Shown here: in pieces, positions 1-64,000 of the stretch | How positions within the stretch are numbered: the stretch's first letter is position 1 | Layout: the number at the start of each line of letters is the position of its first letter | From: Selaginella moellendorffii | Lineage: Eukaryota; Plantae; Lycopodiophyta | Reading direction: 5' to 3' | NCBI RefSeq assembly: GCF_000143415.4 | Contig: NW_003314313.1 | Coordinates: forward strand, 266,418-330,417 | Length of the DNA stretch: 64,000 bases | Notes under the pieces: generated by a model | Told to the model about the DNA's origin: nothing | Seen by the model: only the letters and a program-made list of their open reading frames with translations | The model's database searches: none | Made by a program: the position numbers and the translations under genes

Positions 1-355
1 TCAAGATGCATATCACCACATGGACTTAGAATTAAAATTCAAAACACCACACACCAAGGCCACCTCCTTCCTCAAAATCCTTATGCTTTTACAATCAACA
101 CTGTTTATAAAGACATTTTATATTAAACCTCTCTGTAAACCACCCAACATTTGCTGGGCAAGTACTCCTTCTCTAGATATTAGTGCTATGTTGAATTTCC
201 AAAACAAAGCAAGCCATAACATTTATAATGACTTTAATATTATAAATCGTAATGATAAACCTCAATAATAGAAACCTCTTTGTAAACCACATAAGGCTAT
301 AACCATAACCATAACTATAAGGCTATAAGGGTGTAACCATATCGATTGTCGTCAA

Positions 356-1123
356 CTAAGAAGTAGTATTGGAAGTAAGCGCGGAGATTGCTTGCGCAAA
401 CACCTTGAAACTTCGACTGCTCATACCTTGGGCTTGTGCTACAGCGATCTCACCCCCGACCACCTCGGCCCGCTCGCAAAACTGGGCCTTTCCACTCCTC
501 CGGTGGCACTCCATCAGCAGCTTCTTGGTGGTGTTCATCGCATACTCCCAGCAATTCTTGTCGTGATGGCTGTACTGCGGGTCATGATTCTCCAGAATCC
601 TCATGAGCTCGTGCAGTTCCAGCGGCGTATCCTCACAATCGAAATTCAGCAGCTTGGCATTGGTATACTCGCCTAGACTGCGAACGAGGGTGATATTGAT
701 CCCGCATTCTTCGCCAGGGCCACACTTCTCGGCAAGGAAGAATTGCTCCACGCCCCCGACGACCAGCACAATCACCAGGAAGTCGTGGTTGATGATCGAC
801 TTTGGATTGATGCAGTTAGTGGCGAGGGCGGCTGTTGCTTCGATGGCGCCCTGCAAGCCCTTGGTCAAGCTCCTGGTGAAGCCGTTTGTGAGGCCGGATT
901 GGCAGTAGACGATGGCACGGAGGAGCGAGGGGCTGGATCGCTCAAGAGCGACGAAATCAAGGAGATCCTTGGGCTTGAGATGGTTTCTGATTTCGCCTGG
1001 AATTATGGCTGACGAGGAGACCACTCCAAAGCTGTGGAGCAGCGTTTTGCTGCCATCGTACAAGCCCTGCGCAACATGAGTTGATGTAGAGCTCTTGGCC
1101 ACCGACTTGGAGATTTTCGACAT
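356..1123 (-). CDS. Intronless 255-aa protein, putative circularly permuted papain/NlpC-P60 (PPPDE/LRAT-like) thiol enzyme
   Basis: Uninterrupted ATG-to-stop ORF. A His starts a hydrophobic strand (NHDFLVIVL), followed by a FFLAEK strand and a downstream Y-x5-NC motif (QYSHHDKNCWEYA). This His-before-Cys order is typical of permuted papain-like folds. Confidence 0.5.
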   Translation of the reverse strand: MSKISKSVAKSSTSTHVAQGLYDGSKTLLHSFGVVSSSAIIPGEIRNHLKPKDLLDFVALERSSPSLLRAIVYCQSGLTNGFTRSLTKGLQGAIEATAALATNCINPKSIINHDFLVIVLVVGGVEQFFLAEKCGPGEECGINITLVRSLGEYTNAKLLNFDCEDTPLELHELMRILENHDPQYSHHDKNCWEYAMNTTKKLLMECHRRSGKAQFCERAEVVGGEIAVAQAQGMSSRSFKVFAQAISALTSNTTS

Positions 1124-1356
1124 TGTTGGAGATGGAGAAACAAAGCTCAGGAGCTCTCCTGGGAAGAAGAACGCGTTTTTCTAGGCGGCAGCCCACACTC
1201 CGGATGAGCTCACCGGCGGGTAGAGCCCAGGGAGTGGGGTCGGCGGGAGACTCGACGTGCTGACTCTCCTTCGGCGCTCCGTCGTTCCCCGCCCTCCGAC
1301 CGGCGGGTGCGGTCGACACCGTCTGTGGGGCTCGGCACCCCGAAAACCCACCACCG

Positions 1357-1805
1357 TCGTGCTATTGGCCACTGCTTCCAAGGGATTGGGAAGAAGAACG
1401 CGTTTCTAGGCGGCAAGCGCCAGGAAGCATCGTTTGATGCTAGAAGGTTCCTCTAGCTAAAACACATTGCTATTTGTCATGACCGCAAATATATAATTTC
1501 TCTTTCTCTAGCAAGTACACATGGATCCCCTCGTGCACAAGAGGCGCATCAGGAGCATGACTAGACCTGACTAGACTCTGGACTCGAGACTCTAGACTCT
1601 AGACCGCATACATGTCTAGAGTATGCTAAAGTTTCTTCGAGTTCTTTATGACTGCTGACTGTCTGTGAAGGTGATTGATGAGACCCTGAGACTGATTAAC
1701 ATTTCCCCGTTTGTCTTTCGGAGAGTTCTTAGCGACGTGCAGCTAAACGGTGAGTAAACTTCTAGAGAGCTTTTGAAAAGGATATATGCTTAACCAACGA
1801 ATTCA
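1357..1805 (+). repeat. Chimeric duplicated segment: copy of 10448-10606 fused to intron-containing pieces of the P450 gene
   Basis: 1357-1515 matches 10448-10606; 1512-1542 matches 14755-14785; 1551-1562 and 1609-1805 match 14498-14706, with low-complexity agactct filler at 1563-1608. Confidence 0.9.
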
Positions 1806-4800
1806 AGATGGCGTTTGCCCTTCAGATTTAAATTTTTGGTACCGTACATTCTTGGCGATTCTAAAAATATACTCTAAATGTGTAGCTTTTGTCGCTTTGA
1901 GGGATACTTTGCAGCTAAAATCCGTGCCAGTGGGCCTTCCACTACGACCTGGAACGCACGTTATCAAGTGAGAATTTCTTTTTCTTCTCTTCTGGAATGG
2001 AAAAATTCCCACCTTTTGCCAAGCTATATTGACGGCGAGACTCGCGAGAATGATCCACCATAGCTTGAAACGGAAATCAAAGCTCATGGCCGGCGAAGGC
2101 TGTCCACCATTTTTCTGGAAGAAAACACGAAGAGATATGATTTAGTTGTGGAAAGAATGAGAGTTTTTTACCTGGTAAGACGCCCAAACTGGAGAGGCGG
2201 GGTTTGCATGGTTGAATTGCTCGCTTGCAACGTGCCATACTTCCGTGAACTTGTTGTGAGGAAGAAGCAGTAGACAAGAGCACACAGCGATCAATGACCA
2301 GTACGAAACCTGCGTGGAAAAGACTTAAGTGCTTGAAACTACTTGACAGTAGAAGACTTACCATCAAAGAGAGGTTTTTGAATACGGTCTTTCGAAACTT
2401 GGAGCCAAACGAGAACACGAATGCGGACGTGATGAACTGGAAATACATTGTGAAGAACAACACTGTGGACTCCCAGTTGTCACCCAGCGTCCACCAGCTT
2501 GCACCATGAGAGTATCTGAAACAAACGAGATTTTGAGCACGAACTTTACAAAACCAATCACTCACTGTGCCGGCCATCTCACGTAATCCTTCTGGCTTGC
2601 CATGAAACAAATTGCAGCCACCAGGAACACAACGTTGCTTCCCCATAGCCCCAGCACCGATGCTACGTTTAAAGGTCCAAGAGGCCTCACCTGTCATTAC
2701 CACGGTTAAACATTTCAAGAACCTTGTTGAGTATTTTTTCAGCGTTGCACCGAGACATGGCATAACCAAGGCTGAGCACAGCTACGCCATCAATAAATAT
2801 GCAGTCCATTTGGCAGGCTATAATCCCAAACCTGGATTAAAAGCGCTAAGCGTCGGGAAGATCTCGAAAGTCCAAGCTTACCAATAACAACAAAGCTTGA
2901 ATATTGAGAACTGGAGGCCATAAATAATCAGAAACTTGTAGCATGCGAATGACGTATGGAGAGCACCTCGCGCTTCACGTAGTGAATCTACCACAGCGTG
3001 GACCTACAAAGAAACATCAACTTTGTGCGATTGTTTCAGAAAAAAGCTTGAACTGACCGATTTGTTTCGGGCAGTAAATGGAGACACCACCGATGCTTCT
3101 GCAGCACTTAAAGCGATGCCGGCGTGAGCGGCCCTTAGCGCTCCACAATCGTTTCCACCGTCACCACACATTCCCACGATTAGGCCATGGTTTCTATGCA
3201 TAGTTACCACTTTCTCCTGCAAGTCCCCAACCGCATGAGACTATTATCAAAGGGAACAAGATGAATCTTATCGGAAGGAGTGAATCTTGCGAAGATTCGT
3301 GTGTAAAGAAGTAAGTCGTCCATTCTCTTGGATTCTTGTAAGCGATTAAAAGCTTTACCCGTAACCGCAAGTTCCAAGGTCCCGTCCTCAAGTAAGCTCG
3401 CTCTACTTTGAAGTAGTTCTTCGGTGGTCATGCGGCTTATACCCGTTGTCACTTTACTACTCAGTGGAGACCATACCACGCTACAGAGACAAAGCTATCG
3501 TTAGAAAGATCTTTCATAAAGAATAAGACCAACCTGTTGTCGTTCGTTATATCAGCCAGTAGTATCTTACAGTCAGATGAGAACATACCAGATTGTTTAG
3601 CAATATAGTGGCCGCATTGAGCATTATCACCGGTAACCATCACGGGACGAACCTATAGACCAGGAGCATTTCGTTTTCCAGCGGAATCAATATAGACAAC
3701 GTACCTTTCCAGCTTTGAGAGAATGAATAGCTGCAGAGCTATCCGGCTTGAGCTCGTTCCTAAACAAGACCAGAGATATAAAATTCAGGTCCTTCTCCAA
3801 CTCATTCCTTGGTAGTGCTAACATGTCTTCAAATGCCAGTTCTCGGCCAAGGTATCTGCAAGGTTCAGGGAAGAAAACAGTATAAAAAGCCAGCTGCAAA
3901 ACATGGAAGACTGAGGAAACAGCGTGCACCTGTAGCTTAAACCAAGAACATAACAACCTTGCAGAGCTTGAAGCCGTGCTCTGTCCTCGTAGTCCGCTGG
4001 AAGGCTTTGAGCGTTGCTCAGCTCCTTAATCTTTTCGAAAGAACCCTGCCATGCTTGAACGGAAATATTAATGAGCAAATGCTAGACGCAAGAACCTTGC
4101 AGTAGATGTGAAAGTTTCCAGAGTTGTCCTCCACAACAACACTCATTGTTGCTCTCGATTGATCAAACTCGTTTCGTCTCACGATTCTAAAGGTCCGTGA
4201 TCCGGAACCATCTGAAACGACTGGGGGACTCTTTGCGGACTCTATCAAATTCCATCCCACAGCTGAGAACATTTTCACCTGTCACACAAAAGATCATCCA
4301 AGCTTTTCTGGCGAAAATTACAAATTTACCTCAACCTGGTTTCCAACCAAGTCCTTTCCGAACTTTGTAACAGCATGACATGTGGCAAGTCCATGCAAAA
4401 CAATATCATCAATTCTTTGACCACCTTCAAGTGATAAAACTGGTCCAAAGGAGTTAGTGACGACACTCTGAACTCCAACAAAATCGAGTCCCTCTTTTGT
4501 CAATGTCCCAGTTTTGTCAAAACAGAAAACTCGTATCTTCCCAGCGATAACCTATGCGCTTTGGATTGAGGCAAAACACCCCACGCTTCTGAAAGAACAA
4601 CATAAGGAACTGGAAACAGGAGGTAAGAAGGCGTGCCTTTAAACTCTCCAGAGCGTGAATTTGTCCAACTTCAAGAGCGACCGGCAATAGTGGCGACATT
4701 ATCTGATTTATGATGAACATACAGTAGATCCACTTTGTCACCCAAATACTCTGCTGTCCGTTCATGTTCTGGTCCACAATAGACGGAAATGATTTCATAT

Positions 4801-7186
4801 AGAGAAACATGAATATATACCTGAAACTTTATGGACACAACAAAGCATATGATAGCGTAGATAAAAAGAAGACAGGCAACGATTTGGAGCTCCTCATCGT
4901 ACTTGAAGATGAGCTTTTGAGGGTACAAAATCGTCGCAACCAGTTCGCCTTTGGAGGTTGACATACCTGGGTCACAGAAAAAACGCGTTCCTTAGTGAAA
5001 GAAAAAACCATGGCAGAAGGATATACCTGTCTCCGTGACAATTGCGAGAGCATCATCATGGCCCTGTCCTGCTTGAAGTAGAGTAGTCCCAGAGAACAAA
5101 GTATGCCGCGAGCCAAGGCCATCGGCCTTATACTGCACGTCGGTGTTGGGAGCAGCGTATTTTTGCACTGGCATGGGCTCACCAGTCAAAGCACTCTCGT
5201 CACAAACACAGGAGCCTGGTTCGAAGCTAGTTAAAAATCGAGAAACAGACGGTTTCAAACCTTTGATGATCAGTAGATCGCATGGAAGCACCCAGCCGCT
5301 TTTGAGCTTGATAACATCCCCGGGTACCAAGTTTCGCGAAGCAAGGTTTATCCATTGACCGCTTCTCAGAGTTTCAACTTGCGTATCATACTCAGTGATC
5401 TGAAAACACAAAAGGACGTTTTCCAACCATCCGAAACTGATTCACAACGCTTACCTTGGCTATCATGAACTGGCCTCGACGTCGATTGTAAATGGTTATC
5501 GCAGCGCTCAGTGCCACAATAAACATCATGAGCGGTGCAACGAATAAGTAGCTACTCCAGAACTGCAAAATGTAGGAAATAAGCTGATACACTTTAAAGA
5601 GCGTGAACGTTTCATCGAATATAGAATAGAAGAGGGACTCTGGTTTAAACGGGATTTCGTTTGGACACGCTCTTTAAAGTGTCCTAAACACTTTTAAGCT
5701 TCCCCTTCAGTAAGACCTTCGGCTTCCTACCGGAAACAATGGAAAAGAAAAATAATTTCGACGCACCGATACAGTACAATATAAGTAAAGTTTTAAAACC
5801 TTGAGGAAATCTGAGTATCTCTCCCCAACTTTGAAGTGCACGTCTGTCACAGTTTCGCCTTTGATCAAGAACCTGTGGCCTTGAAAGAAAAAATGCCGCT
5901 GCCCGGCCTTTGTAGTGAGTATTTTAACAATCTCGGAATGACCATGTAACTCTTCAAAAGTTGATAGGAAATTCTGCAAAATTGAACAATTTAGCATACG
6001 TGAATCACTCTATATTATAGAAGTTGTCAAGCTTACTCGAAAGTAACGGACGTAGTGCACGAGCGGCAAGTCGTTTCTCGACAAAATCTGCTCGCTTTCT
6101 CTGGTCCAGATAAAGACGACTCCGGCAGACTCGAGACCGCAAGGACTTCGAAACCAAAATCTTACTCGGCCCTTGAATATTACCCAAGCCGTAAACAAAA
6201 TGGCCGAGAGCCACCAGACCACGAAAAAGATCTGCAACAAGAGGGCAAAGTTGTGAGCGAGAACAAAAAAGTTTTGCGAACCTTTCCATTGAAGTCATAA
6301 CTCCCATCCACACCACCGACTTGACACTTGTTGTATGCATCTAAAAGTAAGAGCGAGTGGAGCAGGATCCAGTGAAGCGATGTCAGGCAGCAGAGACAGT
6401 AGCAAAACTCTCCAAAATAAGACCAAGTGTAGCCAGTGATTCGGAGCTCCTTCTCCTCTTCCACATTTACCACATGATCTTCGCCAGGTTTTCTATCAGA
6501 TGAGATAAAATTCTCGCCTTTCCCGTTCCGCTGGAGGACTAAAGGTTGCACCTGATTCCTTCGCAGCTTCAAGAACTTCCAGAGCTGAAATGCCGAGCCG
6601 CAGCTGGTAACGAAAGCCCATAACGCGTAGACAATCAAAGGGCCTGTCTGAGTGACGCTGGTGATGAGAACACTGCAGGATGGATCATCAACACAGCTCG
6701 TAGGACCTGTCGGATACTTTCCCATGAGGCGAGCGCTGAAAAAGCCACCTGTTCTTCCTCAGATCTTGGATTGGAGCAAGCAAACTTGGAGCAAAGACCA
6801 GCAGCCACTCCTGGAGCAAAACTAAATCTCACATTTAGAAAAGAGCCGGGAAGAACTGCAATGTAAACAAGCGAGCACAAAACTTTAAATGTTCCCCAAG
6901 CCGACTTTTCCACAAGAAAGGATGACTCAACAACGCTCTTTCATCCAGGTTTTTTGGTCCCCTCCACTCAAAAACTTTGCGACTTTATGTTCACGGCACA
7001 ATGCAGGTGCTATCAATCCACTGAAAGTGCAAGCTTCAATCATGCCGGGCAAGAGCTTACCTTGGAAGAAACCTTTCGACTCGCGCATTGATTGTGTGAG
7101 CCCTGGCCCGCTAGTTCTACTCCTAATGGCGCTCGCTCACTCGCAATCCATGGATTTCTTACCGGATCGCTGGCGCCGATGGATCA
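1803..7186 (-). pseudogene. P5-type cation-transporting ATPase, multi-exon, disrupted (5' end uncertain)
   Basis: Motifs DESALTGE, SPLLPVAL, FDKTGTLT, MVTGDN and [17 protein letters not shown] across short GT-AG introns. In-frame TAA at 5696-5694 after GLTEGEA, a frame break before PNEIPF, and an extra base near 4551 that shifts KRGVFCLNPKRI out of frame with IAGKIRVFCFDKTGT. Confidence 0.85.
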
Positions 7187-7323
7187 TCGTAGAAATTTCG
7201 ACGCGATACTAAAGAAAGGCGTGAGTAGAAAATGGCCGATTGCTCGGATTATAAATCCTACTAAAACCCCCGGCCACTATTGTCCATGATTTTTAAAATC
7301 CGATCGGACGGCGTAAAAGCTTC

Positions 7324-7940
7324 TTATCGGACGGTTACTACTTCTTGGGTTCTGAGACGTCGTTGTGGATGATTCAGCACGATTATCGGGGAGAAGATGA
7401 ACAGAATGACTAGCAGGAATGCGCCGTATCCCTCCATGTGGCTGATCCAGATCCTCGACAGCTGCAATCGATCCACGGTCTTGTGGTTCTGGAGATGGGG
7501 CAAGAGCTGGAGATCCGTGGGGTTGTTGCTGTTGAGCATGTCACTGGCCTGGAACAGGGCCCTGGATAGCAGCTTCTTGCTCGTGATTTGGTGCTGGAGC
7601 TCTGCGTAATCCTCCAATTTGAAAATGAGAGTGAGGATTGTGGCAAGCGAGGCGAGCATCTAGAGAACGAAAGGGATCCATATGCAACTTCGGGGCAAAT
7701 TTGTGGCCTTGGCCAAGGTGGTGAGAATCACACCTTGGAAGATGAAGTAGATGCCCAGGAGCTGATAGATCTTGTTCTTGGTGTTTTGGAGGCATTGCTC
7801 CTTGCGCTCGATTTGTTAGTTCACAACCTCTTTCTCCTTCTTCCACAGCTCCAAGTGCAGTTTAAGCGTGGGATTTGTAGTGATTTGCACATAAGGATCA
7901 GTGCCAAGGGTGAGATTTTGAGGAGGAGCGTTTAATTCAT
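7324..7940 (-). pseudogene. Small coiled-coil + transmembrane protein gene, copy 1 (premature stops)
   Basis: Paralog of the 8075-10472 gene (WKKEKEVVN*QIERKEQ...YQLLGIYFIFQGVILT...WIPFVL*MLASLAT), with two in-frame stops near 7816 and 7660. Confidence 0.75.
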
Positions 7941-8074
7941 TGTATGGAGCGACCGGGATAACGAAACTGAGCGATGAAACCCTCACAGACGAACTCGTCT
8001 TCTTTGACCCCAGGGAATATTCTTTGTGCGTTAAGGAATATGCTTCAGTGCTCAAGAACCCTAAAATCGGTCTT

Positions 8075-10472
8075 TCAAGTTTTGCTCGATGTGATTTGCC
8101 AGCAAGCAATTCCCATGATCGTGGAGAAGATGAGCAAGATCACTACTAGCAATGCACCGTAGGCCTTCATGTGATCTTCCCAGATCCTGGAGATAAGATT
8201 TTTGGGGTGATCTTGCGGCCTGTGCATAATGTGGGGCTGCCACTGGACATTGTGATCGAATGTGCTCCCCATGCTCTTGAGATCGTCACTGGCCTGGAAC
8301 AGCACCTTGAACATGAGCTTCTCGCCCTTGATCTGGCGCTCCAGCTCTGAGCAATCCCGCAGCTTATAGACGAGGGTGAGAATCGTGGCCATGGACGCCA
8401 GTGTTGAGAGCATAGTTGCAGCTAGACGTGCAAACGTTCCAACGTGTCGATGTTTAAACGCTGTTTAAAACGTTTTTTTCAGGACAATCCAACGTTTACA
8501 TGTTAAAGCCTAAAATGATTAAGAAAACACTAATATTTACTAAAGACACTTTAATCTGATATTAAGTTTATAAAACCTAACCGAATAACATACTGAAAGA
8601 AGAAGCCGTTTTAGTCGTCTTCCGATTCTGAATCATCTTCCATTCCTTCATCGATGCTAAACTCCTCAGTAGCCTAATTTGGTTCCTCAAAAGCTTCTTG
8701 TAGATTGAAGAACTTGAAGTAAAGGTCCAAGCAAAATTAACAAATTCTTGCACCACTCTTAGAACGAGTCATCGAGAACATGAGATCACAGCTTCAGGCC
8801 CTCTGGCTTCTTAGACCAGTCAAGTCGTCTCCATTCTTGGCTCACCACCATTCTTTGAAGCCCGGAGAGATTTGTGGTCTCCAGAAGCTGAGACATCACG
8901 AGAAAAATATAAGCAAACCTTGTGGTCACAAGCTTTATTAGGTCCCATTTGCAGAAAGTTCTATAAAGAGCTAGAACCCGTGGCTTTGAGGTGATGAAGG
9001 TAACTGTCTTCGCACAGCCATTGACAAAAGGCTGCACCCAAGATAGAGCTCCAATATCTTTGAACAGCAAGTCCATAACGTGGCAAATGCAGCAAACGTG
9101 TACAATCTGTGGAAACTCCTGCTGCAAAAGCTCCCCTATGACCACGTAGTTGCTTGCATTGTCCGTCACCACCTGCACAACGTTTTCTGCGCCAACCTCT
9201 GCTCTGGTTTTCTTCGTGTTCTTGCTGTCCACAGCCTTTAGGAAAATTGAGCCTCTCACAGAACTGACCATGAAGTTGATAAGAGACCACTTCTTGATAT
9301 TAGACTAGCCATCCGTGACAATGGTACAACCATATGTCCTCCAACTTAGCCGCACATTTTCAAGCCGCTTCTGAACGTTGTTGTAGATTTGCTATAACTC
9401 AGTTGTCCACAACTTCTCATATCCCATGAGGTTGTCAATCACTGGATGCCCCACTTTTGTGGCAACTTTCAGCATTCTCTTCAAGTTGTCTCTTTGGATT
9501 GTGTTGAAGGAGATGTTCTCGGCAAAGAAGAACTCTGCAACAGCATCATCCAGTGCCTCAGCTGAAGCAGTATAAAAAAATGTCACCAAATTTCTATCCG
9601 AGGATCTGTGTTTTGCTGCTCTGCTTGTCCCAGCACTGGACCCCATAGATTCTGCTGGCCCCCCTGAACCCTGTGTGGCTTGCTGCAGCAGATGCCCATC
9701 ATCGGCATCTACTAGCTCTGCTAGCTCGGAATCAAAATAACTGCTACAAGCTTTTTTAAGAACCTCATAAGGGATTTCCCTCATTGCCTTGCACGTTTTC
9801 ACACCTCTTGCCCGAACTCCAGCAAGATGTGCTCACACTCAGTCCGCTCCCCTAGTGTGAATCTCATGACAATACTTACATGTCCAGTGCCGCTCTGCTC
9901 ATATCACATGCTTCCAGCTCCAGCAGTCGCAGTGTCCTCCAATTCCTGTCATGACCAAAGAAACCCTAAAGAAACCCTAAAGAAACATTTGTTTCTTTTC
10001 GCAAATAGTGCAAACGCGTTGGGAGTTTAGAACGGCGTTTTTGAACGCGTTTAAAACGTTACGTTTTTTAAGTTTCACACGTTTTCCTGCAACTATTCGA
10101 GAGCACGAAGGGGATCCAGCGCCACTTCTCGGAGAGATCGTTCGCCTGGGCTAGGGCGGTGAGAATCACACCTTGGAACACGAAGTAGATCCCCAGGAGC
10201 TGATAGTTCTCGTTCTTGGCGCTCTGCAATCGCTGCTCCTTGCGCTCAATGCGTTGATTCACGACCTCCTCCTCCTTCTTCCAGAAATCCAGCCGCAGCC
10301 TCAGGGCCTTGTTGCCTGCGATCTGCTCGAATGGATCGACGCCGCCGCCTCCTAGCAGAGCTTCCTCATCGCGATCCTGGCAATTGCTGCTACTGCTGGC
10401 CATGGATTGATTGAGATGAGAGAGCGGGATTTCTTCGTGGTGATTCATCGTGCTATTGGCCACTGCTTCCAA
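8075..10472 (-). pseudogene. Small coiled-coil + transmembrane protein gene, copy 2, interrupted by a hAT element
   Basis: The 5' half (…WKKEEEVVNQRIERKEQRLQ…WIPFVLS) and 3' half (TLASMATILTLVYKL…QITSSKT*) rejoin in frame when 8412-10096 and one TSD are removed. Confidence 0.85.
8412..10096 (-). mobile_element. Defective hAT DNA transposon (DUF659-type transposase remnant)
   Basis: 10-bp TIRs ATAGTTGCAG/CTGCAACTAT; 8-bp TSD ttgagagc (8404-8411) / tcgagagc (10097-10104). Transposase motifs IVTDG, VVQVVTDNASNY, CICHVMDL and TRFA, with internal stops and C-terminal truncation. Confidence 0.9.
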
Positions 10473-10656
10473 GGGATTGGGAAGAAGAACGCGTTTCTAG
10501 GCGGCAAGCGCCAGGAAGCATCCTTTGATGCTAAAAGGTTCCTCTAGCTAAAACACATTGCTATTTGTCATGGCCGCAAATATATATTTTCTCTTTCTCT
10601 AGCAAGCCCTAGGTAGCGATCGCGATCGTGTCGCCATCGCGAAAATTTTCGCAAGG

Positions 10657-13067
10657 ATGATCATCGGAGCTGGATACGCTGCGCTCATCACTGGCGCTGT
10701 CTCTGGAATCGGTAAATTTCGTGTTGGATTTCGGCCGATCTTTTGTTCTTTGCGATGTCTAGGACGAGCGCTAGCGCTTGCGCTCGCTGAGAAGCGCTCG
10801 ATTTCGACTCTGGAAATGGCCTCGAGGCGCTCAATCTAGTGAAGGAAGTCCATTCCAGGCTCGGCATCTCGGGCACGGCGGCCATTTTTGTCCAGTGCGA
10901 TGTTACAAAACCTGGTATGCTCACAAACACACACACACACACACACTGCTTATTTTTATGTCATGCACTAATACTTCGCTGTTTTAGAGGAACTTTCTCT
11001 CGCGTTTGTTTTAGAGGAACTTTCTCTCGTGTTTGTGCTCGAGCTCATCCATGACTATAGAGTTTAAAGTCTCTTTTGCTGGGCTTTACAGGTCAAAGCA
11101 ATGCGAGCTCGGGGACAACCGGGAGTGATCATAAACCTTTCATCTGCGTCGGGATTATATCCGGCTCCCTTGATGCCAATCTACCCGGAAGTAAAGGTAA
11201 AAGCTCAGAAGGTGGTCTCATTTCATTTTGCTGTCGAAACACTCCATTTTTCTAGGTGGTGTTGTGTTGTTTACGAGATCGCTATCAAGACTTCGCAGAG
11301 AAAAAATACGAGTGAACGCGCTCTGTCCCGAGGTCAGTGCACAGTTTACAATTTTTTTTCGATTTTGACATACATGCCGGGTTTCCAGTTTATCGAGACT
11401 GCAATGACGAAGTCTCTGGATAGGAAAATAATAGACATAACCGGAGGTTATCTATCAATGGACAAGCTTATTCACGGTAAGGTGTATATTTAACTATTCA
11501 GAAGCAACGTCGTGTTTTTTTATTCCTCAGGGGCCTTTCAGCTCATTGAAGATGATAGCAAAGGAGGTGTTTGTCTTTGGATAACAAACAGGCGTGGTCC
11601 GGAGTATTGGCCTTCAGAAGAAGAGGAAAACAAGTTCCTGGTTCACGGTAGAAGAAAAAAAATCCCTCAAGAATCGAAAGAACTTCCGTCTCCAAATCTG
11701 CCTACGTCCTTTGATCAACTGTAAGTGATTGTTTATATTTTGATCCTGTTTCTACTATTGCTGTTTTCAGGATGGTTCATAAGCTGAGCAGCGATTTTCG
11801 TGTTGCCACGAAAATCGTCACGGTACCACTAAGACTTCCTGTGAGAGAAGGCCACGTACTGATAAAGAACTACTATGCTGGTGTGAATGCAAGTGATGTA
11901 AGTAGGCGTGCAACTCCTTTTTATCTTACATATCCTTATGTTTCAGGTGAACTATAGCTCTGGACGTTATTTTGCAAATGAGAAAGAAGCATTGTCGCGC
12001 CTTCCTTTTGTTGCTGGCTTTGAGGTAAAGTTTTATTAGATTTCTATGTAAGTTTTCCTTTTGTGCGCTTTGCAGTCCGTTGGAGTGGTTGCAAGCATTG
12101 GACCTGGCGTAGCTCTAGATGAGATTACGCTAGGATCTGCTGTTGCAACCTTTAGCTACGGGGGTTTTACAGAATACTCACAGGTTTAGCAAAAGAAAAG
12201 TGAAATTTTTGTTCTAACTAGATTTGCAGGTTCCTGCAAAGTCTGTCATTCCTGTTCCTTCCCCGACTCCTGAAGTTGTGGCTATACTTGTCTCTGGACT
12301 GACGGCTTCTCTTGGTTTGCAAGAGGTAGTGGTGCTAGCTCTGTAATCTATAACCCTTGCTCACTGGTCTTTATGCGGAAGACATAAAAACGGTATGTAA
12401 GAAGTGCTATGGAGTATCTAACAGATGAACAGGTTTTGAAGAAAGAATATCCACGTGGAGTAGACCTTGTCTACGAATCTGTTGGCGGGACGATGTTTGA
12501 CACATGCCTGAATGCTCTTGCAACTTTTGGACGTCTGATCGTCATAAGAATGATATCGCAGGTGTGTTAATGTTGTATTTTAGCCGCCATATGAAAACGC
12601 TTTCTTGCAGTATCAAGGAGAAGGTGGATGGCAACCGAGAAACTATCCTGGACTTTGCGAGAAGTTGCTGTGGAAATCGCAAACCATCGTAAGCAAGTGC
12701 TGCCATAATGCTGCTTTGCTAACAAGGTTATCCAGGTTGGATTCTACTTAATGCATCACAATAAGCTTTGGAAAGAACACGTTGCGAAACTTCATAGCCT
12801 ACACAGTCGGGGGAAGCTAAAGGTATCGTGCTTATCTGCTCTTTGAGCGAGAATACAACCTACTTCTCTGCAGATTGCAGTTGATCCAACACCCTTTACT
12901 GGCCTAAGCTCTGCATGTGATGCTGTGGAGTACCTTCATTCTGGAAAAAGTGTTGGCAAGGTATTGCGATTTGATTGAAATGATGCGCACTAATTTCATG
13001 ACTTTGTCTCCAGGTTATCATAAGAATTTCCATGGATGCTCCAGCGCTTCAAATCTCACGTTTGTGA
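10657..13067 (+). pseudogene. SDR + MDR (zinc-ADH-like quinone oxidoreductase) fusion gene with C-terminal PTS1 (SRL), disrupted
   Basis: ITGAVSGIG, VQCDVT, IINLSSASGLY, YAGVNASD, YESVGG, HSGKSVGK and terminal ISRL*. A frameshifting deletion follows ALAEK (~10795); the SDR NNAG segment and the MDR nucleotide-binding exons appear to be missing; a short tandem duplication lies at 10981-11035. Confidence 0.8.
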
Positions 13068-13250
13068 TGTATTGACACCTGACCTTTACTTTTGGTGTTT
13101 CCTTTCTGCGAATAAGAGCTTACACGTCAGTTTAGATTCCGCGCCAATCCAAACAGGTAGCAATCTAAAGTTTTCGAGTTTGATACGATAAGAGAATGCG
13201 ACAAAATTTTCTAGCTCTTTAAGCGTTTGAAAAGACGCTTGTGTGCAGCC

Positions 13251-15153
13251 ATGCAGGCGATGGATCTCTGGCTTCCTTCCATTGCAGTGGCCTTGATCAT
13301 CGTCCTTATCTCGTGCATTCTCAACTTCAACAGCTGGTTTTATGCTCCGAAGCTTAGACCTGGATCGCCACCATTGCCACCAGGTTCGCTTGGTTGGCCT
13401 GTTTTCGGAAACATGGGAGATTTCTTACAGGCCTTCAAGTCAAGCAATCCGGAGTCCTTTGTAGGGGGTTTCATTTCCAAGTAAGTGTTAATTTCCTTTT
13501 TCTTTTCAAAACCTCTGCTTTTCTTGCAGGTATGGATGTGGAGGCCTGTATAAAGCGTTTTTGTTCAGGCAGCCCACCATTCTGGCCACATCAGCGGAAG
13601 TATGTAAGACCGTGCTTTGTAACCATGATGTTTTTGAGATCGGATGGCCAGAGCGAGTGGTGAAAGAGCTTCTGGGACTGAAGGTTCTCTCGGCAGTGAC
13701 GGGCGACGATCATTTGAAGCTCAGCAAACTGGTCAAGCCGGCTTTAAGTTCACCGAAAGCAATTCAGCATCAAATGCCTTGCATTGAAGAAAACGTGAAG
13801 AAATTGCTAGACGAATGGGCGGATCGAGGCAACATCGTCTTTCTAGATGAAGCAAGAATGGTGAGCGAGCCTCAAAACAATCCGCAAAATTCTAACCTGC
13901 TTTTTGTTTCTGTCGTTTCTGTAGTTTACGTTGAAAACTATTCACGAGATTCTAGTAGGAGAGGATACAGGGATTGATTTCAAACAGGTGTCTGGGCTGT
14001 TTCACACCATGAACAAGGGTCTGCGTGCTTTACCACTCAACTTTCCTGGCACTGCTTACAGTAACGCTGTCAAGGTTCTTCTTCTTCTTCTTCTTCTTCT
14101 TTTTTCTCCGTCTTAAGTTTGTGCTTGGTTCGTCCAGGCACGCGCAACGTTGGCAAATGACTTCTGGCGAATATTCTACGAAAGAAAGGAAAGCAAGAAG
14201 AGAGGAGGAGATACTTTGTCCATGCTGCTGGACGCCACAGACGAGGGCGGTCAACCTCTAGAAGATGATCAAATCGTGGATTTGATCATGTCTTTTATGA
14301 ACGGAGGGCACGAATCCACGGCACATCTCGTCACCTGGTTGGCCATCCTCCTGAAAGAGCACCCTGCTGTTTACCAAAGACTCAAGGTATCCATTTCGCT
14401 TTCAGTATGAATATTTTCTTAGTGTTTTTTGCAGGCTGAACAAGATGAAATCGCGCTCAAGAAAATGCCTGGCGAAAGCCTTACACTAGCTGACATGAGG
14501 AGCATGACTTACATGTCTAGAGTATGCTAAAGTTTCTTCGAGTTCTTTATGACCGCTGACTTTCTGTGAAGGTGATTGATGAGACCCTGAGGCTGATTAA
14601 CATTTCCCCGTTTGTCTTTCGGAAAGTTCTCAGCGACGTGCAGCTAAACGGTGAGTAAACTTCTAGAGAGCTTTTGAAAAGGATATATGCTTGACCAACG
14701 AATTCACCAGGCTACACAATCCCGAGAGGATGGTTCGTAGAGGCGTGGCTACGACAAGTACACATGGATCCCCTCGTGCACAAGAACCCGAGAGAGTTTG
14801 ATCCCGACCGCTGGATTGTAAGCGTTTTGTTTCTTTGGTCGTATTCCCTACGTTAACCGGAAGTTTCTGTGTCAAGAACGAGAAGCCTCAGCCTCATACG
14901 TACGTTGCCTTCGGCTTGGGCAATCGAAAGTTTCCCGGAAGCAACCTCTCCAAGATCCAGAGCAGCATCATCATCCACCATCTCATCACGAAATACAAGT
15001 AAGCACAACGTTTTCCATCTTTTGCATTGGAAGGCTCACACACACCAACACAGCTGGGAGCCATTGAATCCACACTACAAGCTCGTATATCTCCCACACC
15101 CAAGGCCCGCCGACCACTATCCCGTCAAGATCACGAAGCGAGCACTTGTCTAG
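13251..15153 (+). CDS. Cytochrome P450, CYP85 clan, CYP88/ent-kaurenoic acid oxidase-like; heme Cys replaced by Phe
   Basis: Nine exons splice in frame. Motifs [15 protein letters not shown] (I-helix), ETLR and PDRW; the heme motif reads [10 protein letters not shown] (TTT at 14931-14933). Confidence 0.85.
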
Positions 15154-15493
15154 GATCTCTCTTCACGCCTTGGAGAAAGTAAGCACCATTTCTCACAGAG
15201 ACTGTGATTTGGCTGTAAGAATCTATGTCCCTGGAACTAACCGCCAGATTTGTTGGTATTACCAGGCCATCTTCACTCCGCGCGAGGACCGCCATGGCAT
15301 AGTAGAGCTGGTTCTTGGGATAAGTTAGCTTCTCGCTACGGGCCTGCGCCTCCAGAGTACACAACAAGCCTCCGTACACCTCTCGATTCTTCTCCATTAG
15401 CTGGATCGTACTGCCAGTGTTGTTGACAAAGGTAACTCCTCGAATTTGCGCTAATCTCTCGTCGCTGCTCCAGCACCCCAGCGAATTTCCCAT
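15131..15493 (-). CDS. Small intronless 120-aa protein of unknown function; N-terminal MGNSLGC (possible acylation)
   Basis: Clean ATG ORF with globular composition and a TATA-like tataaa about 50 bp upstream. Its stop codon lies inside the last P450 exon. Confidence 0.55.
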   Translation of the reverse strand: MGNSLGCWSSDERLAQIRGVTFVNNTGSTIQLMEKNREVYGGLLCTLEAQARSEKLTYPKNQLYYAMAVLARSEDGLVIPTNLAVSSRDIDSYSQITVSVRNGAYFLQGVKRDPRQVLAS

Positions 15494-15751
15494 GGCCTGC
15501 CTAGTAGCAACAGACGTGGAGAGATCTTTGTTCCCAGGATTTTATAGAATGGTGGCCGCCACCGCGTCAAGTGACCTGACCAATTCCAATGGAACTTCCA
15601 GGAAGAGCTGTGTGTTTTAACTTATTAGGCAGCAGTCACGAGATTAGTTCATACTTGGTTACGTTTCTAAGTTCAATATCTAGAGCGTACTGAGTCCACT
15701 CTATCAAGAGAAAGAAGCTTTAGATTCTCCAAGAACTAGACAAGGAAGCCT

Positions 15752-17520
15752 TCACAGGTTCTCGACGGGAAATCCAACCACTGGAGAAACTCTCTTTGCA
15801 ATGTCCCGGAGTTCCTCAACTTCGTCGGCTGTTAAGTTCCATCCGAGAGCCCCCGCGATTTCAATCGCCTGATAAGTGGAGATGCCTCTTTACTTAGCCA
15901 CGAAAAAACCATATGAATTTTTTTTTTTTTTCTTTTAGTACCTGTTGTGCCGACTTGGCACCTGGAATGGGAACCACATTCTTCTGTGCGACCAGCCAAT
16001 TGAGAGCTACCTGGAAAAGTTAAACATCGAGAAAACTTTGCGTAAGTTATGTGACTTTCAAGGCTCCACCAGAAAAAAAAACCTGTGTGGATGTCTTGTC
16101 GTACTTTTCTCCTAGTTGCTTGAGCTTGATTAGCACAGGAGAGAGCTGAGGAAGTTTCAAAAAGTTCAAAACTACAAACAAAAAAAAGAATAGTAGCTAT
16201 TACCTTTGACAGGAACCCCGCATTGTAGATTCCTCCCCTGGGTCCTTTTGGTGGATTTGATGGCGTGTATTTCCCGCTCAAGATACCTGTGAGATGTTTG
16301 AGAATCCTCATCTTTTTATTTCATGTGCCTGGAAGTTACCTTGAGCGATCGGAGAATAAGCTATGAGTGTGATTCCCAGGTCGTCACAGGCTTGTTTGAC
16401 GCTGTTTTCCTCTGGTTTTCGATAGATCAAGCTGTAGTTTACTTGATTCGATGCCAGGACAACTCCTCGTCTCTTCAGCTGGTCGTGAGACCTCTTAAGC
16501 CTGTCCACTGGAAGCAAACCAAGGATTTACATTGGTTTCCAAAGTAGAAATGCCACACCTTTGTAATTGGAAACTCCTACTGCTTTTACGAGTCCTTGCT
16601 CCACAGCGTCACCAAGACCGTCGAGATATCCTGTTACAAATACAACGTAGCAAAGAAACTAGAAAACGAGTAAAAATGAAAAAAAGAAAGAAAGAAGACA
16701 CCACCTTCATTTCCCCATATGCCTGGCCTGCCATTTAATTTAGACGTGAAGTTTAGAGCGTCTTTCAAGTTAAAAGTGCCATACCAGTGGAGCTGATATA
16801 AATCGACAGACGAAAGATTGAGACGCTCCAGAGAATCCTTGAGTGCTTTGACAACGCTCCCTCGGCCAAACCTCCATGGCAGTGCAGCAAACTTCGTTGC
16901 CACTACAATCTTAGATTGTTCTTCTTGTTTGATCTCCTTGATAAACCTGCGGGAAGAAAGAGGAAAACTTGAAAAATAGAAGACAAGCTTGTTTACCTTC
17001 CTAGAAGTGTTTCAGAATTTACAGCACCAGATGCAAACTGGAGTTGGACAAGTTAGATGGTTTAGCAGTAAAGTTCTAGCTCGGGACAGAGAATTCCACC
17101 TTGGAGCCATAGACCTCTGGACAAACGAAAAAAGAGAATTGAACACACCATTGTGATCAACCAGCAAAATTGCTCACCTGCAGTATCAAAGAAATCCAAA
17201 CCACTTTCCACGCTCGCGGTGAATGCCTCTTTTGCATCTCTCAACTTTCTATCTGTAATTGAAGAGTGATAATCCACACAACTCGGCATGAAGAAAGAAG
17301 AATCACTACCATTCCAAGTGCCTTCATTCCAGTAACTTGTATCGCCCCACGACCAAGCCCCAATCCCGACAGGAGAAACCTCTACACTGGATTTTCCTAG
17401 CCTTACCTTCTGGGTTGGTGTTGTCACAGTGATACAAGCACTGATCGAAGAGCCATGCCGCCTTGTTTTGATCCGGGCAGCTGGCAGCCATAAGAGAGAA
17501 TGTGGTGGCGATAGTGCCAT
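15752..17520 (-). CDS. Plastid-targeted aldo-keto reductase (pyridoxal-reductase-like family)
   Basis: Transit-like N-terminus, then [64 protein letters not shown] and terminal FPVENL*. The exons splice in frame. Confidence 0.9.
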
Positions 17521-18547
17521 GGCTCAAAAATCCCGCTTTAACCTTAAACCCTATGCATATCGTGACAGATTTTCCTTGTACTGCTGCAATGGCTTAGAAT
17601 GTTTTTTGTCACAACCAACCGATTATAGAGTAACAGATTTAAAGCCTCAAGATTAGAAATATTTAATTCATCTTTATTAGTTTGTATGTCTTAACAAAAT
17701 CTCAAAGGCAATAAAGAATAATGCTATTGCCAAAAACAACTTAGCAAAGACAGCCTTTAATGAGCTTGAAGCCTCTAATCACAACCAGAATATATGTAAA
17801 GATGAAGGCCACTCTCTTTGAGCTTATGAGTTTCCCTCATCTTTCAGGAACTCCTGCAATAAGGTAGCAAGCATGATGGTAATATAGAGGGATTGGCAAG
17901 TCTGTGAAATAAGCATATAAATGAAGATTAATAATAAAACAATATGAGTGCATTAGATATGGAATACAAAAATGTGCATATTAATTAATTTAAAAACCTT
18001 AGTTTATATACAAAAGCAAGTGGTCTGGATTGAAAATAATTTAGCAATTATCAAAATCCCACTATACTATATTAATATATAGCCATACATTTAGACCTCA
18101 CATCATCCTTTCCTCTTGAAATTAGAAGATAGTTAAAGTTCTCTAATGGACAAGTCAAAATCTAGAGGAATATAAGGAGGATGCATCACTAAACTTGTAG
18201 GTGGTGTCGATCCTTTTATAGGAAGTGTTTTAGCCATTGCATATGCATAATTTTTAGAGGATTAGTCTATTGAACATCATAAACTTTGTAATCTAACTTG
18301 CCATAACACCCGATGTGGTCTTTTCTATTAAGTAATAAACCTTTTACACAAACCACATACTATAAAATTGGGAAAACAAATTAACATTAAGTCATTCATT
18401 TTATACTCTATAGATGGATGATAATGGGAGTTGTAACACTGTTGTTATCCCACTTATACGTGGCCCAAGTGTTTGGTAGACTCTACTTAGATTAGTGGAA
18501 GAATGCTTGTCAAATATTAATCCAAAACTTAGCATTAACAGCTCGTG

Positions 18548-19349
18548 TGTAGCACATGTGATCATGGGATGAGATTTGGATATACTGTCACCGTGGATCC
18601 TTGGAACCTTGGGAGATAAATAGGGATAAAATAGCCACTAAGGGCTCTCTCATCAAGCAATTGCCCCTTTTCCAGTTAGCTTAAGGGGAGAGAGATAAGG
18701 TGCGCTACAGTTGGTATCGGAGCAAATGACATGGGTTCGATTCCCATTGATTAGTGGCTACTTAAAAGTATAATAGACCCTTGAGCAAGGTATATTCCTA
18801 CCCCTAAATTTGAAATCGTACGTATTGGGCATCCATACGTACGTCCTTCCTCTTGTGTGGAGTATCCACGGACGAAGGTATCCACCGTGGGACTGCGGTA
18901 CGGGTGGATGACTAGTTGCCTCACATGGAATAGCTAATCTACACAATAGAAGGATTGGTAGATTGAGTGCGGAAATGGAGGTGTTGGTTCCCCTTAGCTC
19001 AGTAGGGGTTGTTAGTCAATAGTCAATGAGGACATTGACATCTTTGAAGGGGGGGTGAGTGTAGCACTACACAATGGAAGGATTGGTAGATTGAGTGCGG
19101 AAATGGAGGTGCTGGTTCCCCTTGGCTCAGTAGGGGTTGTTAGTCAATAGTCAATGAGGACATTGACATCTCTGAAGGGGGGGTGAGTGTAGCACATGTG
19201 ATCATGGGATGAGATTTGGATATACTGTCACCGTGAATCCTTGGAACCTTGGGAGATAAATAGGGATAAAATAGCCACTAAGGGCTCTCTCATCAAGCAA
19301 TTGCCCCTTTTCCAGTTGGCTTAAGGGGAGAGAGATAAGGTGCGCTACA
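18548..19349 (+). mobile_element. TRIM (non-autonomous mini LTR retrotransposon)
   Basis: 162-bp LTRs at 18548-18709 and 19188-19349 (TG…CA, 2 mismatches); 5-bp TSD tcgtg; PBS tggtatcggagc; PPT gaagggggggtgag; no coding capacity. Confidence 0.93.
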
Positions 19350-19670
19350 TCGTGGCAATTACAAAAGTAAATTCAACTTTTAATGAATTCTTTCCTTCTT
19401 TTGGTTTTTCAAATTCTTTTTTTTTTCTTTCTCTACATCTTCCTTTTCATCTCTATCCACTTACATTCACAAAACATCACTTTATTACATCATTATAAAT
19501 ATTTGATCTTTGTTTTCATTTCTACACTATACATATAATTCTTGGGATCTTTAAACATCACTCTATCAAGTAGATCTCTAGCAATACAAAGCAATAAAAA
19601 TCAATTTTTTTGGCTATAAAAGACAAAATATATAACTTAAACTATCAAAGTGTGATATATAAGTGTCTAA

Positions 19671-19998
19671 ATTTTCCATTATACTTTAGTCACTTAACCA
19701 CACATTTAACCACTTAGAGGAATCTTACTCACAACCTTTATAAATCTTATTTTTGACTTAGGGACATGCTAGCCTCATAAATGGTATCTATGCCATTCAG
19801 CCTTTGCACTTGGTCCAAGTGCTCCATATGTCTAATTCTATAACAGACACTTTAAAAGCACCATTGACATATTAACCTATTATGCTAAAGCTATGTTTAT
19901 TTACCTTTGTCCATTGGTAATCTAAAACCACCCATACCCTTGTTCTGTCTCTAAAAGATTAAGCAATCTGTCCATAAGTGGTCATCCCAATACCACAC
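19671..19998 (-). mobile_element. Degenerate family-B LTR fragment (target of the large gypsy-like insertion)
   Basis: Matches the family-B LTR sequence starting at 29804; the sequence resumes at 45980 (cttagcatccttagg). Confidence 0.75.
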
Positions 19999-22721
19999 TG
20001 TAGCACACATGGTTTTCACCCTTTATTCTATGGTGATTTACCATAGAACAACCACAAAACAAAACCTAAACCCCCCATGTGCCACATGTTACATGCCATA
20101 TATCTAAAGGACAATGGTGTGAAACCTGAGTTTTAGAACCTTGGGCCACTAAAAGAAAGAATGGAGCTAAACTCCCAAACATGAAGCCAAAGAGTAATGG
20201 CATTGAAGCACGGAACGACTCCCGAGTATATATCCCAAGCAACGAAGGGACAGGAGCATGAAGGGACTTGGAATAGTTCTAAAGTATCCAGCATCCCAAT
20301 GCCAGAACCAAGATGCAAAATGGAGCCAAATGGAGTCTAGCGTTATTTTAATATATCGGTTGCCTAATGCAAGGATATGGGTACTCCACCAACAAGCATG
20401 TTATAAAACTTGGACTTAGACCCAAACCAAACGCAAAACAAAGACAGGTACACAAGTAAAGCTAAACTATACTTTAAGTTAGTCAAGCCATGCTTGACTT
20501 ACCCACTATCCCTATTATATGTTTTCAATCCCCCACACCCCCCCCCCCCAAGCCTTGAGGAACACATGCTTTGGGCTTTCACCCCAAGCCTCTTTTAATA
20601 CCAGGGGTTAGTCTTTGGAACCTCGAAACTTACTAAATATGGAATATCCTTATATTGTGAACTTGGTCACAGGACAAACACCATTGTGTTCAAAACAATC
20701 TCTATATTCCGTTGATATGCCAAATTAGTAAATCTAGACACTTTCCATAAATAGCATTTGGGACCGGAATAAGACTAACACAAAGGGCATGATAGCGAGA
20801 GTGTTTGGCAGACACAATAAGCTATCATTTAACGAATATTAAGGGACCAAGCTCAATATTGCAGAGGTTCCAAACACTAGCAAGTGCAAGTCAACAAATG
20901 ATTTTCTCTAACCAAGTCAAGTATACTTGACTAATAACACTTAAGAATTCCCTCCTTATGCTCATTTGGTTAAGTGCACATACGAAGACCAGTTTCTCAA
21001 CTACCTTAGGTGGAGACTGATAACGGGTCTAGCAATACCAACCTCCTGCCGTCGTGGCAATGAGGAAAGAATATCCAAAAGGATAGCTGATAAGTAACTT
21101 TCGATACCCAAAGTTGCATTTGCAACACTCTCCCCCTCTTAAGGAAAATCAACGTCCTCGTCAATGCATACTTGAGTCTAGACAACTACCAAGGAAACAA
21201 CCCTAGAAAAATTTCACAGTGATCACACTATGTGAAAAATGCACCAACTTAAATGAGTTAAAGTAACCTTTTTGTCTAACACGGATGTGCTACCAACTCA
21301 AACACTTTCCAGCCATCGCCGACAAGGAAATGACCAATGGAGTTAGCCACCTTTACTACTCTGGGTGTCACCCAGCTTACAAAAGTGTGATACACCCTTA
21401 CTTGCAAGGACATAGAGAGAGAAGTTAGAGGCCCGAACCTTCATGAGCAAAGAAACCAAATCCGTTGGTAAGGTTTAGATAAACTACTATAAATAGGTAG
21501 TTAAAGTTGTTTACATGATCACGCCCTTTCAAGGGAATAAAGAACATCGACAGAGAGGCAGGTGGTATAACCAGTCTACAATAGCTACCCCATGACTAAA
21601 GATTTCACTATGCACATGAAGTGTCAAAGCCAATCTGCCTATACTGGCTTAAATTCAAAGATCAATAGATGGATAATATCAAAGTCATAGACAATGATAT
21701 CTTACAGACTGAATTATCAGTAAATAAATCTTAAATTAGAACACAAAAGTATTCCAAATAAGTTATCATCTGATAAACCAGTATTAGAGTATAAGAACCA
21801 CCAAGATCACTATAGTTGGAAAATTATAGGATTCACCATCTAACAAATTTCAATAGCAAATATATTATCAAGTAAACTCAATAAGAAAACTTAACTATTG
21901 AAAATTGTAAATAGTATGCTAAACAACTTACCAAAGATAACTCAAAAAGCACAAAGTATTATTGACTGGCAAGCAAGATGCTTGCGAATGTATCACAAAA
22001 GTAATAACATTCAATTTATTAAACCTAACTAGAGCAAAAATCAACAGAATAGAGTGAATGCCGCAAAACCAACAAATACTCATTCATGCCAACTATCATG
22101 CTAGCCAATTTGAATAGATCCTGGTCAACAATACCAAGGAACCAAAGTTGCTCAAGCAAGTGTCAGCAACATCCTACTGATATCTCAAACCCAAGATACT
22201 AATCCAAAACAAATCACAAAGAATATATGATAATGTGAAAAGCCATAAACTATCAAAGAGAACAACTAACCATCATGAAAGATCATCAATCATCCCATCA
22301 ATAAAAAAATGTATAATCATTGTCAAAGAAAGAATTTACCATCCCGAAGAATGGCAAATCTTTCTATATTAATAACAATCAAGCAAAACCTTTGACAAGG
22401 ATAATCAACTATTATAAATGATATTCAATCATCACCAATGATTACTAGATGCAAAAGCCAACTTCAACATTGAAAGTAATGAGCCAAAATACCTTCTCTA
22501 ACAACTTTTAACAAATGGAATAATAAGCATAAAAAACTTAAAGAACCAAAAAGCTCGAAGAAGCCTATAGCTATGTCTTGTCCAACAATGTTTACAAGTC
22601 TTACATAACTAATTTTAATGCTAAAGAAGAAATCATGGTACCACCTATAATATCCTTCTCAACACATCGAGAAGTTAAACTTTATAATGCAAAACTAATG
22701 AAGAGCATATCTACATCAATC

Positions 22722-24267
22722 TGTGAGACACAAATCCCAAAGCCCCAAAAGTGGAGCCAAAAGGATGCCATATAATAGTGGCCGAAGTGGAAGCCAAATA
22801 GGAGTAACAAATTTGGATTAAAAGCTCTGACCTGGATAGTCAAGAGTGGGAGCGCAACTCCTAACGAAGTGCTCAAGAACAAGCACGAAGCAAACAGTAA
22901 ATGAGTCTCTAGAAAAGGGACACAAGAGGACCAACACATGACACATGGAGGAGTCTGAGATGGAGTTCGAGATGAACCTGAGATGGAGTCCAAGATGGAG
23001 TCTGAGATGAACATGAGATAGACTCGAGATGGAGTCTGAGATGGAGTCTAAGAGATACGAGATGGACCTGAGATGGAGTCTGAGATGGAGTCTAAGAGAT
23101 ACGAGATGGACCCGAGATGGAGTCCGAGATGGAACCAAGATCGAGACCAAGTCTGAGACTAAGATTGAGTCCAAGTTCGAGACCGAGACTAAATCTGAGT
23201 CCGAGTTCAAGTTTGAGTCCAAATACTAATATAGGTTGTTGGGTGAAAGGCCAAAGCGATCGTCCCCCAAATGGGGGGAGGGGTGGGGCAGGGCTATAGA
23301 GGGTTCTAAAAGTATAGTAGGGAGAGTGTGGGGGTTGGACCCCAGTGGAGCTAGTTTAGCAAGGAAAGCAGGAAAGGTTAGTTTGGCCCAGGAAGGCTGT
23401 ACCCAAATGTTGAGTGATGAGATAATCACTGGGAAGTCCAAGGCTAAAGTGAATACAGACTGACAAGTGGGGTACCTTGGTGAAGTATTCAAGAGCTAGC
23501 TCTAGTTCCCCCGGGAGATCAAATGGTCGATACTCCCAGTCCAAGCGTGGGTGGCACTACCTACTTGGATACCTAGCATGGCTCAAGAAAACCTTGTTCT
23601 AAGCCTATGGCTAGAGTAGCTAAAGGCAGAAGGTGAAGAGAGTACCCATGAGGCTCGCGGAGGGCCATGGTGTTCTGAAATGTTGTCCCAAAGTCCCAGA
23701 CTGTGGAAAGGAAGAGGAATAGTCCTCCGGTGTGGTGACTAAGGATACGGTCACACAATGAGGAAGTCCCGGAGGATAGTGGGACTTGGTGGCCGGGCCT
23801 GTAGGCCTTGATTCAGTGGCAGTATTGGCAAACATAACCATGGACAGAAAAGGACTTGGTAGGGACCGAAAAAGGGATATTGGGGAAGATTATTCCCCAT
23901 ATCTACAAGCATCCTAAGGATGCTAAAGAGTGGATCTGGGATTACCACTTATGGACAAATGGCCCCATCTTTAAAAGATACAACTATGATGTAGGTGGTG
24001 TTGGACCACCATTGTGGCAAAGGTGAATGGGCATAGCCTTAGCATAACAGGCTGATATGTCAATAGTACTTCTGGGTGTCGGTCATAAGATCGGACATGT
24101 GGAGCACTTGGACCAAGTGCAAAGATTGAGTGGCATGGATGCCATTTTAGGGGCTAGTATGCCCCAAGTCCTAAATTGGACTTATGAAGGTTGTGAATGA
24201 GACTTTTCCAAGTGGTTGGAGGTGTGGTTAAGTGACTAAAGTAGAATGGAAAATTTAGTCATTTACA
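22722..24267 (+). mobile_element. Solo LTR, family B, with 12-bp and 6-bp minisatellite
   Basis: TG…CA ends; inverted copy of 29804-31557; (atggagtctgag)n tract at 22950-23220; TSD not clearly preserved. Confidence 0.8.
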
Positions 24268-27200
24268 AAAGCTAAACATAACAAAGTTATGCTCAACAAG
24301 TGATCACTAAATGATTTTCTATGAATCCATCTATAGCAAGACGTAACTCACTTCATAACAAGCCCAAAAAGAATCATCAATGATCAATATATTCCAATAT
24401 TGATCACTAACTGTTCTTCTTATAAAGCTAATATAATCCACGACTAAATCACTTTTCAAGGATAAATTAAAGCTCAACCCCTACTAAACAATCTCGTCTA
24501 GAACATAACTAACTCAACTTGCCATTTAGTTCATTTGAATGTCAACATAATTGCTAACTAGCAAATGCATGAATGCTAACAACATAAAGTTATAGCTTAA
24601 TCATCAACACTATTTTCATCAAAACTAATGAAACTCAATATCAATCCTTAGGAGAAACATTTCATCTCACTTGAATCTCAACATCAATAATGTCAATGAC
24701 AAAGCATCACTTCAATGCCATCAACACTAAAATATGAATCACCACTCAAAGCTCTCCAGCAATCAAGCTAACCAAAGTTGAAAATACCTTACTCAGTATC
24801 CAAGACTAAACCTTTAGCAAAACTCAGTTATAGATAACACGTCATCAAGGAGTGATTCACCACATCCAAGACTTAATGAAATCTAACACCACGAACTAAA
24901 CATAACCAAATGATATCAACAAAGGTGAAATCAATATGCCAACATAGAAAAACCATACAAGCCTATGACACGATCCTCCACAACACCATCCAGTAAAGCA
25001 AGCTCATTATTACTAATTTATCATTAAGTGAAGCAAGTGTTAACAGTCCTTGACAAAGTCTATAAATAATCACTAGTCACAAAGCAACCAACAATCATCT
25101 TTCAACCTGCCTTCACAAGACCCAAAGACTAAACTCATGCTATCAAGTTATATACTTGTCCAACATGAACATAATACTTCATGTATGAGATAAAGGTTCA
25201 TGGACAAGCATGAACTAAATGACCATTCGAATCCAACTCAACTACAATAAGTTTAATGCGTTTAGCTAATAGCTTTGAGCATGCTTTGAAGAGGCTAGCT
25301 TTATATAATCAACACTTAGTCAAAGACTCATATTGGTACACAACCTCCACTTAAACAAATTTATAATATGGGTACTAGCATTTCAACCTCAAACAACTAA
25401 GTTGGACCTCATTATCCTTAGCTAAGGCACACTAAGACCAAGTCAAAATCAGTGAGAGCTCACTACTCTTATAGAGTTTAATGAAATGCAAGGTGCAATC
25501 TGCCACCAAGCATAATGCTAAAAGAAAAGCATAAGGATCACCTTTCTAAAAAAGTGTAATGACCATTTTTTTACACCAGCTCCAGACTCTATCCAACTCA
25601 ATTGCCTTAACCCCAAAAGTCAGCAGTCCTTTTGGGTTGTATCATACAAAGTACCTACTAAAGTCTAAGTTAACTAAAGTCAACTCCAACCCCTTCACTA
25701 GTTTATACTGGCTTACGAAAACATAAAGGTTTTCAAGCAAAGTGATCAACAAATCAGCCATTGGAAAAGTCTAAGAAAATTTGTGGAATTTTTCCATCCT
25801 AGAGAAAGAATGACTCTTAGTTTAGGAATACAAACTTTCAAGACTCAATAAACTTCCTCCTACCTACAATTTCATATAGGTTCACTTCAATATAAATTTT
25901 TATGACCCAATAATATGCTTAAGCATTGAACTTCATGCCCATTTTTTCTAACATATGTAAAATGCAAAATGAATATCAAGGCTTGATCACGAACACCATA
26001 TCTTCGGATATCCATATTGCACTAACACTCTTCTTCAACCACCTTTAAAATCCAATGTGAAGCCAAAATATTAATAAGAAAAATGATATGGAAAATCAAG
26101 ATCCAAGAAAAAACTCCTTATCACTCGAAATAACAATGCCACTTTCACTAACACAAGTGTTAACAATGTCAATGCCTCAATTACACACCTTCTCCATTTA
26201 ACAATTTACTCCAAATGCTAACAAATTCACCAACAAGCCATAGCAAATGAATGCTATAATTTTTCCTAATACCAAATGGGCAAACCCTCAAGGAAACAAG
26301 GTACCAACATAAGCTTAGCATAATTGAACCACCATTGAGAATCTAATCAAGGTTGCTTCAATATTACTATTTGCAAGTAGACTAACTTCACTATCAACCA
26401 CTTTGGGGTTAATCATTGTTTAACCAAGCAACTTCGTAAACATATTGCTCAATCATATGGATATGATATAAGTATCACAATGACTTGATCATCAATTGAG
26501 CAACATCATGAGTAACACTCATGTCATTACTTCAAAGGTTTATGTGACTATCAAGTGCCAACTCGATTTGACAAAATGCAACATAAATGCCACACCACAC
26601 CAATAGAGATTTACAATACTTAACACCACTAACTTTTGTTCACAACACGGACAAACTCATGCCACTCTTTTTTGACCATACTCAAAACTAATCTAACACT
26701 AAGGTATTCAAGGAGCAATAGCAACGTTCCCTACAAAAAAATTGAGCATTGCAACCCAAATCTTCAATATTAAGCTTAGACAAAATGGTATAACGTTCCA
26801 CCGCTATCCATCCCACAACTCACCATTTGTAAAACCATCATTTCCAACATGCATCAAGGTAGGGACTCTTGATTGCATAATGTGAACATGAGCAATGAGT
26901 TAATAATTTATTGCAAATCATCTCTCCAAGAGAAAATGATATACGTGTTTGATCCTTCGTCCTTGATGACTCTCTTTTTGGACTTTACTTTGACTAAACC
27001 TCAAGCTTACTTTCACATTGCCTTCAGTCCAATCCAAGAAAAGTTTATGAGAGAGCACAATAATAACTACTTGAACCAATAGATTAATTTTTATAATCTT
27101 GATTGATCTGTTTATAATTATGCCTAGGAAGGATCCACTAGTCCCATGCTAAATAGCTACAGACCAGCTTATTTGCCACTCATAGCAAACCTATTCACCC

Positions 27201-27404
27201 ACGGTATATGGAACAACTCATGGAACCACCAATAGGCTAACATTAATCCTGCTAACTCAAAATGTAACCTTGAGTTGCTAATGTGCCTCACTCACAAACC
27301 CAAGCGCAAACTCATACTAATGTGCCTCACTCACAAGCCCAAGCACAAACTCACATAATATAGTACAAAAGGTAACCAAAATCCATACCCAAGGAACGAA
27401 TATG

Positions 27405-30400
27405 TGTAAACAACAAATTTTTCCATTCTACTTTAGTCACTTAACCATACTTCCGACCACTTGGAGGAGTCTCACTCACAACCTCCATAAGTCCTATTTC
27501 AGACTTGGCTTGCTAGCCCTAAGAATGGCATCCCCATCATTCAACTTTTGCACTTGGTCTAAGTGCTCCACGTGACCAATCCGATGACCGACACCCCAAA
27601 GTACCAACAACATATCAGCCTGTTACGCTAAGGCCATGCCCCTTTACCTTGGTCACACCGGTGGTCTAACACCACCTGCATCATAGTCCCGTCTCTCAAG
27701 GACAGGGCTATCCGTCCATGAGTGATCATTCAAGATCCACTCTTTAGCATCCTTAGGATGCCCATAGACATAGGGATTAGCCCAATATCCCTTTTTCAGT
27801 CCCCACCAAGTCCTTTTCTACCCATGGCTATGTTCGCCAACACTGCCACTGGATTGAGGCCCACAGGCCCGACCACTAAGTCCCATGGTCCTCTGGGACT
27901 TCCTCACCACCCAATTGTATCCTTGGTCACTACACCAGAGGATTATTCCTCTTCCTTTCCACAGTCTGGGCCTTTGGGACAACATTTCAGAACACTGTGG
28001 CCCTATGCGGGCCTCATGGGTACTCTCCTTGCCTTCCGCCTTTGGGTGCTCTAGCCATGGGCTTAGAGCGAGGTTCCATTGAGCCACACTAGGTATCCAA
28101 GTAGGTAGTGCCACCCACATTTGGACTGGGAGCATCGGCCAGTCGATCTCTCGGGGGAACTAGAGCCGGCTCTTGAACACTTCACCAAGCTACCCCACTT
28201 GTCGGTCCGTGTTCACTCTAGTATTGGACTTCCCAGTGGGCAGCTCATCACCTAACACTGGATAAAGCCTTCTTGGGCCAAATTGGCCTTTCTTGGCCAA
28301 ACTGGCTCCACTACAGTCCTCCCCCTACTATACTTTTGGAGCTCACTAAACCCCCCAGGGTCTGGGAGACGAACGCTTTGGGCTTTCACCCTCTCGGACT
28401 CGGACTCAGACTCGGACTCGGACTCGGACTCGCGCTCGGGCTCGGGCTCGGCAATTTATCCCCCATAAAGGTATATCTAACTTCCTTATGCCATTAAGAA
28501 GTCTTGGGTAGCTACCTTCTACCAATTTAACTAATTATCTTGCACCTTTTGTTTAGTTGCCTCATAGTTGTTAAGTTTTACAACTCATTGCTAGTGCTTC
28601 CACACCTCTATCATTTTTTTGGTCACCATACTCTACCACATGCCTTTCAGCTTAGGCTATGCCATTCTCATTTCCATTGGGATTCCCTTGGCAAGGGGTT
28701 CTTATGAACCCACTAAAATAACCTCAAGGTATCACACCTTGGCATATTTGGTGTCTCTACACCATTGGCCCCACAAGCCTATTTTTATGACACTACTTAC
28801 TAGTGTCTAAGTCTTTGCCAAAACCAATATAGTTGTTTCTCATGCTAACTATCCGTTAGCACCGCACTAGAATGTTTACGGTAACTCTGGGCCAAAGTTG
28901 TTTTCTTCTGGGAATATCTTTCCCACAACTTTAGTATGGCACATTCTACCATTAATGAGATACCTACTGTTCTCATACTTGGATCTTATGATCCTCCCCA
29001 TATCTCATGGGGCACCATACACCTAAGTCCAAATGCTTCAACCAATCCCTTAGGACCATTCCCTGACTCCACTTGAGTCATTCAGCATTTTGGACTTTGC
29101 TAATCCAACAACCTGCAAGGTCTTAATCTTCGAGGTGCCAACTCTCTGGAATATAACTTCTTGTATTCATGTCCTACTCACAAGGACAATCTTTGTAAGT
29201 GTTACTCAGACACTTGATGATTTTCTTAGGGCTAACCTTTGCCCCTTAGGACTATTTGTCCATATGATGAGAATAACAACTCATCTTTAAATACACCCCC
29301 AACTCTTTGGGTTGTTCCAGCATTTATTAGAGGTAGCCTGGCTACCATTTCAAGGGCTAGTGTCCTTTTCTATATTTGACCTCCCACGGTCACTAATTCC
29401 GGTCTCAAATTTATGAGTACCAACCTCAACTATATAAGGGTAATCTTGTGACTCCTTTATTGTTTTGGAGTTCGCATCTTTCCCGTGATCCTAACTGTAG
29501 TTGTTTACCACAACTACATCAGCCAGTTTGCTAAGTCAAACGCTCATTTGGATCACATCCTCAACTTTCTAAGGAAACCCTTATACTGTTCCCAAGATCC
29601 CAAAGTCGTTCCCTTACTGGCCCTTTTCTATCCACCACATCGCACCCAAGTTCACGTATGAACTTGAGTGGAGAGCTATGTTCTCTCGACATGCTACTCT
29701 TCAAGGATAGGCCCACTCCTAGGACCTTCTGATGCCAACATCAATGGTGATATACTTGAGCACCAATAAAAGTCGAACTAAGGAACAGCTCCGATACCAA
29801 GTTGTAAGTGACTAATTTTTCCATTCTACTTTAGTCACTTAACCACACCTCCGACCACTTGGAGGAGTCTCACTCACAACCTCCATAAGTCCTATTTCGG
29901 ACTTGGGCTTGCTAGCCTCGAGAATGGCATCCCCGCCACTCAACCTTTGCACCTGGTCTAAGTGCTCCACATGTCCAATCCCATGACCGACACCCCAAAG
30001 TACCAACAATATATCAGCCTATTATGCTAAGGCCATGCCCCTTTACCTTGGTCACATCAGTGGTCTAACACCACCTGCATCACAGTCCCGTCTCTCAAGG
30101 ACAGTGTAAGCTCCTGAGTTTGGATTTCCCGGGAGGTCACCTAGCCCAGTACTATTCAAACCCAAGGACACTTAACTCCAACTATCCCAAGACCCTTAAC
30201 CGATTAGAAAAGGGGGTGCACTCTTATTCATGGGCCCTTTCCCTCTATATTTGAACCCTATGAATCGTCTCTCAAGTCGTTCTTTTTGGTTGCTTACAGA
30301 CAGGGCCATTCGTCCATGAGTGATCATTCCAGATCCACTCTTTAGCATCCTTAGGATGCCCACAAACATAGGGATTAGCCCAATATCCCTTTTTTGGTCC

Positions 30401-31557
30401 CCACCAAGTCCTTTTCTGCCCATGGCCGTGTTCGCCAACACTGCCACTAGATTGAGGCCCACATGCCCGACCACTAAGTCCCATGGTCCTTTGGGACTTC
30501 CTCACCACCCAATTGTATCCTTGGTCACTACACCAGAGGATTACTCCTCTTCCTTTCCACAGTCTGGGCCTTTGGGACAACATTTCGGAACACCGTGGCC
30601 CTACGCGGGCCTCATGGGTACTCTCCCTACCTTCCGCCTTTGGGTGCTCTAGCCATGGGCTTAGGGCAAGGTTCCGTTGAGCAACACTAGGTATCCAAGT
30701 AGGTAGTGCCACCCACACTTGGATTAGGAGCATCGGCCAGTTGATCTCCCTGGGGAACTAGAGCCGGCTCTTGAACACTTCACCAAGCTACCCCACTTGT
30801 CGGTCCATGTTCACTCTAGTATTGGACTTCCTAGTGGGCAGCTCATCACCCAAAACTAGGTACAACCTTCTTGGGCCAAATTGGCCTTTCCTGGCCAAAC
30901 TGGCTTCACTGTAGTCTTCCCCCTACTATACTTTTGGAGCTCACCAAACCCCCTAGGGTCTGGGACATGAATACTTTGGGCTTTCACCCTCTCAGACTCG
31001 AACTCGGACTCGGACTCGGACTCGGGCTTGGGCTCGGTCTCAGCCTTGGCCTTGGTCTCGGTGTCGGTCCCGGTCTCAGTCTCAGTCTCGGTCTCGGTCT
31101 CGGTCCCGGTCTTGGTCTCAACCTCGGACTCCATCTCAGGTCCTTCTCAGACTCCATCTCGGACTCCATCTCAGACTCCATCTTAGACTCCATCTCGGTC
31201 CATCTCAGACTCCATCTCGGGTCCATCTCAGACTCCATCTCGGACTCTGTTTCGGTCCATCTTGGACTCCATCTCGAACTCCACCTCGGACTCCAACTCA
31301 GGTCCATCTCGAACTCCATCTCAAACACTTCCACGTGTCATGTGTTGGTCCTTTTGGGTCCCTTTTTGGAGCCTCGCTTATTGCTCACTTCGTGCTTGTT
31401 CCTCAAGCACTTTGTTGGGAGTTCCACTCCCACTCTCGACCTTTCAAATCGGAGCTTTCAGTCCAAACGTGTTACACTCGTTTGGCTTTTGCTTCGGCCA
31501 CTACCACGTGGTGCCCTTCTGGCTCCACTTTGGGGCCTAGGGATTTTGTGTCTCACA
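27405..31557 (-). mobile_element. Internally deleted family-B LTR retrotransposon
   Basis: Full 5' LTR 29804-31557, reverse PBS gctccgatacca at ~29788, partial 3' LTR 27405-28450, TSD atatg/atata. Confidence 0.75.
30105..30298 (-). mobile_element. Cassandra-type solo LTR containing a 5S rRNA internal promoter core
   Basis: TG…CA ends, perfect 5-bp TSD gacag, absent from the other family-B LTR copies. The reverse strand reads GTTAAGTGTCCTTGGGTTTGAATAGTACTGGGCTAGGTGACCTCCCGGGAAATCC, matching 5S box A-IE-box C. Confidence 0.88.
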
Positions 31558-34500
31558 ATATAAAGCCTTTGCACCCAAACATGTACCCACTAGAATCATC
31601 ATTTTCATCTCTGCGTATGCAATGAGACTAATTGCTCAATCTCATTGGATAATACTTGCCGAGACTCATCCTCTGATACCAAATGCAGCACACGTGGTTT
31701 TCACCCTTTATCCTATGGTGATTTGCCATAGGACAACCACGAAGTGGAACTTAAACCCTCTATGTGCCATATGTCACATGTGACGTGTCCAAAAGATAGT
31801 GGTGTGGAACTTGAGTTTCAAAGCCTTGGGCCACTGAATGAAAGAATGGACAATCGTTCTTTTTTGTTTATGCAGTTGCTACCTTCACTAAACACAATGT
31901 GACAAAATTGGATATTCAAGAATAGTCAAGTATATTTTATTATTTAACCAATTAAATCTCAAAATGCTAAAAGTGTTATATTTTAAGTTTTGAATTATAT
32001 AAGCTATATTTAATTAATAGTGTTTATAATTTCATGATTATAAATTAAACAACTAGGCTCTGTACAATGCTGTCATTTGCATCAAAATCAATCACACACA
32101 TCAATCAAACTCCAAGATGACCTTAGGCTGGCCATTGTTGTAATTCACCATCACCACATAGAGCTTGGGCTTCCAAGATTGATTTCCTCGCCACTCTTGA
32201 CCCTAGGCAAGACATTTGCAGCACACGAGAAGCTCTTGCTTGTGGTGTCAAATGTGAAAAGATTCGGGGAGTGCAAGAAATCCTTGCAAAGCAGCTTGCT
32301 ACCAATCACCATAGGCTTTGACAAAACCCCAAACTCTCTGGAGTATTCAGAATATTCTTCTCATGGGTGTTTATACACCTTTCTCCATCTGATTCTAAAG
32401 GTATTCTGGTTTAATGTCATAATTTCTATGAACATTTTAAAATGTGATTAATCTCAATATAAAATTATGTTAGAACTATATAATTATACAACATATCATA
32501 CTTCTTATCAGAGAATAAAGAAATAAAGTAAAAGTGAATTTTTTTGAATATGTCAACTTAAATGTATATCGACATATAGAAATCTTAAAATAATGAGAAT
32601 ATTAAATAAGATATTTATTAAGATGAACTTTTAAGTTTTTCAAGTTGTTATGACTTTCATTGGAGTACACCTAGAATATTTTAGCATATTTTAAGAAATA
32701 TTCCTCAATCCAATTTTCTCCTTCAAGTTTTAATGATAATGTTCTTACTTATCACTAATCAAGAACTTTGAAATGGAGTAAAAAAAATGATGCATACCTT
32801 TGAGGCTCTTTGCCTTCATAAAAAATGTTAAAACTAATTTTTCTCTTCATGTTTTTTTCTCTATATGATGGTCATAAGTTTTCAAATTCCTTTCTATGTC
32901 TTTTGTAAAAGGGCAAATGCAAAGAGTAACTGCAACAAGTGGCCTGGATTATTCTCAGCACAAAAGATCTCCTATTCTTGCAAAATTTTCAAACCCTAAA
33001 CCCTAAACCCTAAATTTCATCATTGTGAAGCTTAGGACTTTGGTGCTTCAGATTCACTTAAACTCTTAAAACTAAACACATCTTTTTTCTTGCTATTTTT
33101 TTCTCCTGCACAAGGTTGGGTTTTGTTTATGTGATCACAGTGAGAATTGGAATTTAAGTTCAACTCAGAGGAAAGCTTACATATGTTTCTTCCCATTCTT
33201 TGAGCATTAAAATGAGTTTTGAGTGTGTTGTACATGTAAAATGTACATGTACATGTAAAATGTAGCTAGATAAAGAGGAATTCATGACCAAAGAAAATCT
33301 GTTCTTGTGCTATGAGTCTCACTATTTATTTAAACAATCCAATGATAGGCAAATATGAAGCTAAAATCACAGGTGAATATCTTAAGATATTATGAGTAAC
33401 TTAAAAATTAGTTTTAAATCAACAGTTGTAATTATATAACAATAAACCATTTCTAATTTATTTTTAATAAAGGTTTATTGCTATTAACCTTTATTTAGAA
33501 AACAGATGCTATTAAATTTTCTTGGTATATTACTAATATTTATTACTTATAATAATCTCTGTTTCACATAATAATAATAATTAAATATTGCATTACTTGC
33601 TAGTATTCATAAGAATTAGTTTTTTATTAAGAAATTCTATTTCTTGAATAAAAAATTATGAAAACCAAAGAAAAGAAAGTATTTTCTAAGGGCAACAAAT
33701 TATTTTAACATGGGCATGAATATGTCTTTGTACACTTGATACTATAAATATATTGATTAGTTTCCTTTTATCCTTCATCCCACTTGTATATATATATGTA
33801 TCTTTCATCCCACATGTATATATGTATACATGTATTACATTTATTATTACATGTAAGAAATAATAGTAGAGTAAAAAATAAAACACAAAACATAACATAT
33901 TTCAACTATAACTTACTTGGGTAGTTTGAGTCAAGAGCTTTTTATCCATCAAATTTTATGTGAGTTTTAGCTGTCTTATGTTTAATATTAATATAAGTTT
34001 TTTTAACATTTAATTATAATTATCGTTATAATTAAATTATAATTACATTTAACTAATAAATTTAAGTTATAATTATTCTTAATGAAATATTCATGATATA
34101 TTACTAATTTTAAAATATTTCAGCAGTTTTAATATAATCTAAAAGTCTCATTATAACAAAAAGGGTTTTGCAAAAAAGAAAACCAAAAAGATAAATTGGT
34201 AGAGCTGGAATGAGAAAAACAAGATTACTAAGAGCTCCACAAATTCCTTCCAGCTCTTCACCCAATCAAGCAAGCCAGTGAGGAAGCCCATGGGAGCATA
34301 GTGAGCTCTTGGAAGTTTGGTCATTAAGAAGATTCTATAATAACACTATTCAATTGAAACAACATTAATAACAACACCAACAAGAAAAGCAGCATCCAAT
34401 ATAAATGAAATAATAATTCATTTTGCATTTGCCAACACAAACCAAAACACACCTAAATGAAGAATATTATATATTACCATCAGAATAATTGAAAAATATG

Positions 34501-34864
34501 AGAGATAAATTTTAAAATATACAATTATTAGTAATATATGAAGGCATAAACATGCTAAAGCAAATAGATAATAGATGTGACCAATTAAAATGTGCATATA
34601 TGATAAAATTTGGTCGTTTGGATTGTATATTTGTAAGTGATTAATATCAATTACATGGGGAATCCCCTCCAAAAATGCTTGATTTTGCTTTATATATAGA
34701 AAATAGAATAGAATATTTAATTATTCTACGTTGAGATTAAAAATTAAAATCATGGATAATTTACTTAATATATAGAAAATTAAATATAATATTTAACATA
34801 ATTTGCAAAGTTTGAATTTTTTTTTTTCCAAATATACATATTAATATATTTTAACATTCTTCCT

Positions 34865-36193
34865 TTAGCCAGCTTGGAAACTTAGGCCATCTTTCATGTC
34901 CTGTACCAAAGTCTCGAATAACTTGTCATCCCTGGTAGTTGTGGACTCCAGTGACTTCATAACATGCTCCAGCCCCCCATGGCAAGCCTTAGGAAGCAGT
35001 TCCCACCATTTCTCCCAACTCGGGCCATTCACCGGCAGCAATCCCGCAGATTTGATGAAGCTACAGTTTTCCGTGTGTCGGGCAATAAATGCCATAGCTG
35101 CCGTCCTGTTACCAAATACCACCCTCGTCTTCAACTTGACATCAAACTGCTCTTTGGCCTTCCGGGCAAAACCCAAGTTCCCATTCTTGGACCCCTTCAC
35201 CATGTCGGCAACTAGCCCCACAAAATTGGCACATGTGAAAAACACCTGCCCATACACTGAAACGTTGGGGAGCCACAAGATGCTAGCTATGGAGTATGCA
35301 TAGAGCATCACACCCGATAAGAGCAGCGCTAGCTTTCCAGGGAGTTTATCTTCTTGCTTGAGGCTCCGTTGGAAGAGTCCCTGAACCGAAGCCTCAGTGC
35401 CTTCGACAATGTGGAATGTGTCACTGTTCAAACTGTAAACGAGGCAGTCTCCCCTCTCTGGCGCACCCGCAGCAATACTTGGGTCGTCATATTTGAACAC
35501 GAGCATCGACTGTGTTGTCCACACGGCAAGTGCCATCCCGAGAGCACCCAGTGCAATGAGGCCTCCTATGAACCACTCCATGGCAACGCAAGCCATGCAG
35601 ACGATCCCTGCCGTGAGAACAAGTGGCAGCCAGCCCAATAGGAGGCCGTCTATACACTTCCCCTTGAGCTGAGCTCGAGCACCACTTGTAGTGCCTGTCA
35701 GCGATAAGACCAAGACCTCGACACTTCGACTAGCGTTTCTACCTTGTATTTTCGGTGGAGTGGCACGCTTCCACAGCCGCTTGTGCTCACTGATAAGACT
35801 GGCGCCCACAGTGTTGAGCACGGGGCATTTGGTGTTGGAATGGAGGCCCAAGTACTGGAAGCCTTGAGGGCATTCCACGTGAGGAGCAGGAGAGTTGCCA
35901 AGGGCCAATAGCTGCGCAAAACGCAGGCCAGTCATCTGGAGGAAAGATGTAGCGAGTGAGAGGCTTCCTGGGCCTACATGGCCTGTGATGCTGAAGGCAT
36001 CGTTCATAGATGAGAATGCGAAGCTCTTCCTTGCAGATTCGGTGCCCAGTGCAGAGATTAGACCCACCAGATCCAGCTTCTTTTGATCGATAGACTTGAG
36101 ATTATCCGCTGATCCGGCCTCGACTGCCGGAAATTGTGAGAGGAGCAGCGTGGTGACTTGAAGGACAAGAGATGAGGCCCACTTCCGCAGCAT
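34865..36193 (-). CDS. Uncharacterised multi-pass membrane protein, paralog A (frame open up to 36319)
   Basis: Intronless ORF in an AT-rich context with a signal-like N-terminus and several hydrophobic helices; extensive identity with 42628-44067 (KLDLxGL, NDAFSxTGHVGPGSLSLAT, CPVLNTVGAS, KGSKNGNLG). Confidence 0.85.
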   Translation of the reverse strand: MLRKWASSLVLQVTTLLLSQFPAVEAGSADNLKSIDQKKLDLVGLISALGTESARKSFAFSSMNDAFSITGHVGPGSLSLATSFLQMTGLRFAQLLALGNSPAPHVECPQGFQYLGLHSNTKCPVLNTVGASLISEHKRLWKRATPPKIQGRNASRSVEVLVLSLTGTTSGARAQLKGKCIDGLLLGWLPLVLTAGIVCMACVAMEWFIGGLIALGALGMALAVWTTQSMLVFKYDDPSIAAGAPERGDCLVYSLNSDTFHIVEGTEASVQGLFQRSLKQEDKLPGKLALLLSGVMLYAYSIASILWLPNVSVYGQVFFTCANFVGLVADMVKGSKNGNLGFARKAKEQFDVKLKTRVVFGNRTAAMAFIARHTENCSFIKSAGLLPVNGPSWEKWWELLPKACHGGLEHVMKSLESTTTRDDKLFETLVQDMKDGLSFQAG

Positions 36194-36519
36194 GGTGCTT
36201 GATTTCTCACAACCCCAGCCCCGCGCACTTGACACGGTTAGTTTGCAGAATCCAGCCCCCCTTGTTTTTCCAATGCCTCCCTGTAGCCAGAATGAGCTAG
36301 AATTTGCAAATTCTTGCACGGATTCAAGCTGCTCGTTGCATTCTATCTGTGCTGGAGCTAAGAAAGCTCAAGTACACCACTTGGATTTCCATTAGGAAGT
36401 GGATGAAATTGGGGCAAAGGGGGGATGGCAAAGACCTCTCTTTGACACAAACTTGATTTCGCTTTCTCTGTCCCCATGGCTATGTTCATGTGTGACTCAC
36501 ATTGACATCGTTGCCTTTA

Positions 36520-36991
36520 GGTTGCCTTTAGGCCCACCAGGTGTGGAAGATATCTATTTCATTAAGCCACTATATGAGCTTTGTATGATATATATCACTG
36601 TAGGCCATGGTGGCTGTTGCTGGTGATGATTTGGAAATGCATCATAGGGAGGAGGACAATCAATTTCATGTTCCCCTTGTATGATGATCACATTGGATTC
36701 CTTCCTGACTGTTCTTATCCTCCGCAGCCTCATCTTTTTTAACAGAATTTCCAGGAGACTTCAACAAATCCATGTATTCTTGCAAGATTTCTCAAATTTC
36801 TCAGCTTGATCAAAATTTCCTGTATGATGATATCCATTTTCTGGACAGCACCTGCAAATTACAAGAGCCCTTTAAAATCACTTTCCATCCACTAAAATAT
36901 ATCCCATCAGGTGTCCTTGTGAATAATCCTTCGCTGCTAGTGTGGCACTTACTGCACGTTTTCATACTCTTCACAAACCGAATCGAAAGGA
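36520..36991 (+). repeat. ~480-bp direct repeat, copy 1 (copy 2 at 44640-45127)
   Basis: Colinear match from taggcccaccaggtgtg to gaaaggag. Confidence 0.9.
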
Positions 36992-37094
36992 GTATCACCA
37001 TGGATGCAATGTTTCCTCACTACCAAATCTATAATATTAGCAAGTAATAATAAGCATAACACAATAAATTTAATACTCAATTACTTAATTAAAT

Positions 37095-39183
37095 TCACCT
37101 AACTGTGGACTGAACCTTAGGAAGGTGATCGTAATCAATCTTTCCACTAGCTTTCATCTCCCTGTATTGTGGAAGAGCTCTGAGATGGCCAATTTTCCGC
37201 AACTTGTTGTGGCTGTCTCCCAAACATATCATGAAGAGCAAAACTTTCTCCACAACGGGGCTGTTGTTCAAGTAACGTGTCTCAAGAGAGGTTCCCAACA
37301 GCAGCAGCGAGACATTGGAAGTGCATCCGTTTGCAAAGTCCTGGTTCGGCACAAGGAGCCAACCTCGCAGGTAGTGCGATGGGTAGACATAGTTGTTCTT
37401 ACCACATGCCAGCAAATGTGGCCAGAAGGCTCGTCCCTGAAACTCGTCACCCAGCTCTTGAGATGAGTGGAAGGGCAATGCATGGCCCTGGTCCTTCATG
37501 TCGAGCACCCAAACCTCATCAGAAGCAGCTCTGAAGCAGTTATCGTGCTTCGGGTTCGAGTTGCAGCACGAGCAACAGCCTTTCCCATTTATCCTGTTCG
37601 TCACGTGTGTACAACTCCCACGGTGCTCCTCAAGTGGCAGAAGCCTTGCAGATATGAAACCGCATGTCAATGTGAGAGAGCCATCGACGCCCACGCTCAC
37701 AGATTCCACCATGCTTTTGAAGTCCACCATGTTGCTCAGACCCTCGATGGTGTCACCTTGAACAATATGACGAAGTACCTCGTTACGAGGAAGGCTCTTT
37801 CGGAAGATGGGCATCCAAGTTGGCTCTGGGCTTCGCTCCTCTGTCGAATTTATGAGTTTAGTCACAGCTTCTAGCATCACTTGAACAATATAGCGAAGCA
37901 CCTTAAGGCTGTTCCGGAAGATGGGTGTCCAAGTTGGCTCTGGGCTTCGCTCCTCTGTCGAATTTATGAGTTTGGGCCCAGCTACAGCTACTAGCATCTT
38001 GATTAGATCGTCAAGGTTGCAGCTAACCATCCCCCGTGTCAGCTCCACCAATTGCTGATTGAGTGTCCTGCCAACTTCGATTCGTTGGACACCATCTTCA
38101 CCTGTTACCCCGAGCAAACCGAGCATGCAAAGCGCCCGATCCTCTTCTAATTTGCAATCTCGATCAGCAATCTCCTTGACAAGGCCAACAGTGCCACCAT
38201 GGCAGGTGAGCCCAAGGCGGGTACCAAAGTCAAAGATATCACTGCTTTCCCCGCTGATTATGAACGCCAAGGGAATGTAGGCATTTCTGTCCATGAAGTA
38301 GAGATTCTCGCAAGATGTTCGAGCTAAGCGACCACGGGTGCACTTGTAGTCCGACTGCTGCAATGCCTTCCAAAAGTTGGCTTCGTCTTCCTGAGCAGAA
38401 CGTTGTTCTTGTTCATATGGTCCTGAGGTACTACCCCAAGACCAGCCATTGCTGCCTTTACACGCACACGTCTTCTCAACATGTATCTTCTTGACAAAGT
38501 TCACGACACTCTTCAACTGCGACTGATCCATCTCGACTATGAAGGTGAGATTTTGGGGTAGTATAAACTCCTGCAGAGTCCAAGCTCTAGAGAACCATAC
38601 CGGAGGCTGGCCGTCGTCAGCCACTGCCTTGAAACCAGATCCAAGGCCATGAAGACTAACGTAGCAACCCAGTGTAAGCGAGTAGAATTCTCCCATTCGC
38701 AATATCTCTCTCTCCTTTTCCTTCTTATCGAGCTGGTTGATGCACAGTGTGTCAAGCCAAACCAGGTCCACTCCATCCTCCTGGAGCACTTCGAGAAACT
38801 GGATCAAGCCTTTGTATCCCTTGTTACGTTGCAGGCCAGCATACTTTAGCGCTTCTTCGTAGCTGATCCTGCTCTGCCTTCTTTCCATTACCTGGGCCAC
38901 GTCCTTAGACAAGTCCTCGATGTCGCAGGTCCACCTGTGAGAAACTATGTGAAATTCCCAACTGTTCACAGCGCTAAAAATAACGCCTCCAGTAGCACGG
39001 CTGCACTCGGTTGTGCCCTTGACATTTATCACCCGCAGTGGAAACGCTTGAAGCTTGAGGTTCTTGATTTTCTGAAATGCAGAACCTTGGATGGAACACT
39101 AAGTCAGCAACAAACAAAAACCTTAAGAAACTTGAGTTACCTTCGAACTTGGTGAAGTCTGCCTTTGGGATCAAAGTTGACAT
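37095..39183 (-). CDS. HET (heterokaryon incompatibility) domain protein, ~677 aa, 2 exons
   Basis: HET motifs PLRVINV, IVSHRW, VWLDTLCINQ, EILRMGEFY, WFSRAWTLQE and RDCKLEEDRALCMLGLLGV. Predicted exon 1 39183-39141, 55-nt intron 39140-39086 and exon 2 39085-37095 give one frame. Confidence 0.88.
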
Positions 39184-40314
39184 TGAATCTGCTTAAATAT
39201 ACTGAGCTTGAAATCTAGCACTACTCAATTAGCCATGGCAGTGCCTGTGAAGGAATCCACTGTCGTATTGTCATTTGATCAAAATATAAACCTTACCTTA
39301 CTAGCTTAAGGAGATATGCCGCATGTACCTGCTGCGGGTAATGGATCAAAACGAGCTACATCATAAAGCAAATGCACGGAACCTTCTTGCACCGCTGCAG
39401 CAGTCCCCACGAAATGCTTGAGAACTGGTTCTGCCCCAAAACGCACAGTAACCCAAGTTAGATATCTCTCGTTTGACGCTTGAGGGTTTGGGATTTTCTA
39501 AAATGCAGAGGAACACAATGCTAATTTCGGAAACTTCGGTTACCTTAGAGCTTGGTGAAGTTGGACATTCTGCCCCATTGTTCTGAAACTTCTGATCCAA
39601 GCCCTTAAATACTAAAACCTAGCACTAGTTACAGGCACCTGTAAAGCTGAAGCAATGGTCCTTCAAGATGCCACAATTAAATTGCTTGTGAACCAAGTAG
39701 ACTAGATTCTCTTTAACGTCCCGATCTACCCACATCTGGTAGAATTTTATTGTAACAATTACTATCAACCACTGATTCACCATGCAATACATGAACGAAA
39801 CAGTTACTATCGGCCCGTTTAATAATGAATGGGGCTGGCGTGAAGCTTAATGAGATAAATCCAGAATGGCTGGAGCACACTGAAGAGTTCTAAAGATCCC
39901 AGCCTAGCTGATGACTTGGCACATATCTTTAGAGCGAACAGGGATGCATGGAGATATGAGGGAATTAGTATCCCGCTGGACGTCTAATTTATGAATTGAA
40001 GTTTAGTTATTTTCATGGGACTCAGTCATGTCCTTCCAAATGAATGCAGAAACAAGACAGTCCCCAAATCGGCAACCGTGATCATCGGCGTGCATGCACG
40101 TGATGGAAGTTGGAAGCTCTGAATTTGACTCCGACGACCATTGTTGCCCATGGTCCACCCTTCCAACGGTCCACAGGCTATCAAATCCGATGGTCTCCTA
40201 CTACTCGTAAATCCAGATCAAAGTTTTCTTCAGGTTCAAGCATCTCTGTAGCACTCATGGATGCCAGAGTGGATACCACATACAAGTTACGGACTGGAGC
40301 ATAAAGTTGGGGGA

Positions 40315-40790
40315 TCAATTCGCACATGAGCACCTTCGGTCTTCAAACACATGGCATGCTTTTGTCCTTGCAGACGATCCTCCACCGCTCCAGTAAATGT
40401 ATGCACATTTGCAGATTCTTCACAAACCGAAGCCTGTGTTTTCGCCAAGGCAAAAGCCAGAGCCAGCTTTCCATAATGGCCGTATTCTTTCTCGCACCTG
40501 TTCTCTTCGATGCTTCATCATAGCCACGCTCTTGCCTTTTTCAGGACAGGTCTTCAAGCTTCGCACCTATTGATCCATCGTCCACCTTTTGTACCTCATC
40601 ACTGCTTGACACACCATTACTGCATGGCTTCCAGATGCTAGAACTAGAGATTCAAACGCCAGCTGTCCGATTTCGAGATTGTTCCACTTCTGTCATGCAG
40701 CTAAGAAGGTTTTCCATATTACCAGCGATGGTTTATGAGGCATACTTCCCAGCATCTCCAAAGCTTTGTCCAGTTGGTTGGCTCGGAAGC
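40315..40790 (-). pseudogene. PPR E-DYW domain relic
   Basis: RANQLDKALEMLGSMPHKPSLVIWKTFLAA*QKWNNLEIG, then decayed KLALAFAL, LRFVKNLQMC and HVFED…CSC segments. Confidence 0.65.
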
Positions 40791-42204
40791 ATAGAGGTTG
40801 ATATTTAGAGCAACCAGTCAATAATTTAAATGCTTAAGTTTACCTCTGTTCATTAATTAAATATGCTATTTTTAATATTATCATGAATGTTATTCGTTCT
40901 ATATTTTTAATTCAAATGCACTACCCTTGCAACCACTTGGAATAAAAAAGAATGAATCTCTATTAGTTGAGTGATGGTCATAATAAGTACAAATAATTGA
41001 ATATTATATTTATACCCCATGTTCTCTCAAAGTTTTAAAACTAAAACTTTTCTCCTATAAAGTTTTAAAAAATAAAAGTCTCAATTTCCAATGCCTAGAA
41101 TAGTCAAGAAGATATTACTCTAGAAATAAAAAAAAACATTCAAACTAAATTGAGATGAAATAAAATATATATGAATGAACTTATTTTAATAATTAAAATT
41201 AAAATTATCATTAATAATTTTAAATAATTATTTAGAACATCTATATTGCTCTATTTGTTAATTCATGCATTCACAAAAAATAAATTTAAAAGAGGAAAAT
41301 ATTTCTAGTAAAAGTCTCATTGATTTTCTTTAAAATAAAAATAGAGCTAATCTGATTATTTTGTTATTTATTTGAATTAAAATATGTGGTTTATCTTATG
41401 AATAAGAACAATATACTTGTAATTTTAAACTATAAACATATTTTTCCCAACAAATGAAAATTAAAAATATTCCTAAATATTTATTTAATTTAAGAATAAA
41501 CATTTAATTACAGTATATTAAATCTTTAAAAATTACTAAAACATTCTAGCTCATTAATTATAAAGCCTTAGGCCTCTATATTATTATGACTAAAACTATA
41601 AACATAAATGTAAATCTACATTTTTAATAAAGATCTCTCATTTTATTGACTTCAAAAGTGATTTTTCCATAAAGAAAGTGTAAAATTCTAATATAAATCT
41701 CATAATGTGAGTATAATCAACTAATATATTTTAAAACATTTTTACTGAAGAATGATAAAATGCCATTTTATCATACTTCATTTGGAGTTTCTTAAAATAG
41801 TATATATTAAATAGTAAAATAGATGATTTTATTAATAAAAGCTAATTTTTATAAATTTAATTCTTATTATTTCTTTTATATAGGTTATTCAATTGACCCA
41901 TTTGCAATATATGAAAGTAATACCAATCAATAATGCAATGAATGAAAGTAATATTTTGGGTATTTGGAAATTGATGAATCAACCAAACACTACAAGACAT
42001 TATTTTTATTGCTTTTATGTATTGCATTATTGATTGAGGACAAGATTGTTTTGGTTTATTAAATGGATTAAACTAAATAACATCAAGGTGAGAGAATCCT
42101 AAAACTGTTCCTCTTTTATGACTGTAAGAGGCATTTACTTATATAGACAATGAAAAGTCTAAATTGCACTAATGTAATAACCCAAATTAGCCAAGTTAGT
42201 TTAA

Positions 42205-42218
42205 TTTTTATATATATT

Positions 42219-42250
<32 letters not shown>

Positions 42251-42308
42251 TACATACATATATATACATATACATATACATATACATATATATATATACA
42301 CACACACT
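42205..42308. repeat. (TA)n/(TACA)n compound microsatellite
   Basis: Directly visible. Confidence 0.95.
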
Positions 42309-42627
42309 ATATGTAGAGACTTCACATTGGTTTTTCTTTTCTTTTTTCCTATTTTTCCTTCTTTTAATGGCAAGAGTGATTTCTAAATAAAAACAACTGC
42401 AATAAATTATATTAGTCAAAATATTTAATTTACCTAATATTTTAGAGCATTCAACTTTTAACTAAAAGATTTAAGTACATAAAATACTAAAGTGATTGTA
42501 CAATAAAATATCTACCAGATGTAACAGAATCTACTTCGTCCTATGGTCGGTTGGTCCGGATGTTAAAGAGAATCTAGTCTACTTGATTCACAAGCATTCA
42601 TTCTTGTCATTTAGTTGTTCGCAGGCA

Positions 42628-44067
42628 ATGGTGAAATGGACACTATATGTTCATATCACAATGGTGTTTTTGTTGCAGCAGTTTCTTAAGGTATGTGCAA
42701 ACGATCTAGCTGACCGTGTCCGGTCTAGCATCAAGACGAAGAAGCTTGACCTCATGGGCCTCGTCTCCACGCTAGGAACCACATCTGCAACAAGGAGCCT
42801 GGTATTCTCATCCACGAACGATGCATTCAGTGTCACAGGTCACGTTGGTCCAGGAAGCTTGTCCCTTGCCACAACCTTGCTCCAAATGACTGGCTTTCGT
42901 GTAGGACAGTTGTTGTCCCCGGCTGCCGAGTCTAACGCTCTTAGCATGAAATGCCCCAACGGGTTGCGCTACATTGGCTTGAGCTCTAGAACCCAATGCC
43001 CCGTCCTCAATACGGTGGGTGCCAGCATCGTGCGTGAGCACAAGCAGCTGTGGAATGAGCATGACGGCGTGGCTAACGATAAGCCGGTGGGAAGAGATGC
43101 TGGTCGACGCATGCAGGTGCTGGTCCTATCAACGGGCAACATGGGGACTCATGCTCAGGTCTTGCTCAAGGGGACGGCATTAGACTGCCTTCTCCTGGGT
43201 TGGATGCCATTGCTACTCAGCTTGGGAGTCGTTTGTGTTGCTTGTGCCAGTGGGGAATGGGTCGCTGGCGCTCTTATCGGGCTAGGAACTCTGGGGATGG
43301 CACTTTCGGTGATGGTATTGAGGATCTCCTTCGTGTTCAAATATGCAGAGCCCAAAGTTGCTGACGGTGCTCCTAAGGGAGATTGCCTCGTCGTGGATGA
43401 CACGGATACTGAAACTTTGCACATTGTCATGGGTACGGAAAGCTTCATACAGGCCCTCTTCCAGCGCAGGCTGGAGCAGGAGGAAACTAAAATGGGCAGA
43501 GTGGGGCTGTTGTTCGCAGGGCTCATGCTCTACGCTTACTCAATCGCCAGTGTCTTGTGGCTTCCAAACGTGTCCCTCTTCGGCCAAATAATTTTCACAG
43601 CTGCCAATGCTCTTGGTCTGCTCGCGGACATGTTCAAAGGCTCCAAGAATGGCAACCTAGGCCTGGCTCGCAAGGCACGAGAGCAGTTTCAGTTGGCCTT
43701 GAGCGAGAGGGTGGTATTCGGGAGCCGGACCGCGGCCGTCGCTTTTGTTGCAAAGCATGCTGAAGACTGCAGTGTGCTCAAGTCCCTGCTGCCCACGCAA
43801 GGGCCAGTATGGGAGAAATGGTGGGTGCTGCTGCATCGTTACAAGCACAATATAATCAGTCCTGACGATGCGGCCTGTAACATCGATGACGACCCTCTGC
43901 TTCAAAAACTTGTGAAGGACATGGAGTATGGATTGAACTATCAGTCATATAAGATCCAAATGAATGTAGAAACAAGATCCTTTGACAGTCTACAAATTGG
44001 CAACCGTGATCATCGCATGCATGTGATGGAAGATGGAAGTTGGCAAGCTAGCAATTTGATTCCATGA
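42628..44067 (+). CDS. Uncharacterised multi-pass membrane protein, paralog B
   Basis: Intronless ORF starting MVKWTLYVHITMVFLL; paralog of 34865-36193; motifs GAPKGDCLV, LWLPNVSLFGQIIF, FGSRTAAVAF and LLPTQGPVWEKWW. Confidence 0.87.
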   Translation: MVKWTLYVHITMVFLLQQFLKVCANDLADRVRSSIKTKKLDLMGLVSTLGTTSATRSLVFSSTNDAFSVTGHVGPGSLSLATTLLQMTGFRVGQLLSPAAESNALSMKCPNGLRYIGLSSRTQCPVLNTVGASIVREHKQLWNEHDGVANDKPVGRDAGRRMQVLVLSTGNMGTHAQVLLKGTALDCLLLGWMPLLLSLGVVCVACASGEWVAGALIGLGTLGMALSVMVLRISFVFKYAEPKVADGAPKGDCLVVDDTDTETLHIVMGTESFIQALFQRRLEQEETKMGRVGLLFAGLMLYAYSIASVLWLPNVSLFGQIIFTAANALGLLADMFKGSKNGNLGLARKAREQFQLALSERVVFGSRTAAVAFVAKHAEDCSVLKSLLPTQGPVWEKWWVLLHRYKHNIISPDDAACNIDDDPLLQKLVKDMEYGLNYQSYKIQMNVETRSFDSLQIGNRDHRMHVMEDGSWQASNLIP

Positions 44068-44639
44068 CGACTGTCCTGGCCTTCCAACGGTCCACGGCTA
44101 TCAAATCCATGGGATGGGCTACCATTACTCAGACTTTTCCAGCACAAGGTTTCTGTATATCCAGATCAAAGTTTTCTTGAGGTTCAAGCATTTCTATAGC
44201 ATTCATGGATGCCAAAACTTACAAGCTATGAACTAGAGGTTAGGGGGATCTATTGACATAGTCTGTTTTCAAAAGCATACTTTTGTATGGTGTTCCTTTT
44301 TACAAAGGGCCATGTTAGTCCCATGATGCTGTTCAATGACATTTCATCCAATGTTGATATTGAACTTTTGAAGCACCATAGGTTCACATTTGCATTTAGA
44401 AGCATCAGGTAGAGTTAACACTCAAGCCCTATCCCTTATTCTCTTGTATTCCAGCCTACCATTAATATATGTCTATCTTGCTTAGATCCAAAGTATTCAA
44501 TGCCAAACCCATCCTTGCACACAACCACTCACATGAGCCTTCTTGGGGATTGAATGTCTCAAGTTAGTTACTAATTGAATTGTGTGAATCCAATGACATA
44601 GATGCTGCACACATTGACACCTTTGAGAAAGAAAATCCG

Positions 44640-45127
44640 GGTTGTCTTTAGGCCCACCAGGTGTGCAAGATATCTATTCCATTCCTTTTGATGTAAGCCA
44701 CTATATGAGCTTTGTATGATATGTATCACTATAGGCTATGGTGGCTATTGCTGGTGATGATTTGGAAATGCATCATAGGGCGGAGGACAATCAGTTTCAT
44801 GTTCCCCTTGTATGATGATCACATTGGATTCCTTCCTAACTGTTCTTATCCTTTGGCCTCATCTTTTCTAACAGAATTTCCAGGAGACTTTAACAAATCC
44901 ATGTATTCTTGCCAAATTTCTCAAATTTCTCAGTTCGATCAGTATCAAAATTTCCTGTATGATGATGTCCATTTTCTGGACAGCACCTGCAAATTACAAG
45001 AACCCTTGAAAATCACTTTCCATCCACTAAAACACATCCCATTAGGTGTTCTTGCAAATGATCCTTTGCTGCTAGTGTGGCACTTACTGCACGTTTCCAT
45101 ATTCTTTACAAATTGAATTGAAAGGAG
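44640..45127 (+). repeat. ~480-bp direct repeat, copy 2, abutting the resumed LTR
   Basis: Matches 36520-36991 and ends where family-A LTR homology resumes. Confidence 0.9.
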
Positions 45128-46063
45128 CAAAGGGATAGGACACGGAGCGACTTGGAATAGTCCTAAAGTATCTAGCATCCCAATGTCAGGACCAACACAC
45201 AAAATGGAGTTAAGTGGAGTTTGACATTATTTCACCATACTAGTGGTTTAACGTAAGGATATGGGTATTCCACCAACTAATATAGTATGGAATTTGACCT
45301 TAGACCTAAGCCAGATGCAGAACAAGAACAGGTATGCAAGTAAAAGCTAGACTATGCCTCAGGTTGGCTAGCCATGCCTAACCTACCCACTATCCCTACT
45401 ATACATTTGGAACCCCCAACACATGCTTTGGGCTTTCACCCCAAGCCTTCTTTAGTACCAAGAGTTACTCTCTGGGACAAGCTCAAAACTTACTGAATAT
45501 GGAATGTCCTTATATTGCGAATTTGGTCATATTGTGTTCAAAATAATCTTTACATTCTGTAGATATGTCAAACCAGCAAATTTAAACACTTTCCATATAT
45601 AACATTTGGAAACGGAATGAAACTAACACAAAAGGCATGATAATGAGGGTGTTTGGCAGACACGGTAAGCTATCATTTAACGAATATTGAGGGACTAAGC
45701 TCAATATCGCAAGGGTTCCAACACTAGCAAGTGCAAGTCAGCAAATGAGTTTCTCTAACCAGGTCAAATATATTTAACTAATAGCACTTAGGAATTCCGT
45801 CCTTATGCTCATCTGGTCAAGTGTATATATGAAAATTAGTTTCTCAACTAGTTTAGATGAAGACTAATAACAAGTCTAACAATACTGACTTCTTGCTATC
45901 GTGGTAATAAAGAAAAAATATCCAAAAGGACAGGCAATAAATAATTTTTGATATCCAAAGTTACATTTGCAACATACACCTTAGCATCCTTAGGATGTCT
46001 AGAGACACCTTTTTAAAATATCGTGGTAAGGAAGTCTTAGAGGATAGTAGGATTTAGTGATCA

Positions 46064-46366
46064 GGCCTTTATGCTTTATTTCGTTAAAGTGGAACTTTTC
46101 ATTATCCCACTTATGGTGTGTGGCCACATGCCATTTTTATAACAACAATAAAAAATTAAAGTTTTAGCTTTATAATTTATAAAGTAAAAACTTTTCATAT
46201 GATTTTGTGTTATAATATTGTGAAATATAAAAAATAAATTAAAAAACTGATAGAAATATTAATAAATATTAATTAAGTACTAGGAAATGGCATGTGGACA
46301 CATGCTAATTAATGTCCCACTTTACTGAATAAGTTCCACTTTAACGAAATAAAACATCTTTGGGCC
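46064..46366. mobile_element. Tourist/PIF-Harbinger-like MITE
   Basis: Inverted termini tttatttcgttaaagtggaactt / aagttccactttaacgaaataaa plus subterminal inverted cacatgccattt; GGCC ends; flanks tca/tta; AT-rich core. Confidence 0.55.
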
Positions 46367-46787
46367 TTAGCCTAATGGTGGTGTTGGCAAGCACAGCTTT
46401 GGATGAAGAAGGATTTAATGGGGACAGAAGAAGGGTCATTGGGGAAGGGTATTCCCTATATCTCTAAACATCTTAAAGGTGCTAAAGTGAGGTTAAAAGA
46501 TGACCACTTATGGATAAATGGCTTAGTCTTTGAAAGACAAAGTTATGAAGCAAGTGGTTTTGGATTACCGATATGACAAAGGTGAATAAATATAACTTTA
46601 GTGTAATGGGTTAATATGTTAGTGGTACTTTTGGGTGTCGGTCATAAGATTGGACACATGGAACATTTGGACCAAGTGTAAAGGTTAAGTGACATAAATG
46701 CCATTCATGGGGCTAGTATATCCCAAGTAAAGAATAAAACTCATGGAGGTTGTAAATGAAACTCTTTCAAGTGGTCAAAGATGTGGA
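46367..46787 (+). mobile_element. Degenerate family-B LTR fragment
   Basis: Colinear with ~23800-24230. Confidence 0.7.
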
Positions 46788-47120
46788 AGTGTGCCACCCA
46801 TTCCTTGCCTAGCACCAGGCCTAGGTAGTCAAAGTATGGATCACCCTCCCTGACGAAGAAGTTCTCCAAGAAGAGAATCAGGTAATTGAAGACGTGGCTT
46901 GCTGCCATCTGTGACACGGGTGAAGTGCTGGTAGAAGGAGAAGTCAGAGATCATATCCGGTATTGGACATGGAAAGAGAGATGCTCCATGAGCAGGCCAA
47001 CGAGGGATTTGTAGCAATCGTAATCATCATCGCTTGGCTGTGCGACACTATAGTATCTCCTCACCCGGACTGGACAACTCCTCCTCGCCAATGCCGCCAT
47101 ACCAGCCGCTATGCCATTGT
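46788..47120 (-). pseudogene. Family-X gene, 5' fragment
   Basis: Matches the 5' third of 50469-51341 and is truncated at the LTR fragment. Confidence 0.8.
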
Positions 47121-48886
47121 TGCTCCAGGCGAATGTAAAATCTTTTAGGGCAGAAGCGCGGATATTTAGCAGTCATGGTTTTAGAAACTTCTATAGTGGA
47201 ATCCATGAGGTTAGACTTCCTCCTTTAAAACTGTTCTTCCGGCAAGCACAATCTCATCTATTTCTCTTGGATTGATCGATCATGCCTTGCGATGAGGAGG
47301 ACCAACTAGACGAAGGCCATCATGGCGTCGCAATGATTCCTGCTATTGGTGCTGCTACTCCGGAGGAATTCGTGCTGCAGCGCAAGTACCCAGAATTGTT
47401 CTTCCAAGTAGTTTATTTTCTTTGTTCTTGATCATTCAGGAATCCCCTCCATCTCACCGAATCTCCTTGCAAAAACCCCAGAGACAGCAGCGAAAAATCC
47501 TCTCTTCTCCAGGCAATCCATCTCCAACGCCGAAGTGGCCGCATTGGGCGCCCGTGCCGCCAAAAAAGCTCTCCAAGAAGGTGGACATTCCGATGCTAAA
47601 ATCACCCGCGTCATCCAACGGCATTCCACATGCCCAGCGCGTCACCAAGATTCTGGGCCTGCGCCACGACGTCCGTCGATTGCTCCTCAATCAGCTGGGC
47701 TGTTCTCAGAATCGCCAAGGCGGAGGCTGGTGGAATCTCGACACGTGTCCTCAATTCTAAACCCTAGGATTTCGCGGCACAGGGTGCTCAAGTTAATGCG
47801 TTGCCACAAGCGAGTGCGTTAGCTGGGTTAGCTGGCAGCTTTAGTATTCGCCCAAGGAGCGCTCAGGCTGCACAGGCGAGCGCACAGGGGCATGCCGTCA
47901 CGGCGCATGCAAGTGCGCTCGCGGCACAGGATGCCCAAGCTGGCGGTGTTGCTGCCTTGATAGCTGCTGAAGCCAGTGCCCATGCTGCACGGAGGGCACA
48001 AGCGGCTTCTCTTGCAGCCTTAGCCACCGTACAACACACGCCTTACGAGCTCAACAAGCGGCTAAAGTTGCTCAACGCCATGCATTGAATCGGCCGAGCA
48101 AGCTGCCCAGCTAGCTGCCCGCATGCAAGAGCAGGTTCTGGCCTTGACCAGTCGCTACGGTTTAAGCGGTTGCCAGAATTAGAGCAAGAAAACTGTATCC
48201 TGCTTTCCAATCCACGGTGTAAGGTGGAAGTTTATGGTTTTCTCCAGACGAGCTGCGTGCCGCATTTTCAGTGATCAGACGTCTGTCGCGTTCAATGTGC
48301 GCTTGACAGATCCAGTCCTCGAGGATTATGCTAGGTGGCTCTAGGAAATCTCGCACGCGCGATGATTTTTGTTTGTCCAAAATGTTTGGAGCCAGCCCCA
48401 ATTCCAGGAGGCTTAAAGATTCCAGAAGAAAGAGAGCTACAATTTTTGTTTCTGTTCTGACGATGATTTGTTTATTTATTTTTCTTTCTGTTTTCCTGTT
48501 CGTGTTCTTTCTTTTAGATCTCTCAACAGATTCGTTCTTTCTCATTCTTGTCCAGATTAAAACGGGTGTGCCAAAGGATGGCTATGTCGAGTTTCAAGTT
48601 CACAACAGCCATACCACATCTCGTTGCAATCGCCTTCTGTTAAGGTGAGCTCCATACTGTTGTTAAAGGAATGTCCTGATCACGGCAGCGTCAACACATG
48701 AAAGGTGAAAGATGCTCAGCAAGACTTTGACATTTTCTAAGTATGTTCGCACATTTCGTGTTCCACTGGGTTGACGGCAAGCCATGTCGGCGAGTAGCGG
48801 CGACACGTCAGAACTCGGCCGCTCGCCTCCAAGAATGATGATCGCTCTTGTTAACGCAGCAGCATCGCCGCTGTTGCCATGGCGTC

Positions 48887-49118
48887 AGGTGCTTGACGTT
48901 ATTCTCCTCTGGCTTTCGATAGATCAAGGTGTAGTTTACTTGATTCGATGCCAGGACAACTCCTCGTCTCTTCAGCTCTCTTGAGCCTGTCAGCTGGAAA
49001 GAAACCAAGGATTTCATTGGAAACTCCTACGGCTCCACAGCGTCACCGTCGAGATATAGCCATACGACAGACAAAAGTTTGAGACGCTCCATCCTTGAGT
49101 GCTTTGACAATGCTCTCG
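48887..49118 (-). pseudogene. Deleted fragment of the aldo-keto reductase gene
   Basis: [25 protein letters not shown]; colinear pieces of 16390-16860, including intron sequence. Confidence 0.85.
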
Positions 49119-50468
49119 CTCGACTCCTCTTTTGCAAAGAAATGAGAGTGACGGTGCCCCGCGCTTGCAGCAAAGACAGAATGCATGCCTTTATGAGCAA
49201 GACGTCCCGCCCCAGAGCCTGAGCGATGCCATAGCTCTAGGGGATTTTCTCTCCCTCTTTCGGACATTTGCTGTCATGTGACACCACAAGGATTTCTTGA
49301 GGCTTTCTCTCCGCTTCACTCCACTGCGCCGGTTTAGGCTAAGGCATGAGGAAGGGGGCTGAATGAACTCGACGAGCTCTGTCATCGCAGCGAATGATCT
49401 GGAATGGGATTTTGCAAGGGCGTCTTGGCTGCCACAGTACAGCGAAAGCCTTTTGGCGTTTGCAACCCATAGCTAAGATCACGTCCCGGGTCTCCATGGT
49501 GGTGGATGAAGGCACGCTGAGGGTCTTGAGGGTCAATGTTTCGATTTGTTTCGCAAGAGTGTGTCGATCCCACAGCTGTTCCCCCACATGGGTATGTGCT
49601 TCAGGCAGGGTTAGCAAAGGAAAATGACATCTGTCACGGATCTTTGCTTGTGATACATGAAGAATTTTTAAAAATTGTTGAAATATACATCTGCCACAAT
49701 ATTAAGCACATCTTGCATGCTTAAATGAGAGGAACACATCCTCATGCAAATGCCATGAACGAGTTTACTCACATTTTGAGTTTAGCAGGCTTCAAGAGCA
49801 TAAATGGTATAGACAGGCATGGCATGAACGATAAATCCACTATTGATCCATTGTGGATATGGCATTGGTGTATCAAGCTCAAACAGCCTGCTCTCGGCGC
49901 ACACCACCGAGTCTATTTTGATCACTCCTACGTGCGCTGGGCCCATGCAGCATCTGATTGCCGACCCATCAGATTACAGCTTACCCGTGCTAAGCTTCAA
50001 GCGCAACTTAACAGCCGAGAATTTGAAGTCCGTACACATGATCGAGGCAGCTGAAGTGACCGGGCAATTGAAGAAGATGGCCTCCAGATTCGCGATCAAG
50101 CTGTGATGAAGATTTTGCGGAGAGAAGGAATTGATATCTTCTGGCAAGGAAGATCTAACACAGATGAGGAATTCTACACGCCGGGCCGCACCACGGCCGC
50201 GGCGGTCACCTGTCGCAGAGATTGATGTCTGCCGGCTACACTTGACTCCTTCTCGGATGGCCAGGCCCCCGGGATGGACAATCGACCGTAGTCCACCGCC
50301 TCCACACGCCCCGAGCGCTTGAGCAGTCCTTGGATGAATCCCTTCGCCTCTCGCCATCTTGATTACGGGCACCGTCGCCAAACAGCCAAGGACGCTGTTT
50401 GGAGGTCGTTAAGGTCGCTGTGGATTTGGAGGCTCTGTGGAGAACTTCATGGTCCTCGTATAACAAAT

Positions 50469-51341
50469 CTATCGAAAACCTGGTGGCCGCATGTAACAAG
50501 GTGGCTGCTTCTTCGCCTCGTCCAGCATCCGCCCCTGGTGCTCCACCAGCCTCGTCACAACCGGGAGCTGCGACACAGCCAGCGGGAGCCAACTGGGATC
50601 CCTGGGAGCGCCAGCCTCCACCACCTTTCGTGCACGCTCCAGGGCGTCCTTGGCAATGGAATAGCTATCGGCGTCTAGCTCGTCACTGGGCACGAAATCA
50701 TACTCTCGTTTGCTCCCCGACACGCATTTTGCGAGACTCTTGAAGCCGTAATCTGACATCCCGCACTCGCAATGCAGATCGGAATCCATGGCCACCCTGC
50801 GCACACCGTCCCTCCAATCTTTGAAGCCTGTCAAGCTCGTCTCGCTCGCGGCAAATACATCCCTTTCGGCAGCACACGCCAGCCTCTGCGCAAACTCGAT
50901 CGCCGGCCACAGATCCTCGGTTGGCAGACGATCCCACTCGTCCAGCAGCGGGGTGAGGCGCGCCACCCATTCCTTGCCCGGCGCCCGGCCTGGGTAGTCG
51001 AAGTATGGATCGCCCTCCCCGATGAAGAAGTTCTCCAAGAAGAGAATCGGGTAATTGAAGACGTGGGCGTCGCTGCCATCTGCGACACGGGCGAAGCGCT
51101 GGTAGAAGGAGAAGTCGAGGATCATATCCATGTGGTACTGGACGCGGAAAGAGAGACGCTCCATGAGCAGGCCGACGAGGGATTTGTAGCAATCGTAATC
51201 GTCATCGCTTGGCTGTGCGACGCTATAATGTCTCCTCACCCGGACTGGACGACTCCTCCTCGCCAACGCCGCCATACCAGCCGCCAATCTAGCCACCATT
51301 GTACTACTGGAATGTAAATCTTTTAGGGCAGAAGCAATCAT
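50469..51341 (-). CDS. Family-X unknown protein (intronless, possible mitochondrial presequence)
   Basis: 290-aa ORF; N-terminal MAALARRSRPVRVRRHYS; conserved core shared with five other copies. Confidence 0.65.
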   Translation of the reverse strand: MIASALKDLHSSSTMVARLAAGMAALARRSRPVRVRRHYSVAQPSDDDYDCYKSLVGLLMERLSFRVQYHMDMILDFSFYQRFARVADGSDAHVFNYPILFLENFFIGEGDPYFDYPGRAPGKEWVARLTPLLDEWDRLPTEDLWPAIEFAQRLACAAERDVFAASETSLTGFKDWRDGVRRVAMDSDLHCECGMSDYGFKSLAKCVSGSKREYDFVPSDELDADSYSIAKDALERARKVVEAGAPRDPSWLPLAVSQLPVVTRLVEHQGRMLDEAKKQPPCYMRPPGFR

Positions 51342-51839
51342 TGGTTTTCTCCAGCTAAAGTTAAGCTCTTCTTAGCACGGGCAACTGTTTGAGGCATTTT
51401 TTTTCCTTGCTAAATTCTTTGGCTTGGTGCGAAATGCTGATCCCGACCCTTTGGAGGCTGCCTCGTTGGCGCTGAGAGCAGCAGTCGAAGGTTGCGTTGA
51501 TAGATTTTGGACTCCTTGTTAACTCTCTCGGGATCAGCAGTATATTATATATGATTGCGCATGATCTGGTTGTCAGAAGTCGGCATGCTGAAAGCTTCAC
51601 CTCACCTCGAGCTTTTGCCTTGCTGAAGTTCGCCACAAACCTGCTCCACCCACCACGGCACGACTTTGTACTGAGTCTGAGCGGCTTTGTAGACAGATAC
51701 GAAAATACAATGCTCTATGCAAGATTTATGATACGGCTTGTATAGCAGGGTGTACAAAAGTTATGGTCATTCACTTGTGTGCTGTCCGAGCCTGAAAACG
51801 AAGAAGTGTTCCTCTCAGTCTGTCTTTCTCCGCAATATA

Positions 51840-52345
51840 TTACGAACGAAAGAAAAGCGGGAAGAGAGGCTTGAACCCGAAATCCCACACCCCACACTCC
51901 CACTGCAGATTAAAATCCATGGCCAACCCTGCGCACACCGTCCCTCCACTCTGTGAAGCTTGTCGAGCTCGTCTCGCTCGCGGCAAATACGTCCCTCTCA
52001 GCTGCACATGCCAGCCTCCGCGCAAACTCCATCGACGGCCACAGCTCCTCTGTTGGCAGATCGTCCCACTCGTCCAGCAGCGGGGAGAGGCGCGGCACCC
52101 ATATCCTTTCCCGGCGCCGGACCCGGGTAGTCGAAGTATGGATCGGCCTCCCCAATGAAGAAGTTCTCCCAGAAGAGATTCGGTAATTGAAGTAGTAGAA
52201 GCTGCCAGTAGAAGGAGAAGTCGAGGATCATGCAATGTGGTATTCGACGCGACGCTCCATGAGCAGCCCGACGAGGGATTTGTAGCATCTGTAGTCGTCC
52301 CAGCTTGGCTCAGCGACGCTGTAATACGGTCAGATTCCTTCCGCC
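51840..52345 (-). pseudogene. Family-X gene, frameshifted and truncated
   Basis: Core motifs (ILDFSFY, ENFFIGEADPYFDYPG, DEWDDLP) are spread over three frames. Confidence 0.85.
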
Positions 52346-53726
52346 ATTGAGGGATTTCGCCCAAACTTTTAAACTAGAGGTTTGGGTTATAAATCACAAA
52401 TTGAAGTCGTCATTGCATGCATCCCAATGTCTCAAGCTGCTCGGCTCGTAAGGCCTGTTTGTTTTTGGGGACTCAGCCTGAGATCAACGAACTTCGAGCT
52501 TAGTCCCTGTGCTGAGAAAAAAGAGGCCGGGAGCCAAACGCAAGCATCCATGAGACCGAGAGAAGAGGAAGGCTATAGCTGCTAAATTGGGTTCCGAGCG
52601 CATCATTCACCGTAGAGCTCAAAGAGGTGCCATTCTAGAGCGATGAAGTCCACCAAATTTCATTTGATACTTTGAGGGACCGTACCCGCTTCACTCTTTT
52701 GCTTTGGTGAATTTCGCCACAACCATTACTGTTCCGACCAGCACGAGGTTGTGCCAGACTGCTTGTATTCCTGGCACAAGATCAAACGTCGAAGAAGGTT
52801 ACGTGGGGAAACTATTGCTTACAAATGCTCTGACAAGTAGTTCCCTCGATGAAATTATCATTTGAGTTCGATTGATAAAAAAAGCATTTGGACTTGTCCA
52901 AGGATCACTTTGGCTGAGTTTCTCGATGGCCTATTTGAATTCCTGTGGCTATAAGTGCATGCTTGAAATGGGAGGATACGTGGTTTGTGCTCGTTGTCAT
53001 CCTCATCGCTTCAATGCTCACGTTGAGAAAGTTTGCCTTATCATTCAAGAGCATGAGATCCATGGTGATTACTGGATTGTCCGGGTTTGATCTCCAAATG
53101 GTAGGAGTAAAACGTTCACCGCCACCTCTGCTGCAGGAACAACGAAAGCTGGCAAAAGTGAGGAAACACGAACCTGCAAAGTCGGCATTGTTGCTTTCGT
53201 CCACATCCAAAGTTCCACCAAACTTCACTTGATACTTTGAGGGATCGTAGCCACTGAAAGCTTCACCTCTTTTGCATTGGTGAATTTCGCCACAACCATT
53301 GCTGCTCCACCCAGCACGAGTTTGTGTCAGCCTATGATTGTATTCCTGCGCACACAAAAACACATCAGAACTTCTGAGCAAGCAAGTTTACGCGAACCTA
53401 TAGAGTTTGGACTCCCTTACTTGTTAACTTTGTAATCGATCGTGCAGCGGCACAGCAGATGATCTTGTTGCAACCTTGGACCGCTGCTTCCACCGCCTCC
53501 GGCCCTCCCAAATCGCCCACCGAGCGAGGCAGAAACTCCAGCGTTTCGTACTCACAAAATTCAGAATTAAACAAAATGCCTCGAGCACTTGCCCATTAGA
53601 AAGAGGAAGAGACTTTACCTTAAGTTTGTATCCTTGCAGCTGGAGCTTCCGAATGAAAACCCGGACAACCAGTAGTGTTGTAAACTCGGCGTTTGGGATG
53701 GTAGCACATTGGGCAGCCGACGAGCA

Positions 53727-53845
53727 CATTGACGCTGTTCTCCTCTGGCTTTCGAGATCAAGCTGTAGTTTACAACTCCTCATCTCTTCAGCTGATCGTG
53801 AGCTCTCTTGCGTAAATGCCACATCTTTGTAATTAGAAACTCCGA
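53727..53845 (-). pseudogene. Second short aldo-keto reductase fragment
   Basis: Pieces matching 16397-16580 (RAHDQLKR; tcaagctgtagtttac). Confidence 0.7.
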
Positions 53846-54377
53846 CGGCCTTTTCTTTTGCTGCTGGAGAATCTCTTTTACTGCAACTCTAGCTAAGAGT
53901 CTAAGACGGTGGTGATCCCGGCGCAAAGAGAGAATGTAAAAGAGCACGGCAGCCTGAGCGCCTCCTTGCATGATGCATCGATCGCTAAACCCTAGGGGAT
54001 TTGCGGGCGGGGATTGCTGGAGGCTTTTACTCTTCTTCGCTCCGCTGCGACGCTTCAGGCTGTTATTGCCTAGGCTTGACGAAGGGGGAAAGGATCAGAC
54101 ACGCCTTCTGGAAGTTTTGTTTCTTGGTGCTCAGCACATGATGTATCTGACATGGGCATCTTCGTTGTATGGCAAACTACCTTGCAACATATTGAGCATG
54201 TTTGGTGTACCCCAGTACAGCAAAAGCCTTTTGGCGTTAGCGTCCCAGGAAAAACCCGTAGCTTAATAACACGCTCCATGGTGGTGGATGCAAGCACGCT
54301 GAGGGTCTTGAGTCCACAAAACTGGAAGTTTCGATTCGTTTCCGAAGAGAGTGTTGATCCCACAGCAGTTCCTCCGC

Positions 54378-55295
54378 CTAGGTATCTGCTGCAAGCGAAG
54401 TTAGCAGAGAAGAATGACATATGTCATGGTGCTTTGATCGTGATGCATGAGGAGTTTTTGAAAGTCGCTGATATGGTGGCCGCTTCTTCACCTCGTCCAG
54501 CATCCGCCCCTGGTGCTCCACCAGCCTCGTCACAACCGGGAGCTGCGACACAGCCAGCGGGAGCCAACTAGGATCCATGGGAGCGCCGGCCTCCACCACC
54601 TTTTGTGCTCGCTCCGGGGCGTCTTTGGCAATGGAATAGCTCTTGGCGCCTAGCTCGTCACTGGGCACGAAATCGTACTCTCGTTTGCTCCCCGACACGC
54701 ATTTTGCAAGACTCTTGAAGCCGTAATCCGACATCCCACACTCCCACTGCAGATTGGAATCCATGGCCACCCTGCGCACACCGTCCCTCCAATCTTTGAA
54801 GCTTGTCAAGCTCGTCTCGCTCGCGGCAAACACGTCCCTCTCGGCAGCACACGCCAGCCTCTGCGCAAACTCGATCGCCGGCCACAGCTCCTCGGTTGGC
54901 AGACGATCCCACTCGTCCAGCAGCGGGGTGAGGCGCGCCACCCATTCCTTGCCCGGCGCCGGGCCTGGGTAGTCGAAGTATGGATCGCCCTCCCCGATGA
55001 AGAAGTTCTCCATGAAGAGAATCGGGTAATTGAAGACGCGAATCCGCTGGTTGAGGAGTCGGATATCGCTGCCATCCACGACACGGGCGAATCGCTGGTA
55101 GAAGGAGAAGTCGAGGATCATGTCCATGTGGTATTCCACGCGGAAAGAGAGACGCCCCATGAGCAGGCCGACGAGGGATTTGTAGCATCTGTAGTCCTTC
55201 CAGCTTGGCTGTGCCACGCTGTGATATTTCCTCACCCGGACAGGACGACTCCCTCTTGCCAATCCAGCTGCCATAGCCGCCAATCCAGCCGCCAT
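54378..55295 (-). CDS. Family-X unknown protein, 305 aa
   Basis: Uninterrupted ATG ORF; the C-terminus runs into sequence duplicated at ~49580-49680. Confidence 0.7.
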   Translation of the reverse strand: MAAGLAAMAAGLARGSRPVRVRKYHSVAQPSWKDYRCYKSLVGLLMGRLSFRVEYHMDMILDFSFYQRFARVVDGSDIRLLNQRIRVFNYPILFMENFFIGEGDPYFDYPGPAPGKEWVARLTPLLDEWDRLPTEELWPAIEFAQRLACAAERDVFAASETSLTSFKDWRDGVRRVAMDSNLQWECGMSDYGFKSLAKCVSGSKREYDFVPSDELGAKSYSIAKDAPERAQKVVEAGAPMDPSWLPLAVSQLPVVTRLVEHQGRMLDEVKKRPPYQRLSKTPHASRSKHHDICHSSLLTSLAADT

Positions 55296-55699
55296 AATGC
55301 AATCTTTTAGGGCAGAAGCGCGGATATAGTGTTGGGTTGATTTGAAAAATTTTCTGTTCGTTGGCGCCCCAATCTGCGAATTTACCGGATTAAAGCCATA
55401 ACACCTTGTTTATTTCAGTAATGTTGGAGTAACACGATCTTTTGGTAGAATATAAATCTTGAAGAGTATAATGTTACTGATGATGGCTATGATGATCTAT
55501 TGATAATGTCATTGTGTGGCAAGGTCACTAGATTTATTGTTAAGTATAGACCCCCAAATGTTAAATCAATCTCATGCCTGTGATTACTATTGTTGTTGGT
55601 CTGATAGGGTAAGGTGAAAATTGAGTCAATAATTGATGTTTAATTTTAAATATTACAAAACCTTTAACCAATTGAAAAAAGGGTGCATTTTTGTTTAAT

Positions 55700-56454
55700 T
55701 CTTACACAACATTATCTTTGGTTGCTTACATTATATTTTTTGGTAGTGGAAGAATTATATCAAAGATAATCCAAAGCTAATCTCTTGGAGTGATTTGATG
55801 AAAGTTTTCCATACTTTATTTATCAAGAAGTTTAAAGATGTTGATATTATGAATCAACTGCTAGAAATCAGACAAAGAACTTTGTTATATGCTCACAAGT
55901 TTAGTGCTCTTTACTTTAATCTCACTGGAACTTATAATAAATTGTTAAAGGCATAATGTTTTATCAAAATGGATGTGCAATAGAAAGTCAAGAAGGATTT
56001 TTTAGTAGATGCTATTACTAAGGCTCAAGATCCTTTCACCAAAACTATCAGTCAACTCAGTTAACAAGATTGTCTAGAAGGTAGGGTAGTCAACCTGATG
56101 ACCACCCAATTAATACTTTATATTTGGGGAAGAAATTATTATTATTATGTCATGGCTCAAAGAATAAAAGTGACAATAAAGTTAAGAAACTTTGTTTGGA
56201 TTAACAAGAGAAAGATAAAGTGGAGGGTAATTGTTTTCATTAGCACAAGGTTGGACATCAAAATAAAGACTGTCCTAAAAGAGTTAAAAAATGCTAAAGT
56301 GAATGTAATAAAATGTAAAAACAATGATTTGGTGATTAAGACTCTTGTGGTCAAGACAGATGTGAATGACATTGCTATTGGGGTTGTCTTGCTTCAAATT
56401 AAGCATCCTCTTGCATATATAAGTCACAAGTTTAATGCCACACAACAGAATTAA
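55700..56454 (+). mobile_element. Highly decayed Ty3/gypsy relic (RNase H fragment)
   Basis: VVKTDVNDIAIGVVLLQIKHPLAYISHKFNATQQN resembles the gypsy RNase H motif TDAS..IGAVL.Q..HPIAY.S. Confidence 0.7.
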
Positions 56455-56853
56455 AGGTTAAGAAGTTGGCTTAGGGTTCACTCCTTGTTAGTTTTAATTC
56501 TCATTTAAAAGCCCTAGATATGAAGATAAGGAAAAGTCTCTTCTCCTCTCAGCATTTGGCTCCAATGGGCAAGTACTTAAGGCATTTGTTTGTCCTCTTT
56601 CCTTACTATATTCTATGGCCTATGCTGATCCTGAGACTTTGAAGATGCTGCCTGGCGAAATTCAGCAAGGCAAAAGGAAAGTTTCAGTTGCTTCTCAAAT
56701 TATCAAGTGAATTTGCAATTTGCATTTGGAGGCTGTCAACGACTCGAATTTAGGACTAGAATATTCTCCCAAATTTGAAAAGTGAATGTTTTAGGGCTTA
56801 GAATATTCGCTTAAAACTATGAAATTGGCGCCTGTTCATACGGTCTCTACTCT

Positions 56854-58154
56854 CTAGCAGATTTTTGCCTTGGAGAAATCCATTTCCGGGTGCTGCCACA
56901 GCCAAAACCAAAATGAGAAAAGAAATCCCAAAACGCAAAACAGAAAAGCTTTCACCTGTGCCATGAACTTCTTGAGCATCTCTTGCTTTTGCTGGTCTTC
57001 GGAGCTTGGCAATCCCATCGCCTTCTGCCGCTGGTCGTACTGCAAAACGAGGGAGACGAAGTAAGCCAAGCAGCGAACAAAGAGAGAAATGAAATGAAAT
57101 ACCATCATCTTCTCCACGGTCTGCCGAGTCTCTGCGTCCAAATCCCCCAGCTTGCTGTTCTCCGGCTCAACCTTTTGAGTGTCAATCTCTGGCTCGCCTT
57201 TCACAACGTTTTTCCACCACTCCATCCTGTTCGTCTTGGTGAGGAGGATAGAAAGGAACTTCTCCGCTTCCTTCTTTCCATCGCCAGCATCTAGATTGAG
57301 AGCAAGAAAATCATCCAACTCTTGATAAACAACCAGCAACACATACCAATGCTCCAGAAGCAGTCGTCCACCTTGACGGATGCATAGAGATCGCCCTGAT
57401 AACAGAAAAAGCAACAGTGTGAGAGAATAGGAAAGAGAATCCCTTCACTCACCTCGAGAATTGGCGGCTGACCCTTGAGCCCAGCTTTCAGATGGTTCTT
57501 CTTAATGTCACAGACGATATCTCGCGCCTTGATCTCTTTTGCAACGGGGATTTGCACCGTCAGCTCACTTAATGTTTGCGTCCACGAATACTTTTCGAGA
57601 TCGGCACCATTTCCAGCATTAATCTCTGCAAGAACACAAATATTGTAAGCGGGAAGAAAAACCCAAGAACCGAAAGGATCAAGCAAAGAACCAACTAAAG
57701 CAAAGAACAAAATAAACTTACTCAATCCGGTAGAGTCAGAACTCTCCACTTCCTTGACTTCGTTCTTGGTTTCCTGGACAGCCGCCGACGCCGATTGCTT
57801 GCCACTTGATCCACCGCCGCTGGCCTTATGCTTGTGCTCGCTCTCGAAATCCCGCGACGGCGCCGCCTCGGGCACCGGCACCGCATTCTTCTTCTTGCCA
57901 TCGACGCGCCGCCTCTTGGCGCTAGACACGATCTCCGACAGCTGCCTCTCGAAGTATTCGTCGGGGAAGGCGGCCGAGCGGCGCGTGAGAAAGCCGATTA
58001 CCGTTTTGAGCAGCTCCAGCGGCTGATCATTGTGCTCCTTGAGCAGCGCCTCCAAAATCTTGTCGTGAGCAGCATTGCCGGAGTCCGACGGAGGAGCCGC
58101 GGCGACGGGCTTGGGGACCTCGGCCTCCTCCTCTACCTCAGAGATGATCGCCAT
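56854..58154 (-). CDS. BOB1: BOBBER-like NudC/CS-domain chaperone, 6 exons
   Basis: [67 protein letters not shown] and [11 protein letters not shown]. Confidence 0.93.
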
Positions 58155-58874
58155 CGCCCTGCCCTAAACTAGTTAGCCCTAAAAGCAAAAACAATTAAAT
58201 ATCATCGCAGCCGTCCGTCTTTAGAAACAAATCTTGGTCGATAATTTTTACTTAAATTTTGACATGAGAAAACCTCGCCACGTTGAATTAATTAAATTTC
58301 GCCATGAGAGAACCGATCCCCAGGTGCCATTTGCCTTCAATGGGAAAATGTTTGAGGCATTTTGTTTTTCCTTTCCTTGCTAAAATTATGATTTGGGACT
58401 AGCTTTGACTATCGGATGCTGGCACGCTCGGTGCAAATCGTTGTGGGCGATCCGGAAACACTGAAAGCAGGGGTTGAAGGTTATCTCCTACAAGATTATC
58501 TGCTGCGGATCATATATCATCCAGGTTGGCGTAATTTCGCATAAACTTGCTTCATCAGAAGTTCTCATGTGTTTTTGTGTGCGTGCCGGAGCAGCAAGAG
58601 CAAAAGCTGGTCGTGGCGAAATTCATTCCTGGGAGAGGTGAAGCTATCAGAGGCTATGATCCCTCCAAGTCAACTTTGAGTGGGAACAACAATGCCGACT
58701 TCTCAGGTCTGTTTAGAAATGCTGCACCCCAAACCAGCCATTTGCTTTGGGGTGTGAAGCTTTTGCATTTTCAGTCGTGACTGGTTCGTTTGTTAGCTTG
58801 TGGCGATGGTGAATTTCGAGAACTGGTTTTTTGGCGAATATTCCAATCCCTAAATTCCTATTCTTCCTTAAAGG

Positions 58875-59679
58875 ATGGCGGCTGGATTGGGCGGCGTTGG
58901 CGGCATTGGCGAGGAGGAGTGGTCCTGTCCGGGTGAGGAGATATTACAGCGTCGCACAGCCAAGCGATGACGACTACAACTGCTACAAATCCCTCGTCAA
59001 CCTGCTCATGGAGCGTCTCTCTTTCCGCGTGGAATACCACATGGACATGATCCTCGACTTCTCCTTCTACCAGCGATTCGCCCGTGTCGCGACTGGCAGC
59101 GCCCGTGGTCTGAAATACCCGGCTCTCTTCATGGAGAACTTCTTCATTGCGGACGAGGATCCATACTTCGACTACCCAGGCCCGGCACCGGGCAAGGAAT
59201 GGGTGGCGCGCCTCTCCCCGCTGCTGGACGAGTGGGACGATCTGCCGACGAAGGAGCTGTGGCCGGCGATGGAGTTTGCGCAGAGGCTGGCGTGTGCTGC
59301 CGAGAGGGAAGTCTTTGCCGCGAGCGCGACGAGCTCGACAAGCTTCACAGAGTGGAGGGACGGTGTGCGCACGGTGGCTATGGATATCAATATGCAGTGG
59401 GAGTGCGCGGTTTGGGATTTCCGCTTCAAGAGACTGGCAAAGTGCGTGTGGGGGAGCAAACGAGAGTATGATTTTGTTCCCATTGACAAGCTGGACGCCG
59501 AGAGCTATTTCAGAGCCAAGGACGCTCTGGAGCGAGCACGAAAGGTAGTGGAGGCTGGCGCTCCAAGCTTTCCCGGTTTGCTCCCGCTGGCTGAGTCGCA
59601 GCTCCCGGTTGTGGCGAGGCTGGTGGAGCACCAGGCGCGGAAGCTCAGAATAGAAAATGAAAAATTCCAACATTTTTAA
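58875..59679 (+). pseudogene. Family-X gene with an apparent +1 frameshift just after the ATG (or a sequencing error)
   Basis: ATG GCG GCT GGA TTG matches the start of the 55295 copy, but an extra G near 58890 puts it out of frame with the otherwise open body ending RIENEKFQHF*. Confidence 0.65.
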
Positions 59680-59699
59680 GTGATCTTACCCACCGAGGT

Positions 59700-60550
59700 A
59701 GCGGCATTTTGCCGAGAATCACGATCTAGAAGGGTGTTCGATTTAATGCCGTGCGGCGACATCGTATCTTGGACGGCGATTATTGTTGCATTGGCAAGAC
59801 ACGGCAGTGTGGAGATCTTCGAGCAGATGCCACAGAGAAACAGGAACGCGATACTGGAAGCTTATGCTCAGAATGGGCATCTGGAGGATGCGAGGCTTGT
59901 CTTCGATCGAATGCCTCACAGGGACATCATCTCGTGGAATGGAATGGTAGAGGCGTACACTCACAGGAAAATGGTGATCCGAGCCAAGGTTACCTTGGAT
60001 TCGATGCCGCAGCGAAACAATCTCTCCTGGAACACCATCGCTGCGGCGTATGCCCTGGCGGAAAAATGCACCATAGTTCAGCGTCTCTTTGACACCATGC
60101 CAGTGAAGAACACCGTACTTCGGCAATGTATGCCCAGTCCGGGCATATCGATCGAGCAATGGAGATCTTCCACGGCATGCTGGCTGCTGGATTGGAACCG
60201 GACGAGGTCTACTTAGTGATGCCACGCAGGGAAGCTCGATCGAGGGTGGAACTACTTTGCTCTCATGACTAGGGAGTTTAAGCTGGTGCCTTGGGCAGAG
60301 CACTACTACTGCATGGTGGATGTTCTTCGGTGGGTCGGGCAGCTCAAGCTGGCTGAGAGTCTGGTCAGCAGCATGCCCTTTGTTCCAGATAGCAAGGTTT
60401 GGGGATTGGTGTGTGTGCTGCAAGACCAAGAGATGGAGCGAGGGCTAAGAAAGCATTTGAGATTGCTCCTTATGTATTGCTGTGTAATCTCTCCTTCACC
60501 TGGGAAAGATCCAACCTCTGCGAGTGCGCTGATAGAATTGCGGAGATGAT
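59700..60550 (+). pseudogene. PLS-class PPR gene relic
   Basis: Repeats VFDLMP..DIVSWTAII, AYAQNGHLEDARLVFDRMP and HYYCMVDVL…MPFVPD, with deletions and frameshifts. Confidence 0.85.
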
Positions 60551-62316
60551 ATTTCATGCCATCGCATCAAAAAGCTCCCTGGTACTGTGGATCTGCTCCT
60601 TCTTGCCAAAACCCTGGATCATCGTGTTCCAGGATGCAAGAATGCCTGAATCATCGTGTTCTTTGACACAAGATTGAGCTACGGCTTGTGATCAAACATT
60701 TCCTTGGCTTGCCTAGCCTGGGAGAAATACTGCGATCATACCATTCCAGGAGATGAGATCTTCTGCCGGCATCGCATTTAAAATTGCCTTCATCGCCTGG
60801 AAATCCTGCCTCCATCGCCATTCCACACCATAACATTGCACTGGGGCGGAATAAAGCTTGGGCGGCATCAAATTGCCTGTTGTGAGTATATTCCAGCTGT
60901 GGGTGTTGGGCTGGAAGATGTAGTTGAATATTTTCGTGCGGTTGGGAGAGATGATTTTTTTGAGGTGGGAGTGTTCACAACCAAGTGGAAGTTTTTATTT
61001 ACAAATTTTCCTTCTAAAGAACAAAGATATTTTGATAAAGTAGCTTAATTACATAAAGATACACTACTCTTGAGAACTTTTATGCCAGTGATCGCTCTTG
61101 ACAAACAAAGTGAGTTGCACATTCACAATTTGCATAGTGCTTTAGTTCTAAAATTAAAGGAGTTCAAATTTTTTGTGGCATATCACAAACTTTTGCAAGT
61201 TTCTAGAAAACAAAAATTTAGTCACTCCCCATCTCTAACGACAGCCAAAAAAAAAAAGTATACTGCATTTACATGAAGGAATCACAAGAAAATCAATTGC
61301 AAGTAATATCCTTATGATGTATAAAACATATATAACACACCAAACATGCTCAATATGTTGCAAGGTAGAGAGTGATGAACATATGCAAGAAAATATTCAA
61401 AGCAAACCTAATTTTTTGTCAACATCTTCTGAATAAAACTCATGTCTTGAGTACCCCAACAATATACCATATTATTTTCTACTGGTATATTGTATATTAT
61501 TTTCTACTGCATTATTGTCAACTCCTACGTCCTTTACACTGGCCAAATCCACATTTATCCTGTGTGTATGTGTTCAAAATCACATGCATACTATAACACG
61601 TGACTATAATGAGTTGCCCCAGGTTTCAAGGCATAAGCATAGAATCCATACAATAGAGTTATAAAGGAAGACAATATAAATAGTATATAAGCTAGTATTT
61701 GAGAATTCATGAGGCAAGCTGGGCCTCACCTCTGTGTTTCAAAGTGTTTACACAACCTTGCTAAGATGCAATTACTACAAAAATTTATATAGTGCATAAG
61801 ACTCTGTATAAGTGCCTTTGCTGTAACCTATTCAAACTAAAGGCTCCACATTTGTATAAAGTGCCTTTAGTGATAGCTTTATTAGTTTGAATCTAACTCA
61901 AAACCTCCTATGTTGGTAGTCTGTTTGCTAGCTTGTGTTTAAAAGGCATTTTCAAAAAACACCCATTTTTGCAAGGTACTCCTACAATTACTGCTACATT
62001 CCTGGTGTAGTTTCTTCTCATCTGTTTTTGTGTGCATAGGAATACAAGCTCTAGTAAAAGCTGGTTGTGGCGAAATTCATTCCTGGGAGAGGGGAAGCTG
62101 TCAGTGGCTATGATCCCTCCTCAAAGTATTGAAGAGAGAAGCCATAACTCGGAGCAACAATGAGGTCCGTGTTTCCTCACTTTTGTCTGTCCGTAGCAAA
62201 GAGTTACATAGTCTTTCGTTGTTCCAGTGTTTGTACGCAGTTTCTGTTCTTCAATTAGTTTTATGTGTTTATGGCGATGAAATTTCGAGACCGCCTATTC
62301 TGCCCTAAAAGATACG

Positions 62317-63932
62317 ATGTTGGCGGCATTAGCGAGGACATATTACAGCGTCGCACAGCCAAGTGATGACGACTACAACTGCTACAAATCCCTCGTCAAC
62401 CTGCTCACTCTTTCCGCGTCGAATACCACATGGACACGATCCTCTACTTCTCCTTCTACCAGCGATTCGCCCGTGTCGCCTCTTCATGGAGAACTTCTTC
62501 ATTGCGGACGAGGATCCATACTTCGACTACCCAGGCCCGGCGCCGGGCAAGGAATGGGTGGCGCGACTCTCCCCGCTGCTGGACGAGTGGGACGATCTGC
62601 CGACGGAGGAGCTGTGGCCGGCGATGGAGTTTGCGCAGAGGCTGGCGTGTGCTGCCGAGAGGGAAGTCTTTGCCGCGAGCGCGACGAGCTCGACAAGCTT
62701 CACAGAGTGGAGGGACGGTGTGCGCACGGTGGCTATGGATATCAATATGCAGTGGGAGTGCGCGGTTTGGGATTTCCGCTTCAAGAGACTGGCAAAGTGC
62801 GTGTGGGGGAGCAAACAAGAGTATGATTTTGTTCCCATTGACAAGCTGGACGCCGAGAGCTATTTCAGAGCCAAGGACGTGTGAGGATGTAGTACATCCG
62901 AGATCACCGTACGGCTGAGACACGTGGTGACACGTGGTGGATCTGGAGAGTCACGACTCTCACCTCTGTATGTATGGCGATGACGATATCTGAGCAAGAG
63001 AGTTTTTTCTCTTCTTCCTTGGTTTACAACATGGTATCAGAGATCAGGGATTAAATCCTGGGCTGAATGGAGGAGGAAGAGGAGGAAGACGACAAGCCCC
63101 CTGATCTGGAGCGGCTGTGAATTGCAAATATCAAGATGGAAGTTTTCTTGTTTATTTTGTCTTGTGTAGGCAACCCTAAAATGGAGGCGGTTCTTGATCA
63201 AGACTGGCCTGGATTTGAATTGGAAGGGTTGCGGCATTGCTTGCTACCGCTGGAGACGATCTGATGCCCCTGCTGCTACAAGGGAAGGCTTCCTTGGGCT
63301 GGAGATTTTCTGATGCTGCCACGAGGCTTTTGTTCTTCCTGGGAATTGCTGTGCGCAAAGGCCTTGAGGCTGATGGAGAGATCACATTTGAGTGGGGGGA
63401 CATGGAACAAGATGCTGGTTCCTGACGGGTCCTGATACAAGCTGGGCTGTGTGCAAGCTTGGGTACCTTGGAACATGCTGCTACTCTTGTTCAACACCAC
63501 AAGATGCTGATTTCATGAGCTCAGCTTTTCTCGGCTGAGTGGGGGGAGTGAGATAGGTTTCCCAGTGGTTTAGCATTAGTTAGTTTCTTTTTTCTGATCC
63601 AGCCTTCGCACGCTGATCTCGGCTGAGTGGGGGTGTGAGGATGTAGTACATCCGAGATCACCGTACGGCTGAGACACGTGGTGACACGTGGTGGATCTGG
63701 AGAGTCACGACTCTCACCTCTGTATGTATAGCGATGACTATATCTGAGCGAGAGAGTTTTTTCTCTTCTTCCTTGGTTTACAACAGGACGCTCTGGAGCG
63801 AGCACGAAAGGTGGTGGAGGCTGGCGCTCCGAGCTATCCCAGTTTTCTCCCGCTGGCTGAGTCGCAGCTCCCGGTTGTGGCGAGGCTGGCGCGGAAGCTC
63901 AGAATAGAAAATGAAAAGTTCAAAATTTTTAA
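62317..63932 (+). pseudogene. Family-X gene, frameshifted and interrupted by a TRIM
   Basis: Near-identical to 58900-59679 with several short deletions; resumes at 63786 after the insertion. Confidence 0.88.
62880..63785 (+). mobile_element. TRIM / non-autonomous LTR element
   Basis: 152-bp LTRs at 62880-63031 and 63634-63785 (3 mismatches); TSD ggacg; PBS tggtatcagag; PPT gagtggggg. Confidence 0.95.
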
Positions 63933-64000
63933 GTGATCTTACCCACGCCATGCGCGAGCGAAATCTCGTCGCCTGGAACGCGATGCTAGAGAATCACGAT

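What the first reader, a model, noticed from the sequence alone, without database searches (positions are those of the whole stretch)
31684..45974. The HET/membrane-protein block (~13.3 kb) sits inside a split LTR of a retrotransposon
Seen: the intact LTR is 19999-21127. Its partner starts after the PBS at 31684, matches until 31850 (equivalent to 20165), stops, then resumes at ~45126 (equivalent to ~20238) and runs to the proper end tttgcaaca at 45974. The outer flanks give a TSD (cacac/tacac), and the interrupted family-B sequence continues across them (…ccacac | cttagcatccttagg). Inference: 19999-45974 is one insertion, and the block 31851-45125 arrived later with loss of ~70 bp of LTR. The genes therefore moved as a unit, and stayed open while the host element decayed. 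I see no TIR, TSD or Helitron ends on the cargo, which suggests break-repair capture or an unrecognised vehicle.
Basis: partly seen in the sequence, partly recalled or inferred. Interest (0 to 1): 0.8.

Follow-up and report, generated by a model that had tools for sequence, protein, structure and literature searches.

The report
HET gene block splitting an LTR
In the spikemoss Selaginella moellendorffii, a 13.3-kb piece of DNA carrying the genome's only HET-domain gene and two related membrane-protein genes sits inside the end-repeat of an old retrotransposon, most likely pasted there during repair of a chromosome break; this is a clear example of a known way that plant genes move.

Summary
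Window 19999-45974 (S. moellendorffii GL377617.1) is one old, non-autonomous LTR retrotransposon on the minus strand. It has a polypurine tract, an iMet primer-binding site, TG..CA ends and a 5-bp target duplication, and four paralogous family-B copies read straight through its insertion site. Its 5' LTR is split at 31850 | 45122, with 71 bp missing. Both pieces are equally diverged from the intact LTR (K2P 0.229 and 0.220).

The 13,271-bp insert carries A(-), HET(-) and A'(+). A and A' are far older than the LTR pair (dS about 2, dN/dS 0.18). A moss, Ceratodon, also has a HET homologue next to two A-like genes. The cluster therefore existed before the element and arrived as a unit.

The insert has no TIR, TSD or Helitron ends. 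Its right end is a 0.5-kb copy of the HET-A spacer, joined to the LTR through a 2-6 bp microhomology. This fits break repair with template switching, a known route of plant gene movement.

No donor copy and no second allele were found. Colinearity with the second haplotype stops at 47168, so one-haplotype presence stays open. The scan also read this stretch as s1-433177; that follow-up is withheld.

The parts
19660..19998 (+). Left half of the family-B repeat copy that the retrotransposon interrupted
   Evidence: It aligns with B1 (27405-), B2 (29803-), B3 (reverse complement of 24267-) and the right-flank copy.
19994..19998 (.). Target-site duplication, left copy (CACAC)
   Evidence: Read directly. 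The right copy, TACAC, is at 45975-45979.
19999..21127 (-). Intact 3' LTR of the host element (1129 bp, TG..CA)
21128..21140 (-). Polypurine tract, read on the minus strand, abutting the 3' LTR
   Evidence: Read directly. It is conserved in the family member on L004.
21141..31670 (-). Internal region of the host element. It has no gag/pol domain and holds family-B copies B3 (22722-24267, inverted), B1 (27405-28452) and B2 (29803-31557).
   Evidence: Self-blast. Pfam found nothing in 10 ORF pieces. B3 is absent from the L004 family member.
31671..31681 (-). Primer-binding site complementary to the tRNA-iMet 3' end (TGGTATCAGAG on the minus strand)
   Evidence: Read directly. The tRNA match is from my own knowledge of plant Copia-type primer-binding sites.
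31684..31850 (-). U5-side piece of the split 5' LTR (equivalent to LTR positions 1-167)
   Evidence: 81.4% identity, K2P 0.229
31851..45121 (.). Inserted block of 13,271 bp, with no TIR and no TSD. Its non-coding edges are AT-rich and CpG-poor.
34865..36193 (-). Gene A: 442 aa, single exon, predicted membrane protein with no Pfam family
   Evidence: The exact protein is annotated on GL377617.1. No Pfam match.
36497..36992 (+). Rep copy 1: the spacer between the HET 3' end and the gene A start, and the likely template of the patch at the right junction
   Evidence: 89.5% identical to 44617-45127, K2P 0.115
37095..39183 (-). HET-domain gene (LOC9635605, XP_024542981, 677 aa, one roughly 50-bp intron near the 5' end)
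   Evidence: Pfam HET, E 8e-11. 100% match to P0001.
40034..40266 (+). Fragment resembling the 3' end of A' and its downstream sequence. A 51-bp copy of the A' 5' leader lies at 39683-39733 on the minus strand.
42628..44067 (+). Gene A': 479 aa, single exon, paralogue of A (56% aa identity, dN/dS 0.18)
44617..45127 (+). Rep copy 2: a 0.5-kb duplicate of 36497-36992 that ends exactly at the junction with the LTR
45122..45127 (.). AAGGAG, shared by the end of rep and the LTR family. This is the junction microhomology: 6 bp against the L004 copy, 2-3 bp against the window's own 3' LTR.
45122..45974 (-). U3-side piece of the split 5' LTR (equivalent to LTR positions 239-1129)
   Evidence: K2P 0.220
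45980..46010 (+). Continuation of the interrupted family-B copy, about 30 nt before it is truncated

Best explanation
An old, non-autonomous LTR retrotransposon integrated into a family-B repeat. Later its 5' LTR suffered a double-strand break. Repair lost 71 bp of LTR and filled the gap with 13.3 kb copied, or captured, from the locus that then held the HET-A-A' cluster. In the version I favour, synthesis primed from the left break end ran through about 12.8 kb of donor (31851-44616). It then switched template back by about 8.1 kb and copied the 0.5-kb HET-A spacer a second time (44617-45127). The new strand was captured by the right break end through the short microhomology AAGGAG. Shown: the split, the deletion, the absence of transposon ends, the duplicated patch at the junction, and the age and conservation of the gene cluster. 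Inferred: the break, the order of the synthesis steps, and the loss of the donor locus.
For: Evidence that 19999-45974 is one element and one insertion:
- It has PPT, PBS, TG..CA ends and a 5-bp TSD, and paralogous B copies are continuous across the site.
- The two LTR pieces are complementary (1-167 and 239-1129) and equally diverged (K2P 0.229 and 0.220).
- The 71 bp is present in the window's 3' LTR and in the L004 copy.

Evidence on how the block arrived:
- No terminal inverted repeat, no TSD and no 5'-TC/CTRR-3' ends were found.
- Rep copy 2 ends within 0-6 bp of the LTR junction, and copy 1 continues into unrelated sequence.
- The block shares nothing with 50.7 kb of the rest of the window or with 44.8 kb of other Selaginella loci. 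In the same sample the host LTR family, family B and a MITE all recur.

Evidence that the cluster is older than the element:
- A versus A' gives dS about 2 and dN/dS 0.18.
- In Ceratodon, a HET homologue is followed by two A-like genes (tblastn E 1e-31 to 1e-36).

Known precedent: most recent gene transpositions in rice show break-repair signatures with microhomology under 10 bp and no TE signature (PMC3615480, which cites Wicker et al. 2010).
Against: - No donor copy was found, although copy-based repair should leave one. HET is a single locus (PMC4540973), and A and A' have no other annotated Selaginella relative. The donor must therefore have been lost, or the fragment was cut out and captured.
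- 13.3 kb is long for filler DNA.
- Only the right junction can be judged for microhomology, and its length (2-6 bp) depends on which LTR copy stands for the pre-insertion sequence.
- The relative age of the rep duplication is unresolved. K2P is 0.115 against 0.22 for the LTR pair, but transversions are 2.8% against 1.9%.
- No reads were laid on either junction.
Confidence: 0.6

Rival explanations
1. Two or more separate events built the insert in place. For example, a gene-bearing fragment was captured first. A later break at its right edge was then patched with a copy of 36497-36992, and either event may have removed the 71 bp.
For: The rep pair (K2P 0.115) need not be the same age as the insertion. 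Filler patches copied from nearby sequence are typical of separate repair events.
Against: This needs two breaks at nearly the same place. Both A paralogues and HET must still have come together, since all three are far older than the host element.
Confidence: 0.17
2. The block was carried by an unrecognised vehicle. This could be a transposon whose right terminus is the end of rep, or a fragment of a large DNA virus integrated at a break.
For: Both rep copies end at the same base. A metagenomic contig with giant-virus core genes (DNA polymerase B, RNA polymerase subunits, capping enzyme) carries an A-like gene and a HET gene 6 kb apart. The block genes have no introns apart from one short intron in HET, and the spacers are AT-rich.
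Against: No TIR, TSD, Helitron ends or LTR hallmarks surround the rep pair. The block has no ORF over 135 aa besides the three genes, so no transposase or recombinase. It has no other similarity to the viral contigs. The viral proteins are only 22-27% identical. The end of rep coincides with a microhomology to the LTR, which explains the shared end point. Two scans of IMG/VR found nothing.
Confidence: 0.12
3. Assembly artefact: the scaffold wrongly joins a gene region to LTR pieces from different copies.
For: The region is rich in repeats, the two haplotypes differ strongly here, and no read check was possible.
Against: The window has no gaps. A false join would fall inside a repeat, not at repeat/unique borders. 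The two LTR pieces are complementary to within 71 bp, equally diverged and in the same orientation, and the outer flanks restore a family-B copy with a TSD. DNA runs X1-X3 (2024; same organism label, and possibly the source sample) hold 40-46% of the sampled words of 37000-46990.
Confidence: 0.04
4. Two independent, truncated elements of the same family happen to flank a resident gene cluster.
For: The family has other copies nearby; one lies on the second-haplotype scaffold.
Against: This needs complementary truncation points, the same orientation, equal divergence from one intact LTR, and outer flanks that are the two halves of one family-B copy with a 5-bp duplication. Both pieces are closer to the window's 3' LTR than to the L004 copy.
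Confidence: 0.02

Closest known systems
Gene movement by double-strand-break repair in plants (Wicker, Buchmann and Keller 2010; Chen et al. 2013, PMC3615480)
   Same: A gene-bearing segment sits at a non-ancestral site, here inside a TE. It has no transposon ends, a short microhomology at a junction, a small deletion at the acceptor, and a patch copied from nearby sequence.
   Different: No donor copy is detectable. The segment is long (13.3 kb) and carries three intact genes that form a cluster conserved with a moss. The host is a lycophyte, not a grass.
Nested transposon insertion into an LTR (layered retrotransposons of plant genomes)
   Same: An LTR is split into two collinear pieces by later-arriving DNA, which gives the relative order of events.
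   Different: The insert is not a transposon. It has no LTRs, TIRs, TSD or transposition genes, and the target lost 71 bp rather than gaining a duplication.
Gene capture by Helitrons or Pack-MULEs
   Same: Host genes are found at a new site within repeat-rich DNA.
   Different: Those vehicles carry defined termini, and for MULEs a 9-bp TSD. They usually carry gene fragments. Here the genes are complete and the termini are absent.
Fungal Starship elements that carry HET-domain and other cargo genes
   Same: A HET-domain gene travels together with neighbouring genes as a multi-gene block.
   Different: The block has no tyrosine-recombinase 'captain' gene or any other long ORF, and no terminal repeats or TSD. 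It is about ten times smaller, and it is in a plant.
Endogenous giant-virus (NCLDV) fragments in Physcomitrella and Selaginella (Maumus et al. 2014, PMC4083422)
   Same: Both are stretches of up to about 13 kb of mostly intron-less ORFs in early land plants. Both block gene families also occur on a giant-virus-like contig.
   Different: The block has no viral hallmark gene, and the paper does not list HET or this locus. Identity to the viral proteins is 22-27%. The genes appear to be under purifying selection and are annotated by RefSeq.

Membership tests
LTR retrotransposon (host element 19999-45974) | Two direct long terminal repeats ending TG..CA | tested here: met
   The 1129-bp LTR matches the split partner at 81-82% identity. 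The ends were read directly.
LTR retrotransposon (host element 19999-45974) | Primer-binding site next to the 5' LTR and polypurine tract next to the 3' LTR | tested here: met
   PBS at 31671-31681 and PPT at 21128-21140, both on the minus strand.
LTR retrotransposon (host element 19999-45974) | 5-bp target-site duplication and an empty site | tested here: met
   CACAC and TACAC match in 4 of 5 positions. Four paralogous family-B copies are continuous across the site. A true allelic empty site was not obtained.
LTR retrotransposon (host element 19999-45974) | gag-pol coding capacity (autonomous element) | tested here: not met
   No Pfam domain in 10 ORF pieces of the internal region. The element is non-autonomous or fully decayed.
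TIR DNA transposon (block 31851-45121) | Terminal inverted repeats and a target-site duplication | tested here: not met
   No inverted pair joins the two ends. The target shows a 71-bp deletion instead of a duplication.
Helitron (block) | 5'-TC and CTRR-3' ends, a 3' hairpin, and insertion between A and T | tested here: not met
   The ends, read on both strands, do not fit.
LTR retrotransposon formed by the rep pair (36497-45127) | PBS, PPT and TSD around the direct repeats | tested here: not met
   None is present on either strand, and the interior holds intact host-type genes.
Break-repair (filler DNA / SDSA-MMEJ) insertion | Deletion at the acceptor, no transposon ends, microhomology at a junction | tested here: met
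   71 bp is lost. AAGGAG (2-6 bp) is shared by the rep end and the LTR.
Break-repair (filler DNA / SDSA-MMEJ) insertion | Patchwork filler that includes a copy of nearby sequence | tested here: met
   44617-45127 duplicates 36497-36992 and abuts the junction.
Break-repair (filler DNA / SDSA-MMEJ) insertion | An identifiable donor locus with matching breakpoints | tested here: not met
   No other annotated HET or A-family protein exists in S. moellendorffii (PMC4540973). A whole-genome DNA search was not possible with these tools.
Starship-like cargo element | Tyrosine-recombinase captain gene at one end | tested here: not met
   The block has no ORF over 135 aa besides the three genes.
Endogenous giant-virus fragment | Viral hallmark genes, or closest relatives that are viral | tested here: not met
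   tblastx of the block against the virus-like contigs hits only the A genes. The closest relatives are plant proteins.

The most novel reading that the evidence does not exclude
The genome's only HET locus may be a presence/absence variant carried by one haplotype only. It would be an ancient HET plus A-family module, shared with mosses, rich in fungi and present on giant-virus contigs, that relocates as a cassette and may first have entered plants from a large DNA virus or a fungus. The split LTR would then mark one hop of a mobile non-self or cell-death module in a plant.
Probability: 0.12. Interest if true: 0.75.

Novelty: new member of a known kind. Interest (0 to 1): 0.45.

Why it matters
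The split LTR works as a natural time stamp. It shows that a complete three-gene cluster, not a gene fragment, changed place in a lycophyte genome after a datable retrotransposon insertion. It also preserves a repair junction, which makes this a clean non-grass example of break-repair gene movement. In addition, the cluster is the plant's single HET-domain locus and its gene order is shared with a moss. The move therefore bears on whether HET and its membrane-protein partners act, and are inherited, as one unit.

Tried and rejected
**Read evidence**

**Look-ups that led nowhere**
- The exact look-up of the RefSeq HET protein found no contig.
- P0041, a 56-aa protein that represents the A' cluster, sits on a contig with no nucleotide match to the window. 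I treated it as spurious.
- Eighteen single-exon ORFs were tried for an allele on the left side. Only two are annotated. The relatives of the first lie on small scaffolds (L005, L006) that repeat window 1-5060 and do not reach the insertion site.
- Two IMG/VR scans for A-like genes found nothing.

**Domain and family scans**
- Pfam found nothing in the host element's internal ORFs.
- Rfam found nothing in 19000-47500.

**Readings rejected**
- The rep pair as LTRs of a nested element: no PBS, PPT or TSD.
- A Helitron on either strand.
- A tandem-duplication or circular-intermediate origin of the rep pair: sequence to the left of the two copies is unrelated.
- L004 17306-17592 as allelic sequence: it is a separate copy of a 297-bp MITE with different flanks.
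- Dating the rep duplication against the LTR pair: K2P and transversion counts disagree.
Full report
**Identity of the sequence**
- The HET ORF is 100% identical to XP_024542981 of Selaginella moellendorffii.
- Exact-protein look-ups place the window on scaffold GL377617.1, plus strand, at window coordinate + 266417.
- The window contains no N.

**The observation**
- blastn of 19999-21127 against the window returns 31684-31850 (LTR positions 1-167) and 45122-45974 (positions 239-1129).
- Global alignments give K2P 0.229 and 0.220, so the two pieces are the same age. Transitions outnumber transversions about 8:1, and CpG is depleted to about 0.35 of expectation.
- The element lies on the minus strand. 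The run next to 21127 reads as a polypurine tract on that strand. The 11 nt at 31671-31681 read TGGTATCAGAG, the usual tRNA-iMet primer-binding site (my own knowledge), 2 nt from the LTR end.
- The flanks carry CACAC and TACAC.
- When the flanks are joined without one copy of the duplication, they align with four other family-B copies straight across the junction for about 30 nt. This acts as a paralogous empty site.
- A further family member on the second-haplotype scaffold (L004 18561-19696) is continuous through the breakpoint. The 71 bp (20166-20236) is therefore a deletion in the split copy.
- The internal 10.5 kb has no retrotransposon protein domain and holds three family-B copies. One of them (22722-24267) is absent from the L004 member. 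The host is thus an old, non-autonomous or fully decayed element.

**What the insert is**
- 31851-45121 (13,271 bp) carries three genes:
  - gene A (34865-36193, minus strand, 442 aa);
  - the HET-domain gene (37095-39183, minus strand, 677 aa, one short intron);
  - gene A' (42628-44067, plus strand, 479 aa).
- It also holds small A-like fragments at 39683-39733 and 40034-40266.
- A and A' are 56% identical, with synonymous sites saturated (dS about 2) and dN/dS 0.18. They are therefore far older than the LTR pair.
- In the moss Ceratodon purpureus, a full-length HET homologue (28% identity) is followed within 6 kb by two single-exon A-like genes. tblastn gives E 1e-31 to 1e-36, with many invariant columns in the alignment.
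- The cluster therefore predates the host element and must have arrived with at least its three genes together.
- The coding sequences keep 49-53% GC. The non-coding edges have fallen to 27-40% GC with CpG at 0.15-0.17 of expectation.
- If the insert has sat there for 3% or more substitutions per site, three open frames are unlikely by chance. The probability is about 0.01 at 3% and 2e-4 at 5.7%. The age itself is not fixed.

**How it got there**
- The ends show no inverted repeat, no duplication and no Helitron signature on either strand.
- The block contains no long ORF besides the three genes.
- Nothing in the block recurs in 95 kb of other Selaginella sequence. In the same sample the host LTR family, family B and a MITE all recur.
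- The last 0.5 kb of the block (44617-45127) is a direct copy (89.5%) of the spacer between HET and A, 8.1 kb to the left (36497-36992). The homology ends exactly where the LTR resumes.
- The last six bases, AAGGAG, are also the LTR-family sequence at that point in the L004 copy. The window's own 3' LTR reads AAGCAA there, so the microhomology is 2-6 bp.
- A target deletion, no transposon ends, a patch copied from nearby sequence and a short microhomology together form the recognised signature of double-strand-break repair with template switching.
- In rice, 41 of 56 recent gene transpositions showed no TE signature and microhomology under 10 bp (PMC3615480). That paper cites Wicker et al. 2010 for the concept; the Wicker paper is not held.
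- I considered the rep pair as LTRs of a nested element or as a transposon terminus and rejected both: there is no PBS, PPT or TSD, and the microhomology explains the shared end point.

**Open points**
- *Donor.* No donor copy was found. Zhao et al. count one HET locus in this genome (PMC4540973). My searches found no other Selaginella HET or A-family protein. The word search did miss A' because a 56-aa sequence represents its cluster, so unannotated copies cannot be excluded.
- *Second allele.* None of the three genes has a second allele in the protein collection. The right-hand neighbour (50469-51341) has a 98% allele on GL377572.1.
- *Haplotype.* Colinearity between the haplotypes runs from 55386 to 47168 and then stops. 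The next 6.6 kb of the other scaffold holds unrelated DNA, a young MITE copy, and a different member of the host LTR family in the opposite orientation at another site. The insert may therefore be on one haplotype only, or the second haplotype may lie further on. I could not walk further.
No read-level check of the junctions exists, and I worked beside those places afterwards.
- *Relative dating.* K2P for the rep pair is half that of the LTR pair, but the transversion counts are similar.

**Side results on origin**
- A profile of the A family finds 172 representative clusters (81 at E 1e-10 or lower) of about 440-aa proteins.
- The Atlas look-alikes are mostly Ascomycota hypothetical proteins.
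- One relative lies on a 35.6-kb metagenomic contig with giant-virus core genes and a HET-domain gene 6 kb away.
- Identity to those viral proteins is only 22-27%, and the block shows no other viral similarity. I treat this as a lead, not an explanation.

**Verdict**
The mechanism is most likely break repair, which is a known kind of event. Interest is moderate. It rests on the completeness and conservation of the moved cluster and on the unresolved haplotype question.

Noticed in passing
L009 10001-17957 (Ceratodon purpureus CM026423.1, 21.05 Mb): A full-length HET homologue is followed by two single-exon A-like genes (435 and 437 aa, 79% identical to each other). HET followed by A on the same strand is the arrangement shared with Selaginella. 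The fern Adiantum nelumboides has no A-like gene within 10 kb of its HET homologue.
   Followed up: partly
L011 10001-19076 (Logan contig ERR15945747_1188724, 35.6 kb): This is a compact, intron-less contig with DNA polymerase B, RNA polymerase subunits, a capping enzyme and a helicase, so it looks like a giant virus. It also encodes an A-like protein (22-23% identity to A/A') and a 564-aa HET-domain protein 6 kb away.
   Followed up: partly
window 34865-36193 (protein P0037): The A family has no Pfam model, but it has 172 representative clusters in the exhaustive search. Its ESM Atlas look-alikes are mostly Ascomycota hypothetical proteins of about 436 aa.
   Followed up: partly
window 46066-46362 and L004 17301-17597: A 297-bp element with terminal inverted repeats of about 70 bp looks like a MITE. 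A 98.6% identical copy sits at a different site on the second-haplotype scaffold. Each copy is flanked by its own 4-bp direct repeat (CTTT and AATG), so the family was active recently.
   Followed up: partly
window 47168 / L004 15024 (GL377572.1): Colinearity between the two haplotype scaffolds ends here. To the left, the other scaffold carries unrelated DNA and a different insertion of the host LTR family in the opposite orientation.
   Followed up: partly
window 22722-24267, 27405-28452, 29803-31557, 19660-19998, 46358-46791: Family B is a repeat of about 1.1-1.8 kb with five copies in the window, three of them inside the host element. One copy is absent from the related element on L004, so B looks like a mobile element of its own. 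No coding domain was found in it.
   Followed up: partly
window 37757-37998: The HET gene carries an in-frame tandem duplication of about 114-120 bp (80-91% identical). It repeats a segment of about 40 aa, KLINSTEERSPEPTW..PIFR.
   Followed up: no
window 39683-39733 and 42546-42596: A 51-bp segment just upstream of the A' start codon is repeated (88%) upstream of HET, in the same orientation relative to each gene. This may be a shared leader or promoter piece.
   Followed up: no
protein clusters of A' (P0040/P0041): The 479-aa A' protein is filed under a 56-aa representative from an unrelated contig. The word-based protein search therefore cannot see it, which is a caution for claims that relatives are absent.
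   Followed up: yes
window 42328-42363: These places tripped the filter of the reads tool. They lie in the AT-rich microsatellite region upstream of A'.
   Followed up: no

Follow-up and report, generated by a model that had tools for sequence, protein, structure and literature searches.

A HET-domain gene between two paralogous membrane-protein genes in Selaginella moellendorffii, a pairing also found in a moss and in giant-virus-like genomes

Three intact genes, in the order memA (minus strand), HET (minus strand) and memB (plus strand), are clustered in a 64,000-nucleotide stretch of Selaginella moellendorffii DNA (hereafter the window), with a HET-domain gene lying between two genes of an unnamed membrane-protein family (hereafter mem). 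The same pairing was found in a moss and in a lineage of giant-virus-like genomes, and HET and mem probably form an old, conserved two-gene module of which the Selaginella cluster is the lycophyte copy. HET domains are among the most abundant fungal cell-death modules, with their biochemical activity and direct partners still to be determined, and mem is a candidate second component, being located beside HET in mosses, a lycophyte and a viral lineage and small enough for co-expression.

The HET gene (NCBI LOC9635605, on a scaffold of 1.45 Mb) spans positions 37095–39183 on the minus strand and encodes a protein of 677 aa (P0005), with an ORF at 37095–39032. Coding exon 1 (39139–39183; 45 nt, 15 codons, ATG at 39183–39181) is separated by a 55-nt GT..AG intron (39084–39138) from coding exon 2 (37095–39083; 662 codons plus stop), encoding the HET domain together with a C-terminal part that is conserved among the moss and fern orthologues. 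Three RNA-seq runs and a transcript contig contain the joint of this intron, and its excision restores the N-terminus of P0005, MSTLIPKADFTKFEG|SAFQ. Another GT..AG intron, of 52 nt, is located in the 5' UTR (39244–39295), its joint being present in reads and contig; transcript contigs cover 37151–39083 of exon 2, and the transcript extends to at least 39412, with reads to about 39720. The HET domain was matched by Pfam PF06985 over profile positions 3–83 of 146, with an E value of 8.1e-11 and a score of 42.9 bits (cut-off 22.5), and the protein contains the blocks FHIVSHRW, LVWLDTLCINQ and WFSRAWTLQE, which vary little or not at all among plant orthologues (consensus H-x-I/V-S-H-x-W, W-x-D-x-L-C-I-N-Q and W-F-S-R-x-W-T-L-Q-E). 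The protein aligned over its full length with those of Adiantum and Ceratodon and is, as judged from its sequence, intact. HET domains are TIR-like and can by themselves cause cell death, as shown for those of Podospora, their enzymatic activity being listed as "ND" in the same source (PMC12881547).

The intronless memA gene encodes 442 aa (P0001, an exact match in the protein collection) at 34865–36193 on the minus strand, within an ORF at 34865–36319 with the ATG at 36193, and memB encodes 479 aa at 42628–44067 on the plus strand (ORF 42496–44067, likely ATG at 42628). The two are paralogues sharing 54% aa identity (BLASTP E 3e-153). The mem family, a family of four-pass membrane proteins defined here by alignment A3, has a core of ~420 aa with a pair of transmembrane hairpins; it is further recognized by a conserved helix at the N-terminus (LDxxGxxxLxGG) and by the motifs G-x-E…Q, N-R-T-x-A and L-L-P…W. 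Core, hairpins and motifs are all present in memA and memB, which matched the mem profile with E values of 1e-111 and 1.8e-115, respectively. Each contains two strongly hydrophobic helical hairpins (Kyte-Doolittle >2) at conserved positions, also present in plant, viral and fungal family members. In memA a weakly hydrophobic N-terminal extension is followed by a soluble N-domain, the two transmembrane hairpins (at about residues 179–228 and 283–334 by hydropathy) and a helical domain at the C-terminus. Should the weakly hydrophobic N-terminal stretch in Selaginella be a cleaved signal peptide, none of the soluble parts of mem would be exposed to the cytosol, where the HET protein is expected to be located. 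The fold was modeled confidently by AlphaFold (pLDDT 89.6 for memA), with no solved relative found in the PDB, no Pfam match for memA or memB at E<=1 and an empty PADLOC scan for both. The dN/dS values of about 0.19 for the Selaginella mem pair and 0.26–0.33 for the Ceratodon pair indicate that plant mem copies are under purifying selection.

An earlier note on this DNA had described three apparently intact genes with zero to one intron each, namely a HET-domain gene flanked by genes for paralogous membrane proteins other than HET-C. All three ORFs were recovered where it had placed them, and the HET call was correct, the PF06985 score exceeding the curated threshold and the three conserved blocks being present. 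The paralogy and membrane nature of the flanking proteins follow from the 54% identity and shared hydrophobic hairpins, and the distinction from HET-C agrees with the empty Pfam search. The intron count also held, memA being colinear with its transcript and HET having one intron in the coding region, besides the one in its 5' UTR.

A colinear transcript contig of 1392 nt covers memA at 34859–36250, with stranded RNA reads across about 34750–36540. All stranded reads were from the minus strand, at a depth of 1–5 for memA and 0.5–1.8 for HET (taken with 12% of each RNA run read). The memA and/or HET sequences were present in about 20 transcriptome-sized runs from 10 studies, and 69% of sampled memB words were present in one transcript assembly (run X1), the contigs of which are spliced and therefore RNA-derived. 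Two single-base differences were seen in one RNA assembly, with one haplotype looked at. Low-level expression was thus seen for memA and HET, with correct removal of the HET introns, and the absence of expression that the earlier note had named as refuting was not observed. Neither gene family is native to seed plants, and the cluster is island-like in base composition, as might be expected of fungal or viral DNA introduced by contamination or misassembly; that explanation is nevertheless extremely improbable, since the cluster sits within the 1.45-Mb scaffold, the HET introns (52–55 nt, GT-AG ends) are typical for Selaginella, the runs containing the sequence are all labelled as the same organism, and orthologues occur in chromosome-scale assemblies of moss and fern. 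The cluster genes are genuine, intact and transcribed nuclear genes of Selaginella moellendorffii.

The cluster genes form islands with a GC content of 0.48–0.54, and AT-rich flanking stretches at 33–35 kb and 41–42 kb have a GC content of 0.19–0.27. Two copies of a direct repeat of ~480 nt, 89% identical and both on the plus strand, are located between memA and HET (36520–36992) and downstream of memB (44640–45127), thereby bracketing HET and memB; no LTR or TIR features were found in the repeats and no transposase or reverse transcriptase in the interior between them. Custom HET and mem profiles revealed no further copies of either gene elsewhere in the 64-kb window, and a Pfam scan of its long ORFs (>=180 aa) returned a CS domain alone. 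No match was found between window ORFs of >=100 aa and the core genes of mem-bearing viruses at E 1e-5. An endogenous giant-virus (NCLDV-like) insertion was considered for the Selaginella locus and rejected, as its surroundings contain no viral core gene and splicing and expression were seen; HET, with two spliced introns, and memA and HET, both transcribed, differ in this from intron-free, silent viral ORFs.

The linkage survey covered plants, virus-like contigs and Geranomyces, that is, taxa outside the Dikarya, where most mem-family members occur. In the moss Ceratodon, an orthologue of the Selaginella HET (10001–12097 of locus L013) adjoins two mem genes (14107–15414 and 16644–17957; tblastn E 1e-35 and 1e-31). 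L015, a moss-like metagenome contig, has 7 kb between HET and a mem gene, the latter nesting with mem1 of Ceratodon. The pairing is not universal, as the mem genes of Physcomitrium and Geranomyces have no HET within 10 kb, nor has the HET gene of Adiantum a mem within that distance. The earlier note had asked for recurrent linkage elsewhere, and it was seen in Ceratodon, in the moss-like contig and at nine virus-like loci, the HET beside mem in the moss-like contig and in the viruses being of a different subtype from that of Selaginella and Ceratodon. The moss-lycophyte adjacency has been kept despite just 27–29% protein identity. Neutral micro-synteny in plants usually lasts far shorter than the time since the moss-lycophyte split. 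Duplication of mem has occurred independently in Selaginella, Ceratodon and the viruses, beside HET each time.

A related arrangement has been described in Physcomitrium patens, where regions FR1 and FR2 combine HET genes with a conserved fungal gene, "CF", to which no function is assigned, among mobile elements (Sun et al. 2020, New Phytol 228:1169, as summarized in PMC7911284); that summary reads them as fungus-derived and possibly tied to antagonism with fungi. As in Selaginella, HET is clustered there with an unannotated family amid repeats in a non-seed plant. The mem family fits the summary's description of CF, by description only, in having no annotation, consisting mostly of Ascomycota hypothetical proteins and including a Physcomitrium member. 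The moss "fungal regions" probably represent the same pairing as HET and mem, and the plant side is to that extent partly known. The moss-type cluster, as summarized, differs in containing a HopQ1-like (nucleoside hydrolase) gene, whereas none was seen among Selaginella window ORFs of >=180 aa, a scan confined to unspliced genes of that length. Compared with that summary, the present data place the pairing in a lycophyte and show its conservation with Ceratodon, and they extend it to giant-virus-like genomes, of which no mention was found in the literature searched.

Using the custom profiles, nine distinct loci carrying both HET and mem were found in a lineage of NCLDV-like viruses. In seven of these (L019, L023, L027, L028, L030, L031 and L032) mem is directly beside HET, and the gap is 1.5 kb in L033 and 6 kb in L021. 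Because these loci are related by descent, the nine count as roughly one independent instance of linkage, and because the viruses carry HET in several copies (L019 and L027 have three per ~20 kb) the likelihood of chance adjacency is raised. The virus-like contigs are dense gene arrays without introns that include DNA polymerase B (E 8e-82), a capping enzyme, a ResIII/SNF2-type helicase, a split RPB1, RPB2, RPB5, a D5 primase-helicase and UDG, with core genes common across the loci at 45–81% identity. Relatives of the polymerase, at 51–82% identity, were found on contigs of 10–71 kb in assemblies of Mortierella, Linnemannia, Podila, Bifiguratus and Ramaria, and by sequence the lineage is associated with Mortierellomycota and other soil fungi.

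This lineage matches the published "fundsalphaviruses", the group into which the NCLDV-like insertions of Physcomitrella fall (Gong, Zhang & Han 2020, PMC7017919). Both share polymerase B, D5, an SNF2-type helicase, a SAM methyltransferase/capping enzyme, RPB2, RPB5 and the split RPB1, a signature described by Maumus et al. 2014 (PMC4083422), and both have polymerase relatives in Mortierella and Bifiguratus assemblies. These papers differ from the present analysis in making no mention of HET or of a membrane-protein partner (PMC7017919, PMC4083422), and the Selaginella entries of Maumus et al. 2014 are limited to an exoribonuclease family and EFJ10148. The Selaginella locus is not a viral insertion, being spliced, expressed and without a core viral gene nearby. 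No earlier report of the viral HET-mem link was found in the literature searched, and regulated-cell-death genes are thus added to the known cargo of fungus-associated giant viruses.

Searches at E<=1e-3 gave 115 representatives of the mem family; among family members recognized by structure and by language-model features, most are unannotated Ascomycota proteins. The plant mem proteins formed a clade (support 99/98) that belongs neither to the virus/chytrid group nor to the Fomes-type fungal group. Within this clade, memA with memB and Ceratodon mem1 and mem2 with the moss-like L015 copy each made up a lineage-specific group with 100% support. The plant HET and mem clades look vertically inherited in mosses and lycophytes, and the donor of both genes may have been either a fungus or a virus. 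A direct transfer from fungus to plant, with the viruses taking the module independently from their fungal hosts and having no role in delivery, is quite possible though somewhat doubtful. It agrees with the predominance of Ascomycota in the mem family, the named fungal members of which include Fomes, Geranomyces and Entomortierella, with the lack of a viral core gene in the window and at plant loci, and with the published attribution of plant HET genes to fungi (PMC3493653; Sun et al. 2020 as summarized in PMC7911284). By BLAST, plant HETs were nearer to Dikarya HETs (E 1e-15) than to viral HETs (E 1e-3), but the fungal sequences had been pre-selected as best hits and the viral ones had not, and the Maximum Likelihood tree placed plant HETs, weakly (87), on the viral side. 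In AU tests neither plants with fungi (p 0.086) nor plants with viruses (p 0.095) was rejected. On the mem side, plant proteins matched the virus/chytrid group at E 1e-32 to 1e-20 and the Fomes-type group at 1e-10 or worse; HET-mem adjacency was shown for the viruses, with Dikarya lying outside the comparison, and the same viral lineage is already known from a moss genome (PMC7017919). The earlier note's interpretation thus stands as to the HET call, paralogy, membrane nature and recurrent linkage, and the fungal origin it gave was not established, the AU tests rejecting neither affinity of plant HET; carriage of the module by giant-virus-like genomes was something it had not foreseen. Together the data suggest a viral route for the known fungus-to-plant gene transfer. 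Such a route is testable for this textbook case. The module that plants hold is carried by giant viruses infecting or residing in soil fungi, a lineage already known to have entered a moss genome.

Taken as a whole, the findings seem best explained by a conserved HET-mem module, the partners of which would cooperate and have moved as a block, an account that we consider rather likely. The two proteins would work together as a cell-death or non-self conflict device, in which mem most likely holds, senses for, or executes the output of the HET/TIR-like death domain at the membrane. The pair may have been passed as one unit among fungi, the giant viruses of fungi and an early land plant, to be inherited vertically thereafter in mosses and lycophytes. 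It could instead be a passive relic of block transfer, HET and mem having been neighbours in the donor and now being uncoupled in the plant, acting alone or slowly decaying. Low expression and the AT-rich, repeat-rich surroundings fit such a relic, as do the solitary Physcomitrium mem and Adiantum HET orthologue, each without its partner within 10 kb, from which it follows that either gene can persist singly. This is unlikely, however, given three intact ORFs with HET correctly spliced, dN/dS values well below 1 in both mem pairs, independent mem duplication beside HET in three lineages, and an adjacency that outlasts usual neutral micro-synteny. A selfish toxin-antidote or addiction module, with HET as toxin and mem as antidote or the reverse, would persist in viral genomes, fungi and the repeat-rich DNA of plants because its loss is lethal to the cell, and not through a role in host immunity. 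The location of the module next to core replication genes in viral genomes, the multi-copy viral HETs and the repeats bracketing the Selaginella HET and memB are in keeping with this, and the two genes of such pairs are typically closely linked, in varying orientation. It too seems improbable, as there is no mobility signature in the repeats or their interior, the plant clades appear vertically inherited and the window contains a single locus.

Linked pairs of this kind are known from other systems. In Neurospora crassa het-c/pin-c (and het-6/un-24), a HET-domain gene is tightly linked to a partner with which it shows non-allelic interaction. The Selaginella cluster resembles het-c/pin-c in having a HET-domain gene beside a non-HET partner, the het-c product being likewise membrane-associated, but the partner is not HET-C, has no Pfam match and adopts a fold with no solved relative, and the hosts of the HET-mem pair are plants or viruses and not filamentous ascomycetes. 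Bacterial two-gene TIR-based defences, such as Thoeris variants, place a TIR protein beside a transmembrane effector. The likeness, a TIR-like protein beside a multi-pass membrane protein with soluble domains, is one of analogy only, as no sequence relationship was found (the PADLOC scan being empty), the HET-mem context is eukaryotic or viral, and HET-domain activity is given as "ND" (PMC12881547). HET and mem might conceivably be the eukaryotic and viral counterpart of such pairs, delivered by viruses to early plants and domesticated there, although we regard this joint reading as a long shot. The TIR-like HET would then make a nucleotide-derived signal or act directly on mem, and the four-pass mem would serve as gate or executor at the membrane. 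For the giant viruses of soil fungi the pair would be a weapon or counter-weapon, and early land plants would have domesticated it for their own cell-death control. If true, these viruses would be the means by which bryophytes and lycophytes obtained their long-known "fungal" HET genes.

Two further features concern single genes of the cluster. The HET coding sequence contains a tandem duplication (37757–37998, minus strand) of two ~120-nt units, 80–91% identical, that doubles the peptide KLINSTEERSPEPTW(T/M)PIFR at the conserved "SWAP" motif and is Selaginella-specific in alignment A5. The last ~40 residues of memB extend past the conserved end of the mem family and resemble a repeat at 40035–40266.

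Three long ORFs were found in the region 34865-44067, and their refined models correspond to memA (34865-36193, minus strand, 442 aa), HET (exons 37095-39083 and 39139-39183, minus strand, 677 aa) and memB (42628-44067, plus strand, 479 aa). The product of the middle gene is identical to the Selaginella moellendorffii NCBI protein LOC9635605 (677 aa, encoded on a 1.45-Mb scaffold) and matched the Pfam HET family (PF06985) with an E value of 8.1e-11 (42.9 bits, threshold 22.5), while both outer ORFs were without any Pfam family match, even at E 1. The latter are paralogues sharing 54% identity across 451 residues (E 3e-153) and belong to an unnamed family of putative four-pass membrane proteins, termed mem here. 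The arrangement proposed in the earlier note, a HET-domain gene between two paralogous genes, was thereby confirmed. The three genes form islands with a GC content of 0.48-0.54 separated by very AT-rich DNA (GC 0.19-0.27), and a search with HET and mem profiles gave no further copies of either in the 64-kb window. The sole other Pfam match among window ORFs of at least 180 aa was a CS-domain ORF at 57291-58154 on the minus strand (PF04969, E 7.7e-15).

Closer examination of the region revealed several repeats. Within the HET gene, an in-frame tandem duplication of ~120 nt (37757-37998), not present in the moss or fern orthologues, gives two copies of the peptide surrounding the conserved ‘SWAP’ motif. 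Upstream of HET, the segment 40035-40266 resembles 43955-44214 (72%), which covers the 3'-terminal ~110 nt of memB coding sequence and the 150 nt that follow it; the memB C-terminal tail of ~40 residues, lying past the conserved end of the mem family, therefore seems to be repeat-derived. The spacer between HET and memB also contains a short minus-strand ORF (40693-40821) that, judged by eye, looks like part of a pentatricopeptide-repeat protein (…ALEMLGSMPHKPSLVIWKTFLAA), probably a pseudogene piece, and a long low-complexity tract, an imperfect TA-rich microsatellite, lies just 5' of memB (42150-42420). HET and memB are bracketed by a direct repeat pair of ~480 nt with 89% identity (36520-36992 and 44640-45127); an LTR element as its source was not supported, as LTR-like ends were missing from the repeats and the interval between them contained no retroelement genes. 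A dispersed repeat of ~890 nt (45122-45974 and 20237-21127, 78% identity) is presumably a transposable element.

Parts of the memA-HET stretch were present in ~20 transcriptome-sized runs from 10 studies, and memB in 4 runs from 2 studies, with one run (X1) containing 69% of its sampled words. Reads from three stranded RNA-seq runs (12% of each run read) and one assembly were mapped to 34750-40700. The first mates of all read pairs fell on the plus strand, which fits minus-strand transcripts. At this sampling, memA was covered over ~34750-36540 at a depth of 1-5 and HET at a depth of 0.5-1.8, and the overall expression level was low. No reads fell in 36541-37137, so that memA and HET are separately transcribed. 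Two HET introns, both GT..AG on the minus strand, were supported by reads and by the X1 contig: a coding intron of 55 nt (39084-39138), the removal of which regains the annotated HET N-terminus, and a 5' UTR intron of 52 nt (39244-39295). Since its contigs are spliced, X1 is RNA-derived, and its share of memB words is evidence, by word sharing only, for memB transcription. The earlier note had named lack of expression as an argument against a HET-mem system; the minus-strand reads for memA and HET and the two spliced introns show that these genes are transcribed.

A word-indexed search recovered only three mem relatives, each on a transcript-like contig of 1.6-2.4 kb; a full profile search over 1.84 billion representatives gave 115 relatives at E<=1e-3, with Physcomitrium patens (LOC112290774), the chytrid Geranomyces variabilis, Entomortierella beljakovae and Fomes fomentarius as named carriers. 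The AlphaFold model of mem, built on a 51-sequence alignment, was confident (pLDDT 89.6, pTM 0.83) and predicts an N-terminal domain of helices and beta structure, a pair of long helical hairpins (179-228 and 283-334) with a beta-rich insert between them, and a helical C-terminal domain; the hairpins correspond to strongly hydrophobic segments in all members examined. Searches of Pfam, PADLOC and a PDB sequence profile gave no annotation, Foldseek found nothing in the PDB (best E 0.27), and VIA-align against 48,161 chains returned generic helical bundles (best Z 6.7), with a likeness to connexins (Z 5.9-6.3) rejected as being under the meaningful level for helical proteins. As modelled, the mem fold is without a solved relative. 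Its nearest ESM Atlas neighbours were large unannotated Ascomycota clusters (structure TM 0.53-0.60; 83/100 matches by features). Selaginella-type mem proteins carry ~40 additional N-terminal residues missing from viral and fungal members; this extension is only weakly hydrophobic and so at most a candidate signal peptide. No HET-mem fusion and no Pfam domain was detected among ten longer family members scanned. A complex prediction of memA with HET residues 1-450, run without controls, scored 0.00, which speaks neither for nor against binding.

The pairing recurred in mosses. In Ceratodon purpureus (locus L013), two mem genes (14107-15414, plus strand, and 16644-17957, minus strand) start 2 kb on from a full-length HET orthologue with 28-29% identity. 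The metagenome contig L015 (39 kb) carries a mem gene 7 kb from a HET gene of 896 aa; in the tree, this mem groups with Ceratodon mem1, indicating that the contig is moss-like. Physcomitrium mem has no HET within 10 kb, nor does the Adiantum HET gene have a mem within that distance. Upstream of HET in Ceratodon (L013:310-9232), several long ORFs of 209-488 aa, without a Pfam family and not called as genes, may be artefacts of the GC-rich sequence or additional genes of this island that lack annotation.

Contigs around metagenomic mem homologues were gene-dense and intron-free, and encoded DNA polymerase B (PF00136, E 8e-82), a fused capping enzyme/methyltransferase, a ResIII/SNF2-type helicase, RPB1 split over two genes, RPB2, RPB5, a D5 primase-helicase, UDG and several copies of HET. 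A metagenome scan added seven loci, and linkage was scored with custom HET and mem profiles over nine distinct viral loci. HET adjoined mem directly in L019, which carries two convergent mem paralogues, and in L023, L027, L028, L030, L031 and L032, with distances of 1.5 kb in L033 and 6 kb in L021. The linkage whose absence elsewhere was to count against the earlier note's proposal was thus found in both moss and virus-like loci. Polymerase, helicase, capping enzyme or RPB1 genes were common to L027, L030, L031, L032 and the first contigs at 45-81% identity, so that these loci represent one viral lineage and are not independent. Relatives of the polymerase (51-82% identity) occurred on short contigs in Mortierella, Linnemannia, Podila, Bifiguratus and Ramaria assemblies. 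The polymerase matched no named virus, and IMG/VR searched with one viral mem protein and then with the viral-clade alignment gave nothing. The mem-bearing contigs share their gene set, split RPB1 (described in PMC4083422) and hosts with the ‘fundsalphaviruses’ of Gong, Zhang and Han (2020), who placed Physcomitrella NCLDV-like insertions within this group (PMC7017919). Both PMC7017919 and PMC4083422 are silent on HET and on a membrane partner, and searching full texts for HET domains in giant viruses gave nothing relevant. Several mem or polymerase B genes from fungal assemblies (P0053 and P0055 from E. beljakovae, P0172, P0194, P0196, P0203 and P0207) fall within or beside the viral lineage on short contigs of 3.8-71 kb, representing either viruses assembled along with the fungal genomes or endogenous copies.

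An unrooted Maximum Likelihood tree of 49 mem sequences showed four well-supported groups – a plant clade (99/98) of moss and Selaginella-type subclades, a virus clade (100/100) with both Entomortierella proteins nested within, a 15-member clade (100/100) that is probably viral, and a Fomes-type group (100/100). Plant mem did not nest in the viral or in the fungal group, and as the tree is unrooted the donor is not readable from it; by search score, plant mem was much closer to the virus/chytrid group. In the HET tree, the plant proteins formed a single clade (99), and AU tests rejected neither plants with fungi (p 0.086) nor plants with viruses (p 0.095). BLAST of plant HET favoured Dikarya HETs, which had been pre-selected as best matches. 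Yue et al. 2012 (PMC3493653) ascribed a fungal origin to the HET genes of Physcomitrella. A viral insertion as the source of the window cluster was rejected, as no core viral genes were found in the window and its transcripts are spliced and expressed.

Three separate mem duplications were apparent: memA and memB (dN/dS ~0.19, dS saturated), Ceratodon mem1 and mem2 (dN/dS 0.26-0.33), which group with the moss-like copy on L015, and the mem pair of L019. Read most simply, the evidence points to HET and mem as a functional pair that travelled as a block; a toxin-antidote system and a passive relic are both possible readings of the same pairing. In Podospora, the TIR-like HET domains suffice to trigger cell death, with their biochemistry stated as not determined (PMC12881547). 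For the functional pair, we infer that mem may anchor HET, sense for it or execute for it.

The plant-side clustering is partly known, since the summary in PMC7911284 describes moss ‘fungal regions’ (Sun et al. 2020) in which HET clusters with a HopQ1-like family and a ‘conserved fungal’ family of unknown function, the latter probably being mem. As far as searched, what is new is the Selaginella instance, the specific HET-mem pairing kept between moss and lycophyte, the confident predicted fold for the partner protein and the finding that giant-virus-like genomes carry the pair, in a lineage previously connected with both fungi and a moss. In L023, a nucleoside 2-deoxyribosyltransferase-like gene (PF15891; 9037-9522, minus strand) lies immediately upstream of mem (10001-11251); given also the HopQ1-like nucleoside hydrolase reported for the moss regions, enzymes that modify nucleosides may recur as a third companion of HET and mem.
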